Shown: piece by piece, positions 1 through 64,000 of the stretch | Position numbering within the stretch: the stretch's first letter is position 1 | Layout of the letters: each line of letters begins with the position of its first letter | NCBI GenBank assembly: GCA_904063045.1 | Contig: CAJFCJ010000001.1 | Coordinates: forward strand, 62,001-126,000 | Direction: 5' to 3' | Origin: Dimorphilus gyrociliatus | Lineage: Eukaryota > Animalia > Annelida | Length of the DNA stretch: 64,000 nucleotides | Notes under the pieces: model-generated | What the model was told of the DNA's origin: nothing | Seen by the model: the letters and a program-made list of their open reading frames with translations, nothing else | The model's database searches: none | Position numbers and translations under genes: made by a program

Positions 1-3000
1 AGACGAACAACAACCTAGTCCGGATTCTAATTCGGAGCGACGTTCGTGCGGTCCAACAACGTCTTCTCCACAAGAAACTGTTTGTTCAAACCCAATGGAA
101 AAACTGCCAATAGATGTAGGAAAATTGGTTGAAACTGTGGTCGGCTATCAGGACAAATTCGAATTGCCAACTGACGAGGATGTAGAGAAAATATCAGTAA
201 GTGTTTACAGTTTTAAAACGGCTGTCTAGCTTTTCGATAAAAGTCTAACTAAATCTCGGACAAAAGCCTCTTTTTAAAAATGAGGTTATTTAATACATTA
301 AATATAGAACAATCGTATGGTTAAAATAAAAAAAATACCAATGCCAAAAATCCCCATTAAATTCGTAAAGTAATAACTGGTATTTGCTAATCTATCCATG
401 CAGTGTCGAATACAAATAGAGAGACGCTTGTTAACGTTTTATCCTTTGTTTTGTAGAGAAAGAGAGAGAGTTATCAACAGCTTTCTTTATCATTTAAATT
501 TAATCCTTTTACCTTCCCTAATAAGAATACAATTAACCTAGAAAACGGTAGTTTTGCTAGTAGTGAACATATCGTTGAAAAAGTAAAAGTATTGAGTTCC
601 TTCCCTCTTACTATATATATATATATACTTTATATATATATATATTATATACTGTATAGATCGCTAATTACAACTTATTATAGAGTAAAACAAAGAAACG
701 TTTTCCTAGAAAATCCGTATAAAAGACAATCTCTCAATCTCTGGATGATTACTATTATTTTATATCATATTTGTTTTTTTAAAAAAAAATTATTAATCAG
801 CTATATGAAATTTTTATATCCGATTTCTAGTGATTACTAGCGTAACTAATAGTTACGTAAATTTTTATGCGCATTTCAAAAATATACATTTGACTTTTAT
901 CCCAAAGGAGAAATTATGAGTAAGCAAGTAGTACATATTTATAGCTTGTAGGTCAAATTCATTCATGTCATACTTCTTTATAATGATTTTAATAGACTTT
1001 TGATTTTATTCTATTTGTGTAGATTGCTAGCGCCATCTATAATGTACTTTTATAACTATTCTTAGAGAGTGAGAGTTAGCGGTGAAGGAAAACCCAAGGA
1101 CATGTCTGAAATGCTTTTTAAGAATATGGCTGAAATGACTATTCTTACCACACATCTTATCGTTGATTTTGCTAAACATCTGCCTGGATTTTTAACTTTG
1201 GATCGAGAAGATCAAATCACTCTTTTAAAAGGTTCAGCCTGCGAAGTTATGATGATAAGAACTGCCAGAAGGTACGATCTGGAAACGAATACAGTGGTAT
1301 TTGCCGATGGAGCAGCTCACACCGAACAAAGTATGAGTTTAGCAGGTCTTAACGAATTTGTGGCTAGCATGTTTGAGTTTTGTCGCGGTTTGGGTAAATT
1401 ACGGGTAGACAATGCTGAATATGCCCTATTAACGGCAATCAGTATTTTTTCAGGTATGTTAATATAAAAACTATATAACATTAATTATTATATCAAATAA
1501 GTATACAAACTTTTATATATAGATCGGCCTGGTTTAAAATATTCGACGGCCGTTATGGAGTTACAAGAACGTTACGCTATCGCCTTACAAGAATATGATA
1601 AACTGAGACGTCCAAAGAAATCCAATTATTTCGCTAAATTAATATTGCAATTATGCAGACTCAGGGAATTATCAGCTGAACATTCTCAAGTTCTTTTCTC
1701 TTTAAAAGTTGAAAAGGTTAGTAAACAATTATATATTAATATTAATTACCATTTATAAAAGAGAAACTATTAAAACACTGCAAAACTAGTTGAATATTAG
1801 TTTGATATACGAAAGACAAATTGAATAGTTTACTATTTTCACTTGTAAAGGCTTAAAAATAATTAGTTTAGATAATATGATAAGTATCCTTTGAGTTTCT
1901 AGATTCCTACATATTAATTTATTACTTATAGATAAAAATAGGTTAAATATATAGTATATACATACTGTACATGTATATTAAAAAGTGTTACTTTTCAGAA
2001 TATCTCAATTTCTATACTCATTCATATATAAATCATGTAAGACTATAAGCAATTACTTGATAAATAATTTGTTTTTAAAGTTTTTTACAAGCTTAAATAA
2101 CGTATATAAACTTTCTATATAAATAAATATATAACATTTAAATATATAATGTACAGAGTGTATATAGATATGATATTGGGCTATTCTGCCCCATATTCAC
2201 TTTCTCGCCAGGATGCAAATACAACAAAAGTCCTTTCCCCTTCGTCAAACAAATAAAACACTAAACTTTTCATTTATGTGAACGATATGATATATAGATT
2301 TTTATTCGAGCTGAAAAAGAAAGAGATTTATAACATTCTTTCTTTCATAGACCTTTAACCTTTTATCTTGTTTTGTTTTCTTTTTTATTGTTTTTTTAAA
2401 AAAAAAAACAGTTTCCTGTAACTAAAACATTAGAAATCAAAAATGTCGGATATTTAAATGTCAATATATGTATACATAGTATATATAATCTTCATTTAAC
2501 AAAGCAGAGAATATACATTGTATATATCGCGTTCGGAAAGGTGAACTTGTAGTTGTTATTTCTATTATTATTAAAAAAATCGTGAATTTTAGAATTAATA
2601 ACAACAAACAATATTAAATTATGTATATATACTTGTATACAAGTATATATATGTCATTCAAGGCATTTAATATCTAAATTTATTGTAATATAAGAGCTTC
2701 ACTCTTTAGAAAGACAGGAGCAAAAAGTTAATTTAATTATCGGTTAGACTGGTGCTCTTTTACTGTATTATATATATGATTTAAGGTATTATCTTTTAAT
2801 TCTTAAGGAACTATCGTGATAAAAAGTATTCACTAATTACGTTCTTTCATTTCCTCTCACTGAGTACTGTCGATTTCCACCATTTCTTATGAAATATAAA
2901 ATTCCATTAGCAGATTTTTTTTCTCTTTCACTTGAATTTTTAACGAAGAAGGATGTTAAGTATAACTTAACTTTTATTTACTCCAGGGATCTCTACCTCC

Positions 3001-3211
3001 GTTACTCGATGAATATTTTGATGTTGCCGACCCATCTGATAACTATAACCAAAACGGTTATGACGCAGTGACATCGCCTATGTCAAATATGGGAGCGTCA
3101 CCAAGTATGGTTGCATCACCAGGCAGTTATTACAGTTCAGTGGCATCTCCAGCTTCCACTCCGCTCAGCCAATCGCCTTCCTCAAGTTTACATAGGCCAA
3201 GCGTCGATTAA
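1..3211 (+). CDS. EcR: Ecdysone receptor (NR1H / EcR-LXR-FXR group), 3' part: hinge, ligand-binding domain and F-domain
   Basis: Exons <1-196, 1066-1453, 1523-1716, 2987-3211 join in frame at GT-AG sites (phases 0,1,0). Translation has LVETVVGYQDKFELPTDEDVEKI, AEMTILTTHLIVDFAKHLPGF..L.REDQITLLK, VMMIRTARRYD, RVDNAEYALLTAISIFS|DRPGL and AF-2 LPPLLDEYFDV, matching arthropod EcR LBD motifs by eye. The DNA-binding domain lies upstream of the window. Confidence 0.85.
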
Positions 3212-3712
3212 TATCATTACTCTTAAGACTGCAAAGGAAAAATTATAAATAAAATTGAATGTCTGTTATTATTATTATTATTGTTATTATACTAATTGTG
3301 TGTTTCAATATATCGCAATGTAGTTTGATGAGTTTTCGTGTACGTTTGTATGCATAAAGTATGTATCAATGTATGTATGTATGTATGTACGTGTTTTTTT
3401 TCCCTTTTATACGTTATTTATTTCTTACTTAAAAAGAATATTGAAAGAAAAATTTTCATTATTATAAGGACAAAGAAAGGCAGCAGAAGAAAAAGAAAAG
3501 AAAGAGAAAAAGTCTTATTCTATCAACTGTTGAAAAAGAAATTGAATAGTTTTTTTTTTAAAAAAAAATGTTACAACTAAAAAACAAAATATAATACCAA
3601 ACATTGAAATAAGAATTGGTTATATTTGAAATATTTTGAAAAAAAATTGAATAAAGATATCTTGATACAGTCATTTACTTGTTATCTATTGTTTTTATAT
3701 TTTGATGATATA

Positions 3713-3716
<4 letters not shown>

Positions 3717-3757
<41 letters not shown>
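3717..3757. repeat. (TC)n microsatellite
   Basis: Pure TC run. Similar TC-rich tracts at about 3962-3987 and 6961-7040; (TA)n tracts at about 612-645 and 6380-6410. Confidence 0.95.
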
Positions 3758-3759
<2 letters not shown>

Positions 3760-4547
3760 CTCTCTCTTTCTCTTTATCAAACTCTTTCTCTCTTAATATT
3801 ATTTTTAGCTATATAAGTTTATAAAGATGTTAAAAATAATTAAAATATTAATATAAAAGGGAGGGTAGCTCTGATAAAACATTTTTGCTAAATAATTTAG
3901 TAAGCAACAAAGTGAAGAGGGTAACAGCTATTTGTGTGTAAAAAAATTTTCAAATTATCCCTTCTCTCTCTCTCTCTCTCTCTCTCTGGCTCTACGCTCT
4001 CTTCTCACAATTCTCTTCTTCCTCTTTCTCTTCCTCTTGGTCTTTCTTCTTCGTTGGTAACACACCTCCGCAACAAACCAGAATAAAAGATTCAACGTAT
4101 TTCAAGTCTGTTAAAATATATATAAGATTCTGTATTTAAATAAATAAAGGAAAATCGTAGAAAAGATTATATTTCTTCATTTTCTATTGTTTACACGTTA
4201 TGTGTGTATAGTATGATCGTTTTCATTAGTAAAATGCATATGTAAAGTGTATTGTACACTGGATGAATTTCATAAGTATATTATCTGATAGTATAAGTTA
4301 TTCAAATCTATATTGCTTCTTTCAATATTCATATTTTTATTCATATCATTCGGGGTCAATTGAAGGGTAAAAATAGATTAAAAGAAATTTTTGTACTAAC
4401 TTTATTTAGTATTAAATCATTGATTATTTAATTATGAATATCAACCATTTGTTTTCGATAAATTTATTCAAGAGTTCACTAACCAATTCATTCATAAATT
4501 AGCCCGAAAGTATGTTTAAGAGTCCGTTCGTCGATTGGTTGAATTCG

Positions 4548-4575
4548 TAGTGACGTCACTATGATATTATATAAA
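4548..4575 (+). promoter_or_regulatory. Core promoter of the PDF gene: palindromic CRE plus TATA box
   Basis: Perfect 14-bp palindrome TAGTGACGTCACTA (4548-4561) containing TGACGTCA, then TATATAAA (4568-4575), a short non-coding exon ending at GTGAGT (4638) and an acceptor just before the ATG at 4716. Confidence 0.7.
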
Positions 4576-4715
4576 CTCTCAGCTTCTGTTCTAAAAGCGC
4601 TTTACATCCGCTACTAGACACTAGAAAATAAATCGAGGTGAGTGCAAATAAATAAATTTTTATGGTTAATTAATATGTTTACCTGCAAAATTTGTTCATT
4701 TCATAATGTAGTATT

Positions 4716-6374
4716 ATGATGCCCTTAAAACTACTGGTTGTCCTTTTGGGTTTCTTATTATTGGCTGATACGACCCCTATTAAGCGAGACACCTCAGTCT
4801 CTGATTTTGCGGAAGTAAGTTATTTTTCCAAAAATATATTGCTTTTCTACATTAGCTTAGCCACAGGTCAATTAATGCTGTTAAGAGCACATGTCAAAAA
4901 AATATACAGTATTAATAAATCGACACTAAATCTACCGTACACAAGAGGTTTTTAACTATTGTAAATAACATATTTCAAAGTTTTACTTATGATCTTTAAG
5001 CATGAAAGGAAGGACATTAAAAATTTACACTCGTCCTCATAGGATTTTTATGTGTTATATCCAAAAAATTTATTTCCTACCGCTATTTATTATTTATTGT
5101 CTAATTTTGAAATCTTGTAATTCGGAAATTCTTGAAAAAAAGAAGACAAGAGAGACTTTAGTAGTTCTTTTTAAACTGCTCTAAAAGGGCTTAAAGAAGG
5201 AGTTCAAGAAGTTATAGAAATGCAATTTACCCATCTTCTCTTCTTATCTTAATCCTTCTTCTAAAGCTTGTTTTCTTTTCATGCCATCTTCATGCAATTT
5301 ACCCATCTTCTCTTCTTATCTTAATCCTTCTTCTAAAGCTTGTTTTCTTTTCATGCCATCTTTATCCTCTTTGAAGACAATCTGTTGAATAGAGTGTAAT
5401 ACGATGTGGAAAGAACAGATAGTACTAATACCAATTTGTTAGAATTATGTAAATTCAATTTAGATGAACAATAACATATCTGCTTTGCTTTCTTTTTCAA
5501 AAGTGCTAGATCTAATAGATAATACAAAATTATTCCTGTACTGTATATCGAATTTATTAAGACTTTATTATATTTATTCAGTATTATCTCTATCCACAAA
5601 CTTTCTAATTTTCTTCGAATATAATAACTTCTACATGTACGTTATATGGCGTAGAGATAACGGTACAGCTTTCTCCTTGGATATGCGCGATTTAAATACT
5701 TCAAAGTAATCTTCATAGAGAAATTTTTCAAAGGTAGTAAAAGTGAAAATGAAGGGAAGGAGACAAGATAGAGGAGGATATGTTTGAGAATAAATCGACA
5801 CGCCCCAACAAGAATAGAGAAAGACTTTAGACTTACAAAAAAAAATTTATTACTTATTATTTTTTAGATATAATATATCTAATAATGTTAGCGAAAATAT
5901 AAGCTAGATGAGTCTATACTTTTCCTTCTGTTCTCTTTCTATAAAAAAAATATATAATGAAGATAAATGTATACAAATGAATTTGAAAAGATAGAGGAAA
6001 AAGAAATGGGTAAAAGTCACTTAGAGTAAACGTCAACAGCCATAAACGAGCAAATCAGTTGGAATTCCATTATCTCTCCCAAGATTTGGAGGACATCCTC
6101 CATCTAATTTAAAAACAGAAAATTGCTCATGCCTACAAATAGAGACGCTAACAAAGAAAGAAACTAGATTTCTGCCTTTGAAAATTTTAAAAAACATGAT
6201 TAATATTTTCAATTTCCTAAAAAAAGATAATTAAAATTCATGTTACATACTTTTGGCCTTAACCCTGTTTATTTGATTGATGAACATGTCTATTTCCACA
6301 AATTATATTTGGCCAAATATTTATATTAAAAATAAAGGATTTATATATATCTATATATCTATATATACTGTATA

Positions 6375-6411
<37 letters not shown>

Positions 6412-6705
6412 TGCATATATTCTGCAAAATAACCAAATAAAAATTCAACTCTGCTCACAATAGTTATTTCTAACATAAACATATATAATATATAACATAT
6501 TTTCATTAACTAATTGAAATTTTACTTTAAAAAATCACGTTTGCTCTAATTAACTAAGGAATTATCATCGGTTGGAAGAAAACTGATAAGCTTGGCAGAA
6601 AAGATAAAGCAAAATGGAGGAGAAAAGGCTATAAAGAGAAATTATGGAACCTTAGACGCGTTGATAGGAATGCCTGATTTCTTCCACCAAGGAAAGAAGC
6701 GTTAA
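4716..6705 (+). CDS. pdf: Pigment-dispersing factor / cerebrin-type neuropeptide precursor
   Basis: Exons 4716-4814 and 6559-6705 (phase 0) give MMPLKLLVVLLGFLLLADTTPIKRDTSVSDFAE|ELSSVGRKLISLAEKIKQNGGEKAIKR-NYGTLDALIGMPDFFHQ-G-KKR*. This is a signal peptide, a dibasic site, and a 17-residue amidated peptide at the C-terminus resembling Aplysia cerebrin (NGGTADALYNLPDLEKI-amide). Confidence 0.85.
5220..5362. repeat. Exact tandem duplication (71 identical nt, period 72) in the PDF intron
   Basis: 5220-5290 is identical to 5292-5362. Confidence 0.95.
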
Positions 6706-6984
6706 AAGAAGATAAAATGTCTTTTTTTTTTCCATTCCGAAATATCTTTTTTCATTCTTTGTTTAAAATCGAATTAAATGCAATACATGTGTGAAAAATA
6801 TTTACAAATTCTTCTATTACTTCATTCTATGAAAATCCTAAGATAAAAAAAGAGTCTCATTTGAAGGTCAACCTTAACTTAAAGTATTACTCTGGATAAT
6901 ATTAAAAAAATTAGTCCTTTCGGCTAAGTACGTTAATGTTCCGTAAAAAAAAAACCCACTCTCCTTCTCTCTTCTCTTTCTCTC

Positions 6985-7043
<59 letters not shown>

Positions 7044-10000
7044 GTCCCTCTCTCTCTCTTCTGGTCAGCTTTCTCAGCTCACATTTTAACTCAACCTTTT
7101 CTTGAATTTTAGAAAGATTACTACGGACAAGCCATAGCTTTGATTCTAATAGCTACAAAAATAGATTATCTAATAATAGAATATATACAATATCTGTTCA
7201 TTAATATTTTTCCTACTTGAACATGAAAAAGTGTGAAAAAGAATCATCATCTTTTCAATAAAATGCAACAAGACCGCTTTATTTAATTTTCAAAAGCGTT
7301 ATTAACTATATTATAGTTTTTAGCGATCGATCACGGATAATCTGGCTTTTTTTTTGTTAACCGACTACAGATTATATTCTCGTTGACAATTGCAACCTTT
7401 TAGAGAGAAAACAAAATATACTTTGACGAAGTATTGACTCAAAATAAAACATAAACAATGTCGTTATAAAAAAATTATCGATTAGTTCTCCTCGGCGTCT
7501 AATTATGAATTCAAAATAACATCAATAAAAAAAGAAACAATCATAGAACAACTATGTCTCTTTTAACTATAGTAATTTATTATTAAAATGTTGTATTACT
7601 ACTTCTATCTCCTTAATGCCAGTATTATTCACGTTACGGTTACAGTATACTAAAAAATGTAATAGTCTTCTTTTAAGATCATACAATATTCATTTGTTAG
7701 CAGAATTAATACCACTTGACAATGTTAAAGTCTGTTAGATGGCGCTAGTTTCTAACAACTTGGTCTTAAAGCGGAGTGTACTAGAATATACATGGAGGGA
7801 CAGGTATAGTTTAAATATATGTATACCACATTTTAAAGCAAATAATAAGAATTGGTTAAGTAAATTTATTTAATGTCTGCTTTGTTAAAGATGTCTTTAG
7901 AGACGTTATTCACTATACATACAGGTATACAAGTTGATATACAGTATATACATATATATATACGTTTTGATAAGTATTTCGTTCTATTTTCATATATTTA
8001 GACAGGAAGTTAAAAGAAAAAGGACAGGAAGGGATCTAATAATAAAAAAAATTAACAAAATCTTTGCACGTTAAGCCTATATGCTCTATGTATATAAACC
8101 TAAAAGTCAAAATGATAAAGTTCTTAAGCGGTGTCTACCCGTCGCCTACTTAATTGCGTAATATTTAATTTATAAGGTGTAGAAGGTATTTTTTCTTAAC
8201 GTTCAATTTAATTTAAATTCTTTAAGCATTTTTTTTATCCTGGCGACATTATGCAAGATCACTTTACACAAAGCAGCTTTTGTCACTTTGGACGTTTACT
8301 TTTCATTTGACTTTGTCCCTTGTCAAGAGAATGTGACTTCTCTTGACATGCTTTAGTCCTTGGTTTTTACGGATTTATCAAAAAAATAGAGAAATAAAAG
8401 AGAGTTAAAGTAAAATAGAAGAAAATCGAAAAAGAGATAAAATTTGCATACGAAATTTATTCTGACACCAAACAGAGCCGTAGCCGTTGGCTTTATAGCT
8501 ATTATCAGTCAAACATTTCGTCTACTGAAAAATGAAAGGGTACTAGGATAAAATCACTTTTTTCTTTCTATCTATACAATTTACAGTCACCTCCCTCTCC
8601 TCCTTACTCCTCCTACTCATTTCTTTATTTTCCGTTAAAAATACCATTCATCGAAGAGGATTCTAATACCTTACTTTTAGACATTCAATCTTTATCTAGC
8701 ACATTACTATAGTTCTTGTATTAAATTACCTTCTCAAAGAAAAAGAAAAGAAAACATAAAGCTGCTACACACTTAAATAGAGATAAATAAGGGAAAAGAG
8801 ATAAAAGAAATTGTTGAATTAAACGCTTCTGTCGGTGAATTATATTATCAAAAGAGAATGGATTTGATCAGTTTATATCAAACAAAACTAAGGTGAAAAC
8901 TTTTCGGTGAATTGCGCCAGAACGAAGAGAATAAACAAAATTCCTAGATAAACTCGGTGTATACTCGAATTGTTTATTTACGAATGTAGTTACAATATCC
9001 GACTATCATCAAAGTAGTTAATTAATTAAATTGGTTCCTTTTTCCGCTCCTTTAAGTTTTTTTGTCACTACTATTATGAACATTAAAAGAAACGAAATAA
9101 AATTTAAGAATATTTCTCTTCCATTCACTACAATTTCCCTTATTTTTGAACAAATATTTCAAATAGAAAAATACCGTCAAGTATTAACATGGCTTTTAGG
9201 CATTTTTCTTCTATTTCTCTTATTCCTTTACAGAAAGCTTTTATTTTCATTTGATTGTTAGACGTTTTATAATCTCTTCTACAAAATTCAATGATTTTTT
9301 TCTCAGCTATTCATCCTTTTTAAAGTACTTGTTATAAAAATAGTCTTCTACACATTTCAGAAAGGAGAAAAAACACCAAAATATAATACTAACTTACTTA
9401 TTAAACTTAATACAATATATTAAAATCATTCTGACCCTTCTCTTCACTGTTTACGTATAGTGTAAATGTAAAAGAAATAACAATAAAAGAGACTATCAAA
9501 ATGTCTTACTCTTTCTAACATTTCTAGGTGTTAGCAGAACGATTTTTCACAGTTCGAAGCGATAAAAAAACGAAAGTAAAATGGTAAAAGAAACATTAAC
9601 TCGTATTTAACGAAAATAAAAAAAAAGACCAGACATGGAGCTGACAAGTGCCAAAGTGACACTATCCTATTGCGTATAATTCACAAAGTTTATTTCTTTA
9701 CTAGCACCTATTTTTACTAACAAACTTTCCATTTATATATATAAAATAAAGACTTAAATATCTAAAATATTTCTAGAAAGAGAGAAACAAGAATACACTC
9801 TACAGTTTAATTGGTTTGTTATAAATGATCAATCCCTTATTCAAAAGGTATTCAAACACCGTTTCTTTCTTCAATAATTTATAAACGTATCTGATATTTC
9901 AGCGAAGGAATTTACAAAAGACCGAAAAAAAAAGCTTTGGACCGTTTAGTAATTTATGTAAAAAAAAAGAAAGAAAGGAATAAAAAAAAGAGAAAAAGAG

Positions 10001-10271
10001 AGAAAGAATGAGAAAAAAGAAATAAAAGATGAGAAGAAAAAATTACTAGAACGTTTCGCATGAATAGGAGAAAGACGCGAGATAAAATTCCTTACAAAAT
10101 GGCAATCCTGTATAAACAAATTGCATTCCTTAGAGGTTTTACGTACAATGTAACAATAGATGAATAACATAAAAATAAAGGTTTAATGGTAAAAAATAAC
10201 TCTGGAAATAAACTTTTCCATCTAGAATTTCTTTATAAGGGTCAATAATACTGGCTAAATAAAATGAATAT

Positions 10272-10390
10272 GGCCAATCAGAGACGAGAGCCGTGCCAAA
10301 AACGCGTCAGTCGCGAGTTGATTGGTTAACGCGTGTCGGCGTTTTCCGACAGTCGGTCAGTCATCTGGTCAGGCGCGTGTGGCACGTGTA
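10272..10390 (+). promoter_or_regulatory. Proximal promoter / 5' region of the HES gene
   Basis: GC-rich island in AT-rich DNA. CCAAT at about 10274, ATTGG at 10321, two CACGCG sites on the minus strand (10330-10335, 10374-10379) and TGGCACGTG (E-box 10383-10388) within 70 nt of the ATG. Confidence 0.6.
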
Positions 10391-10399
10391 ATCGTAAAA

Positions 10400-11779
10400 A
10401 TGTCTGACGGTGGGAAAAAGGTAAAATTACGTTTACTTATTCTATTTGTTTAACCAAGTTGTAAAAATAATATTATACTTTTAATAGAATAATAAACCTA
10501 AAATGGAGAAAAGACGACGAGCAAGAATGAATGCCTCTCTAGGCGAATTAAAGGCTTTACTCTTGGATTCTATGAAAAGAGATGTAAGAACAGATAACTC
10601 TTAATTAAAATAAATTTTTTAAATTGTATACATTCCCCTGCTTTTCTCTTAATCTGTTAAGATATACAAATTGTACCATTTATATAAATAAATATGACAC
10701 ATGTTATCTTTTTATAGGGAACTAAGCATAATAAAATGGAAAAGGCTGATATCCTCGAGTATACAGTTCAATATTTAAGGAGAATTCAACGCCAAGAGTT
10801 TTCAGGTAAGCCACCTTCCTCCGTAAAATAATTATTAATCGTTAAACCACTGAACCCCCATTTAAATAGACAAGAGTAGTTGTAATAAAAAAAGAATAAG
10901 AAAGGGTGTGGTGTAATGGTAATGCGTGCAAATAAAAGGATGAGAGAATTGAAAAGGTTATGATTATGAGAAAAATAAATAGGATATTTAAATTTTCCTG
11001 TCCTTCCTTTCTTTCTTCTCTTTATTAAAGTTTTCATTCATCGGCCTTTTCTTCTATCCTTTTCGCATTTCTCTCACACCACCCCCCGGCCTCTCTATAG
11101 CACTTATCCCCTCATCATTTTCGTTTTATTAGTTCAATTAAGCGTTTAAGTTTTGCAAAGTTTTGATACGTTTTTTTTCACCGAGTGTTACATTAAGACG
11201 TTTCGTTTTTTACGATAGAATTAGGCCTTACTTTTCCCTTTTGAAAGGGCTAAAAGGGGTTGAGAAAGGGTAAAGGAGCTGGAAAAAAACCCAGATCTAC
11301 GTAGACAATAGTCGTAAAAGAACGGCGCCATGATAGGAAACTAGTTAGAGATAAGAGATTGTATATGAAATTGTAAACATTTTGTAAATTGATCTTTAAC
11401 AGTCGCTGCTGCTTCCGATCCATCAATTTTGAATAAATACTACGCCGGCTACAATGAATGTACGGAGGAAGTTTCAAAATTTTTATTATCAGCCGATATT
11501 GATTCGGATTTAAGAACCCGTTTAGTAGAACACTTAACGTCCTGTTCAACGATACGAAAAGCCGATCCCAACAACAATAACGTTCTACCAATGACTTTTG
11601 TCCTACCGGAAAGATCCAATTATTTAGTTATAACAAATTCAACACCAGAAAAGGCTATACTTATGCAACTTCCGTTGGAAAAAAAGAGATCTGGTTCTCC
11701 TTGCTCATCGGATTGCTCACCTCCAAAGTGCTCAAAATCTGAAGATCATTGGAGACCTTGGCAAAAGAACATTATGTGA
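10400..11779 (+). CDS. Hairy/Enhancer-of-split (HES) bHLH-Orange repressor
   Basis: Exons 10400-10420, 10488-10583, 10718-10805, 11403-11779. Basic region [14 protein letters not shown] with the HES proline, helix 2 [15 protein letters not shown], Orange domain [17 protein letters not shown]...LRTRLVEHL, and WRPW near the C-terminus. Confidence 0.92.
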
Positions 11780-14036
11780 CCATATGAATTTCTAGAATAT
11801 TTAATAAACAATTTTTTAAAGAAAAGAGATAAATGATAAAATAGAGAATTAATGACAAAAAAAGAGAGAACAAATTTCAGGAAGAGAAATTGAGCATTTC
11901 TGAATGTAAAATATGAATGAAAAGACTTTTTTATTGGTTGTGAATTTAATGACAGAAATTTTTAAAATATTTTTTTTATAAAAATTTTTATAACTTTTTT
12001 TTTAAAAAAAAAATAATAAAAGAATTCTTACATAATTTTTTTTTTGATGTTTCTTCAAGAGTATTTTGTTATTGAAACAGGGCTTAACTGTTGGTCGATT
12101 GTTCATGTTCTTCTAGAATTTCATTTTAAAAGCCCTCTTTCTAACCTCTTATTCAGGGTAAAAAAATGTTTTCTTTTTCTACACGCGCGTGACTTGAACA
12201 ACAACAACATGTTTATGAAATTTTTTTTGAATGGAAACTAATGCCTAGTTTACTTCGGATTTCTTTTAAATCCTATCTCACCTTTCACTTAGCAAAGAGA
12301 CGCTTTTGTATTTTTCTTATAAAAAAAACTGACTAAATGAAAGAAACAACATTTTTATACTTTTTTGATATTCTATATAAAATAAAGCATAATTCCTATG
12401 TACATAATTAGACAAGGGCAAACAGACTTCAAAGTATCCGTCCTCCTTTTCCCAAGATCGCTGCTCCTTTAAAGTCTCACTGACTTTGGATTAAGGGATT
12501 ATCTTTGTACTTGAGTATAGTGTGTAATAAAATGCTCGTATCATTGCTCTTCATAAATTTTCTTTTTTGTTTGATAAAGATTTTATAGGTAGAAAGAAAT
12601 ACCTTTCCCACGACCTCTACTCTTAACCAATAATAGTCAAATATAATATAATCGAATCCTTTTGTAACGTTTGGCGCCTTTTCTACTTTTGAACTCTTGA
12701 ATGAAAAAAATAGACAATTGTGAATAACATATTTATTTATTACTCTACCACCATTTGGTTTCAGTTGTTTCTTTTTTTTTCAATTTCAACAATTGTTATA
12801 AATCCTATCTGGAGCATTAAAACTTTTATTTTCGACCCCTTAAAGAAACAAAATTACCCTTCTATTCACTTTTTTCCGCAGCTGGAGAGGGAACGGCTTC
12901 CTTTCTTCTCTACGTATATACGTACATACTTATAAATACGTACTGTATATCTAGCTATACTGAATATACATAGAAATTTATGTATATTAGCATATACTCT
13001 TATGTTATTACGTGGCGCCGCTAGTATAAACAAAAACGTTATGCCTGAATCATTTCTTGTGCAAATAAGGAAGGCGTTGTGATTTTAAAGTGCTTTCAAA
13101 CAAAATTTCTTTTTAGTCATTGTACTAGATGGCGCTCAGACGAAGCTTCCTATATGTTTATGTCTCTTTCACTCTCTCCCCCTCTCTCTTTCTATTTAAA
13201 AGGTTCTCCCTTTTTGATGGACTCTATACCATATTAAGTGAATTTGATAAACATCTTATTAAATGAGTAAAGAGTTTAAATGATTTAAAATTTTTTTATG
13301 TTCAATTAAAAAGTTGTAAAATTATAACTTTTAGCTTCTTTCTTGTCAATGCTAGTTTCACATCTTTATGGCTTTTATTTACCTTTTTTTGAATCTTTCA
13401 GAATAGAGTACAAAAATGATTGACAGTTGAAATTATACGTTTAATCTTTGCCTTTTTCTCCTCATACAACAAAGTTTTTATATTTACCTGTCAAAAAAAG
13501 AAGAAAAAACTATTAATATCTCTCTCAAACTCTTGTATAATAAATTTAATAAGATTTTTTTTTATGAAAAATATCAAAAATAAACCAATTCGATAAACTA
13601 TTAAAGTAATGTATGTAGATTAGAAAATGACGATTTCTTGTCTCATATTCAATTACTTTCAAACTGAAAAAAGAAAGATTACCTATTCTTTATAAAGGTT
13701 ATGAAGTAGAAAGCTTAGAGAGTAAATTTCTGTAATGGGTAAAAGGATTCCCAAATATACTATGCAATATATATTTACCACTTTAAAATATTATAGAGTA
13801 ATTTAAGCATTGTTTTAATAAACATTAACATCATTTTCAATAATCATTTCGGAGAAAAATTATAATTTCCTCTTTCGCACATTGGGATTATGATACTGGT
13901 ACTTTTTTATATGTATCATTAACGTTTCCCGCTGAGCGTCGCTAAATGATACAATTTATTCGTTCATATAATTAGAACTATCTATAAGTTATTTAGAAAT
14001 ATTCGGTGTCTTGGCTGGTTACTTGAGTATCGAAAG

Positions 14037-17000
14037 ATGCTCCTTAAGTTATTCTGTTTACTTAACTTTGCTTCATTTGGGCAATGTTACGTTCATATTC
14101 CAGACTTTCCAACGGGAAAAGATTACGAATGGAGAGTGCGCGGGGATTTGAACATTATTATACTGTATCCGATTAGCTCTTTTTCATCGATTCCCTGCTC
14201 ACCACCCTTGAATCCAACACAAGTATTGGGTACAGAATTATTGACTAAAGTGTTAACAGATTTGAATTCAAATGAGAAAATTCTTCCCAATATATCACTT
14301 GGAGTTACTTATTACGATGATTGTGGAACGATTAATGGAGGATCAGCCAGAATTGTTCAAATTTATCAACAAGATTGTTTAGATGATTTTGAAAAGACTA
14401 ATAATATTATTGGAATTTTGGGTATATTTTCTTCAAATCAGGCATTATCTGTGGGAAGTTTATCTTCCCAATTAAAAATTCCAGTACTATCAACTTACGC
14501 TACAGCCGAAGGATTGTCAAATAAAGCTATATACGAGTATTTTACTCGGCTAGTCCCATCCGATAAATTTACCACCCAAGCAATGATGCACTTTTCGGAT
14601 TATCATAATTGGAGATATATTCAATTGGTGTTTACTGACGGCATTTTTGGAGAAAATGCTGCAAAAGGAATTCAAAAATTCGCAAAAATGAAGGGTATTT
14701 GCGTTGCAAATACTATGAGAGTCGATAGTTTCACTGATTTCAAAGCAACTGTAGACAAACTCATTAAGTATGAAAAAGCTAAAGTCATTGTAATGTTTAC
14801 ATATCCTGGCCACGGTAAAGAGATCATAAGATTATTAAACAAAACCAAATACTATGATCATTTTACATTTTTCGGCGCTGATTCCTATAGATTTTTGGAT
14901 GGATATGAAAAGATGCAATCTAAATCATTCTTATTCTTATACACACTTGGCGAAGATCCTAAATTTGTTGATCATGTATCATCATTAACTCCTTCAATGG
15001 CTGACCATATATGGATGAAAAAACTATGGGAACAATTGGGTGATTGTCATTTTGAAACAAATTGTTCTAAATACGCAAATTTTTACGAAACTAACAAAAT
15101 AACTGATAGTATCTTCAAATACATGTTCAAATTAGGAGATGGAATGGAAGCGTACGCCCGTGCATTGCATAATCTGATTTCAGATCAATGCCCTGAAGCA
15201 TTTAATAATAAAACACTACTAAAGGTAAAAAATATTTGAAATATAAAATATTTAATATCTGATTTATAATAAGAGAATTCAATAACATATTAATAGGATT
15301 GTACAAAGGGGCCAGATGTTTTAAAATATCTTCGGGAAGTGAAATTTAGGTCGAAAACTGGTATTAATTATTTCTTTGATGACAATGGTGACATGTTAGG
15401 CGACTATAATATATTCTACTACTCTCCAGTAGGAAATAAACTTGAACAAAAGTTAGCTGGAACGTGGTCAAAAAGAGGAGAGGTACTTTTGGCCTTAAAG
15501 CAGTTTCAAATTGAATCAATTTGCAGTAGACCGTGTCCCAAAAAGCATATTTATATTCCGCAAGATTTGGAGTGTTGTTGGCAATGCAAAAAATGCAGAG
15601 ATAATGAAATTGTTATAAAAAATAGAACCGAATGCAAGAAATGTCCTGAATTCTATTGGCCAGGTAAAAATACAAATTAAAACTATATATACTAATATAA
15701 GTCTCTAAAATTGTAGTTAGCGTATCGTATTTAAGATGAATTAGCCATACTGTCAATGATAGTTCTGTTCCTCTGACAAGTTTAATTCTTTTCATCAATG
15801 ATAGAATTTCCATAAATCTCGTTAATCGAACTGTTTTTTTCTAAATATTAGTACACTTTTAAGCAGAATGTTTCATTTACAGAAGAGAAAGACAAGATTC
15901 TTATTATAGAACTGTCGCTTTCTACTTGGTATTTTTCTATATTCGTGGTATTAATGAGTACAGTTTCTGATCGATACTGTACAGATATAATTTCATATTT
16001 GAATAATAATCATTTAATACAAGAAGGAGGTAACAAAATTCGCAATGATTTATAAATCAAGCACCAAATATAACTGTATATAAATAAGATATATTATAAG
16101 TGCATTTACAGTTAAAATACAACAAACTTTTATGTACAATATCCTTTTAATAGATATAGCACAAACATTTGTTGGATAATAATAACATATATTAATTATA
16201 TCTTTTACATAAGAATAAAAGAAAAGGACGTAGCAATTAAATAAGTTCTTCTTCTAATCTAGTCAAAAAAAGATATATACTAAATAATAAAGCAAATTTT
16301 CTTTTTGGTGTTTTCGTATTTCGTATATAACTTTGTCATTGTTTTTTCCACTTTAATCTAAGTATTTATTTAAATATCATGTAGAAGAAATAAAAAAATT
16401 TCTTTATTAATACAACTTCCGGTCTTTCTTCCTCTATTTTCATTCAATTTTTTTTAAATAAAGGAGAAATATACTCTCAACAATTTTTTAATGGTTTTAT
16501 GCCTTTTTTTATAATATTTTATTGGAAAAATTTCTTTTTATTATAACATTCATGTTTAAATATAGCTTTTTCTACCTTTAGACGCAGATGCTGCGAGTGT
16601 TTGCTTGGTAATAAAGAGTGAATATCCGAAATGGAGTGATACTTTGGTTGTTCTTTTACTGTTTATTGCGGTTGTTGGAGGCTCTTTAGCTAGTTTAATG
16701 GGCTTAGCATACAGGAAATATAGAAACAAGAAAATTATTAAAGCGTCCGCTCGCCATCTATCGGCTATAATACTTTTGGGGATCATTATATGTTTTACTA
16801 CAGTTATTTTTCTGTTGGCAAAGCCAAGGTTTTTGACCTGCTTATTCAGTCGTATCGGTTTAAATCTTGGAATAACATTCATTTATGTCCCTCTTCTTAT
16901 GAAGACTCAAAGAGTTTATAGAATTTTCAAAAGTGGATCAAAAGGAAAACAAAGACCAAGTTTCACTAGCAATAAATCTCTTATGATTATGACAGTTATT

Positions 17001-17489
17001 TTGATTGGATTTGAAGTTGTCTTGATTCTATTCAGCATACTTTTTTGGCAACCGACAGATAAACGAGTACAAAAAATTGAAATTGAGAAAAAAGTTGAAT
17101 TGACTTGCTACAGTCCTCCAATATCTTTGGCTATACCTCTCGGGTTCAATGTACTCATTCTATTATGTTGCGTGGGCTTGAGTTATCTAACTAGAAAATT
17201 ACCGGAGAACTTTAACGAATCCTGGTATATATTTGTGTCAGTTGCAACAACAATATTTCTATGGATAGTGCTATTGCCAGCATACTTTACTATGTTTTAT
17301 GTTTACTACAAAGTTATTATTCTTGGAATATGTCTCATAACTAATGGAATTCTTACTTTACTCTGCCTCTTCTTACCCAAAATTTATGCTATATTTTTTA
17401 TTGATGAGCAGGAAGTAGTCTATGCAAGCTATAGCCGCTACAACTCAACGAAAATTGCAACTGTATCAACTGGAGAAACAACTAGTTAA
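14037..17489 (+). CDS. Class C GPCR, mGluR-like (complete paralog 1)
   Basis: Exons 14037-15224, 15297-15663, 16582-17489 (phases 0,1), 820 aa. Signal peptide, Venus flytrap (RLVPSD, ENAAK), cysteine-rich domain (CSRPC...CCWQC..C...C..C) and 7TM (IIKAS, KTQRVYRIF, RKLPENFNES, PKIY). Confidence 0.92.
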
Positions 17490-18297
17490 GAAAAGAAAAC
17501 TTGTATATCGGCTGAAATTGAAGGAAAAATGATTTTTTCTCAAATGTTGCACATGTACAAAAAAACGTTCTATGTTATATTTAAAATTCGAAGCACAGAC
17601 AAACTTTTCCAAAGAGTAGCAATACTGGTTAAAAATCAAGTTAGATAGTATACACTCTGGTATAAAGTAAACTGTTAAATATATTCAAATAAACGAAAAA
17701 TTTGTAATATCAATATCAATATCAACGGCAGTTATTCTTATTAAAAAACTTGATGATTTTGCATTAAACTATATAGTGGACAAACTATAAATAGATTATT
17801 AATATTTTTCCTTTGGGTCCTAGTTATAAAGCACTTTTTTGAATGTGAGTAGAATGAAGGAGAAGCATGTATAAGTCTAGAATGATGCATTACACGATTA
17901 GGCTCTTTTTTAAAATTATTTAAATAACTATTCATGAAATACATAAAGAACGACAACTATTTGTTACCTTCGTACTAAACTTAAACTAGTTATTAACCAA
18001 CTACACTTTCATAAACAAGTTAATTAAGTTTTATTAATTAATTCCCTTTCTTTGGCCTATTTTGAAAAAAATTAGTATCCTATTCAATTGTTTGCGAACT
18101 ACCTTAAAGAAAGTTCATATGCTTCGAGAATAAGAAAAGACTGCTTTCAGTTAATAATAATTTATAAACAAAGAAGAAGGAAGTATATAGGCAGGTAATA
18201 ATTCTTCATCTTGCTATATAAATAAAATTTCGTCTTTAAAGACTTCGGGAAACATAAACACAGAAATAACTATTGAGAGATTGTAAGTTGACCAAAG

Positions 18298-20801
18298 ATG
18301 AGAAGACTAATATTTTTAATATTAGGACTGCCCTATGTTTTTTCCTTGTATAATCTAGCAAAATTCCCTGCTTCAAATAAGACAGATTTGAGAGGAGAAG
18401 GAGATTTAATTATTGCCCTTATGTATGAGACTCACATCGTTGGAAAAGTTCGCTGTGGTGGAAATTTAAACTACGATAGAGCAGTTACACCTGAGCTGAT
18501 GAGACTTCGAATTAAACACTATAATGATAACAATAATATTTTACCTAATATAACGTTAGGATACGTGTATTTAGATACATGCGGAGGGATTAACAGTTAT
18601 ACTTGGCGATCCATGGAACTCTTAAATGATCTAAATGGTGCAAGAACTACAAATGTTGTTGGAATTGTAGGACCATATTCTTCTGATCAATCAATATCTC
18701 TTGCTGGTATGACATCAGCATTAAATTTACCTACTTTGGGAATCTATTCAACGTCCGTTGAATTATCAAATAAGGGGAGATTTGAATATTTCTCGCGTCT
18801 TGTACCGTCCGATGCTTTCGCCACAGAAGCTATGGCTGAAGTTATGAAAACGCTTAAGTGGACGTATATTCAAATGTTATACATGGAAGGATCATTTGGT
18901 GAGAATGCCGCTAAAAATATCGAGAAAAATACAAAAAAATATGGGATATGCATTGGTAATAGCCAAAGATTTTCATTTGATTATTCCGATGATTATGATG
19001 AAATTGTCAAAAAAATAGTTAAGACTAAAAAAGCAAGAATCTTAGTTGCATTTCTCAGTCCCCAAATGAGAACATTATTGTTTAAAGCAATGGAGAGAAA
19101 TGCACCAAATGAAAGATTTATATTTGTAGCGGCTGATGCTTACGGTAGAGAACCTGGATATGAGCATCTGCAAGAGGGTAGTTTAATGTTTGTTTATAAT
19201 GGAGGTAAAGACGCTGTTTTTGAAGAATACTTCAATAATCTGAAACCTTCGGATCCTACTATATATTGGACAAGAAAAGTTTGGGAACATTATGGAAATT
19301 GTGATTTTGAAACCACTTGCCAAAAATACAATAAGATGTCCGATGTTAAACCAAATTTAAAATCTGCTCAAATTAAAGTTGCAGATGGTATAGATGCCTA
19401 TGCTTATGCTCTTCATGATTTGATAACGAATGAATGCCCTGACGCATTCAAAGATAAAAGTATTCTAAGCAATGGTTGTATAACTGGAGAAAGAGTTTTA
19501 AAATACCTGAGAAAGCAAAAATTCACTTCTCTAAGTGGTGTAAAGTACAGTTTTAATGACAGAGGTGACATGTTGGGTGATTATTTCATACAAAGATATA
19601 CTTGGAAGAATAAGCTATGGGAATACGATGTAGTTGGTAAATATTCTAAAGTCACAGAAGAGCTCAATATGTTTGAAAATCTGGAAATAGAGTCAATTTG
19701 TAGCAAACCATGTCCAAAGAAACATATTTATGTTCAACAAGATCTAAAGTGTTGCTGGCTTTGTAGAACTTGCCGGGAGAATGAGATCCTGGTTAACAAT
19801 AAAACAGAATGCCAGAAATGTCCAGAATTTCTATGGCCAGGTAAGAAAATGTCATTTTATGAGATAACTTATGAGTTTGACAATTAATGTGGTATAAAAT
19901 GATTTTAGACTCAGATGAAGCCTTGACCTGCCACGATATAGAAGATGAATACGTAAAATGGCAAGATCCGTTGGGTCTTCTTTTATTAATCCTGTCAATA
20001 ATAGGACTTATAGGCAATGTAGTTATTATTGTATTGTATACCATCTATAGGGAAGAAAAGATTATAAAGGCGTCGTCCCGACATTTCTCTGTAATGATCA
20101 TCTGCGGAAGTACAATAGGTTATATAAGTGTTTTATTGTTAGTTGCAAAACCAGAGCTGGCGACATGTCTACTAAATAGAATTGGGTTTCACCTTGGTGC
20201 AACATTCATTTATGCGCCCCTGTTCATGAAAACTCAACGAGTATATAGAATTTTTAGGGCTGGATCAAGGGGTAAACAAAGACCCAGTCTTACCAGCAAT
20301 CGATCTTTAATGATTACCACTCTTATTATAATTGGCATACAAGCTGCCTTGGTCGTTGTCAGTTTAGTATTGTGGCCTCCTGCCTCGGAAAGAATACAAA
20401 GGATAGAAATTGAGAAACGAGTCGAATTGACTTGTTATAGTCCTCCAATTTCGTTAGCTATACCTGTAGGATTCAATGTACTTCTTTTGCTATGTTGCGT
20501 CACATTAGGATATCTAACTAGAAAATTACCGGAGAATTTCAATGAATCTTGGTATATATTTGTGTCAGTTGCAACAACAATATTTCTATGGATAGTATTG
20601 TTGCCAACGTACTTTACGATGTTTTATGTTTATTACAAGGTTATAATTCTTGGAATATGCCTCATAACTAATGGAATTCTTACGTTACTATGCCTATTTT
20701 TGCCTAAAATATATGCGATCTTTTTCGTTGACGATGAAAACATTGAAAGTAGTAAAGGATCCAAAATTGCTCCAAGTTCGGTTAACGAAACGACTAGTTA
20801 G
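18298..20801 (+). CDS. Class C GPCR, mGluR-like (complete paralog 2)
   Basis: Exons 18298-19840 and 19909-20801 (one 68-nt phase-1 intron, CCAG|GTAAGA...TTTTAG), 811 aa. Same domain set as paralog 1. Confidence 0.92.
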
Positions 20802-21765
20802 ATTTCTTCACAACTTTTAGTCCACAACTTTTAGTGTTTCTATATGTTATAGCACACATATTTCAAATGTTTGTCAGAGATGTTCAAAATAAAGAATTAT
20901 TACTTTCAATTACAATCCATGCTGTATTCTTTATACCACTTATTTATATGTTATTAATTCAATAAATAGGGTACAAACTAATTAAGAAATATTATTAGTG
21001 TTTTGTATTGCATTGGTATGTATTTAATATTATAAAAGGGGACTTAGTTTGTATTAGTTTGCTTTATGTTTTACTTGATGTAAACGAATTTTTGATACCT
21101 ATCTGATATTTTAAGATTCTTTAATCATTTTTCTTTCGAAATATGAGACTTTTAGACATATTTACCGGTAAGATGTAAAGATATTTTGTACCTATTGGCT
21201 CTCTAACAAAATTAATATGTATGCTACTTGCTTGCTTCTTATAATTTTAGTTAGATTCTGTTAATAAAATAAGAATAATTTATAATATTTTTAAGTAAAT
21301 TGTATCTAACCTGAGTTAAGTTTGATATTATAATACTCCTTCGTTTTTAAGGTATGTCAGATGTTGAAAAAAATTAAAGGAATAACATTATTAAAGAATG
21401 ACCTAGATAATTTTTTGTTTTCTAGTTTTTCTAGATTTTTTAGTGTTATTAATCATTCTGTTATAATTAATAAGCTTTTTAGAGGTTATTGACAAGAAGG
21501 GTCTTTTCCTAGGATATTAAAACAATCTCTAATATTTATAAATTAATATATATAACAATTCTTACTTGGGTTTACCTTGTTAGTATTCAATTTTCTCCAA
21601 ATCATCTAAATTCTCTCTCCTTTACAAGGATTTCATCATTGATCACTCCCTATTGTGAAATTACAGAAAGCAAGATAAACTTTAATTATCATGTTTATTC
21701 ATTAGATACTTTATAAAGCTTACTATTTCATCTGTTTACCGATCATTGAGCTACATAAGCACCAA

Positions 21766-22010
21766 GAGAAAGCTCTGACCTGCCAAGATATACAGGATGA
21801 ATACGTAAAATAGCAAGATACAGAGAGTCTTCTTTCTATAATCCTCTCTAAGTTGCCTTAACTGCAAAACAGACTAAGTGTATTTTTCAAGAAAGAAAAA
21901 ATTATTGAAGCATTATTCTTAAATCTTCCCTATGTTTTATTATAACGCTCCACGGAAGTACAAAGACTATGTAAGTGCTGTACTATTAGCGTCCCAATAT
22001 CGACTACATG
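21766..22010 (+). pseudogene. Decayed copy of the start of the paralog-2 7TM exon
   Basis: EKALTCQDIQDEYVK*QD versus paralog 2 DEALTCHDIEDEYVKWQD (TGG to TAG at 21811-21813). Degraded EKII and CGST-like stretches with indels follow. Confidence 0.75.
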
Positions 22011-23003
22011 GAAAGGAATTTTACCAGATATGATGTTCAGTATTGTCACGTCTGTAGGAATTGAAAAGTTTTAGAAGATGAGTATTCTGTTCTCCTAAAG
22101 CTTCTCATTCCAGATTCTTTGCCCAAGTCTGCACATAAAATTTATCTAAAATATTATACTTTTTGTAAATTCAAGTTAACTTCCACTGCATTTGTCTTAA
22201 CAGATTTAGTAATAATTGTATAGTCTTTTATATATTTTTCTACAACACCTTCTTTGAAAAACTTATACCATAAGGTTTTAACACACTCTTTCCATTGATT
22301 TGCAAACTTGTTGAATATAATATGTGTTAGATTGAAGTTCTCGATTTTCAATTAGCTAAAATTCTATATATAGAATGCATAATCAGATTAAAAGAATAAG
22401 AATCCTTTCATTGAGAATAGAAGTGATCTAAGAATTGAATAGTTGTTAATCAAACTGAACCCCATTCGAAACAGGTCTTTTTTCTACATTTTACATTTCA
22501 GTTTCCAACTTTTTTACTGTTGTAACTTTGGTAAGGTAATGAATAGATATTGAATATCACGTAAAAGATGACATTTTTTAGTTTTAGTGTTTTTAAGTAC
22601 TTCTTTTTATAGTTTTCGTTTTTTTGAAAAGCTAATAAGAGACAACGCCCAGTTTATCTTATAATACACTTTCAAAAATTCTAGTTTTCACTTTCCTAAT
22701 TGCCGATAGTGTGTGCTAAAGAAATCTAAGAATAACATACACTGACAAAAAGTCAGAAATATAATAATTCACTTAGTAGGTATAAAAAATCATTTTAGGC
22801 TGGAAGTTTGGGCCATACTATTCGAAATTTCCTCTGCTGTAGTTGAAAGAGAAGAACAATCGGATATAAGGCTTGTGATTTCTTTGGAGTAGCTAGTTAA
22901 TGCAAAATGAAGGTTCTTTTATATAAAAAATGACTTTTTAAGAGAATTAGTAATCTTAACATTATGTTAATAATATTACATCTTTCAGTCGTAATGAAGA
23001 TAA

Positions 23004-24300
23004 ATGAGTATGAGTATCAAGAGCAAGTGTATCCTTCGTCTTTTATTTCTTACTGGATGCATCTGTCTAATTCCAATACCAAAATTTCCATATTCAGAAC
23101 AAATGGAAATGTCTGAATATGGAGATCTAAATATTGGAATACTTATAAATGTACATGGATCCAGCGATAAAGGACTATGTTCAAAAACACCTTCGATTTG
23201 GTCTCTACTGGCTCCTCTTCAAATCCAATATACAATTGGAAAGATAAATGCCGATATAAAAATTTTACCTAACTTGACACTTGGCTTCAAAGTTGTTGAC
23301 ACTTGCGATCAATTAAATGGAGCGGTCTCGCGTCTTATTGAATTTCTTCCTCAAGCATGTCCTCAAATAAGGTGAGTGAACTTTCGCTAAATAACGTGAT
23401 TTATTACAACAAGTAGTGTAGTAACTTGCAATACCTATGAAAAACTTTTATTACCACAGAGAAGATGAGAACTATGTAGGTTTGCTTGGACCAGGTTCAT
23501 CTTCGTCAGCTGTTCCAGCTGCTGCTCTAGGATCTCAATACGAGTTGCCCTTGTTGTCAACTTATGCAACGTCTGAAGAATTGTCAAATAAGGTACGATT
23601 CAAATATTTCTCTCGTCTTGTTCCTCCTGATTCTGTTGTGGCGGAAGCAATATCGCAATTGTTAGAAGATTCTAAATGGTCTTTCATACAATTACTGTAT
23701 TCTGAAGGTTCGTATGGTGAAAATGCAGCTAAGAGTATTGAAAAAAATACGAAAGCAAAGGGTATTTGTATTGGTTTTAAGTATAGATTTAGTTCAGATA
23801 TGACAGATGACTACAGTTATATAGCCCGAAAAGTTCTTGAAAATAGAAAGGCCAAGGTAATAGTACTAATTGCATTTGGATCACATGTTCGAAAGTTTAT
23901 ATCCGCTTTAAGCAAAAGTAAACGGCCAGAAAGGTTTATCTTTATTGCATCGGATTCGTTTTCTCCAATTAGTGGATACGAAGATCAATTTCAAGGAAGC
24001 ATACAATTTTATTTTAAATATGGGCTGGATCCTGTATTTCATAACTATGTAAATTCTTTAAAACCATCTGATGCTAATCACTATTGGATAGAAAAACTAT
24101 GGGAATTAACTGGAAATTGCAACTTTACAACAACTTGTCAAAATATCTCAAAATTCTCGGAAGTGGGGAGTGCATTTTCATTAACAAATTACGTCATAAC
24201 CGCAAAATACGGAGATGGGTTAGAGGTTTATGCCAAAGCACTACATGATCTTGTTATCTCTAAATGTCCTCTGGCTTTTCAACATAAAAGCATATTGAAG
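23004..24300 (+). CDS. Class C GPCR Venus-flytrap cassette A (signal peptide plus VFT, no own CRD/7TM)
   Basis: Exons 23004-23371 and 23460-24300 (phase-2 intron), open frame throughout. Ends ...HKSILK|GTTATC at the phase-0 position where paralog 1 splices. Confidence 0.85.
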
Positions 24301-26129
24301 GTTATCGATCAATTTTAAATTTTATAAGTATATAGTATGACGCATGTATTAGTATATAAATTTTCTTAGTATAAGTAGCACGAGATAAACAAAAAAAGAG
24401 CTTTTAGAGAAGTAGTTAATCGCCATGAAAAAAAAGAAAGCTATGAATAATCATTTTTTTTAATTACATCTTGTATGATGTAAAAATTAAACGCAATAAC
24501 ATCTCTTTGTTGAACTTTCGCTTGAGTTTATTGAAGAAATAACAAAGCTGCATGACTACTGTGTATATATTTTCTGTGCTAACTTTAAAAGACATTCGAT
24601 ATTCATTAAATGGCTTAAAAAGGTTGAATCTAAAATTTCCTTTGTACATATGAGTACCCGGCCTTTGACAATCATATTCTTCATTCGCTTATTACTAATT
24701 AGAAAGTCTTGATTAAATTATGTTGGGAAAAAGAGTTAATTAATTGGTCAAATTAAGTATGTGTCTCATTATAAACATATGTAGTATATATTTAGTACAA
24801 TGAAAAAATAAAAATTTTCATATATTTTATAATATGTCATCTTCTAAGTTTATTCAGCAAAAGATAACTAATCCTTTTGAAATTAAATCGCTCTTAGGCA
24901 CTCTAGATGGCGTATAACAATAGCTTAGATAAATTGTATGTATGTACAGCATATATAGATACATTAGGTTCATACTTTTTTTCAAAGAGTAAGCGCTACT
25001 ATTGAAGAGGGCAGTCTATATATAGCTTCTATAAAGTTTTTAAAATAACCATTTAATGAATGAATAAATTAAAACGTTTAATTACTTACGATGAATAAAA
25101 TATAAACGTAATATAGAAAAAACAACTATACACACATATACATACACACGCAAACATAAACAAAAAATAGAAGATGTATATGCTAATGAGCTAAAGATAA
25201 TTGGTACTTATTGAGAGTTTACAAAATTTTTTGAAAGAGCCAAAAGTAGAAAGTTGTCATGTAAAATGTAATATTTCTATTGCTGATTTGGTGTGCCTTA
25301 GGCCTATGAGATACATATAATAGATATGAACTAACAAATCGCTTGCTGAGAGTGGAATGATAAATCATTTTCTGAGGGAAAAAAATTAATCAAGTAAGAA
25401 GGTAATCCAATAAGACACGTAATTTTTTCTATTCGATTGGTAAACTTCCTTTGCCGTACATTAGAGCGAGAAAGGAAAAGAGAAAGATAACAGACAAAGA
25501 GAAGATAAGAAATCTATTAAAGAGAACAAAATATCACAGAGATTGAATACATATGAAAGTACAAAGCAAGAAACGTTGATTTCTAATAGAAAAAGAAAAA
25601 ACGATTTATTTCCAAAGAAAATAAAGGACAAAGTACATTGCATATATATACTGTATGTGCGTATTTTTTTACCCACACCTCCCTTCTATCTTTAGATGTA
25701 TTCTCTTCGTGGTTCTCTTATTTATATTTAAAGGATATCGAGTCTTAGCTCTCAGTCATTTTCCTTTTAACTTATGTTATTTTACTGAGGTAATGATAAA
25801 TCTATACTATTAAGCGCTGCTCTAATAAATAAAAGAACTAAAAATTAAAATAAGTGCTAAATGGTAATTACAAATGGCAGTGCAAATACAAAACATCATT
25901 AGAAGAAATAAAAAAAGCTGATCTGTACATCTCGTTTGTTAAAAGGGAAACATGAAATGTCCAATTCAAAAACAGTTTCTTACACTAAATTTTCAAAGAT
26001 AAATAGTGAAAAATAAACACAAAAAACTTTATCAACTCCAAGCTATAAGTTCCAAAATTGTTGTTAATTTATGCTAAGCAATAGCACTACATATACTGAC
26101 TCTCATCGTTCATTAGATAGTTGTAAGCA

Positions 26130-28047
26130 ATGCACCAACTAACATACCTATTGTTAGTTATTATTAACTTCCATCATACTGGCTCTGAAATCGTGATACC
26201 AGATTTTCCGAATGGACCAGAATTTGAATGGCGAGAAGAAGGAGATCTCAATATTGGTATTATCACTTCAGCTCACTCAACAACTTCAAGAGGGCCATGT
26301 ACAGGTATGATAAGTACTTCCAGCGTATTAATCGGAAAGAGAACACAGTATATTTTAAATAAAATTAATAATGATCCATATTTCTTGCCAAATATTACTC
26401 TGGGGTTTATATTCCTCGACGCGTGTGGTACAACAAACGGTCCCGTTTCCAGAGTTGTTCAATTACTTCCATTGTCTTGTTCAGTGCCAAGGTAAAAAAT
26501 ATTTCACAATGAGCGAATTATTTAATTATAAACAATTGTAAAATGTTTCGTTTATTTTTTTTGAAAAGAATACCTAAAAAGTAAAAAAAGCAACAAATAA
26601 TCAAAGTGAATACCTTTTGATATATTTTGATATCCTTTAAACAACGGTTTATAAGTACATCAATTCTATAAATATGCAATATATATATATTAGTATGTGT
26701 GCATGTACGAACGAATGTGTTTATAACTACAGTATATACATATGCACAAGTATATATTACAGTTACTTACATCTATATATTCCTATATAAATGTATGTAT
26801 CATATTTCGGACATGCATACTAAACTGTATGTAAACACTATTGAGTAAGGAAAGTTATACTATTGTATAGATTAAGTAGTCTTTTTCTGTGCATACAATA
26901 CCTTAGAAGTTAGAGTAGGTACACTTAATAAGCAGAGTAAATCCATAAACTGTATGAGTTTTATTTTAAATGAAAGGGATCACGTAGATAGAAGCAAAAC
27001 AAACTTTGTGTTGTTCTTCCTAAAATAATTTTCGTGTAAATTAGATGCGAAAGAAATTGCTACCACCTTTTAAACGATTTAGATAAAAAAAACAAAAAGA
27101 AGAATATTCCTTTCATCTTCAAATAAGGAAAGAAACGTACATTTTAATGAAAATGAGAGTTGTCAGTTCTTGAATATTTTTTACCTATCACTTTAAGTAA
27201 AAATTCTTTTATCGTCGGTCTTGTTGGACCTGGATCTAGTTCACAAGCCGTCCCAGCTGCGGGTATGGTATCTCAGTTTAAGCTACCGTTGCTATCAACT
27301 TTTGCAACTTCTGAAGAACTTTCCGATAAGTCACGATTTCAATATTTTTCACGACTGGTTCCTCCCGACTCTATTGCAACTGAAGCCATGACGCAGCTTA
27401 TGATAGAGTTTGAGTGGAGCTATATTCAGTTACTATACGCTGAAGGATCATATGGAGAAAATGCTGCTAAAGGGGTAGAGAAGAATGCGAAGAAAAGAGG
27501 TATATGTATAGGATATAGCTATAGGCTTAATGCTGACGATTCAAACGACTATGAAGCCATTGCTAAAAAGCTTATTGAGCACAAGAAAGCTAGAGTTATA
27601 GCTATGATAGCAGGCAGTTACTATATGAGAAACATTCTTACAGCTATAGAAAAAATATCTAAAGGTGAGCAGTTTATATTTATGGTCGTCGACTCATTCG
27701 GCAGAATATCGAACTATGAACATCGCCAAAATGGAACTTTACAAATAATCTATGATGGTGGCATTGATCATGATTTTGCCAATTACATGTACTCTCTTAA
27801 ACCTCAACAAGCTAAACATCATTGGGAGAAACAATTGTGGGAAAAATTAGGGAGATGTAATTATACACTTGACGCTACTGATCCAACTTCTTGTTTAAAA
27901 CATTCAAATTTTTCTAATACAACGCTCTACCCATATTCTAGTTCGGCAGTGAAATATTCAGATGGTGTAGAAGTATACGCAAAAGCAATTAAGGATTTAA
28001 TAGAATCCTCCTGTCCTGACGCCTTCAACAATAAATCACTTTTAAAG
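26130..28047 (+). CDS. Class C GPCR Venus-flytrap cassette B (signal peptide plus VFT, no own CRD/7TM)
   Basis: Exons 26130-26491 and 27198-28047 (phase-2 intron at the same position as in A), open frame. Ends ...NKSLLK|GTTATC, phase 0. Confidence 0.85.
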
Positions 28048-29486
28048 GTTATCGATCAGTTTTTTTAACAAACAATAACTAACAAAATTTTCTCCTTACT
28101 TAAGAAAAAGTCATTATTTTACTTTTTTAATATCCTTAGAACATTAAAGGTAATTGTGCACCTATATTTGAGTACTGTGGTGTTACACTTACGTGATGGT
28201 CTTTTGGCTAAAAGTTAAGGCCTACTCTTTGACGTTATTATAGCAATATATTGGAGCTTTTTTTCTTTATACTCTGTTAACTATTTCCTTTCCTGCTTGA
28301 TGCAAATTAAAAAAGATAAAAGAGAAAAAATAGATCGCTGTGTCACTTTTTTTCTAAAGAGTACAAACTAAAAAAAGAAATGATAAAAGTCAGATGAATA
28401 TGAAAAATTGGCTTATCAAAGGATATTTTATTTACTAAAATTGTAAAGTAAAAGAATCTTTAAATGAAATTATAAATTTAACTTTCCGTTTAAAAATGAA
28501 TTAAAGGAGATTTTTCTTTCTTGATGTTAATACTTAAGCGCATTACGTAAAATTCTTTAATTTTCTTTTTTGGTACTAAAATAACAACAGGCTATAATTA
28601 CTACTAATACTATGACTAAGACTAACATTATCTCTTTTAATTATTAGGATTTAATTATCACTAAGTCGATCTTAAATCACTCATTTTAATTGAATTTTAA
28701 TATTATAAATACACAAATTATGTAAGATATGAGTTAATGGAAAATCATAAAGGGATATTAAAAATCTGTGGCCTAATTCATAGAAATCTCTTATTTTATA
28801 CATTTGATATATAAAATATATGTTTAAATTATGTATATCACATTCGATAGATGGCGCAACAGTTTTTACAATATCACTGAAATAACATTTCCATTACAGC
28901 TAGTGATGAAAAGACCGCAAAAATGGCGTTTTCTACTAATTAAATTCCTAATAAAACTGTTTGTAGTATAGATACTCTTAGTCTTATTCTTTCTACTTTT
29001 CCTGGCCATTAGTTGGGTTGGAACAGAGGGAAAGAATTTATATAGAAAATCTGACGTTTTCCGAAGACGAGTACCAATGCCTTTTACTTTTTAATAATAG
29101 ATATAAAACTGAGCAAAATGTTGATAACACGTACTTACGGCTTAATATTTAACTGAGGAAGGCATTATATATACAGTGTATATACTAATACGTATATATA
29201 CAGTATATATATACAGTATATAAATATTAGTATATCTGCTGTATATGCTGTATACAATGAAAATAACAAATGAAGCCTCTTTTCGTAATAATGAAATTAA
29301 GATGAAATTTTGAAATAGATACGTGATTGTACGTTTTCTAAGTTAGGATATTTTATAATGTGTGACATCTTATTAAGATATCAACTGCTATAAAAAGTAC
29401 TTTTGCATCCTGTCATGTGATACACTATTCATTTGAAATCGCTATTTACTATAATGAAATGCACAACCTTTATATAAAATAAATTT

Positions 29487-30749
29487 ATGTGCATGCGCGA
29501 TCATTTATTTGTCATTAGCAGCAAGAAAATTTTGCAACTAATGTCTCATAAAGAGATGATAGTGATTTTCCTAGCAAATTTCATCATTTTTGTCAAGAGT
29601 TATCCACTTATCCCAGGTTTTGTTGGGAATGAGTGGGAAGTAGACGGAGAAGTGAAAATCGGAGTACTTTATTCAGTTCATTCCGATCATTCTTCAGGAA
29701 ATGAAGCATTATCTTGTCAAGGTAAAGTAAGTCCTTCCGGTGTTCTTGCGGCCGAACTAGCAGAGTTAAGAATAAAGAATATCAATAAGGATCCAAATTT
29801 CTTGCCAAATGTCACATTGGGATTACTTTACCTCGATACTTGTGGAGGAGTCAACGGAGCCGTAGCCAGATTAAATCATTTTATGTCGGATAAATGTCCA
29901 ACTAGAACAACCGAAAAAAAAGTTGTGGGAATAGTAGGACCATTTTCTTCTGCTCAATCTATTCCGGCAGCAGCTTTAGCATCTCAATTTAAAATTCCTC
30001 TTCTGGCTACATTTGCAACATCGGATGAATTATCAGATAAAGCTCGCTTTGAATATTTTTCTCGTCTTGCACCACCAGATTCGTTCATAACTCAAGCAAT
30101 GGTAAGCGTTATGGTTCGTTTCAAGTGGAGTTACATTCAACTTCTCTACTCGGAAGGCTCTTACGGAGAAATTGCTGCCAAGAGCATTGAGAAAATCGCC
30201 AGAGCAAATGGTATTTGTATCGGAAATTCTGTTCGATTAAGTTCTGATTATTCTGAAAATTATATAACAATTGCCGAGAAGATTTTGGAGAATAGAAATG
30301 CGAAAGTAGTCGTCCTTATAATGTCTCATAAATTTAGAGAAGATCTCTTTACAGCATTATATCAAGTTGGAAGCAAAAAAAGTGATTTTATCTTTTTTTC
30401 TGCCGACTCATACAGGCGATTTCCAGGATTTGAACAAATTCAACATGGAACTTTGCATTTCTTTTATAAAGTTGGTAGAGATACAAGCTTTGAAGATTTA
30501 ATAAAAACTAAACAACGATCAGAATCTGATCATGCATGGATAAAATCTTTGTGGGAAGAAGCAGGCAAATGTAATTTCTCTACCACTTGTTCGAAGTATA
30601 AGTCATTGGGAGATATTAATAGTCTTACTAGCAGAGACTTCAAATTTTCTCTCAAGGTTGGAGATGGTGTCGAGGTATACGCAAGAGCTTTGCATAGTCT
30701 CATCTCGGAGAACTGCCCCGAAGCCTTTCTGAACAAGAGTCTATCAAAG
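29487..30749 (+). CDS. Class C GPCR Venus-flytrap cassette C
   Basis: Single open exon ending ...NKSLSK|GTTGTT, phase 0. The start may be ATG 29541, which gives a better signal peptide. Confidence 0.85.
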
Positions 30750-31327
30750 GTTGTTAATCATATTTTTTGGACAAGTTTCGATCTGGTTTAATTTGTTAAA
30801 AGCTATTTAGCAGAGTTCAAAAAAGGAAAACAAAAAGTAAACCAGAATCAAGAGGGGGATTTAATCAGCAAATGCTATTTTACTTAAAAGAGTGAAATTT
30901 CTTAAATATCATAAGACAGTCGTATAAAACCTAAGGAATTCAATGTTTTTGTTTTTTTGTATTTTAAGAGTGGCAGCTTAATCGAAAACTGGTGCATTTG
31001 CCTATTTAGTTTATATTTAAATTATTAAAAAGATCAAAGAAATGGCTATCAGCAGAGGTGAAAAGGAAAAATTTTCTTTATTTAGTATCAAGGGCTCTTA
31101 AATAGATTGTATTTATAATCGCATAAGAAAAATTTGTACTCTTAATGTTACAATATCATTTATTAAATGATATTTAAAGATAATTGGTGCAAATTCTCCT
31201 ATGCGCAAGGTAATATCCGTCTATTTCAGTATCGAATTGTATGAGTCTTGTATTCTTATAATTCTTTATGGAAATTTATAAGATGTAGATTGTTTTTCTA
31301 AAATGTAAGTATATAGAAGTATGCTCT

Positions 31328-31349
31328 AAATTGATCGATTACCTTTAAA
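31328..31349 (+). promoter_or_regulatory. Putative RNA docking site immediately upstream of the shared acceptor
   Basis: AAATTGATCGATTACCTTTAAA is reverse-complementary to the exon/intron junctions of cassettes A (24295-24315), B (28041-28062) and more weakly C (30746-30760). Confidence 0.7.
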
Positions 31350-31352
31350 TAG

Positions 31353-33235
31353 GACTGTGTAACTGGAGAATCGGTATTAAAGTATCTTAGACAGCAAGAG
31401 TTTAAAGCTACATCCGGCGTTCAATATAAATTCGATGTTAAAGGCGATATGCTTGGAGAATATACAATATTTCAATATACTTGGGAAAATGCAACTTGGA
31501 ATCAAAGAATTGTTGGTGAATGGAAAAAAGATGGTGAAATTTTACAAATGGATAAGAATCTTAGTTACATAGAGTCAATTTGTAGTAAACCATGCCCACC
31601 AAAACATATATATCTACAACAAGAGTTGGCTTGTTGTTGGTTATGTAAGAAATGTAGAGAAAACGAAATCTTATCCGAAAACAAGACTGAATGCGAAACT
31701 TGCCCCAAATTTTTTTGGCCAGGGATGTCACCAATGAATTTTCTATAAATATGAAATTTCATCAATTATCAGTATATGAAACTTAAAGAAATTTAAGAAA
31801 GGACAAAAATATCTTTTGTCAAGAGTAAATGTAGAGTTGGAAAGTAAAAACTGGAAAGTAAAAATATCTAAAATTTCAGCTTGAGTACTCTTTTCATTAC
31901 TTGTCTTCTTCGGTCAATGACATTATTAGTATATTAACATGTTTTATATACTTCCTCTCAAAATATTAGATATGTTTAAAAGTGAGAAAGATTCAGGACG
32001 TCTCTTTAAATCCCTTTTTAATTATCTAATTATTTACTTTGACAAAATTTAATATAATTGCATTATTCTGGTTTAAAAATATCAATATTATGAAAAGTTT
32101 TAAGAGGGTCTTTAATTTTAAAAAATACCTTTTTTCAGAAGGGTAAAAATTCTTCTAAAACTATGAAGGTTAAGAAAGTTTAATGGTATTAATTATAATG
32201 TATATCTTTTAAAAGATTCAGAGTACTGTCATTATTCTCTTCAAACAGATAATTAATATTTAAAAACAAACTACAAACTATTAATAAGATAAGATGTAAG
32301 TCTTTCAACAAACATTTATAAGTGACATCCCTCTGCCAGATTCTGAAACTGCTACAAGATGCTTGGCAATTGAAGTTGAATATGTTAAATGGAAAGATCC
32401 TTTGGCTATATTATTATTACTTCTTGCATGCTTCGGATTTATTCTTAATATCATCATAATAGCCATCTATAAATTATATAGTCACGAGAAAATAATTAAG
32501 GCCTCGTCTAGACACCTATCAGCTACTATCTTAGTTGGCAGTACTCTTGGCTATATTACTGTATTACTTTTTATCAGTAAACCATCTTTTACAATCTGCC
32601 TAATTAATCGGATTGGATTTCACATGACAGTATGCATTATTTATGCACCTCTGCTACTGAAAACACAAAGGGTATACAGAATTTTCAAGGCTGGATCAAA
32701 GGGTAAACAGCGACCAAAATTTGTAAGCAATCAAGCTCAATTATCGGCTACTTTATGCATTGTTTTAATCGAATTAATTCTCGTCATTGTAAGTTTGATA
32801 TTGTGGAAACCCGGATCGGAAAGAATTCAAAGAGTAGAAATCGAAAAACAAGTTGAACTGACTTGTACCAATCCTTTACCGGCGTTAATTTTACCTTTGT
32901 CGTTTAATATCCTTTTGCTGTTACTATGCGGTATTTATGGTTATTTGTCAAGAAAATTACCCGAAAATTTTAACGAATCCTGGTATATCTTTGTTTCCGT
33001 GGCAACGACCATATTTCTGTGGATAGTCTTTTTACCCACATATTTTACCATGTTTTATGTGTATTATAAAGTTATCATTTTGGCAATATGCTTAATTATC
33101 AACGCAACTTTAACCCTACTTTGTTTGTTTATACCCAAGATTTACGCCCTATTCTTTATCTCTGAAGAAGATTTAGTATTCGGAACGATGACTAAAAGCG
33201 AAGTAACCAAAGTTGGACCATCAAGTATAAGCTAA
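31353..33235 (+). CDS. Shared (constant) end-of-VFT, cysteine-rich and 7TM exons of the cassette GPCR
   Basis: Exon 31353-31722 (DCVTGESVLKYLRQQ...GDMLGEY...CSKPC...CCWLC...FWP) and exon 32340-33235 (DSETATRC...KWKDP...RKLPENFNES...PKIY). The donor at the homologous position reads GGATGT rather than GT. Confidence 0.85.
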
Positions 33236-34441
33236 GAAAAGCCCTGATAAAATCCTTTCCTGAACAGCACCTAATTTTAAAATTAGGCACCAAAATTCAG
33301 CTCACACTGGTTTTCACAACTGTATATTTAAAGCTATAAAAATCTAGATTGACAAGGAAGGTTTGATAATATAAATAAATATATGCTCATACCTAGACAC
33401 ACAGCTGCACAAACTCTAATCAATGTAAGACAATATATATATATAAATATATATTTCTATAATTCCAATAGGAGTATATATGTTGTATCTACAGTATCTC
33501 TGTATCAGATATTGGCACCTAGTATGCACTGGGTAACAAAAATATGATTACAATTGTTGTAAATTCCTGGTCAAGAAAACCGGAATTGAAATTGTATGAT
33601 TGTTGATATAAAATAAAAGTATATATTCCAGATATTGTTCATTTCAACTTTTTTTCCACTTATTATCGCATATTACGACCATCTATTATTAGTATTCACT
33701 TGTAACTATCTCTCCCTGTCATTATACATATACTGAATACAGTAAATCTATATATATACTGTATATATGTATTTCATAAACGATTAGCTTAGGCTATTAT
33801 AATAAAAGATGACTTACCGAGTTATCTTTAACTGTTTCTTGTTATTATATTCGGAATATTAAATAAGCATTTTCAAAATAGAAATTTTATATATAGAAAT
33901 GTAATGAGGCTTAAAAACTAATGAATGAATGTCTGCGTTACTATGTCACTACTTTATTATAACACATCACAGAAAAGTTTTAAGATGATAGGATAGTGAA
34001 CAGAAGAAAGATTAAATGAAACTTCTTACATTTACATGATTTTAACTAAAATATCATTGTTTTCTTACGCCTTTTTGTTTTTGGAAAGCAGGGGTAACGA
34101 TAATGATATTGGCTTTTGAAAAACTTGTTATGGACTCTTTTTTACCTTTTAGAAAATAGCTAGGGATAGAAAGTACTATCAATTATGAACAACAGAACAA
34201 ACGCTCTTCCCTATTCTCTTTTTCTTATGAAGTATGGTAACTTATAGAATTAAGAACATTGGAAAGCTATAAGGGAATTTAGGTTTAGAAAAGGTATTCG
34301 ATATGTAAAACGTTTCCATCAAGAAGTGTATTATAACTCATAAAAGGAGAAAAGACTTGTATTTTAATGAAAAATATATGCAAGATGCCTATCATTTTAT
34401 GCTAATATATCTCTCTCTCAATACTTCCGCATAATTGATTT

Positions 34442-35960
34442 TCAAGCAAGTTTTCTTTCTATTTCTATCATCGATTCCAAGTTGTTTAGATTTTTAATTT
34501 TCGAATCAATATCATCATTGTCTGGTTGCAAAGAAAGCAATAATTTGTCTTTTTGTTCTTTTAAGTCTTTTAGTTCTTTTGATAAAAAAAGGGGGAAGAA
34601 TAGGAAACCAATTTTAAACAGTTTAAAAAATTTATATTAAAAATAGATTTAAACAGTAACATACCTAATTCATCAAAGTCAAACATTTTAGGGAATATTT
34701 CAGAGCCTTGCTTATCCTGCTTCGACATAATTAGTTTTTTTGAATTATTCTCCTCAGTTAGTAAACTTTTGAAAACTTCGTGGCCCATTGCCTCCATTGC
34801 GGTTAGTCTATGATTTGGATTATAAGTTAATAAGCTATCTATTAGCTGTGTTATTTGTGAATCATTAACGAGTAGCTGATTAGCATTGAAAACCTTCAAA
34901 AGTGACTGTCGCTTTATTTCAGGTAATTGAAATTCTTCATAGTTTATATTCATACTTTTAATCTGATGATATATCATTTCATTAGTTATGTGCTGCCATC
35001 TACTTCACGAAAAAAAGATAATTAAATTAACCTCATTTTTTTTTGGCGTTCCACGAACTTTAATAATTTCAACTAGCTGATCTACACTATTCCCACCGGC
35101 GAAAATTGGGTAACCTAAGATCATCTCACAAATAACGCATCCAGTTGACCAAATATCAATCTTAGTATTGTAATTATTAGTTGCAAGAATTAATTCTGGT
35201 GCTCTATAATATCTGGAGCATATATAAGTTATGTTCTTTTCCCCCTCAGTAAGAGCTTTAGCCGAACCAAAATCGCCAATTTTTAGTACTGAATTCCCAT
35301 CATCAATAAGTAAATTTTGCGGTTTAATATCTCTATGACAAAAGTTTTGTCTATGCATATAAGCCAACCCTCTAAGAATTTGATATGAGAAAATTTTAAC
35401 CCAAATCATAGGCATATACTTTTTCATTTTATAATAATGTCTAATTACCTGAATTATTAAAAAAAATTCAATTATAGTAAAGATAAATGTTAAATACATA
35501 TCATTACTTTATAACAAGTATAAGGTAGATACTCCATAACTAAATTCAAGTAAACTTCTTTTGAATTTTCACCAACAGAATAAAAGTAATACAACAATTC
35601 AACAATATGTTTATGGTGAAGGATATTTAGAATTTTTAACTCTCTATTCTTATACTTTTTGTTATGTAACACCTTTTTTATTGCAACTATTTGGGTTTTT
35701 CTTAAATTAGGATTATTTTCTGAATCTATTAATAATTCAGCTTTATATACAATACCGAATGATCCGCTATCAATAATTTTTGCTCTACTATAATAGATAT
35801 CCTGTCTGGATACTTGGCATTCAAAATTGCTTAATTTTTTATAGGCGGATATGGAGAAATATTTTGAATTGTTAACAATCATTGCCTCTTCTTTTTCAAT
35901 TAAGGCAGATTGTTTATTGTCATTTGATGAACTTTGATTGCGTATAAACTGAAATCCCAT
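34442..35960 (-). CDS. Divergent GSK3-family Ser/Thr kinase
   Basis: Exons 35960-35508, 35448-35032, 34962-34665, 34575-34442 join in frame. Motifs GSGSFGIVY-like (DSGSFGIVY), [51 protein letters not shown] are GSK3-diagnostic. Confidence 0.88.
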
Positions 35961-36535
35961 TCTTATTCCTTTTATGTCTTAATTAAATAAATTATCTCTT
36001 ATTTAATCACTCATTAGTCTTTTCAGCTTTTTGAACATATATGATGATGATGTTATTTTCTCTTTAAAAAACTCTTATATTTTGTATATATTAGTCTCCG
36101 TTTACTTGATAATATCACTAATAAACTCTTTGTTATAGATGCTGAATTTAGATGAAATTTCATCTTTATCTTCCTTCTTAGACAATAAAATGTCTTGAGA
36201 GATTTCGTCACCTCTTTCAAAACAGTCATTTGCGTAAAACTTCTTATATTCACAGTTAATTCAATAGAAATAATAGTTCCATTACTCATCATTTATTCAA
36301 TATTCTAAGCTTTTATTACAGAGAAATATATTAGTGTTCTTTCATTGTAAATTTCAGAATATAGATGGAACTATTGTATCACTGCACCACTGTCTACGAA
36401 CTATCAATATATAGATTTCGTTCCTAAAAAAATGCATTTTCTATTAAAGTCTTATTTTATTGCTGTACTTTAATTAATACTTCATAGATTTCCTATTTAT
36501 TTTTAATTTATAACACCGCCAAAATGTTTCAAATA

Positions 36536-36543
36536 TGACGTCA
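36536..36543. promoter_or_regulatory. Full CRE (TGACGTCA) in the shared upstream region of the divergent GSK3-like and LAS2-like genes
   Basis: Perfect octamer in the 820-bp gap between the two head-to-head ATGs. Confidence 0.4.
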
Positions 36544-36781
36544 ATATCGGCAAAATAGATGCGTATCAAGAATGTACACCTGGTACGATAGTAAACTAAC
36601 ATTCCTCAATTACTTCAATCTAATTCATAAGTGAAAAATTAGATTTAGTTTAGTTTTTAAAATTATTTAACATATTTTGATAGTTTTATTTTAAATTAAT
36701 ATTTTGTTTTCAATCATATAAATTACTTTTAACAATTTAACTTCTGAGAGAAATATCGATATCTTGAGCGATAAAGGGGGC

Positions 36782-38531
36782 ATGGCAACAACAAATTCCC
36801 AACAACAAACTAAAATAAAAGAATTGACAATGCTTCACGATAAAATGTATTATTCGGCTTCAACTGCTCTGGAAGACTACATCAATGAATATGAGGGAAA
36901 GGTTGCAAGTCAGGTATTAATCTAAATTTTAAATTTAAACATCTATTTGATTTTCTGTGTTTAATTAGGTGAAAGATAGGTATGAAAGGGAATTGATTGA
37001 GTTATTTGCTACACCAACATTATCAGAAAAAAGTCTTATTTTAAATAACAATCAAGACGAATCCATATCAAACGATTTCTCCGAGTCACTCCAAATAACT
37101 AGTACACCAATGAATTACAAGACAATAAAATTAACTGATCCTGTACATGGGCTCTCTCCTATAGGTGATATGAATTCAACAATTAAAGAACCACATACAG
37201 AATCTACAGACACTCAAAGAGAGATATCCAACGAGTTTGGTTCGGAAAATGAAAGAAGGCGTTTATTTGTGAGGCAATTGATCAAAGAAATCGAAGATGA
37301 CGTATCTAGTATAGCGAGTTCTCGGAACGAATTTGAAGTTGTTAATTGGACCAGCGGAGAAGATGAAACTACAGAAATGCTTTTAAAAAAGACGCAAGAG
37401 CTATGTGCTAGAGCCGAAAGATGTTTTTATCCTGGAATGTTTGATAACAATCGAGAAATAAGCGATTCAACATCATTAGCAACAGAAAATGACGTTGACA
37501 TATCATTGCTTGTAGATGAAATTAACAATCGGTGATTACTTCTATAGATTTTCAACCTAATGAACAGGAAATTGACATATCATCTCTTGATATTTTGACT
37601 TAAATTATTATATACAAGAGCTGTTCACTTTTATATATATATCTATATATACAGTATTTATATATATATATATATATAACTCATATGATAGATTCCATCT
37701 ATCGGATATACAGTACATTTAGATAAGGCATATTTATTATACTTATGTTTCATTGCAGATCATCAGAAAATACACATAACCAGGAGCAGGTAAGCAATTT
37801 AAAGCTTTTAAAAGCAAAATCATTTAGGAAATCTAACAAAAATTATGGTCGAAAGACTTTTCCAAATGTAACTTCTACGGAAATGCAATTAAACGTGTCA
37901 TGCTGACTTTTTACATGTAGCATACTTTTATGGTAATCGTCCTATTGATAGTTTCAAGACAAAATACCTCAACAGTGTAGGCGTTTGTAATATAAAGGAT
38001 ATTTTTAAACGAAATATGCTTGTACGACAATTTTTCATAGAATAAGAGAATGATTTGAATTAAGAATTTAAGCTTAGTATGTAAACATAATGTATTCTAT
38101 TTTTTGTGTATTGCTCTATATTAAATAAGTCAGATTGTCTTACAGACGTAGGAGTTTACTTCCTTTGTGTTTACATATTGTACATTTTCATTTAATTACT
38201 TTTATTTTAGCCTTATAATTCTTTCCGAAAATAAGTTACGTAATTTTATACGGTAAAAGCAGGTTCCCTACGACGAATTACAAGCTTCCATTAGTCGTGG
38301 AGAAGAAATAGCCGAAGGTCTATCAAACAGTATCCGCCAATTATTATCCTACAAGAACGAAAGAATTGCAAGTAGCGAATCTTTAGAAAAGTAAGACTGA
38401 TATCTTTTATTAGTTAATGAAAAATTTCGTACTAGGTGTCTATTAACTTTCATTTTTACCTTTTTTTTTTTAACAGGGCTGTCTATCATTTAAATAAACT
38501 GAAATCTTTAATGCAAATAAGCAGAGAGTGA
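36782..38531 (+). CDS. LAS2 / C18orf54-like protein
   Basis: Exons 36782-36913, 36969-37531, 37759-37789, 38263-38390, 38477-38531 join in frame. N-terminal LHDKMYYSASTALEDYINEYE resembles, from memory, the LAS2 motif YKDKLYRSASQALQAYIDDFD. The C-terminus is ESLEKAVYHLNKLKSLM. Confidence 0.55.
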
Positions 38532-38640
38532 ACTTTATTTTTTTTAATACTTTTTTTTAATACTGTTGTGTTTGTTTTTGATTCTTTACACTTTCCATAA
38601 AATACAAATTTTGCTTTGTTTTGAGTTTTTCCTTTTTTAC

Positions 38641-41600
38641 TTAAAAACGGTTATTATTCTTTCTTAAACTCCAGTATTCTTTCGATTCGGACACGAATTC
38701 CGGATGGATTACAAACGATGATTTGTACGGATTGCGAGCATTCTGTACACAAACAATTATATATCCAATTAATTTATCAGCAAACGTATACTACTAATAA
38801 TTAAGCACGGTAGACAGATTATTTTATTTAGGCTTACCGTAAAGAAACTTCTTTCGTTTATGAAATCCTTCCTTGGTGGTCCTCTTCGCTGATGAATGTG
38901 CAGAGGATGGTCTCCCTCATGTCTGGGAAATCCATAACCACGTCTAGAGATGGGAATATGAATAATGAATTTTAATATATTTCTATTGATTCTTGATACT
39001 TTGTATAATTAAAGCTTAAATTAGTATGCAAACTGTTTATCAATGACCATCGTCGGAGTAAGAATACTAGTAGCAGTGGCGAGATCTCCTTTAGGTTTAG
39101 CATATTTAGCTTCTTTCTCAGGTAAGCAGATATACTGATTAAAATCTAAATTATCCTGCCCACTATATGATAATTCAACTACTGTTCTATTTAATCCGTA
39201 CAACTCTGGAGAGCTAATAAAAAAATCATTTGTCTTTTTTATAAGAGATTATTATTCTATGTTCGTAAGCAAAATAAAATCTTACCATGATCCTGCCATA
39301 GCCGATGTCCTATAAGTGAATGTTCAATCTTACCTAAGCTGTAAGCTCTATAATCTCTATGGTGATACCTCACGTATAAATAATTGATGGGTAAAGAGTC
39401 ACGAAAGAATTTAATCAATTAATAACTATATCGAATTAGGTCTTAAAGTAAGAAAATTATTTAACATTACTAGAAAAAGTTAAAACCTCCGAAATAACTT
39501 TGTACAATTACAAAATATCAAAAAAGCATAGTTATATCCCTTACTGTAGATAATCGCACTTCTAAGTTTCCCTTTTGATAGATTGTTTTAATTATCTCGC
39601 ATTATATTCTTATGCTTACGCACTTTGCTGTATCATTGCGATCTTATGATTGAATAAACAATATAAACAAACGTTTTAATGCAAACTATTGGTTTTTCTT
39701 AGCTATTAGTGGGGATATGCCGCCAACATTTATACCATATGCTATACATGGTATATGAGATATATACAGTATATATAGTACATTTATATATATATATATA
39801 TACAGTACATCAGTACATATATCGTTTATACATGCTTCTATTTTTTTAAGTCAGGCTAAATTAACACGCTATAAATAGAATTCCGTAATTACGTTCCTTA
39901 TCATGCGCATGCGCCATCTCCCCCTTTTTTATAATCATAGTATTTGTACTCCGACGATCGACTTGTCATTTAGCTAGTCCACATGTTTTAAGCTTTTAAG
40001 ATTTACCCTTGTAAATTATCAGATAACATTCTAAAATATCTGCCCGACTCATCTCCATACGTTCCAGGAAAATTCGGCTCGGCCAAGGTTGTTCTTATAC
40101 CATAGCTATATGATTTTGAAGGTTTTGCGCTCTGGGCTCTTTTACCACTATTTTCTAAAGCTTTTAATAGATTCACTGCTACTTGACGCTCTAGAAACAA
40201 AAGAAAACCATAAGTATAAAAATAATTCTGTCTCATTAATCAATAGATACCATAGTCGTTAGAGTTATCGATTAGACTCTTTAATGCGGAAATGTTTTGA
40301 GTTTGCTTTATAAGAAAATATTCTTTAGAAATAAGTAAAAGGAAAATTTCTGTAGGGAGGAGAAGTTTAATTAAATATATTCAATAGTTACCTTATATAT
40401 GGCTCTTGAAGTCGGTCGAACCGTTGCTCTAAATGGTTCTGGGATAGGACTATGAAAGATCTCATTTCGTTCGTCGTCCTTAGATATTTCTGTAGCTCGG
40501 CTGAGAGGTCTGGTAGCTTCTTCGTTTCTTTCAGATGCTCTTGTTTTTGGTCGTACAACATCTTCTATTCTCGATTTTGGTCGCGGTGACCCTTTCAAAC
40601 TAGATGGAGGTGGTGGGGTAGGTGTTGTTTTCCAGATAGACCAATGATAATCCTTACGATGTTTCCTACCCGTTGTGGGTCTCTCCCTCATCAATGATGG
40701 GGGCACACTTTTTGGTCGACGAACTTCTGATGGATCACGAAAAACTTTAAGTAACCAGTTAATATTTTGGGTAGACATGTTGGTCTATTAAACTTTGAAT
40801 GGTTACTAAGCGCCTATTATTTCCTATTCGATCTTTTAATGCGTTTTTATTGACAATTTTGTTCTTTTTCATAAGCCTAGAATAATTAGAAAAAAATATG
40901 CCTAATATTTAGCCTGTTGAGTTACTGCCATTCAATTGTTTATTTGACAATCAAAAGTGATTGTTGGTCGTTTCAAACAACCTTATCAAGTTGTGAGCTT
41001 TTGAAAAGTTGGCATTGTGTAAATCTAGTGTATAATTTTTTTTTTCGTTTAATCTTTTATGAATTACTTACGACTTTGGCTTTTTGGTCTTACGGTCGAT
41101 GGCCGACTCCTCTCTTCCGAATCGCCCGTAGGAATGGTTATAAATTCTGTTTTTTTCCCTTCCTCCGATAATTCTAATTTGTCAATGACGTGGTCTATAG
41201 CGCTAGTTTGTTGTGGGGATGGTGATACTTGAAGTTGTCGCACGCTAATTGGAGTTGCTGTATGAGAAACATAGAAGCTTTAGGATATTAATTAACGAAG
41301 AAAATTTTTTCCTTTCATTAATTATTCCCCTACCGTTCGATGTCTGATAGTCCTTTACACGAAAAGGAATACAAGAGGATTAATAGAGTCAAACCTGATA
41401 ATCCGAGATAATCCTCTAATCTTTCAATTAGTAATTATAACAGTGGGAATACGGAATTTTTAGACTCTTTAGTAAAGAAAAAGAATTTTTACATTATTAT
41501 AAAATATTCTATTCATAGAGTTTAATCTACTGTTCTAAAATCTTTTGAAAAGAAGTGATAGTGATTTACATTATCAAATGCATTGTAATCCATAGTTGTG

Positions 41601-42425
41601 AACAATTATATAAGAAATTGATTTCCTTCTCGCTCAGCTAAGAAATAGAATTATATAGAATAAGGTTAGATATACAGTATATATATATATATATACATAT
41701 AAATCAGTCAGTAGACTTATGATAATCTTTATATTATACATTTAGAAAAAGACCTAATTAAATAATAAAATTTATTTAGAATTGAATTGGATAATCAGGT
41801 ATTTGAAATTCATTTAGCGTTAGCTTGATATTATACATGAAAATATATTAATATTAGAAATCGATATTGCAGTTTTCTTTATATTATTAAGTAAAATATT
41901 CATTTGTTTTTCTTTTTCATTTTTCTCTTTAATAGAAAGCATTGAAAAAAGGAGACTAACGTTAAAAATTCTAATAGATGAATTGTATGTATCTATTCAA
42001 AGTGGAATAATCCTATTATTAATTTACTTACCAGTTATAGTTAGCTTGTAATTTATCTTGCTTACAGCTTCGTTGGCGTCGTTCTTTAACTGATGACTAC
42101 TGACAGCCATAGTGTGACCACCGATTGGAGCACTTCGCTCCTTAATCAATTTATCCAAATAATCCTTGACCGCTTCATGAACCTCCTCTTTCAATTTTGA
42201 CTTGACAGGTCGATTTTTAACCTTCGTTCTTAACATCTCTTCGTTCTAGGTAAAGGAGAAAAATTGATCAAAGTTGTTGGTTACTGTATTAAATACATAG
42301 AAACGACGACTAAATGGCCTCCCTTAATCCTCTCATGACTGATTAAGGCCTATAATTACTACCGATTTAGTATTCTTTTCTAAATCTTCGGGTAAACTAT
42401 TAACGTTCGGTAATTCAGCATCCAT
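38641..42425 (-). CDS. One or two uncharacterised multi-exon gene(s)
   Basis: Clear exons: 42425-42363 (MDAELPN..), 42245-42066, about 41262-41075, 40778-40392 (Arg/Pro/Ser-rich), a short QTQNISAL..NDY exon, the ERQVAV..DNLQG exon ending at 40007, GKIEHSLIGHRLWQDH, ELYGLNRTVVELSYSGQD.., RGYGFPRHEGDHP.., and a last exon NARNPYKSSFVIHPEFVSE..RF* ending at 38641. Some junctions are unresolved and no family was recognised. Confidence 0.65.
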
Positions 42426-42798
42426 ATTGCTTATATCAATTTTTTATTTTTCAACGATTTTCAATGTTTGCCGGTCGAAATTTGCTCGATTAATGTCTAC
42501 ACTGTTGAATATTTTTACGCTTTTGATTTGTCGCTGTTTAAATATTGATCCTATTTTTGAAAAAAAGGGTTTGGCGTTATCAAAATAAAAGAAATCGACG
42601 CGTCTGGTTGTTTTGTGAAAGGATTTAAACTAGTTATGTATTTACTTTCTGTAATTGCTGTGAATTTAAATTCTCGTGCCCAGTGTTAAAGTGGTTCAGT
42701 GCTCCATATTTAGAATATTCTTTTTATAACCACCATTTACGCCTTCTAGCAAAGTGGTTGTTTTTTCTCTCACTGTTTACGGTGTCCGAAACCAGTCA

Positions 42799-42808
42799 GT
42801 CACGTGAC
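42799..42808. promoter_or_regulatory. CLEAR element (TFEB/MiT site)
   Basis: Perfect palindrome GTCACGTGAC 22 nt upstream of the GLMP ATG. Confidence 0.7.
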
Positions 42809-42830
42809 AGTCATATGATTCAAAAGGAAA

Positions 42831-45800
42831 ATGAAAAGCTATATTTTATTTGTATGTTTTTTTTACTTTAATGCATTATCCGTTGCAGCAACAGAGAGAG
42901 AGGTAAAACAGGAGAAAAGCATATACAAATGACATAGCAAAATATATTTAATTATATTTCATGCAGATAGAAATCCGCACTTTTAATTGTTCAAAATTCA
43001 ATGAAGAATTATCTATAAACAAAAACAGGATCAGCAAACACCTCAATCTAGTTTACTATCGTTTAGAAGGCAAAATATCTGACGACGTAGTCCACTTCCT
43101 ATTAGGAACAATTGGTTTGTATTTGGCACCAGCTAAACTACTTCTAGACACTTAATTTTACTAGTGAACAAAAAACAAAAGATTACAAGACTTGAAAACA
43201 CAAGTATCAGACAGAATAATCAAGTGCCATAAGCTTATAATATAGAATGATATATGCTATTTTAATAACAATTATTAGTAATAACTTATCTGTATTATCT
43301 ATATCTCAAAATTTTAAATCTTCAATTCTAAATAGGGAAACCAAGTGTACTGGTAATAAGAACAAATGGTCGACGTGATTGGTTAAACGTAAATTGCTCC
43401 AAATTATTAAATTCTACTGATACTGCGGGAGCAATTTATTTTCCTAATAAAAGTAAAGAGGGTATACTTAATAACTATGGCTTCCAATTTAATAAGGTAA
43501 ATAAATATTAAATGGTTATTTAAAACAATCTACCACTCAATTAACAGCTAATTAATCTCTCTTCCAATTTCTTAGTTAATAGAATATAACGACGTGAGCG
43601 ATAGAGCAGACTTAAAGTATGCAGAGAAACATTATAACTATAGCTCAGATTTTTGGAATATATGGCCAATGGAAGATTTTGAATGGGACAACAGTTTCAA
43701 CTTGACTAAAAATAATAGTAAAGAATTTATTCTTAGAATTTCTAAGTCTGAAAAACTGAACTTTACTCGAAATGGAAATATAGAAATTAAGGTAAACTAA
43801 TATAATCTAACAAACAAAAAAAAAAGAACCAAAACCAGACAGACGGTAAGAATCGTCGAATAAGAAGTTTCTTTTTTTGTGTTTTGATTATTTAAAAAAA
43901 AAAGAAAGAAAGAAAAAAGAGATTACAATAATAGCTAACAGATTATTATGATCATAAATACGAGAACATTGCTTTTGCAATGATGTAAAAATTACCGGAA
44001 GAGAGAATCGAGAGTGTGCTTTTTAATTATCTACACAGCAGTTTTCATCTTTTATTATTTTCCCGTAAAAAATTTTTTTCTACATTGTAAATTTGTTCCC
44101 TTTCGAGAAAGATTGTAGTACTTTACATATATCATATATGCGTACACATACATTGTTACATTTATAATCTAATACTGACAAATCATATGTTAAGGAATAA
44201 TTAAAAAATAGATATAATAGAATATTTATTTTATATTTTTAGGAATAATCTTATATAAATATTTAAAAAGAATTTCTAGTGCTCAAGACTAAAGATAGAA
44301 CTGTAAATTCTATGATAAGATGTTGAAAGAGATAAACAAATAAATAAGTATAAGAAAAACAGGCGTTAATTCCTATAAAGATAAGGGCTAAATCGATCAT
44401 TTGTCAGCAATAAAAAGAAAGACATCGTGTCTCATATTGAAAAGTATTTTTTTTCCCAGATATTTTCCAATTAATCCTAACGACACCCTTATTATAGAAA
44501 ATTGCAGTAAGGTAAAAAAGAGAAGAAAGAAAGAGAAGTAATTCAGGAGTGGTTCCCCAGACTACCAATTAATACGCTTGTAGAAATTTTTTATCAAGTC
44601 TTATTTGACTTTTATAATGCAATTGTCGTTTAATTATTCTTATAATGTATGAATTTTTTTCGAAGAAGACCTTTAGTTGTAGAACTTTGGTTTTTATCTT
44701 GAGCTGTATGGGAAATTTTTTAGCAACTGTAGGAGAGGATGTCATAATACCTATCTAACAACTTATATGTATATACAAATGAAGTAAACGTGTCTTTATA
44801 CCATTTTAATTTTCAATTAAACAGCAAAAGACTGTCTATAATATACAGTATATGATATACTTTTTAAATGGAAATATTAAATATATATCGTGATCTATTA
44901 TGATTCTTTTCATTTCTTTTTTTCAGATTAGATTTTATAAGTTTACAGTTTCTTTCCTTTTTTCTAACAGTTTCATTTCCGGCAAACAAGTTGCAGAAAT
45001 GATGATCTTCCTGGACTTCAATTTACGAGCAATAATACGCAATTTGATTTTGTATTGAATAACCTCAAACCATCTTTTAAAAATTCTCGCTTTGCTGTTG
45101 AACTTGAATCAATCTTTGAATCTAAACTGTCATCTAAATCGATTTTAATGAATTATATTGACGATGAACATTCACCTGGTGTATTTTCTATGAAAAATTG
45201 GTTTACCCCTTTTTTGAAAACGTCAGAAGCTGGTTATATACAATATAAGCCGGTTGCCTATACAAAGATAAAAAGGGAAAGGAAGACTTCGACCAAAGTC
45301 TTTGATTATGGTGTAAATAAAGTGAATGATGTTGCTATGAATGAAGCCGATGTTATATTTTACTCATACTTTGGCAATTGTATTAGTGGAGATACGTGTT
45401 CGATGAATAGAGAGAATGTGTCATTTGGTATTTCGAAAGATAAATTTTACGCCCTTACGAATTTCACTTCATGGTAAGCAAATGATTTTCTATTATCTTT
45501 TTTTAGACTATTCATTTATCCTTCGTATTTCTCTCCTTCCTCTTTCTATTTTATAAGTTCTTCTTTATTAAGATAAGCTTCGAGTTCTTAAATAACCTTG
45601 AACTTTATTTGAGTGCAAGTTATAGACAAACTGTCTTTTTCGAATACGACAAGTTTGGTAATTATTTTTTCTTAGGTATAATACCCAAATGAACAGACTT
45701 TTTTCCTTATTTTTTCTTTCAAAATAACAAAAGTGTACCTTTCTCTTTTGTTATAATGTAACTTTTTCCTATATACAGTATATATATGCTGTATATACAT

Positions 45801-48588
45801 ATGTATGTATGTATGTGTGTGTGTGTGTGTGTGTGCTCTTTTTTCTCCTTTTTTATGCATTTTATAGTTACCTATTCATCCAACAGAATATATACTTTTT
45901 GATGTAACTACTCAGCAATCTAACTAAAATAGATGTAGCTAATAATCTAAGTTACAGATTTATTGTTGTAATACGGACCACTTTGTAACGTCGTGTTTAA
46001 AGTTAATTGGGTTAGAGGTAGTTTCATGCTAATTTTTGCTTTATAAAATATGAAGTGTAAAAAAAATTTTAAATGGAAAATTAGTCAAATAGATTGGTGG
46101 TAAAATATGACGTAGATCATTTATAAACACGATATCGATTGCCACTTCCGGTAACTTTTACGTCAGCGTACGGTGTCAATTACGTACACGCTGAAAATCT
46201 TGTTACTGCGTTGACACATTTTTTTTATCATTAAATATCTTTTTTTCTTATTCTTAAACATTTCATTTAAAACGAGAAGAAAATGACTAAGTGCTCTCTC
46301 TCCCTCTCTTCTAGTCATAAAGAGAAATATTATATAATAATTCATATATTCTTACATTTCCAGAACTAAATATTTAGATTAATTACTCTATCTATGAATA
46401 TATCATTAAGTGAATGAGATGAAAGGTTTGTCAAATATACGTATTCTCATATGTTTAGGATTTTTTTGCCCTGAAAATCATTAAGCAAAAGTTAAGGCTC
46501 TATGACATTATGAAGGTATTCTTCCTCCCCCTAGGGACAATTATCATATGCCACATACGTAAATTACCTCAAACGTCTAAGGTTATAAATCTAGTCAATG
46601 ATAGTTGGTTTGTTTAGGTTATAACGTGATGAAAAACCATCTATGAATTCTAAGCTGATTAATTTCTTTTGTACTTAAAAACAGCTCAATAAGTTCGTAT
46701 AAAAAAATGTCATGCCAAATAAGAAATAGTTGACAGCGTTATTTTATCTATTTTTAATTTATCTTAAGTATTACTATTTAGAATTTGTAGTAAAAATTTA
46801 TTATATAATCGTTGATCAACAAATTTTAGTAGACAAGAAATAATTTTATAATTTTTCCTCTCTGTTAAGAAAAAAGGCACAATTTTCTTTTCCCCCTCCC
46901 TCCCTCCCCTGCCCTTCCCCCGCATCAATCTCTTTGTGCCTGTCTATCAGTAAATATATATAGCGTGCGCTGTAAAAATATAGTGAATATATATATATAT
47001 GTGTATACATGCATATAGTATATACGTATCCATATGCTGTATATATATTTTTATTTATTTATCTATTTTTGTTGATAAATGTGAGCTCGCGTATTTTATA
47101 AAGCAATAGAAATAGATACCTTTTTGCCTATATCGCTCTCTTTCACTTATTCATATATTAGTACGACAGCAGGAGATACGAGTACAAAGCCAACTGATTC
47201 TGATGTCAGTTACCTTCTCTCGCCCATTCTTTTTCTTTTCTAACGACCTCTTAATAAGGAGAAGAAGTAAATTTTGAAAGATTCTCTTTTCTTAAACTAA
47301 TAAAAAGGAAATTTCCTGTCTTTTTGTTATACAGAATTTCTAACAATTAGAAATATTAGTGGTTGTAGCAATAATTGTTGTTAATTCTGAATAATTTCTT
47401 TTACTGGTTGATAAACAATATCTTTGTTGACGGGAAATTAATTTCCTTTGATCCTTTCATATATACTTCTATCCATTCATTGGCGATGTAAATGGTTTGT
47501 AACTGGTTACCTACCTAACATCTCTTATTCCAAAGGATGTGTATATAAAAGTTAACGTTATGAATAGGAAAATTCTGTTTTCCATATAGAGAATTTTCTT
47601 ATTAATGTATTACAAACTACATATATTTTATACACTGTACATATATATAGTATATATGTAAATAAATATGTACAGTACATTTATCTTTATTTTATTCCTA
47701 TTTTCGAGTATTAGAAAATTGATCTCTTAAGTAAAATAAAAAGTAATAGAAAAGAAATAATACGTTGCAAGTTATTACAATTTTTATAATTAAAATATAA
47801 GAAAAAAAGTAACTGTTTTAGATTATATAGCGTTTATTTGAATATACAGTATATATACATTTATTGTAATTAAATTAATAAGGTTATATTGCGAGTATGA
47901 TAGAAAAATTATTTGGAATTTGTTTTTTAAGAGAACTTGAATATAATGAATTTAGTACTAAGGAGAATATTTTCTGATAGTTCGGTTTAAAAACATGAGG
48001 GAAAATCGGTAGAAATGAAGTGCATTATAAATGCAATAATAACGATATGTGGGTTTTTTTTAAGTAACATGATAATTATTGATCTTGATTTAATGTTTAT
48101 TATACCCTTTAGCTTTTGGATAAAATATCACCTTCTCGTCCCTTCGATTATTTATAATAAATCTAATAAGAAGATAGGAGAAGTTTAAAGATTCTCCTAG
48201 AAAAAGGTTAATTAGGGCAAACTTTTATTCTTACTTGTTAATATCCTCAATATTGGTAACAAACAAGTGATTTTGACATTTTATGACCTGTCACTTTGAA
48301 AATTTTAATTACTTTCCCTGAATTGAAACTTGTTGGCGTCATTGAACTGTTGTTCGACTTTTACACTGTCTATTTACAAACTCTTTAATTCATGTTTGCT
48401 TGTTTTTCAGGACTGCTTCTCTCGGCACTGGAAAGCCACCTGAAGACAACTTGTCCTTACTCGTTATATGCATCCTATCCCTTGGACTCGGAATACCATT
48501 TTTGCTTATTATAATAGGCATCATTATTGTCTGTGTGAGGCGTTATAGAAACTCAACGACACTCCACGAATACACGAGCATAAATTAA
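42831..48588 (+). CDS. GLMP: Glycosylated lysosomal membrane protein (NCU-G1 / C1orf85)
   Basis: Exons 42831-42902, 42967-43114, 43336-43496, 43576-43791, 44971-45473, 48411-48588 join in frame. Signal peptide, many N-glycosylation sequons, and C-terminal W|TASLGTGKPPEDNLSLLVICILSLGLGIP-TM-...EYTSIN* parallel to human ...GFPPVDGLSPLV...EYQSIN with the YxxPhi sorting motif. Confidence 0.85.
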
Positions 48589-48876
48589 GACGACTAACGA
48601 TTTTCGTTGTTATTCGACAAGCGGTGTCTATTTTTAGATGGCGTTCGTAGCGAGAGCGTCGCCGTATATATAAAAAACAGGTGACTGCTCAATGCGGGCC
48701 AGGAGACGGCAGCGTCTATATAGCTTTGCCGTTTCGGTCGAGATTCTTTTTTTAATTTACCAGCGCGTAAAAAAACACACCGAGTGACAATACGAAATCG
48801 GTTGCCATAGCGACGGCGTACTGTAAAAGAGGTGACGTCGACGGCGTCACGTATAGGGAGAGAGAGAGAGTAGAGA

Positions 48877-50830
48877 ATGTTGAGCGATGAGAAGAGCGAG
48901 GCGTCGGAGAACGAAAGAGTAAACGTCAACCGGAAGTGGACATCGCTCGAAACGATGGGTCGATGCATGTTCCTCTGTTCGGTTGCCTTTTTCATAGCTG
49001 GAGTAACTGTGACAGTTTTCGGCTATACAGGAGTAGAGAAGAGCCACCAGACGACGCTAAAAATTTTGGGACCGGCGTGTCTGACCATGACGGTTGTTAT
49101 GTGGCTTCTTGGTTGTGCATTATCTAGAATGTGGAACTTAGAATGGAAAAGAAGACAGCAAGCATTCGAACTACGAGAGCGCGTTCACCTGCACGCTTAC
49201 GCCATGGATATACTCAACAATCCATCTTTACAAGTTCAAAATTTAGATCCAGTAATTAAACGTCAGCTGCTGCGTAAGCTACGTTCTCAGACTCCTGTTG
49301 ATTACTGTAAGTTTACATACTAATCGTTAGCATAGTAGACTTTTATTGTTCATATATACATCTATATATATTTATATATATATATGCTTGTATATATATT
49401 TGTTTCTCACTCAACAAGTTAATATGGATAGAACAAGCATATACCATATGCATTCCATTTCATGACATTTTCACTTAACACGTTTAGGGTTAATTGCATC
49501 GCTTCATATGCATAATTACACTGCACTAACATTAAACGAATTAACTCTCAAGAGACTAAGAAAAAAATCTCGATCCAACGACATTCCAATTCCAATAAAT
49601 ATTTAACAATATAGCTTTTCTTTCTTCCACTTAGCTAATTCCGACGTAGAAAGCGGCAGGTTTAAAAGAAAAGACTCAATAACTGGTCATTCCTGCAAGA
49701 GGAGATATAGCCAATTGACCTTCGATCGTCTTTCTCAACCAGACGAAAAGGATAGAACACCTTTAACAATTTATGAATGTCCGAAAGGAAAAGAGTTCGA
49801 ATTACCTGGAATTCAAATTAGTCGATTTGAAACATTTGATATAGAAGATCGACGGAGTAGCGTAGCATCTGGTTCTCGTCATTACATCGTAATTCATTCA
49901 GATCTTGGATCAGATTTGTCAAGACTATCATGTCCAAGTGATTATTCCCTTGGAGGATCTCGTCGTAGCTCACGAAGTAGAAGTTCTCGTGCTTCGTCTA
50001 ACGTTAGTTTTATAAGCTCACGAATTTGGGATTTTAGTCCAAGAGAGTCCGAGTGGGATACGGACGTTAGCTTAGGTAGTAGTTATTGTTCTCAAATTAG
50101 CATACATAGAGCTGACTGGGGAGGAGCCATCTGTGAGCATATCTGCGATGATCATGTTGTTCCATACCAACGAAAACTTTCTGTTTTAACCTTCAACGCG
50201 GGTTCTGGACCTCCAAGACGTCATTCGTCGCCGGCGACTGCTCGACGTCATTCAACACCAATGTTTAATGGTAGGAAATCTGAAGATGACCGAAAAAATA
50301 CGGACTCTTCATCAAAATATCGAACAACTTCTGAGGAAGATGCAGAGACGAGTAATTGGAATGAAGCTACAGACACTGACTGTACAGGTAGTGGACCTGC
50401 TATTTGTCGTTTACCTGCTAGAAGGTCAACTTTAAAACGAAATAATACAGACGATTCAGAGGTGGAGAGAAGAGTAGCAACCCTTTTGAGAGAAATCGAG
50501 TTGAGTGCTAGTGAAAGTGTTGACGAGTCAAAAATTTATAGCGTGTCCAGCGAATGTGAATGTTCTGCTCCAATTTCCCGTCCCCGTGTCGAAGTAAGGG
50601 AATGCGAAACTCAAACGGCTGGGGCACAGGACGAAGCGTCCGGAACTTCACAGGAAAGTAGGGTTGGTGCGCTTTTACGAAAGACTCATATTCCAGCCTT
50701 TCTTTCCGGGCTTTCTCGGAGATCTCAACGGCAGCCCAGAAGGGCATATAATTATCAGACTGTACCGGCCAACGATCAATTAGGCCGAACACCTCCACCA
50801 GCCTACGAGGATATTATGAAAGACGGATAA
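48877..50830 (+). CDS. Two-pass membrane protein (TMEM200/PIRT-like fold) with a long Ser/Arg-rich tail
   Basis: Exons 48877-49306 and 49635-50830 (phase 1). Two hydrophobic helices (FIAGVTVTVFGY; LKILGPACLTMTVVMWLLG), a low-complexity tail and PPPAY near the end. The family assignment is tentative. Confidence 0.65.
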
Positions 50831-51239
50831 TTTTTATTATATGTATATACTAATATACTTTTACATTTAGATACGGATATTTATAATAGTATGCATGTGC
50901 ATACAGTATATACTATATATTAAAATATATATATATATTCTTATATATACATTTAAATATGTTGTATATATCTTTATATCTTCTCATAATGTACATTTTT
51001 GAGTGTATCGCGATATTACTGCCATCTGGCGTGAGGAAAATTGCTTTCTTCGAAAAGCTTTACAACAGGTTTATAGGTTTAATAAACCGATTATTCACAT
51101 GCTATTGTATCTGTAAAAGCTAGCCTTTTGTCGGAGCATAATCAATGGATACTATCAATAACATTACCTATGCTAATTATAGAACTATAGAGCTTATTGG
51201 GCATAAAATAGGAGATGAGAAAGAGTCAACGGGTGCGAT

Positions 51240-51590
51240 ACAAGGGCAAGGATAGTTAAAAATAATATGAATGAGAACTAAGAGGCCAGAACCATGAAAG
51301 TCTTGATAAACATTTAAACATAGAACTGAGTGCAGAAAAACAGTTTGGGAGTTATATACGTCGAGTATCCAAAAAAACAAGATATCGAGAATAAATCGGG
51401 TGTTAGAAAAGCAAATAGCGTGGGAGTGAGAAAAAGAATATGCGAAATGAAAGAAGCAAATTAGAGCAAATGTGGAAAGAGGTAGGAAAGAAATTTGAAA
51501 GGAAGAGACAGTTTAAAAGAATGGAATTGAGGGATAGACGAAGAAAATCTTGTAAACAAAATGTAAGAGAATAGAATGATTAGTAAAAAT
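51240..51590 (+). mobile_element. Possible heavily decayed non-LTR retrotransposon fragment
   Basis: Stop-interrupted frame KHLNIELSAEKQFGSYIRRVSKKT...SKLEQMW...KRQFKRMELRDRRR loosely recalls the KYLG..L......HI..I.KKA / P.LEY...W / ..RLE..QRR region after LINE reverse transcriptase. By-eye similarity only. Confidence 0.3.
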
Positions 51591-52102
51591 GAACTAAAAG
51601 ACGACAAAAAACACCTCTTTCTTTTAAAAGTATTTCCAAGTAATACATTGGGTACAATTTGTTCTTTTTAAAGATACAAAAAATGAGAGGGAATGAGAGA
51701 GAGAGAGAGAAAAAGAGAACAGATGAATGAAAATATATATATATATATATAGAAAGAGAGAGAAAGAAAGAGAGATGGACAGATAGAAAGATAAAGAATA
51801 ATAGGATATAAGAAACATTTTCCTATAAACTTTTAATAACATAATTAATGATACTGGAAATTTAATTACTATAATGCCTACGATTGTTAAACGTGTAGCA
51901 GTTCTCAAAACGAAAATACATTGTTACTAGCCATAGCAAAAATCCCACAAATTTTTCCTTAATAAGCATAAAAAACAGAAAATAGGCCATTTTTTCTGTT
52001 TACCGCTCACGTGATAAATACTTTTATTTATTTTAGAAGCAGTTTCGATACTAAAATCGAACCTTCCGCTTAAATTTTGATATTATTTTTTTCTGATCAG
52101 CA

Positions 52103-53101
52103 ATGTATCAACCACAAGGTTTTATTCAATAACTAATAACTAATGTCTAATATTTTCTTCTTAAATTATCGCTCTGTATTTCCGCCTGAGCCTTATCTAA
52201 CGAAAAATGCTTTTCAGGTCATACAAGGCCATCTTGTTGGGTTAGGTCGAATAATGGATCCATCCCCCCAAATGCCGTTGTAGCTGGAAATGATACTAGC
52301 GGAGAGACACTTTTTGTTGGAAGGGCGTGGTATAATCAAGTTAGCAACTTTCTCCCGGGTAAATATAAATAAGTGCACTTTTTACGGATATTTTCATCTT
52401 TATAAGAGAGGGAACAGAATTCATATCGTGATTAGAAGCTATTTTCACACAGCTTTTTAAATCTTACATCCAATAGCTATTATAGAAAAAGACTAGATTT
52501 TTAACATTTTTATCAACGTTATTGATTTTACAACTTGATACTCCAAGATAAAGAAATTTTTTTTTTATAGTTTTGTGGAATATGGTCATTTTAGTGAGGT
52601 TCTACTTTCCACCCTTTTTGTTATCTGACCATATCACATCAAAATTATGATTTGAAAAGTCTTAAAGTACATATGTTCCTGTTGTGTTTGTTTTAATATG
52701 ACCTCTGTATATATAATAGCATATCAAGTATCTATTGTACTTTTACATACTGCTTTTTTTACTTATTCTAATTAGGTAAGATTGTACCTTCCCATGGCGT
52801 TTGCTATGTTCCGTTTGGAGGAAAAGAGATTGGGATTAGTGAATACGAAGTACTTACTCAAAGTCCACATGTTATTTATGATTGGATATCTGCTGAAAAT
52901 GGGCAAATACCTGCTGGTGCAATAATTGGGAATAGAAAAGAGAATGGAAAAAACGATTTCATTGGAAGAGTTTTTCATCAAGGAGGAAAAATTCCTGGCA
53001 AAATTCATGTAGACCACAAATGCCTTTATTATTCGTATGCTGGAAAGGAATTATCATCAAAAGTTTATGAAGTTTTAGTTTGTAGAATGATCGATGTTTA
53101 G
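52103..53101 (+). CDS. DM9-repeat protein (two DM9 repeats; mannose-binding lectin / pattern-recognition family)
   Basis: Exons 52103-52118, 52218-52358, 52776-53101 (phase 1,1); absent from the ORF track. WVRSNNGSIPPNAVVAGNDTSGETLFVGRA..LPGKIVPSHGVCYVPFGGKE..EYEVL and a second repeat WISAENGQIPAGA..FIGRV..IPGKI..CLYYSYAGKE..YEVL. Confidence 0.9.
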
Positions 53102-55732
53102 AGAGTGAAGAAAAAAAGAAGGCACGAAATGTGAAAGTCACGCATAAGATACGATTAAAGATAATTCTTTTCTCTTAATACAGCAAAAGAATAAGACATA
53201 CATGCCAAAACAATAAAATTACTAGAATTAAATATAGTTTATATTCTCTCTTGTTTTGTTCTAATAACTAAAAATCGAATGATTCAAAAATAGAAGAATT
53301 TATGTAAAGTATATTAAGAATTTAGATAGAATTAAAAGAAAGAAAGAAAATATGCTTCTTTATTGTAGAGCAATTCGTTATTTCTTTCTGACACGGAAAG
53401 CCTTAGAAAGTACAAATTTACAGTCTTTGAAAGTATTCTCTAATCGGTAAGCAGCCAATATGAGTAAACTTTTTCTACGTAAACAACGAAAAATTCTTTT
53501 AGTATTGTTTTTTTCCAGTCTAAATAAAATATATTAGAGGAAAGAAATTGACTTAAAAAAAGCAAAAATGTCAATTTACAATGGTACCATAAACAGAAAT
53601 TATTTATGTATAAATGTATACTCGTATAATTGATTTCGTTAAAGATTTTGCAGATAGAGTAGTTATCTTTTACATATTAAAGGAGTAAAACTATTTTTAG
53701 TTAAAAGTTATTCTATTTAAGTTTTCTTTTTTTTTTGTATTTTATAAAATTATCTGTTTTTAGACACTAAAGCACTCGGTAGCATTTGCTACGTAGGAAG
53801 ATTATCATCCGATCATAAGAATTCTCTTATATTTCACAATATGTTCCATAAGTAATTCGTTATTGTTACAATGCGAATACATTTTTCTCTTATGTTTTCT
53901 TTTTTTTCTAGCAACTTTTTTTTTTACATACGTAATTGAAAGGAAAAAAAAAATAAATGGAAGAGAAAATATCTTCCTAGAGGACACGGAATTGAAAGAA
54001 AAAGAAAAGTAGAATGACAAAAGAAACTGGCATTTTTCTGAGATAAAAATAAAGAATTTAATAAAACCACTTATGTTTTTCAAGATAATCAAAATTAGTG
54101 CCCAAAGAAACAGGTGGATGGCATCGATTCTTACATCCTGGATATATAGGCTGATTGTAGCCCTGGTAACCCTCAAGATATTTGCTTCTGCTTATTTTTT
54201 CTAACGTTGAAATATTATTTACTTTATTTTTGTTTGGAAAGAAGGAAAGAGAAGGTTTGTATAAAAGGAAAAAAAGGTCATTTTACCATTAGCGATCAGA
54301 TACTGAACATTTTGTTAACATTGCAAGAACCTAATATAGTGCGTAACAAAATGAATTAGGTTAAATTTCAAAAGTTTTTCCCCTTTACAAGAGATTTTTG
54401 ACCAACAAACCTTAATTTAATCTTCTCGTCCATCTGCAAAAGACAATCTTTTGAAAGAGGAAAGCCTACATGTAGATGTACACGCTCTAAAAAGAAAGTA
54501 ATAAATTAAAAAGTTAATCAATTACAGTTATATTTTAAATATGAACATTTTTGATACAAAGATTTAGGTGATGGATATCAATTATCAGACAAAACATTTA
54601 TCATTTGCTTAATTCAACTAAATTATTTGCTGCTATTATAATAAAAAAATAATAATATATACGATATTAATATTAACAACAATATCTAATGTATATGATG
54701 TAGTTTATAATGTTAAATGTCCATCGTGCTATAGATGGATGTACTGTACTATCTATTGTATATTGCGTGTAGTAATTAGTCTATGAAGTCACTCACCTTC
54801 CAAACATATACCTTTATATTAAATATCTTTAGCACAGGAAAGCCTATCGATTTGTTCTCAATAAAAATTAACAATTAATAAAATTTGGAGATAGGCTTAA
54901 TTAATATTATTATTTACAATAAGTAACACTCAATCTCCTTAATTATTACCTAATGAATTAATAATCAAATTTATTCATTTATCATCGTTTTCCCCTCTTC
55001 TTAATAATCTATAACTTTTTAAGTTTTCATTTGATATCTGCAAAATATTCGTATTAATAAGAAATTTCGTATTATCCAACAGAGAATGTTTAATCTAAAA
55101 ATAGTTTAGAATATATAAATACATCCATGTATTCATGCACCCAACCTACATATTACCATTGTTCGTAATGAAAGAATCAGCAAAAGATGGCGCTATTAGT
55201 AGTAGAAGAGATTCTTTTTTTTATTTTCTTTGTACGAAATATATCGATAGTATACAGTGTACTTATGTGAAGCCAATATACTATATGCTATATGAAATAT
55301 GGATATATTTAGAAAGATATATATATACTACTGTAAAATATATAGTAAAGATAGTAACTTACATTATCGTTTCCTAGCCTCCATAATCATAATGAAAAGA
55401 TGTTTCTTTTTTAAAAAATATGAAAAAGGAAAATATTAACAAAGTAAATGATGTTACTTATTCTAATTAATTCTCGTAAAGCCATTCATTATAAACACGT
55501 CTAAAATTTCAAAGAGAAAAGAAACAAACCTGTTTTAAAGGGGGGGGAGAATATTATTAATTCATTTATTAAAAAACAAATTTTTTCTTGGAATTTTGTA
55601 ATTGAAAAAAAAAAAAATCTATAACAAGAAAGAAGTTCTATATAGAGATAAGAATTTATTTTTTGAATTATTGTTTATATTTAGATTTTGGATTGTTTGT
55701 TATTGTTTGTTATTTGTTTGAATGAAAAACGA

Positions 55733-58027
55733 ATGAATTTTCAAGGAAATAGCGTAATAAATATAAATTAATATTTTGTTTTGTAATTGAGTATTATATA
55801 TATATATATATATATATGTTTTCTATATCTATTTCCTCCGCCCACACTTCTTCCTTTTACTTAGCGTTCAGTTTCTAAGGAAGGAGCGTTTTCTTCTTCT
55901 GAGGAATCGGAAGGAAAACATTCAGAATTCTATGATGACTTATTATCGAATGGCGGAAAAATATTTCGCAACAAAATTATAAATCACTTCGACATTTTGT
56001 CGGATGTAAAGAGGGAAGGTAAAAGAGAGGATAAATGGGAAAAATGGACGTCAAGTATTTTAGGTATATAGTATATAATATACATACATATTTTTATTTA
56101 AATATTGGAAAAATCAATAGATAAAACTGGTCAGTTATACTTCATGTCTGAGAATCCACACTGCCCTATTAAACTACAAAAATACGAGGCCAGTAAAGAA
56201 GAATATAAAGACAGGGAAGAAGAGAATGACTCAATGAGAAATCTCAGGAGACGAATTAACAGAGTTCGAGTTCGGCAGGCGGATAATCCACCTATTGACA
56301 TATGGGCTAATTGGGTTGTGTCTAGCTTCTTTTTCAAAAATCTTATACTCTCTCTTATTATTGTAAATGTTATAGTCTTAGGAATTCAAGCCGGTTGTTT
56401 CAAGCTTCTTTTTAGACGGCTTACTAATTCAAATATATTCCTATAGAAATAGGTGAAGTTCCGGGAGAAAATCTGCATCTTTTGAAAATAGTTCTGGCCC
56501 TGCTAGACTACTGCGCTCTGTTTGTTTTTATACTAGAAATTGGTCTAAAATGGATAGACGACTTTTGGGAATTTTGGGTCAGCGGGTGGAATATCTTTGA
56601 CTTTCTTGTAACCCTCCTCAGCGTTCTCCCAGATGTGATTGGCATGATGCGGGTGTTAGGAAATAATCCACAAGTGACAGGGGATTTCGGATCAGTTGGC
56701 CAATATTTTAGAGTTTTTCGAATAGTTAGAGCGTTAAAAATGGTTATTCATTTCAAGCAAATGAGACTAATAGCTTTAGCTATAACTAAAGCCTTTAGAG
56801 CTTTACTATTTATAACTGTCTTGTTATTTATATTCGCGTATATATTTGCTATTGTTGGAGTCATGTTCTTCGATAAATTCTCCCATTCTGATACGCATGA
56901 CCTGGAATATAGAGAAGCCTTCTCTTCTATGTTAAATGCTTTATTAACGCTGTGGCAGATTTTTACATTAGATCAATGGCTAAAAATATATAATGATATT
57001 CAAAAGGTTACTGTTGAAAAAACTACAAATTGGCTATGGAGCGCATACATAATCTTTTGGATATTGATTGGTAGTTTCGTATTTCAAAACATATTTGCTG
57101 GAATTATGGGTGAGTTTTAGTGTATTAACCGTCAAGTCTTGTTTGAAAGTATTCACTTTTTAAAAGTATCTAATCGTCTTTACAGTAAATAACTTTCAAA
57201 TAATCAGGACTGAGCTATATCAAGAAGCCAAAAAACGCATAGAATTAGAAAAGGCCGAACTAAACCTTGAGAAATTAGGAGTTGAGCTTCATGAATACAA
57301 TAGAAGGTTGCTAATTTGTAGGAGGTAAAAATCTTTAATTAGACGTTTAACCTATTTAGTCTTATACTTAGACAATCGAAAGACAAAGCAAATATTAATG
57401 AAGAAGATCAAACAAAGGTTTGAAACGGCTGGTAATGCATGGTCGTTTACTTTCTTAAGTCTTTTTTTTCTAACAGCAGGATCCAACTAATTCCTTTTTA
57501 AATGAGCAAAGGTTTTAAAAAATACTTTATCTTAATACTTAACTGACTAATTACTATAAAAACACACTAATAGAAACAAAAATATTAGAAGAAGCCGTCA
57601 TTCAATTGAAAGAAAGTCATCGTCTCCGGAGCTAGGTATTATAGTTCTTAGAAACGTATATACTTGTTTCTCATTTATATTCCAATGTAAATATTGAAAA
57701 GATATACAAGAGAAAATTGAGAAAAATTTACATAATCTCATTTTGGATAATACAATGTACTGTTGGCCAGAAGATACTTTCTTCAGGTATTTACAAGCAA
57801 TGGAGTCTCTTCAAGAGAATTTGCATGAACGGCAAACCATAATTGAAATGATAAGTATGACAAAACATTTATATAGTTATACATTTTATTGCAGCTGTTT
57901 AATTTTGTTACTTTTCTAAAAATTTCCATCATTATTAGATCAGTCTTTATTGAATATGCTAGACAATACCGCACTAAAGCCTATGAAAACTAAGGAAAAT
58001 TTGTTAAGCTCTCTTCTTAAGCCTTAA
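55733..58027 (+). CDS. CATSPER2: Sperm cation channel subunit CatSper2
   Basis: Exons about 55733-55753, 55865-56063, 56121-56393, 56447-57109, 57186-57306, two short exons, a DIQEKIEK..EMI exon ending at 57853, and 57939-58027. Single 6-TM repeat with PPIDIWANWV, WNIFDFLVT, S4 RVFRIVRALK, pore TLDQW, and C-terminal WPEDTFFRYLQAMESLQENLHER typical of CatSper2. The first exon is tentative. Confidence 0.85.
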
Positions 58028-59461
58028 TAAACTTTTCTTCAATTGTACTTCATTACATTAACGTTTTATTATACTAAATACATTTGATACATAGAGCAAA
58101 ATGTAGCTTTTTTTTAGATATAACGCAAATAAGTAATAAGTCGGGTTTATCTAGAAAAAAGGCTTTTAAGTGCATTTACACCGATTATAATAGCTTCATA
58201 AAAGATAGACGTGTATGTCACAATAGTAACTGTGCAAAGACTTTAGATCTTTCTTTCCGCCCTTCCCTGTCACTCTCTCTCTCTCTCCTTAAATTATTAC
58301 AGAATAAAGAACATACAGAAAATAGCAAACTTTACTTACTACATAAAACTTTTCATGAAGAAATACAATGGAAATATATTAGTATATTAGTTTTTGCATT
58401 GAAAATTTCGTTTATTTTCAAAGAAAGTTTATTAAAAAAGTTTTTTGTATAGTTTCTTTTTAGCTATAAGAGATTTGATTAAATGTGGTATATCACATCA
58501 TTGTAAATCTTATTTTTTCATTCTAATTGGTTTCTATTATTACTAATATGTAAAGAAAAAATACTGCATTTAACAGTATATAAAGACAAGAGTTGAAAGA
58601 ATTTTTACTATGTTTCTATTTAATTCATTTCTTTTTATAAATTACTATTTAATTGTTTGTTCAATAAACATTTCTCTTTATAGAGAAAACAGTAGACGTC
58701 ATGTTTTTCAGATTGAGCTATTAATCATTTAATAATTAAAGCTCTTGGCATTAAAAACATTAAACTTTCTAGATGAATACAGTAATGGATACAGATATTT
58801 GTTCTTTTACTTTTAAGTCATGAGCATACCTATAAATTTCTTATTTTAAAAATTAATCATATTTGGATTCCTTTTTTCCTATTAATCAAAAACACAGAAG
58901 GACAGAAGGATACTTTTGTCAGAGACAGGAGAGAATTCTCCTACTTCCTCTCATCCAAAGATCTCCTAGTGTTCACCTCTTATTTTCTATAATTAAAAAA
59001 AAAATTAATCAAATTATGGAGAAAATCTGTAAGTATATGAACTTGAATTATTGAGTATAGTCTGCATGAATAAAATCTTGTTGGTTTTATTTCATTATAC
59101 ATTAACTTCATTAAATTTTCATTAGTATCAAGGCAAAAATAAACTAAATCAAAGAGAATATTCATTAAAGTAAACTATCAAGTCAAAAGTAATAAACAGC
59201 TATTTCTTTTCAAGTTCACTGTTTTTTCCCTGATGATGAAGATTATATGTTAATATATTTTACTCATAATTAATTATTTATGTTCGAATATAAGACTCGG
59301 CGTCAGACCACTTGGTACTTTAATAGTATGAACAATCCGACTGTAATACTAAATCTTGTCTTTTCCGTACTGAGATGGGACTCATATATGCTAATTACTG
59401 GAAATATATCAGGTATCAAATTATTAATTAGAAATTTTCTATTATTAATTTGTTCTCTTTA

Positions 59462-61715
59462 GAAATACCGTCTGTTTTATTGTCGAATTCTTATAAAAAA
59501 GGACTTTTACACTATATCATTGACGATCCAAATAGAGATGACATTTTTAAGAAACTGGATAAAATTGGCTTTGAAAATATTAAAAATATCATTGTCATGT
59601 GCAATGATGTTTGTATTGAAAATATTTATAAAATGGTAATAATGGAATATTTAACATTTATGTGCATTATGTAATATCCTGTTTATTTAACAGGCTCATA
59701 CATATGAGAAGAATTTATCATCATCTTATCATGGCTATCTTATTATGAAAATGAACTGGTTATTTATAAGTAAAAATGAAGAGGCAGTTTATAATTTGAC
59801 AGAATCTTATATTAATCAGCTAGCAAACTGCGCATTCTACTTTAAGAGGAAGATTAACAATATTGATTATATATACAGCACAAACTATGGATTTAAATTT
59901 CAATTACACCAATTAAATTATTTCCACCCGTCCCTTAATAATCGAATTTTTCTAGCTAACGATGATAAAGATATCAATTTTCACGGTAAACGACTCATCA
60001 TAGGCTCTCTGACCGTAATAACTTTCAAAACATATTTTCTATCATATATATTCATGCATACAAATATTATATGTTACTTTTCTACTCCTATCTTAATACA
60101 GTGGTGGCCTTTTATTGATAAATTCGAAGATGTTTATAAAGGACTATGTGTGGATTTTATTCATTATTTGTCAACTGTAATGAACTTTACGTAAGAATCT
60201 ATAATTGGATAGATAAACTACTTCTATTTTTTAATATCGAATGTTAAACTTAGATACATAATTCGATATCCGCAAGACGGACAATGGGGAGCATTCAATT
60301 CAACTAATGGCAAATGGTCTGGACTTGCCGGACAACTTCAGCATAAAGTAAATTGTTCAGAAAAAATACGAAACAACCATCTTGTATTTATACTGTATTT
60401 TCTATTTTTTGTTTACATAAGGAAGTTGATGTGGTGATTGCGCCATTTTCAAGAACCCTTGCTCGAGATAAAATTATAGATTTTACTGCAGATTTTTATG
60501 AAGATTCTTTCTCAATCATCTACAAAAAAGACACTAAAAGTCTTGATAAATCATTATTATTTATTAAACCTTTCCGAACGAACGTATGGTTAATTTTCTG
60601 TAAGTTTACAAGCTGATTACTAGCTAAAAAACCTATAAGATAATATTGGAATCCTCCCCAGTTTCTGTTATACCGATTATATCAACAGTTCTACTGCTAG
60701 TTGATATCGCTTGGTTTTCATATTCTTGCAAAAAGCTTATTTTCTATCAATGGTTAAGTAATAACATGTCCGTTTTCGGAACTGCTATGCTGCAAGGTTT
60801 AATTTTTTTCTTTTTTGTTAACTTCACACAATATGTTGTGACAGTTGAATATTATAGAGAATAACAAAATTAATTAAATTAGTATCCTTTTTCAACAGCA
60901 ATTTTCACACTTCCTAGGACTGAAAGTGGGAGAATTGTTATAGGTTCTTGTTGGATTTTTATGATCATAATGCGGACAACATACAGTGGAAATATTGTAG
61001 CTTTTCTCACTGTTTCTAAGGATACACCTCCTTTCCGTAATCTATACGATTTGACACAGACAGACAGTTTTCTTTTAGGAACATTAGGCGGAGCAGCAAC
61101 TGTTACGGAGTGGAATGTCAGTACTACTTTTTACTACTAAGTGGTATTAACTTTAATTACTTTTTTATTAGACGTCGAATACTAAATTTCATAAAAGTGT
61201 CTGGGCAAAAGTTACAGATAGCTTAGAAAAAAATTCTAAAGTATTAAGTATAAATTTTAATGAACATATGGATCTAGTTAAACAAGGAGGTTACGCTTTC
61301 TATTTGGATTCAACAAGTTTTGCCTTAGAAACAGCCAAAGATTCAAGATTATCTACAGCAACTAATATGGAACCATTTTACGCACATTATGCAGTTGCCT
61401 TGCCAAAACACTCGTTCTATTCTGAAACTTTTAGAAAATAGTAAGTAATAAAAATGAAATATACATAATTAATCAGTTTTTAACTCTTTCATAAATATCT
61501 ATTTTAGCACTGTCTTGGTTAAAGAAACTGGTCTAATCAAGAAATGGAAAAACAAATGGTGGCCTGCTGAATTAAAAAATCCAGAAATAACAATAAATAA
61601 ACAAATAAAGCCTGTTACACTAGTTAATATGCAAGGTGTCATATACGTTTGGGCAAGTTTAATAGGTTTATCGTGCCTGATTTTGTTCTTTGAAAAAATA
61701 TCTGTAAACATATAA
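59462..61715 (+). CDS. Divergent ionotropic receptor (variant iGluR / IR family)
   Basis: Many small exons: YKGLCVDFIHYLS, DGQWGAF..NGKWSGLAGQL, VDVVIAPFSRTLARDKIIDFT, FIKPFRTNVW, LPRTESGRIV..W..TYSGNIVAFLTV, GTLGG, ETGLIKKWKNKWW and M4 NMQGVIYVW. The 5' exons upstream of 59462 are unresolved. Confidence 0.85.
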
Positions 61716-62029
61716 TGGATCTAAAATTATGCTACAATGCTAAATCAATATACTAATAGGCTGATTAATTCTAACGTACTATTACGTTCTAAAGCCAATT
61801 TAGTCAGATTTCAAAAACAAACAAATTCATATTACATAATACCGGTATAAAATCAAATTCTTTTTATCTTCCTGTCGGTCTGTTAAAGGTTATTGACATT
61901 GTATAGTAACATCTCTACTGATTTTCAATAAATATGCTGTTTTCATGAAAAGTTTTATAGTTATCAATTAATTATTTCGATGAAGTTATGACAATAGTTT
62001 CTTGTTTCCTTTGATTTAGATATTAACCG

Positions 62030-62760
62030 TTAGGGTAGCTCTACTTTCGGTCCATTTGGATCCATATTTAGCAACAGATCGGCTAAATAATTAACAGGAT
62101 TGACAGGTTTCACCTTACAAACCTTTGTAGTTGCTTTCAATAAAACAGGGAAAATATTTTTCCTGTTTATAGAGTGATAGCAGAAGAATTAATAAATGTA
62201 TTAGTAGGGCTTTCTTATAAAAGTGTTGGTAAACAGTGAATTAACGTTTATCAATATTTAAAAAGTGTTAATTTTTTTTGCCATCACTCTAAGTAATCTT
62301 CCGTTTCCAGCTTATTCATCAAAGGTTCTATAATTAAATTACTTGAGAAGAAGAATCTTAATTCTCGATCGGAAGATTCTCTATTAGAACTCGCGTGCAA
62401 ACCGTTGCGTAATCTATCCAAACCGTAAATTGCTCTTAAACAATCAGGATTTGTTCGTTTAGCCATAACAACGTCTGCTGGTCCAACCAGCTGTTTCAGG
62501 AAATGAACAGCGCTTTTGCGAGCTAAACAATAGATTACGCATGGACCGCATGTAATGGCTTCAATTAAATTAAAAAATAAAGTTTCTTCGATAAATTCCC
62601 GGTAAAAATCTGATGCTACTTCCGGTGTTAAATGCACTTTCCTACGATTTATTATATTAAAGCCAAATTTCAGTAAAGCGTTAGAAATTTCTGACTCTTT
62701 AGCTACAGCTTCCGGCTTTATAATTAATACAGTTTTTTCTACAAAAATATTATTAAACAT
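62030..62760 (-). CDS. NME5: Nucleoside diphosphate kinase homolog 5 (radial spoke RSPH23) with DPY-30 tail
   Basis: Exons 62760-62288 and 62162-62030 (phase 2). FVEKTVLIIKP, LRAIYG..LRNGLHAS, IIEP..DYLE|KNIFPVLLKATTKVCKVKPVNPVNYLADLLL..PNGPK parallel human NME5. Confidence 0.9.
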
Positions 62761-62795
62761 CGTAGACTTGATGAAGATTTTTTTAAAAGTAGGCT

Positions 62796-63014
62796 TGACG
62801 TCATAGTTTCAAAGTGATCATTAAATATTTAAAGAGTAAAAAACTAAAGGTGACTCATTATGTAACATGTTAAATGGTAACAAAAGCGTCACATCGAAGA
62901 GGCTACTCAACGAGTTTTTCTGACTTTTCTCGTGCCACTAATATGCCCTATGGGATGTCTAACCAATCAAATACAATTGTTTTCATCACTAATAATTGAT
63001 CTTCACCGTGGGAA
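62796..63014. promoter_or_regulatory. Shared upstream region of NME5 and the second HES gene: CRE, N-box, Su(H)/CSL site
   Basis: TGACGTCA at 62796-62803, GGCACGAG on the minus strand (62929-62936), CGTGGGAA at 63007-63014. ATTGG and a TATA-like box lie nearer the HES start (about 63550-63595). Confidence 0.45.
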
Positions 63015-63647
63015 GATATTTTCAAGTGTTTTATAATCCCTCTTTTTGATAGATAAAACTTTGCTCGACAAGTTCAAGAACCCGCTTTTCCTTTCCATTT
63101 ACCTTATTTATATTATTCATAGATATTTTTTGAATACTAAAGCATCCTTGCATAATAATGAAATAATTGAAATATGAAATGTAACATTTGTGTTAATTGC
63201 GGAGATTATTTGAAATTTTCAGTTGTACTCAATTTAACAAACAATTAAAGAAGAGATAAAACGAATAGTAAAAGTACTTCGAAATGAAGAAAAAACAATT
63301 AGTAGCTCTTTGATTAGGTTTTTGTTCAGTTTTTCTTTCTACCAAACGGTTAATCAGTCTGGCTGAATTACAAGGGACGATCAAAGTCCGGCATTGTTTT
63401 TAAAATAGAGGGATATCTCTTCCGAAGTGATAGACCGTCTAAATTATCTACTGAGGTATCCAGCTATCAAAACGCCCTTATCGGCAGGAAGTCGGCGGCT
63501 CAGATTAAAAACAATATAGGGTGAAAAGATTCACACGGCTTGAAAGCTGATTGGTCGAATAGTCTCCTCCCCAAATCAGATTTTGCATATAAAGCTTGAA
63601 TGCGTTTAATGCGTATGTATTCATTGTCCTTTCACAGTTGATTAACA

Positions 63648-64000
63648 ATGCCAAAGGTGAGATTTAACAAATTAAATATACCATTTTAATTTACCTTTTT
63701 CTTTCTTTGACATTATATTTAGCAGTCATCTAGTAAGCCGCTCATTGAAAAGCGCCGACGAGCAAGAATAACGCAAAGTATGCAACAAATACGCATGATT
63801 GTTGATACTGCAACAATTCAGCAGAATATGCCTTACAAGTTGGAGAGAGCTGAAGTCTTAGAATTAGCTGTTGATCATATGAAGAAACTTCCAGCAAAGA
63901 GTAAAGGTAGTTCATTGGAGTTACGATATTTTTTAACAGCTAAAATTTTTAATTTATTAGAAAAGCCAACAAATAGGGAAACCTTTACATCAGGATATGT
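63648..64000 (+). CDS. Second, divergent HES bHLH-Orange gene (5' part)
   Basis: Exons 63648-63656 (MPK), 63723 or 63726-63906 (SSKPLIEKRRRARITQSMQQIR...KLERAEVLELAVDHMK) and 63961 to the window end (..TFTSGY, start of Orange). Not in the ORF track. Confidence 0.85.

What the first reader, a model, noticed from the sequence alone, without database searches (positions are those of the whole stretch)
24295..31349. Docking-site/selector RNA pairing links each cassette donor to the common acceptor
Seen: 31328-31349 (AAAUUGAUCGAUUACCUUUAAA), ending just before the shared AG at 31351-31352, is reverse-complementary to the splice junction of A (24295-24315: 20 of 21 positions paired, one G-U), B (28041-28062: 21 of 22, one G-U) and C (30746-30760: 13 of 15, two G-U). 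All three leave a U-U mismatch at donor +3. The homologous ordinary intron of paralog 1 shows no such end-to-end complementarity. Established: competing docking/selector duplexes control exon choice in Dscam1 exon 6, insect 14-3-3 and sDscam. Inference: one docking site pairs with one selector at a time and loops out the intervening cassettes (about 7.0, 3.3 or 0.6 kb). Unusually, the duplex covers the 5' splice site and pyrimidine tract themselves. Caveats: about 9 pairs are close to a generic anti-5'-splice-site sequence and the ATCGAT core is self-complementary.
Basis: partly seen in the sequence, partly recalled or inferred. Interest (0 to 1): 0.95.

Follow-up and report, generated by a model that had tools for sequence, protein, structure and literature searches.

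The report
Conserved splice-site bridging duplex, annelid receptor
In the tiny annelid Dimorphilus gyrociliatus, three alternative ligand-binding heads of one class C GPCR each end in a short sequence complementary to a single element just before the shared body exon. Both elements are frozen in a distant relative, which points to RNA pairing that helps join one head to the body across unusually long introns, but no transcript data could be obtained.

Summary
Docking element 31328-31349 pairs with the exon/intron junction of head A (20 of 21 positions) and head B (21 of 22). These are the two best of all 2993 GU sites in the window, at -23.9 and -24.7 kcal/mol. Random GU x AG pairs reach that in 0.03% of cases. 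Head C (13 of 15, -13.0, rank 172) is not significant on its own here.

The "cassettes" are whole 403-404 aa alternative 5' modules, each with its own start codon and signal peptide. Each is a truncated Venus-flytrap domain that only the shared exon completes.

A related species carries the same A-B-C-constant cluster. Four-fold sites between the two species are saturated (30-39% identical). Yet the docking element is 20/20 identical, the selectors are retained (C intact there), and the U-U mismatch at donor +3 is kept. Four single-head paralogs have ordinary 65-81 nt introns at the same site with no complementarity.

Best reading: an sDscam-beta/14-3-3-xi-type docking/selector system, unusual in covering both splice sites. 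The annotation calls the heads separate genes. The scan had already noted this same stretch (s1-080260, s1-084470).

The parts
23004..23371 (+). Head A exon 1: start codon, signal peptide and the start of the Venus-flytrap domain. Its donor is the ordinary AAG|GTGAGT at 23372.
   Evidence: ORF and context. The exon is phase 2. Exon 1 plus exon 2 gives 403 codons.
23460..24300 (+). Head A exon 2 (ANF_receptor). It ends in the terminal donor UUGAAG|GUUAUC.
   Evidence: It is 100% identical to DgyrCDS18 of Dimorphilus gyrociliatus. The orthologue on L009 is 72% identical at the nucleotide level.
24295..24315 (+). Selector A. It spans exon -6 to intron +15 and overlaps the 5' splice site.
   Evidence: 20 of 21 positions pair with 31328-31348. 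Duplex energy is -23.9 kcal/mol, rank 2 of 2993. The interspecies alignment stops at 24316.
26130..26491 (+). Head B exon 1: start codon, signal-like N-terminus and an ordinary donor AAG|GTAAAA.
   Evidence: Exon 1 plus exon 2 gives 404 codons.
27198..28047 (+). Head B exon 2 (ANF_receptor). It ends in the terminal donor UUAAAG|GUUAUC.
   Evidence: The orthologue is at L002 872-1654.
28041..28062 (+). Selector B. It spans exon -7 to intron +15.
   Evidence: 21 of 22 positions pair. Duplex energy is -24.7 kcal/mol, rank 1 of 2993. The first 18 intron bases are identical in the relative.
29541..30749 (+). Head C: a single exon of 403 codons with its own start codon.
   Evidence: The Pfam ANF_receptor match stops at profile position 300 of 353. 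The orthologue is 66% identical at the protein level.
30746..30760 (+). Selector C, degenerate in this genome (GUUGUUAAUCA instead of GUUAUCGAUCA).
   Evidence: 13 of 15 positions pair. Duplex energy is -13.0 kcal/mol, rank 172 of 2993, null P = 0.07. The orthologous selector in the relative is intact at -21.7 kcal/mol.
31328..31349 (+). Docking element. It ends 1 nt before the acceptor AG and contains the probable branch point (UUGAU) and the weak pyrimidine tract.
   Evidence: It is the reverse complement of selectors A and B. 20 of 20 bases are identical in the relative while the rest of the intron cannot be aligned.
31351..31352 (+). The shared acceptor AG.
   Evidence: The constant exon starts at 31353, in phase with all three donors (and frame arithmetic).
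31353..31726 (+). Constant exon 1. It encodes the last ~70 residues of the Venus-flytrap fold and the nine-cysteine domain. The 3' end is uncertain (31722 or 31726).
   Evidence: Pfam NCD3G at residues 74-123. 87% protein identity to the relative. The donor problem is described.
32323..33232 (+). Constant 7TM exon (7tm_3). The start is 32323 or 32340.
   Evidence: Pfam 7tm_3, E = 6e-57. 90% protein identity to the relative.

Best explanation
The locus is one class C GPCR gene of Dimorphilus gyrociliatus. It has three alternative 5' modules (A, B, C), each encoding most of a ligand-binding Venus-flytrap domain, and one set of constant exons.

Each module ends in a very weak donor (GUUAUC or GUUGUU, with U at +3). 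That donor lies inside a conserved selector. A single conserved docking element lies directly before the constant acceptor.

In the pre-mRNA the docking element pairs with one selector at a time. This turns a 0.6-7 kb intron into a hairpin-closed one, in an animal whose splicing is tuned to ~66-nt introns, and hands that module's donor to the common acceptor. Which selectors are present depends first on which module's promoter fired.

Because the duplex covers both splice sites, I infer a two-part helix hinged at the conserved U-U at +3. Helix 2 (+4 to +15, -12.6 kcal/mol) stays as the tether. Helix 1 (exon -7 to +2, about -7 kcal/mol) opens for U1, U2AF and U2.

Shown: the complementarity, its rarity, the conservation of both arms, its restriction to the multi-head gene, and the dependence of the heads on the constant exon.
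Inferred: that the duplex forms in vivo, that it promotes rather than blocks splicing, the hinge, and promoter use.
For: 1. The complementarity is real and rare.

2. The orthologous cluster in a relative (L001, L002, L009) keeps the docking element 20/20. It also keeps selectors A, B and C and the U-U at +3. Four-fold sites between the species are only 30-39% identical. Ordinary intron ends of the same locus are 6-9 of 15 identical. The blastn alignments end exactly at the selector ends and begin exactly at the docking start.

3. Codons GTT ATC GAT after the donor show no synonymous change in five of six selectors, so the constraint is on nucleotides and not on a read-through peptide.

4. Four single-head paralogs have 65-81 nt introns at the same phase-0 site, with donor-acceptor duplexes of only -2.8 to -4.5 kcal/mol.

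5. The heads alone stop at ANF_receptor profile position 300 of 353. The contiguous paralog 2 reaches 351, so the constant exon is needed to complete the fold. All three donors are in phase.

6. The terminal donors pair poorly with a canonical U1 5' end (-4.1 kcal/mol). Internal donors of the same heads give -6.8 to -11.5.

7. The genome paper reports a median intron of 66 bp, with splicing more efficient on short introns (PMC7854359).

8. The same topology was validated by compensatory mutagenesis in mite sDscam-beta (PMC9258826).

9. In both species the nearest head has the weakest duplex.
Against: - Only one weak RNA run exists.
- The public annotation calls A, B exon 2 and C as separate head-only products.
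- No compensatory substitution. Both arms are invariant in the core, and only two species are available.
- The duplex would occlude the 5' splice site, the branch point and the pyrimidine tract. In known cases such occlusion masks sites rather than activating them (PMC2724269).
- C's selector is statistically unremarkable in this genome.
- About 9 of the pairs are generic anti-5'-splice-site sequence. Paralog 1's donor already gives -9.6 kcal/mol with the docking element.
- With all three selectors present in an A-initiated transcript, pairing alone does not explain how A wins.
Confidence: 0.58

Rival explanations
1. The duplex forms but is a mask or gate rather than an activator. By sequestering a head's 5' splice site together with the branch point and pyrimidine tract of the common acceptor, it delays or blocks joining. 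Possible purposes are to hold the acceptor until the whole cluster is transcribed, to balance head usage, or to divert transcripts to head-only products.
For: The helix covers -7 to +15 of the donor and -25 to -4 of the acceptor. Long-range stems that cover splice sites suppressed those sites in Drosophila minigenes (PMC2724269). The annotation contains head-only models that read through the donor to a nearby stop.
Against: A single docking copy can mask only one donor, yet it masks the only acceptor. That gives no selectivity. Head-only products would be truncated Venus-flytrap folds. The elements occur only where introns are long, which fits a distance-bridging role. The read-through stops are not conserved: B in the relative runs on for 40 more codons.
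Confidence: 0.17
2. The two elements are conserved for reasons other than pairing with each other. They could be a 20-bp asymmetric protein-binding site used in opposite orientations on DNA, giving enhancer/promoter-type looping as with convergent CTCF sites in protocadherin clusters. Or they could be unusual splice signals bound by a dedicated RNA-binding protein through the shared AUCGAU core.
For: There is no covariation and both arms are invariant, as expected for protein sites. The conserved T/T at +3 is a fixed difference between the orientations rather than a pair. The core ATCGAT is a palindrome. CTCF-type regulation exists in this genome (PMC7854359).
Against: The elements sit exactly on the exon/intron and intron/exon junctions and extend into coding sequence, which a DNA site has no reason to do. 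The motif does not resemble CTCF. The flanks are complementary, not palindromic, so on RNA the two arms differ outside AUCGAU. Of the five non-shared departures from perfect complementarity among the D. gyrociliatus selectors, four are transitions that keep a G-U wobble. The motif occurs nowhere else in the window.
Confidence: 0.13
3. It is a relic. A, B and C are independent or decaying head-only genes left by partial tandem duplications. The complementarity is inherited from one ancestral intron whose ends happened to pair, and it has no present function.
For: The annotation treats the heads as separate genes. C's selector has decayed here. The ancestral GT of the constant exon's own donor is GG in this genome. 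The duplication model of Ivanov and Pervouchine explains how multiple selectors arise (PMC6071210).
Against: Neutral sequence is saturated between the two species, so a relic could not stay 20/20 identical. All heads and constant exons keep open frames with 64-90% protein identity despite saturated silent sites, which indicates purifying selection. The heads are incomplete folds without the constant exon.
Confidence: 0.07
4. The pairing acts in trans. Each head is its own short transcript, and the selector/docking duplex brings it to a separately made constant pre-mRNA for trans-splicing.
For: The same kind of pairing drives trans-splicing between sDscam-beta clusters (PMC9258826). A helix that includes the last exon bases would tether a free 5' exon.
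Against: No spliced-leader trans-splicing was found in this species (PMC7854359). All parts lie in cis, in order, on one strand. No polyadenylation or terminator evidence was sought or found.
Confidence: 0.05

Closest known systems
sDscam-beta 5' variable cassettes of chelicerates (Tetranychus urticae; Hou et al. 2022, PMC9258826)
   Same: Tandem multi-exon 5' cassettes chosen with alternative promoters and joined to one constant region. One docking site sits in the intron before the constant exon. One selector follows each cassette's last donor. The pairing shortens a long, variable intron.
   Different: The gene family differs (Ig adhesion molecule versus class C GPCR), and so does the phylum. 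There are 3 heads instead of dozens. The sDscam selectors lie 43 +/- 10 nt inside the intron. Here the helix runs across the 5' splice site itself and up to 3 nt from the acceptor AG. sDscam has mutational proof and this locus has none.
14-3-3-xi exon 5 and Dscam1 exon 4/6/9 competing RNA structures in insects
   Same: One docking site with several mutually exclusive selectors, conserved intronic islands, and looping-out of unused units. 14-3-3-xi has the same downstream-docking topology.
   Different: Those are internal mutually exclusive exons of about 100-300 nt, and their pairs are purely intronic. Dscam exon 6 also needs a repressor (hrp36) that the pairing relieves. Here the units are whole 403-aa 5' modules with their own start codons.
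Protocadherin alpha/gamma and UGT1A variable-first-exon clusters
   Same: The variable 5' units encode the ligand- or partner-binding part. Each has its own start and is joined to shared constant exons.
   Different: Choice there is made on DNA (promoter/enhancer looping through CTCF) and no RNA docking system is known. Those variable units are single exons without internal introns.
Intron-end bridging structures: yeast RP51B UB1/DB1, Drosophila conserved intronic boxes (PMC2724269), teleost (GT)n/(AC)n intron ends
   Same: Complementary sequences near the two ends of a long intron bring donor and acceptor together and help weak sites.
   Different: Those have one donor and one acceptor with no competition, and the paired boxes lie beside the splice sites rather than on them.
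Duplication model for competing structures (Ivanov and Pervouchine 2018, PMC6071210)
   Same: Tandem duplication of an exon together with one arm of an intronic stem yields several selectors for one docking site. That fits heads A, B and C, which all carry the 5' arm.
   Different: The model needs an ancestral stem. The four single-head paralogs examined show none, so the stem either arose in the ancestor of this gene or was lost from the paralogs.

Membership tests
Docking-site/selector competing RNA pairing (Dscam1, 14-3-3-xi, sDscam-beta type) | One docking sequence is complementary to several selectors, so that only one pairing can form at a time. | tested here: met
   A pairs at 20 of 21 positions, B at 21 of 22 and C at 13 of 15, all with the same 22 nt. 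In the relative, all three pair at -21.7 to -32.2 kcal/mol. C is weak in this genome.
Docking-site/selector competing RNA pairing (Dscam1, 14-3-3-xi, sDscam-beta type) | Each selector is attached to one variable unit, and the docking site is next to the constant exon. | tested here: met
   The selectors lie at the terminal donors of A, B and C. The docking element ends 1 nt before the common acceptor AG.
Docking-site/selector competing RNA pairing (Dscam1, 14-3-3-xi, sDscam-beta type) | Both elements are conserved islands in otherwise diverged introns of orthologues. | tested here: met
   The docking element is 20/20 identical and the selectors match for 11 to 18 leading bases. Four-fold sites are 30-39% identical and ordinary intron ends are 6-9 of 15 identical. 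Only two species were available.
Docking-site/selector competing RNA pairing (Dscam1, 14-3-3-xi, sDscam-beta type) | Compensatory (covarying) substitutions keep the pairing. | tested here: inconclusive
   The core is invariant, so no double change exists. Single changes are mostly G-U compatible. The helix is longer in the relative through A-run/T-run flanks, which is weak evidence. No third species was found.
Docking-site/selector competing RNA pairing (Dscam1, 14-3-3-xi, sDscam-beta type) | The variable units are spliced mutually exclusively to the constant exon (transcript evidence). | not testable with these tools
Only one weak RNA run was listed. Indirect support comes from in-phase donors and from heads that are truncated folds without the constant exon.
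Docking-site/selector competing RNA pairing (Dscam1, 14-3-3-xi, sDscam-beta type) | Disruptive mutations change exon choice and compensatory mutations restore it. | not testable with these tools
   This needs minigenes or genome editing.
Docking-site/selector competing RNA pairing (Dscam1, 14-3-3-xi, sDscam-beta type) | The paired elements are intronic and leave the splice sites free (43 +/- 10 nt from the donor in sDscam-beta). | tested here: not met
   The helix spans exon -7 to intron +15 and acceptor -25 to -4. This is the main departure, so I file the locus as a variant.
Variable-first-unit / constant-exon gene cluster (protocadherin, UGT1A, sDscam) | Tandem variable 5' units, each with its own start codon and signal peptide, share one set of constant exons. 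| tested here: met
   A, B and C are 403, 404 and 403 codons and each starts with Met plus a hydrophobic N-terminus. One NCD3G exon and one 7tm_3 exon follow. The order is the same in the relative.
Variable-first-unit / constant-exon gene cluster (protocadherin, UGT1A, sDscam) | Each variable unit has its own promoter. | not tested
   No shared upstream motif of 9 nt or more was found. No CAGE or ATAC data were accessible here.

The most novel reading that the evidence does not exclude
The docking element is a built-in guide that replaces part of the snRNA work. Its core UUACCU is identical to positions 5-10 of the canonical U1 5' end. It pairs across the exon/intron junction of donors that U1 can barely recognise (conserved U at +3, 4 bp with U1). 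It also holds the last 6-7 exon bases next to the 3' splice site, much as EBS-IBS pairing does in group II introns. On this reading, cis RNA pairing rather than U1 would define these 5' splice sites and let one acceptor serve whole alternative ligand-binding domains of a GPCR.
Probability: 0.1. Interest if true: 0.88.

Novelty: new variant of a known kind. Interest (0 to 1): 0.64.

Why it matters
If confirmed, this extends docking/selector control beyond the arthropod, amphioxus and human cases listed in PMC9258826. It would be a case in an annelid and in a receptor family where the swapped part is the whole ligand-binding domain. One 7TM signalling body could then be fitted with three different sensors.

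It would also be a natural case in which the long-range helix lies on the splice sites themselves. That makes an open question directly testable: how a spliceosome tuned to ~66-nt introns handles rare kilobase introns, and whether a duplex can hand a weak donor over to the spliceosome rather than simply hide it.

The locus is small (10 kb) and the helix is short, so the compensatory-mutation test is simple. The public annotation splits the gene into head-only pieces and would need correcting.

Tried and rejected

2. Annotated full-length protein. The search of protein representatives with the constant exon found no hit above 57% identity, only paralogs, so it gave no junction information.

3. 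Third species. A protein-pattern scan of metagenome contigs found nothing. The exact 20-mer docking scan gave three chance hits in unrelated prokaryote-like contigs. More distant homologues (L007, L008, L020) have other gene structures and are not comparable.

4. Introner or transposon terminal inverted repeats. Rejected. The intron position is ancestral, being shared with four paralogs. The repeat also extends into conserved coding sequence.

5. A read-through peptide (VIDQF) as the reason for selector conservation. Rejected as sufficient. There are no synonymous changes in GTT ATC GAT. The stops are not conserved. It also cannot explain the docking element.

6. Rfam scan of 22000-34000. Only sub-threshold miRNA-like hits on low-complexity sequence.

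7. Shared promoter motif upstream of A, B and C. None of 9 nt or more.

8. Other ATCGATCA copies in the window (7 found against 1.9 expected). Their flanks are unrelated.

9. V(D)J-like DNA joining at inverted signals. Considered and set aside, because the GT/AG sites are in phase at an ancestral intron position.

Full report
**What is in the sequence**

In register, the docking element 31328-31349 pairs as follows:

| Head | Selector | Watson-Crick | G-U | Mismatches |
|---|---|---|---|---|
| A | 24295-24315 | 19 | 1 | U-U at donor +3 |
| B | 28041-28062 | 20 | 1 | U-U at donor +3 |
| C | 30746-30760 | 11 | 2 | 2, including U-U at +3 |

The acceptor AG is at 31351-31352 and the constant exon starts at 31353. 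The three introns are 7052, 3305 and 603 nt. All three donors are phase 0 with the constant exon.

**Is it more than chance?**

- Counting pairs with G-U allowed, A and B are the only 22-mers in the 64 kb with 20 or more pairs to the docking element. The next best has 18. A shuffled docking sequence reaches 20 somewhere in the window in 1.2% of shuffles, about 2e-7 per position.
- By RNAduplex energy, B (-24.7) and A (-23.9 kcal/mol) rank first and second among all 2993 GU sites.
- Of 18000 random GU x AG pairs from this window, 0.03% reach -23.9 (mean -7.8, sd 3.3).
- Cofolding 91-nt fragments gains -22.8 (A) and -25.8 (B) kcal/mol. With a shuffled core the gains are -7.6 and -8.7 (sd about 1.6).
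- C is different: -13.0 kcal/mol, rank 172 of 2993, null P = 0.07. Taken alone it would not be a finding.
- A and B are duplicates, so statistically this is one ancestral match that has been kept twice.

**What the "cassettes" are**

The window comes from Dimorphilus gyrociliatus. Head A exon 2 is 100% identical to DgyrCDS18 on the window's own 3.6-Mb contig.

The locus lies in a tandem family of class C GPCR genes:

- Paralog 1 (13950-17486) has an ordinary 72-nt intron at the homologous place.
- Paralog 2 (18292-20798) has no intron there.

A, B and C are not small internal exons. Each is a complete alternative 5' module with its own start codon and hydrophobic N-terminus:

| Head | Exons | Codons |
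|---|---|---|
| A | 23004-23371 and 23460-24300 | 403 |
| B | 26130-26491 and 27198-28047 | 404 |
| C | 29541-30749 | 403 |

These are followed by one nine-cysteine exon and one 7TM exon.

Pfam places the end of head C at ANF_receptor profile position 300 of 353. The contiguous paralog 2 reaches position 351. The first ~70 residues of the constant exon supply the missing part. A head alone is therefore an incomplete fold, which argues that the heads must be joined to the constant exon.

The internal donors of A and B are ordinary (GTGAGT, GTAAAA). The terminal donors are GTTATC, GTTATC and GTTGTT. They give only 4 bp (-4.1 kcal/mol) with a canonical U1 5' end, against -6.8 to -11.5 for the ordinary donors. 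The U1 sequence is taken from general knowledge and was not verified for this species.

**Comparative evidence**

Logan assemblies of an unnamed relative carry the same cluster in the same order: A on L009, and B-C-constant on L002 and L001. The samples are SRR23372215, SRR23372216, SRR23372228, SRR23372229, SRR23372231 and SRR31984834.

- Protein identity is 64-68% for the heads and 87-90% for the constant exons.
- Four-fold degenerate sites are only 30-39% identical, which is saturation.
- Against that background the docking element is identical over 20 of 20 bases, while the rest of the intron cannot be aligned.
- The blastn alignments start exactly at 31328 and stop exactly at the selector ends, 24316 and 30761.
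- The first 11 (A) and 18 (B) intron bases are identical.
- The relative's head C carries the intact GGTTATCGATCA.
- Ordinary intron ends of the same locus are 6-9 of 15 identical.
- The U-U at +3 is present in all six selector/docking combinations.

Duplex energies in kcal/mol:

| Head | Relative | D. gyrociliatus |
|---|---|---|
| A | -29.5 | -23.9 |
| B | -32.2 | -24.7 |
| C | -21.7 | -13.0 |

In both species the nearest head has the weakest helix.

Four single-head paralogs have 65-81 nt introns at the same phase-0 site, with donor/acceptor duplexes of only -2.8 to -4.5 kcal/mol. They are paralog 1 here and L012, L021 and L005 in the relative. The elements are thus specific to the multi-head gene with long introns.

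**What the comparison does not give**

There is no compensatory substitution, because the core of both arms is invariant. The single changes are mostly transitions that keep a G-U wobble. The longer helix in the relative rests on an A-run facing T-runs. Both are weak evidence.

Only two species are available. A protein-pattern scan and an exact 20-mer scan of metagenome contigs found no third species.

**Rival reasons for the conservation**

- *A read-through peptide (VIDQF...).* This exists on paper, and the public annotation indeed models A, B exon 2 and C as separate head-only products. But GTT ATC GAT shows no synonymous change in five of six selectors. The downstream stops are not conserved. 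And a peptide cannot explain the docking element.
- *A DNA-level protein site used in two orientations.* This cannot be excluded by sequence alone. It does not explain why both elements sit exactly on the splice junctions and reach into coding sequence.
- *A transposon origin.* This is excluded, because the intron position is ancestral.

**Mechanism**

The topology is that of 14-3-3-xi and, most closely, of mite sDscam-beta. There, multi-exon 5' cassettes with alternative promoters are joined to a constant region. The join uses a docking site before the constant exon and selectors 43 +/- 10 nt after each cassette's donor, and it was proved by disruptive and compensatory mutations (PMC9258826).

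D. gyrociliatus has a median intron of 66 bp and splices short introns more efficiently (PMC7854359). A device that closes a 0.6-7 kb intron therefore makes sense.

The unusual point is that the helix lies on the 5' splice site, and also on the probable branch point (UUGAU, A at 31334) and the pyrimidine tract. Such occlusion usually masks sites (PMC2724269).

I therefore propose, as inference only, a hinged helix:

- The conserved U-U at +3 separates helix 1 (exon -7 to +2, about -7 kcal/mol) from helix 2 (+4 to +15, -12.6 kcal/mol).
- Helix 2 can remain as a tether while helix 1 opens for U1, U2AF and U2.

Pure masking, a trans-acting version and a relic are listed as rivals.

Because each head has its own start codon, promoter use probably decides which selectors exist in a given transcript. 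How an A-initiated transcript avoids using B or C is not explained by pairing alone.

**Verdict**

Two complementary elements are under strong selection at exactly the sites that must be joined.
- This is best read as a new variant of the docking/selector mechanism, in a new phylum and gene family.
- It lacks covariation and any transcript or mutational evidence.
- The scan had already noted the same stretch (s1-080260, s1-084470). Two further docking-type notes on other pieces of this genome (s1-080332, s1-080650) were not checked.

Noticed in passing
window 28146-28198 (orthologue L002 ~1795-1850): About 100 nt after head B's donor lies a ~75-nt intronic island that is nearly identical in the relative. 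It folds into a hairpin with one compensatory pair (G-C to U-A) and three G-U-compatible changes. Its 5' arm holds a consensus-like donor (AAAG|GTAATT at 28149/28150). Its 3' arm holds a U1-like ACTTAC. In D. gyrociliatus the 5' arm also pairs with the 3' half of the docking element (-20.8 kcal/mol, about rank 5). There is no Rfam match. It could be a decoy donor, a balancer structure or a small RNA.
   Followed up: partly
window 31719-31728 and 32323-32340: At the ancestral donor of the constant nine-cysteine exon, the relative and paralog 1 have CCAG|GT but D. gyrociliatus reads CCAG|GG. A GT four bases downstream (31727), combined with an AG 17 bases upstream of the ancestral 7TM acceptor (exon start 32323), keeps the frame and adds 7 codons. 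It is either a shifted intron or an assembly or variant issue.
   Followed up: partly
window 23103-24318, 27265-28068, 29541-30791 (L016): The public assembly GCA_904063045.1 carries heads A (DgyrCDS18, 375 aa, starting at an internal Met), B exon 2 (267 aa) and C (411 aa) as separate head-only products that read through the terminal donors. The gene model is probably split wrongly.
   Followed up: partly
window 18292-20798: Paralog 2 has the Venus-flytrap and cysteine-rich parts in one 531-codon open frame, with no intron at the site where every other family member has one. This suggests intron loss or a processed copy.
   Followed up: no
window 29166-29229: This is a low-complexity stretch between heads B and C. 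It gives sub-threshold mir-466/297/1277-like Rfam hits, has a weak match in the relative, and is the place where the read laying filter tripped.
   Followed up: no
window 1066-1755, 11393-11776, 63723-63998, 59691-61712: Neighbouring genes, read from open frames only. They look like a nuclear-receptor ligand-binding domain, two hairy/E(spl)-like bHLH-Orange genes (one ending in WRPW) and an ionotropic glutamate receptor-like gene.
   Followed up: no
whole window: ATCGATCA occurs 7 times against 1.9 expected (0 of 100 shuffles reach 7). The four copies outside the locus have unrelated flanks.
   Followed up: yes

Follow-up and report, generated by a model that had tools for sequence, protein, structure and literature searches.

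A likely variable/constant locus for an mGluR-like class C GPCR in the annelid Dimorphilus gyrociliatus, with cassette choice attributed to RNA pairing

We analysed a locus at positions 23004-33235 of the (+) strand of the window, i.e., the whole 64,000-nt stretch of contig CAJFCJ010000001.1 of the annelid Dimorphilus gyrociliatus. This locus is likely to be a single gene for an mGluR-like class C GPCR with a variable/constant organization: three paralogous cassettes in tandem at the 5' side (A, B and C) precede a single cysteine-rich domain (CRD) exon and a single 7TM exon, and the choice among cassettes would be made by RNA pairing. We show the anatomy of the locus, an RNA junction between cassette B and the constant exons, purifying selection acting on every cassette, conserved synteny, and a conserved and specific complementarity between intron ends (see below). 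The comparisons were made with species R, a relative of D. gyrociliatus represented by independently assembled Logan contigs, whose aa identity ranges from ~67% (cassettes) to 89% (constant part). The exons of the locus are as follows:

23004-23371, + strand: cassette A exon 1 (start codon, signal peptide, N-terminal part of the flytrap); ORF with a GTGAGT donor at 23371, phase 2; species R orthologue at L009 480-841.
23460-24300, + strand: cassette A exon 2 (ANF_receptor, phase-0 donor at the end); Pfam E 7e-33; 67% aa identity to species R, dN/dS 0.11.
26130-26491, + strand: cassette B exon 1 (start codon, signal peptide, N-terminal part of the flytrap); ORF with a GTAAAA donor, phase 2, at a position homologous to the A intron.
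27198-28047, + strand: cassette B exon 2 (ANF_receptor, phase-0 donor at the end); Pfam E 7e-37; 69% aa identity to species R, dN/dS 0.09; joined to 31353 in an RNA contig.
29541-30749, + strand: cassette C, a single exon (start codon at 29541 or 29556, signal peptide, flytrap, phase-0 donor); Pfam E 4e-47; 67% aa identity to species R, dN/dS 0.09.
31353-31722, + strand: constant exon 1 (last ~73 aa of the flytrap and the cysteine-rich domain, NCD3G, at residues 74-123); 87% aa identity to species R; RNA contigs start or join at 31351-31353.
32340-33235, + strand: constant exon 2 (7tm_3, short tail, stop codon); Pfam E 6e-57; 90% aa identity to species R, dN/dS 0.03; spliced to constant exon 1 in RNA run X2.

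Each cassette presented a start codon, a signal peptide (hydrophobic N-terminus) and an mGluR-type Venus flytrap (VFT) of ~400 aa. A and B are interrupted by phase 2 introns of 88 nt (23372-23459) and 706 nt (26492-27197), respectively. All three cassettes end at a phase-0 donor placed after a homologous Lys codon (TTGAAG/GT at 24300 in A, TTAAAG/GT at 28047 in B and TCAAAG/GT at 30749 in C), and their common acceptor is 31353. Virtual mRNAs of A, B and C with the constant exons had open frames of 824, 825 and 824 aa without internal stops. Over the 64 kb, tblastn revealed five VFT cassettes and three copies each of the CRD and the 7TM, including two complete paralogues located upstream of the focal locus (14037-17489 and 18298-20801). 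No CRD or 7TM remnants were found by tblastn, even at E<1, in 24301-26129, 28048-29486 or 30750-31352. A short 7TM-like relic was seen at 21763-21912, upstream of cassette A (tblastn). The defining traits of a variable/constant locus, tandem paralogous 5' cassettes with their own ATG and one set of constant exons, were thus met, and species R has the same layout. Public gene models split the locus: DgyrCDS18 comprises cassette A alone, as a 375-aa product read into the intron.

The original prediction, made from the sequence alone, had proposed three full-length, stop-free cassettes ending at an identical phase-0 donor and sharing a single CRD/7TM set, two neighbouring paralogues with sets of their own, and no CRD or 7TM exons in the gaps 24301-26129 and 28048-29486. 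The common donor and single set held (tblastn, donor sequences, open virtual mRNAs), as did the complete paralogues and the empty gaps (tblastn, E<1); the description of the cassettes held only in part, A and B containing introns and C being one exon. Two claims failed: a start of C at 29487, since the real start is probably 29541 or 29556 (the ATG at 29487 behaves as 5'UTR/uORF in species R), and a complete Venus flytrap within each cassette, since completion of the domain needs the ~73 aa at the start of the constant exon. The start of the 7TM exon was corrected from 32363 to 32340.

Pfam searches satisfied what is expected of a class C GPCR, a flytrap followed by a CRD and a 7TM domain: ANF_receptor was found in A exon 2, B exon 2 and C, NCD3G in 31353-31721 (E 2e-12), and then 7tm_3 (E 6e-57), whose match in 32342-33232 covers profile positions 2-251 of 251. 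The ANF_receptor profile was covered by the cassettes only to ~300-314 of 353; alone, without the last ~70 aa supplied by the constant exon, they would be truncated domains. A full-length paralogue was closest to mGlu5 (E 9e-106), aligning end to end with mGlu5 structures, and the best solved relatives were mGlu5, mGlu7 and mGlu4. In mGluR1 the alpha-amino-acid group is reported to be held by the motifs GPGSS, ATS, VPxD and EGxYGE (Kunishima et al. 2000); all three cassettes contain these motifs, and 33 alignment columns were the same within orthologue pairs and different between cassettes. Distinct ligand specificities of the A, B and C heads are inferred; this inference, and the claim of different ligand pockets in the original prediction, have sequence divergence as their sole basis.

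Among the sequencing runs searched for the locus, only X1 and X2 contained its sequence. A 158-nt contig of X1 (depth 3.8) joins the B donor at 28047 to the acceptor at 31353; its B part consists of the last 30+ letters of B, with a unique match at 28016-28045. X1 is labelled as an invertebrate metagenome, and this contig was the sole junction-spanning RNA contig observed between a cassette and the constant part. X2 presented constant exon 1 spliced to constant exon 2 (depth 151) and a lone 31-mer contig (depth 110) that enters 31351-31380 and whose first letter is non-genomic. A contig of a single k-mer implies that the graph branches at position -4 relative to the junction, a site occupied by G in cassette A and by A in B and C; from this contig graph we infer that A and at least one of B and C were joined to the constant exon in X2. 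The A junction is therefore an inference from contig topology and was not read directly. In X2, the C exon and the following 603-nt intron were found in one unspliced contig (depth 22), and no contig with C spliced to the constant exon was seen among the RNA contigs of X1 and X2. X2 also held 82-88% of the sampled words of stretches including the gaps (88% for 23004-28068), which together with the unspliced C contig indicates that read-through or retained-intron RNA, or DNA, exists in that library. In sum, joining to the first constant exon is direct for B (one contig), inferred from the X2 branch only for A, and without a spliced contig for C. A protein search for junction-spanning ORFs with the constant CRD exon retrieved only the species R genomic ORF, in a collection seemingly without D. 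gyrociliatus Logan contigs.

Species R carries A', B', C' and the constant exons in the order seen in D. gyrociliatus, and the same kinase gene lies downstream in both. The tree recovered (A,A'), (B,B') and (C,C') as orthologue pairs with 99-100% support. The dN/dS values against species R were 0.11 for A, 0.09 for B, 0.09 for C and 0.03 for the constant part, at dS of 1.9-2.4, i.e., saturated (NG86 values; YN00 was unusable for most pairs owing to saturation). A dN/dS of ~0.1 in every cassette indicates that A and B are not relics. These results bear on the explanation that A and B are decaying partial tandem duplicates (pseudo-cassettes), the gene being C plus the constant exons only. In its favour, C is the nearest to the constant exons and gives a conventional gene model, and the 7TM-like relic at 21763-21912 means that decay has occurred in the cluster. 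Against it, A and B have kept their frames, signal peptides and splice sites intact in D. gyrociliatus and in species R, dN/dS is 0.09-0.11, equal to that of C, at dS near 2, and the B junction was seen in RNA; we regard this explanation as practically ruled out.

The same verdict applies to an assembly artefact in which CRD and 7TM exons belonging to A and B were collapsed or lost. Such a collapse is conceivable given that the paralogues are 56-65% aa identical in the 7TM, and the window is without Ns that would mark a gap. Against it, the species R contigs run unbroken through B', C' and the constant exons and contain no further copy of the CRD or 7TM, the 1.5 kb after A' likewise lack them, and X2 holds 88% of the sampled words of 23004-28068. 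Because the species R contigs are independent and show the same order, the absence of 7TM exons after A and B is not an assembly gap. Thus, the claim of the original prediction that one locus makes three receptors on a common signalling module is supported, and not one of the conditions that it had set for its refutation is fulfilled. Concerning the junctions it had listed for checking, 28047-31353 was found in RNA (X1), 24300-31353 was inferred from the X2 graph and 30749-31353 had no spliced contig; the dN/dS of A and B against their orthologues, also listed, were 0.11 and 0.09, not neutral; and 7TM exons missing after A and B, which it had named as a refutation, did not appear in the species R contigs.

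The complementary segments at the intron ends are listed here:

24295-24315, + strand: selector A, the RNA arm across the A donor (core GGTTATCGATCA); pairs with the docking site at -23.9 kcal/mol; reciprocal best partner in 13 kb.
28041-28062, + strand: selector B, the RNA arm across the B donor; duplex with the docking site of -24.7 to -25.3 kcal/mol; reciprocal best partner.
30745-30765, + strand: donor of C, where the selector is degenerate (GGTTGTTAATCA); pairing with the docking site of only -11 kcal/mol, inside the background range.
31328-31349, + strand: docking site, 4-25 nt upstream of the common acceptor; complementary to the selectors; a 20-nt block identical in species R.

When the docking site was scanned over 10.3 kb, the B and A donors scored -24.7 and -23.9 kcal/mol, with the next best at -17.0 (mean -5.1, sd 2.8), and in the reverse scan the docking site was the best partner of both donors. 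GGTTATCGATCA sites were located at the A and B donors in D. gyrociliatus and at the A', B' and C' donors in species R, with no other copy in the remainder of the 64 kb or of the R loci, including the paralogues. The species R duplexes with the docking site were of -22.2 (A'), -28.5 (B') and -19.8 kcal/mol (C'), and the C' donor keeps the canonical selector. One docking sequence complementary to the cassette selectors, as competing pairings demand, was therefore present, the C pairing being weak in D. gyrociliatus. Conservation of the arms was also fulfilled: the docking 20-nt block (31328-31347), the sole conserved block of its intron, and selectors of 11-18 nt, among them an 18-nt block at the B donor (GTTATCGATCAGTTTTTT, 28048-28065), are identical between the species at dS ~2, and the rest of the introns does not align. 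Both arms are invariant, hence there is no covariation; a scan of metagenome contigs with the docking 20-mer yielded no third species, its three matches being due to chance and none having a class C GPCR in the vicinity. Because the selector coincides in part with the 5' splice site and with the Val-Ile-Asp codons of the read-through frame, other constraints may contribute to its conservation. A role of the duplex in splicing is inferred, without mutational proof. The docking arm (…GAUUACCUUU…) resembles the 5' end of U1 snRNA. An Rfam search of 21000-34000 gave nothing credible, only sub-threshold miRNA-like matches on AT-rich palindromes. The same end-to-end pairing, with unrelated sequences, was observed in two other long introns of the locus.

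Two further explanations were weighed against these data. The first, very unlikely, holds that A and B are separate secreted flytrap-only genes ending in a read-through tail (…K-VIDQF-stop) and that the splicing of B to the constant part is occasional noise. The DgyrCDS18 annotation speaks for it by modelling A as a 375-aa protein that ends in the intron; likewise, the tail residues Val-Ile-Asp are the same in A, B, A', B' and C', X2 covers regions past the donors, and purifying selection is equally compatible. Against it, the cassettes stop at ~300-314/353 of ANF_receptor and the constant exon supplies the last ~70 residues, the B junction is present in RNA, and the conserved docking sequence at the constant acceptor would be left without a role. 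Moreover, the tail codons of five sequences agree at all three synonymous third positions despite saturated dS, which argues for constraint at the nucleotide level rather than the protein level.

The second, unlikely, accepts the three-isoform gene and takes the ATCGAT motifs as protein- or DNA-level sites (e.g., DRE/Cut-like or splicing-factor), or else assumes mutually exclusive splicing from one upstream promoter. Protein sites would be consistent with the invariance of both arms without covariation, with the palindromic ATCGAT core, on account of which the same site would occur in both arms, and with the presumed function of C in D. gyrociliatus with a degenerate selector. Against them, the complementarity extends well past the palindrome, to 20-22 bp including the last bases of the exon, the arms are positioned exactly at the donor and just before the acceptor, and the two other long introns show the same pairing with unrelated sequences. 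Against a single promoter stands a conserved element directly before C:

29445-29465, + strand: 21-nt TATA-like block, candidate core promoter of cassette C (function inferred); lies ~40 nt upstream of the C region's first ATG; same sequence and offset in species R.

The sequence around this block otherwise does not align between the two species, and the sequence before the cassette A ATG is also conserved. D. gyrociliatus has neither operons nor trans-splicing (PMC7854359). The absence of spliced-leader trans-splicing and the TATA-like block before C make it probable that each cassette has its own promoter, an inference from indirect evidence without 5'-end data.

We propose that each phase-0 donor would be spliced to the one constant set, which encodes the flytrap end and CRD and then the 7TM, giving three receptors of ~824 aa that differ in their ligand-binding lobes but are identical in the signalling part. 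RNA pairing would bridge the introns that separate the common acceptor from the remote donors of A (7.05 kb) and B (3.3 kb): the selector, lying across a weak GUUAUC donor, would pair with the docking sequence, located 4-25 nt before the acceptor. Competition of the selectors for the single docking site would leave one cassette per transcript, with the internal exons of the cassettes further downstream looped out. A bolder reading, to which the balance of evidence inclines only slightly, is that this is the first GPCR locus to exchange whole flytrap modules on one 7TM through alternative 5' cassettes, with the choice enforced by the duplex and the weak 5' splice site itself as the selector.

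Receptor repertoires are usually thought to expand by whole-gene duplication; here only the ligand-binding head was duplicated and one 7TM/G-protein-coupling module re-used. As class C receptors act as dimers, three heads on one body could, if the proposal is true, provide six homo- and heterodimer combinations from a single gene, and the locus would be a natural experiment in which different flytraps drive one 7TM and heterodimers differ only in their heads. Docking/selector RNA pairing would also become known from a further phylum and a further gene family, and this in a very small genome that lends itself to in silico manipulation. By pairing in the same way, two further long introns of the locus hint at a general use of RNA bridges for splicing the rare long introns of this compact genome. 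The annotation error by which DgyrCDS18 equals cassette A alone may conceal similar loci in other invertebrate genomes.

The receptors mGlu1-8 share the same domain order (flytrap, cysteine-rich domain, 7tm_3), but the known mGluR splice variants alter the C-terminal tail. GABA-B1a and 1b differ in N-terminal sushi domains through alternative promoters. No precedent for a variable/constant or exchanged-flytrap class C GPCR was found in the literature searched (not exhaustive), in keeping with the statement of the original prediction that no such design was known. Among chemoreceptor loci, Drosophila Gr39a and Gr28b (PMC2204066) splice large alternative 5' exons, as diverged as duplicated genes, to few small shared 3' exons. 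Insect Grs, however, are unrelated seven-pass proteins whose variable part holds most transmembrane helices instead of a separate extracellular ligand-binding domain, and no docking/selector system is reported for these two loci in PMC2204066. In the yeast long-intron 'zipper' and the long-range intronic pairings of Drosophila (PMC2536676, PMC2724269), a long intron is effectively shortened when a segment close to its 5' splice site pairs with a complementary one close to the branch point or 3' splice site; these are constitutive or simple alternative introns, whereas the 3' arm in D. gyrociliatus would serve several competing 5' arms.

The locus follows the logic of clustered protocadherins, UGT1A and sDscam. 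In clustered protocadherins and UGT1A (PMC1885805), variable first exons with presumed promoters of their own encode the recognition part and shared constant exons the effector; there each variable unit consists of one exon, with no 3' splice site inside it, and the promoter alone makes the choice, whereas the D. gyrociliatus locus has two cassettes with an internal intron plus an RNA pairing system. In sDscam-beta of Tetranychus urticae (PMC9258826), an established case of docking/selector pairing combined with alternative promoters and 5' variable cassettes, tandem multi-exon 5' cassettes with their own starts are likewise spliced onto constant exons, the intron ahead of the constant exon holds one docking site, and a complementary selector directly follows every cassette, so that the pairings compete. 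In contrast with sDscam-beta, trans-splicing is not indicated in the D. gyrociliatus locus; the former is an Ig-domain adhesion molecule of an arthropod with dozens of cassettes, and the latter a class C GPCR of an annelid with three.

The window carried AT-rich animal DNA, and in a protein search the ORF at 18298-20798 matched DgyrCDS17 of the miniature annelid D. gyrociliatus with 100% identity. The receptor sequences were arranged as follows (window positions, read along the forward strand):

14037-17489: paralogue 1, complete receptor gene
18298-20801: paralogue 2, complete receptor gene
23004-23371 + 23460-24300: cassette A, with an 88-nt phase-2 intron (GTGAGT…AG)
26130-26491 + 27198-28047: cassette B, with a 706-nt phase-2 intron, homologous in position to that of A
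ending at 30749: cassette C, single exon
31353-31722 + 32340-33235: constant part K (constant exons 1 and 2)

A tblastn comparison of all pieces with the whole window gave five flytrap cassettes as against three cysteine-rich domains (CRD) and three 7TM regions. The order 3' of paralogue 2 was A, B, C, a single CRD exon and a single 7TM exon, and no CRD- or 7TM-like remnant was detected by tblastn in the gaps after A, B and C, even at E<1. The final donors of the three cassettes were all in phase 0, directly after a homologous Lys codon, and the common acceptor was located at 31353; spliced in silico, the forms A-K, B-K and C-K were open frames of 824, 825 and 824 aa. At the predicted junctions the donors at 24300 (A) and 28047 (B) would continue into K as GACTGTGTAACTGG, the predicted cassette ends before 31353 being …ATATTGAAG (A), …CTTTTAAAG (B) and …CTATCAAAG (C). 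Pfam assigned ANF_receptor to each cassette, NCD3G to constant exon 1 and a full 7tm_3 to constant exon 2, and the solved proteins nearest to a full-length paralogue were mGlu5, mGlu7 and mGlu4. The cassettes are incomplete flytraps: the ANF_receptor match broke off at position 300-314 of 353, the rest of the domain being supplied by the ~73 residues at the start of constant exon 1, so that a cassette translated alone would yield a truncated domain.

The public annotation splits this receptor locus. DgyrCDS16 (paralogue 1) does not extend beyond the CRD and misses the 7TM exon at 16605-17489, and DgyrCDS18 (23103-24315) is cassette A by itself, extended into its intron; the gene models of 14037-17489 and 23103-24315 appear incomplete. 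The tblastn comparison showed a single stray fragment: upstream of A and after paralogue 2, the segment 21763-21912 resembled the TM1 region in the 7TM of paralogue 2 (46% identity, E 1e-7), and it is likely what remains of a paralogue or exon since lost.

Logan contigs of a related species, R, contained orthologues of the cassettes (A', B' and C'). On contig L009 the two exons of A' were trailed by 1.5 kb devoid of CRD or 7TM; L001 and L003 carried B' exon 2, C', the constant CRD and the constant 7TM, beyond which lay, on the minus strand, the kinase gene that also follows the locus in D. gyrociliatus. An assembly gap, i.e., loss of CRD/7TM exons from the sequence, is excluded by this comparison. 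The original prediction that three cassettes share one CRD/7TM set held with minor corrections (tblastn, R contigs), and the missing 7TM exons after A or B that would have refuted it were not found in the R contigs. The tree grouped (A,A'), (B,B') and (C,C') with 99-100% support; therefore, the triplication is older than the split between D. gyrociliatus and R. Divergence from R was as follows:

Amino acid identity, dN and dS between D. gyrociliatus and R
A exon 2: 67%, dN 0.21, dS 1.93
B exon 2: 69%, dN 0.22, dS 2.38
C: 67%, dN 0.22, dS 2.37
Constant part: 89%, dN 0.065, dS 1.88

The similar dN and dS values indicate that purifying selection constrains A and B as strongly as C, which rules out that they are mere relics. 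In the alignment, 33 columns were fixed inside orthologue pairs yet different between cassettes; this inference rests on sequence alone, with ligands untested, and is consistent with maintained differences in specificity. A, B and C all presented the motifs by which mGluR1 holds the alpha-amino-acid moiety.

Some noncoding segments of the cassette region were also conserved in R. An isolated 14-nt block, ACTCTAGATGGCGT, was found in the gap after A (24900-24913; L009 2662-2675), and an AT-rich palindromic repeat of TATATACAGTATATA units in the B-C gap (29166-29235) occupied the same gap in R (L001 2008-2057 and 2286-2347). Before C (29445-29500; L001 3257-3312), the two species share a 21-mer whose core is TATA-like and, behind it, an inverted repeat, ATGCACA … TGTGCAT, which contains an ATG at 29487. 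The R counterpart of this ATG reaches a stop after 13 codons; therefore, 29487 probably belongs to a 5'UTR or uORF, and cassette C likely starts at 29541 or 29556.

A run search located the locus in only two public runs, X1 and X2. In RNA run X1, a 158-nt contig matched 31351-31418 plus 83 letters further upstream, the last 30 of which matched uniquely 28016-28045, the end of cassette B; this contig is the B-to-K junction (28047/31353). X2 holds spliced RNA, since constant exons 1 and 2 were joined exactly at depth 151 with nothing across that intron. Three X2 contigs converged on the acceptor at 31353: one of 2134 nt (29247-31380, depth 22) comprising C and unspliced intron, the constant-exon contig starting at 31351 (depth 151), and a lone 31-letter contig (depth 110) made of one non-genomic letter plus 31351-31380. 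Since AAG closes each of the three cassettes, every spliced form shares this 31-mer; a contig reduced to one k-mer implies a branch in the graph at the adjacent upstream letter (-4), which is G in A and A in B and C. We infer from contig topology, not from a read, that A-K coexists in X2 with at least one of B-K and C-K, and, on the same basis, that the majority of the constant-exon RNA of this run lacks C. The claim that one locus makes several receptors is thus supported, by an RNA contig for B-K and by inference for A-K; the likely output of the locus is two receptors or more, probably three, on a single constant body.

The introns after A and B both open with GTTATCGATCA, and the stretch right before the common acceptor (the docking site, 31328-31349) is its near-perfect reverse complement. 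A search of both strands of the 64 kb, with up to one mismatch allowed, placed this selector motif at the donors of A and B and at the docking site and nowhere else. Among all 30-mers of the 10.3 kb upstream, each folded with the docking 28-mer, B (-24.7 kcal/mol) and A (-23.9) were followed by a next best of -17.0 (mean -5.1, sd 2.8), and in the reverse scan the docking site was the best partner for both donors. The duplex has 20-22 bp with one U-U mismatch and takes in the last exon bases and the donor GU. In R the selector was identical at all three donors (A' -22.2, B' -28.5, C' -19.8 kcal/mol), and a 20-nt docking block identical to that of D. gyrociliatus was the sole conserved block in an intron otherwise unalignable between the species; neither motif was present elsewhere in the R loci, the two paralogous genes included. 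The D. gyrociliatus C selector (GGTTGTTAATCA) has drifted to background level (-11 kcal/mol), and its donor is merely 603 nt from the acceptor. The GUUAUC donors fit the usual GURAGU poorly, other introns of the locus starting with GTGAGT, GTAAAA or GTAAGA; in the absence of mutational data, preservation of these weak donors is consistent with a pairing constraint. No covariation between the arms was found in D. gyrociliatus versus R because neither arm varies. On balance we favor, by a modest margin and by inference, that the conserved duplex directs the distant donors.

Pairing of intron ends was also seen within the spliced parts. The constant-part intron (31723-32339) starts with GG, where the paralogues and R have TGGCCAG/GT, and its removal was exact in X2 RNA. 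Its ends are complementary (GGGATGTCAC at 31722-31731, GTGACATCCC at 32322-32331), its own end being the best partner of the donor in 13 kb (-30.2 vs -25.7 kcal/mol); this pairing was not present in R (-5.1). In B intron 1 (706 nt), the donor-spanning arm AGGTAAAAAATATT (26490-26505) pairs with 27172-27185, 13-26 nt before the acceptor (-18.2 kcal/mol, second best in 13 kb), and AATATTTTTTAC also occurs ~30 nt before B' exon 2 in R. The short introns of the locus had no end-to-end pairing of this type. Possibly, RNA bridges are of general help to long introns, which are rare in this compact genome. Separately, a ~57-nt stem-loop (28146-28203; L001 ~1790-1850) lies inside a conserved block ~100-155 nt downstream of the B donor, with 22 nt and 14 nt identical between species and one compensatory base-pair change; it had no Rfam match and might represent a small RNA of the intron or a structure that regulates splicing.

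We propose that every cassette would be transcribed from its own promoter, with indirect support only: the TATA-like 21-mer before C and the lack of trans-splicing in D. gyrociliatus (PMC7854359). A transcript started at A would run through B and C as well, and B exon 2 brings an acceptor of its own; were the phase-0 A donor spliced to this phase-2 exon, the reading frame would be lost. If the A selector paired with the one docking site, the A donor would come to lie beside the constant acceptor, with all between looped out; the B selector would likewise loop out C. This mechanism leaves unexplained how U1/U6 would take over a 5' splice site that is covered by a duplex.

The variable/constant design is already known in protocadherins, UGT1A (PMC1885805), sDscam (PMC9258826) and insect gustatory receptor loci, e.g., Gr39a (PMC2204066), and pairing of intron ends in yeast and Drosophila (PMC2536676, PMC2724269). 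The full-text literature searched gave no example of such a layout among class C GPCRs, flytrap proteins or mGluRs, whether as a variable/constant gene or through alternative first exons, and on GPCRs the D. gyrociliatus genome paper gives counts only. The closest logic is that of mite sDscam-beta, where competing pairing was experimentally shown for 5' variable cassettes (PMC9258826), and the same is proposed here. What is new is this known genomic and RNA logic in a receptor class and phylum for which we found no earlier report, and the location of the selector on the splice site itself.
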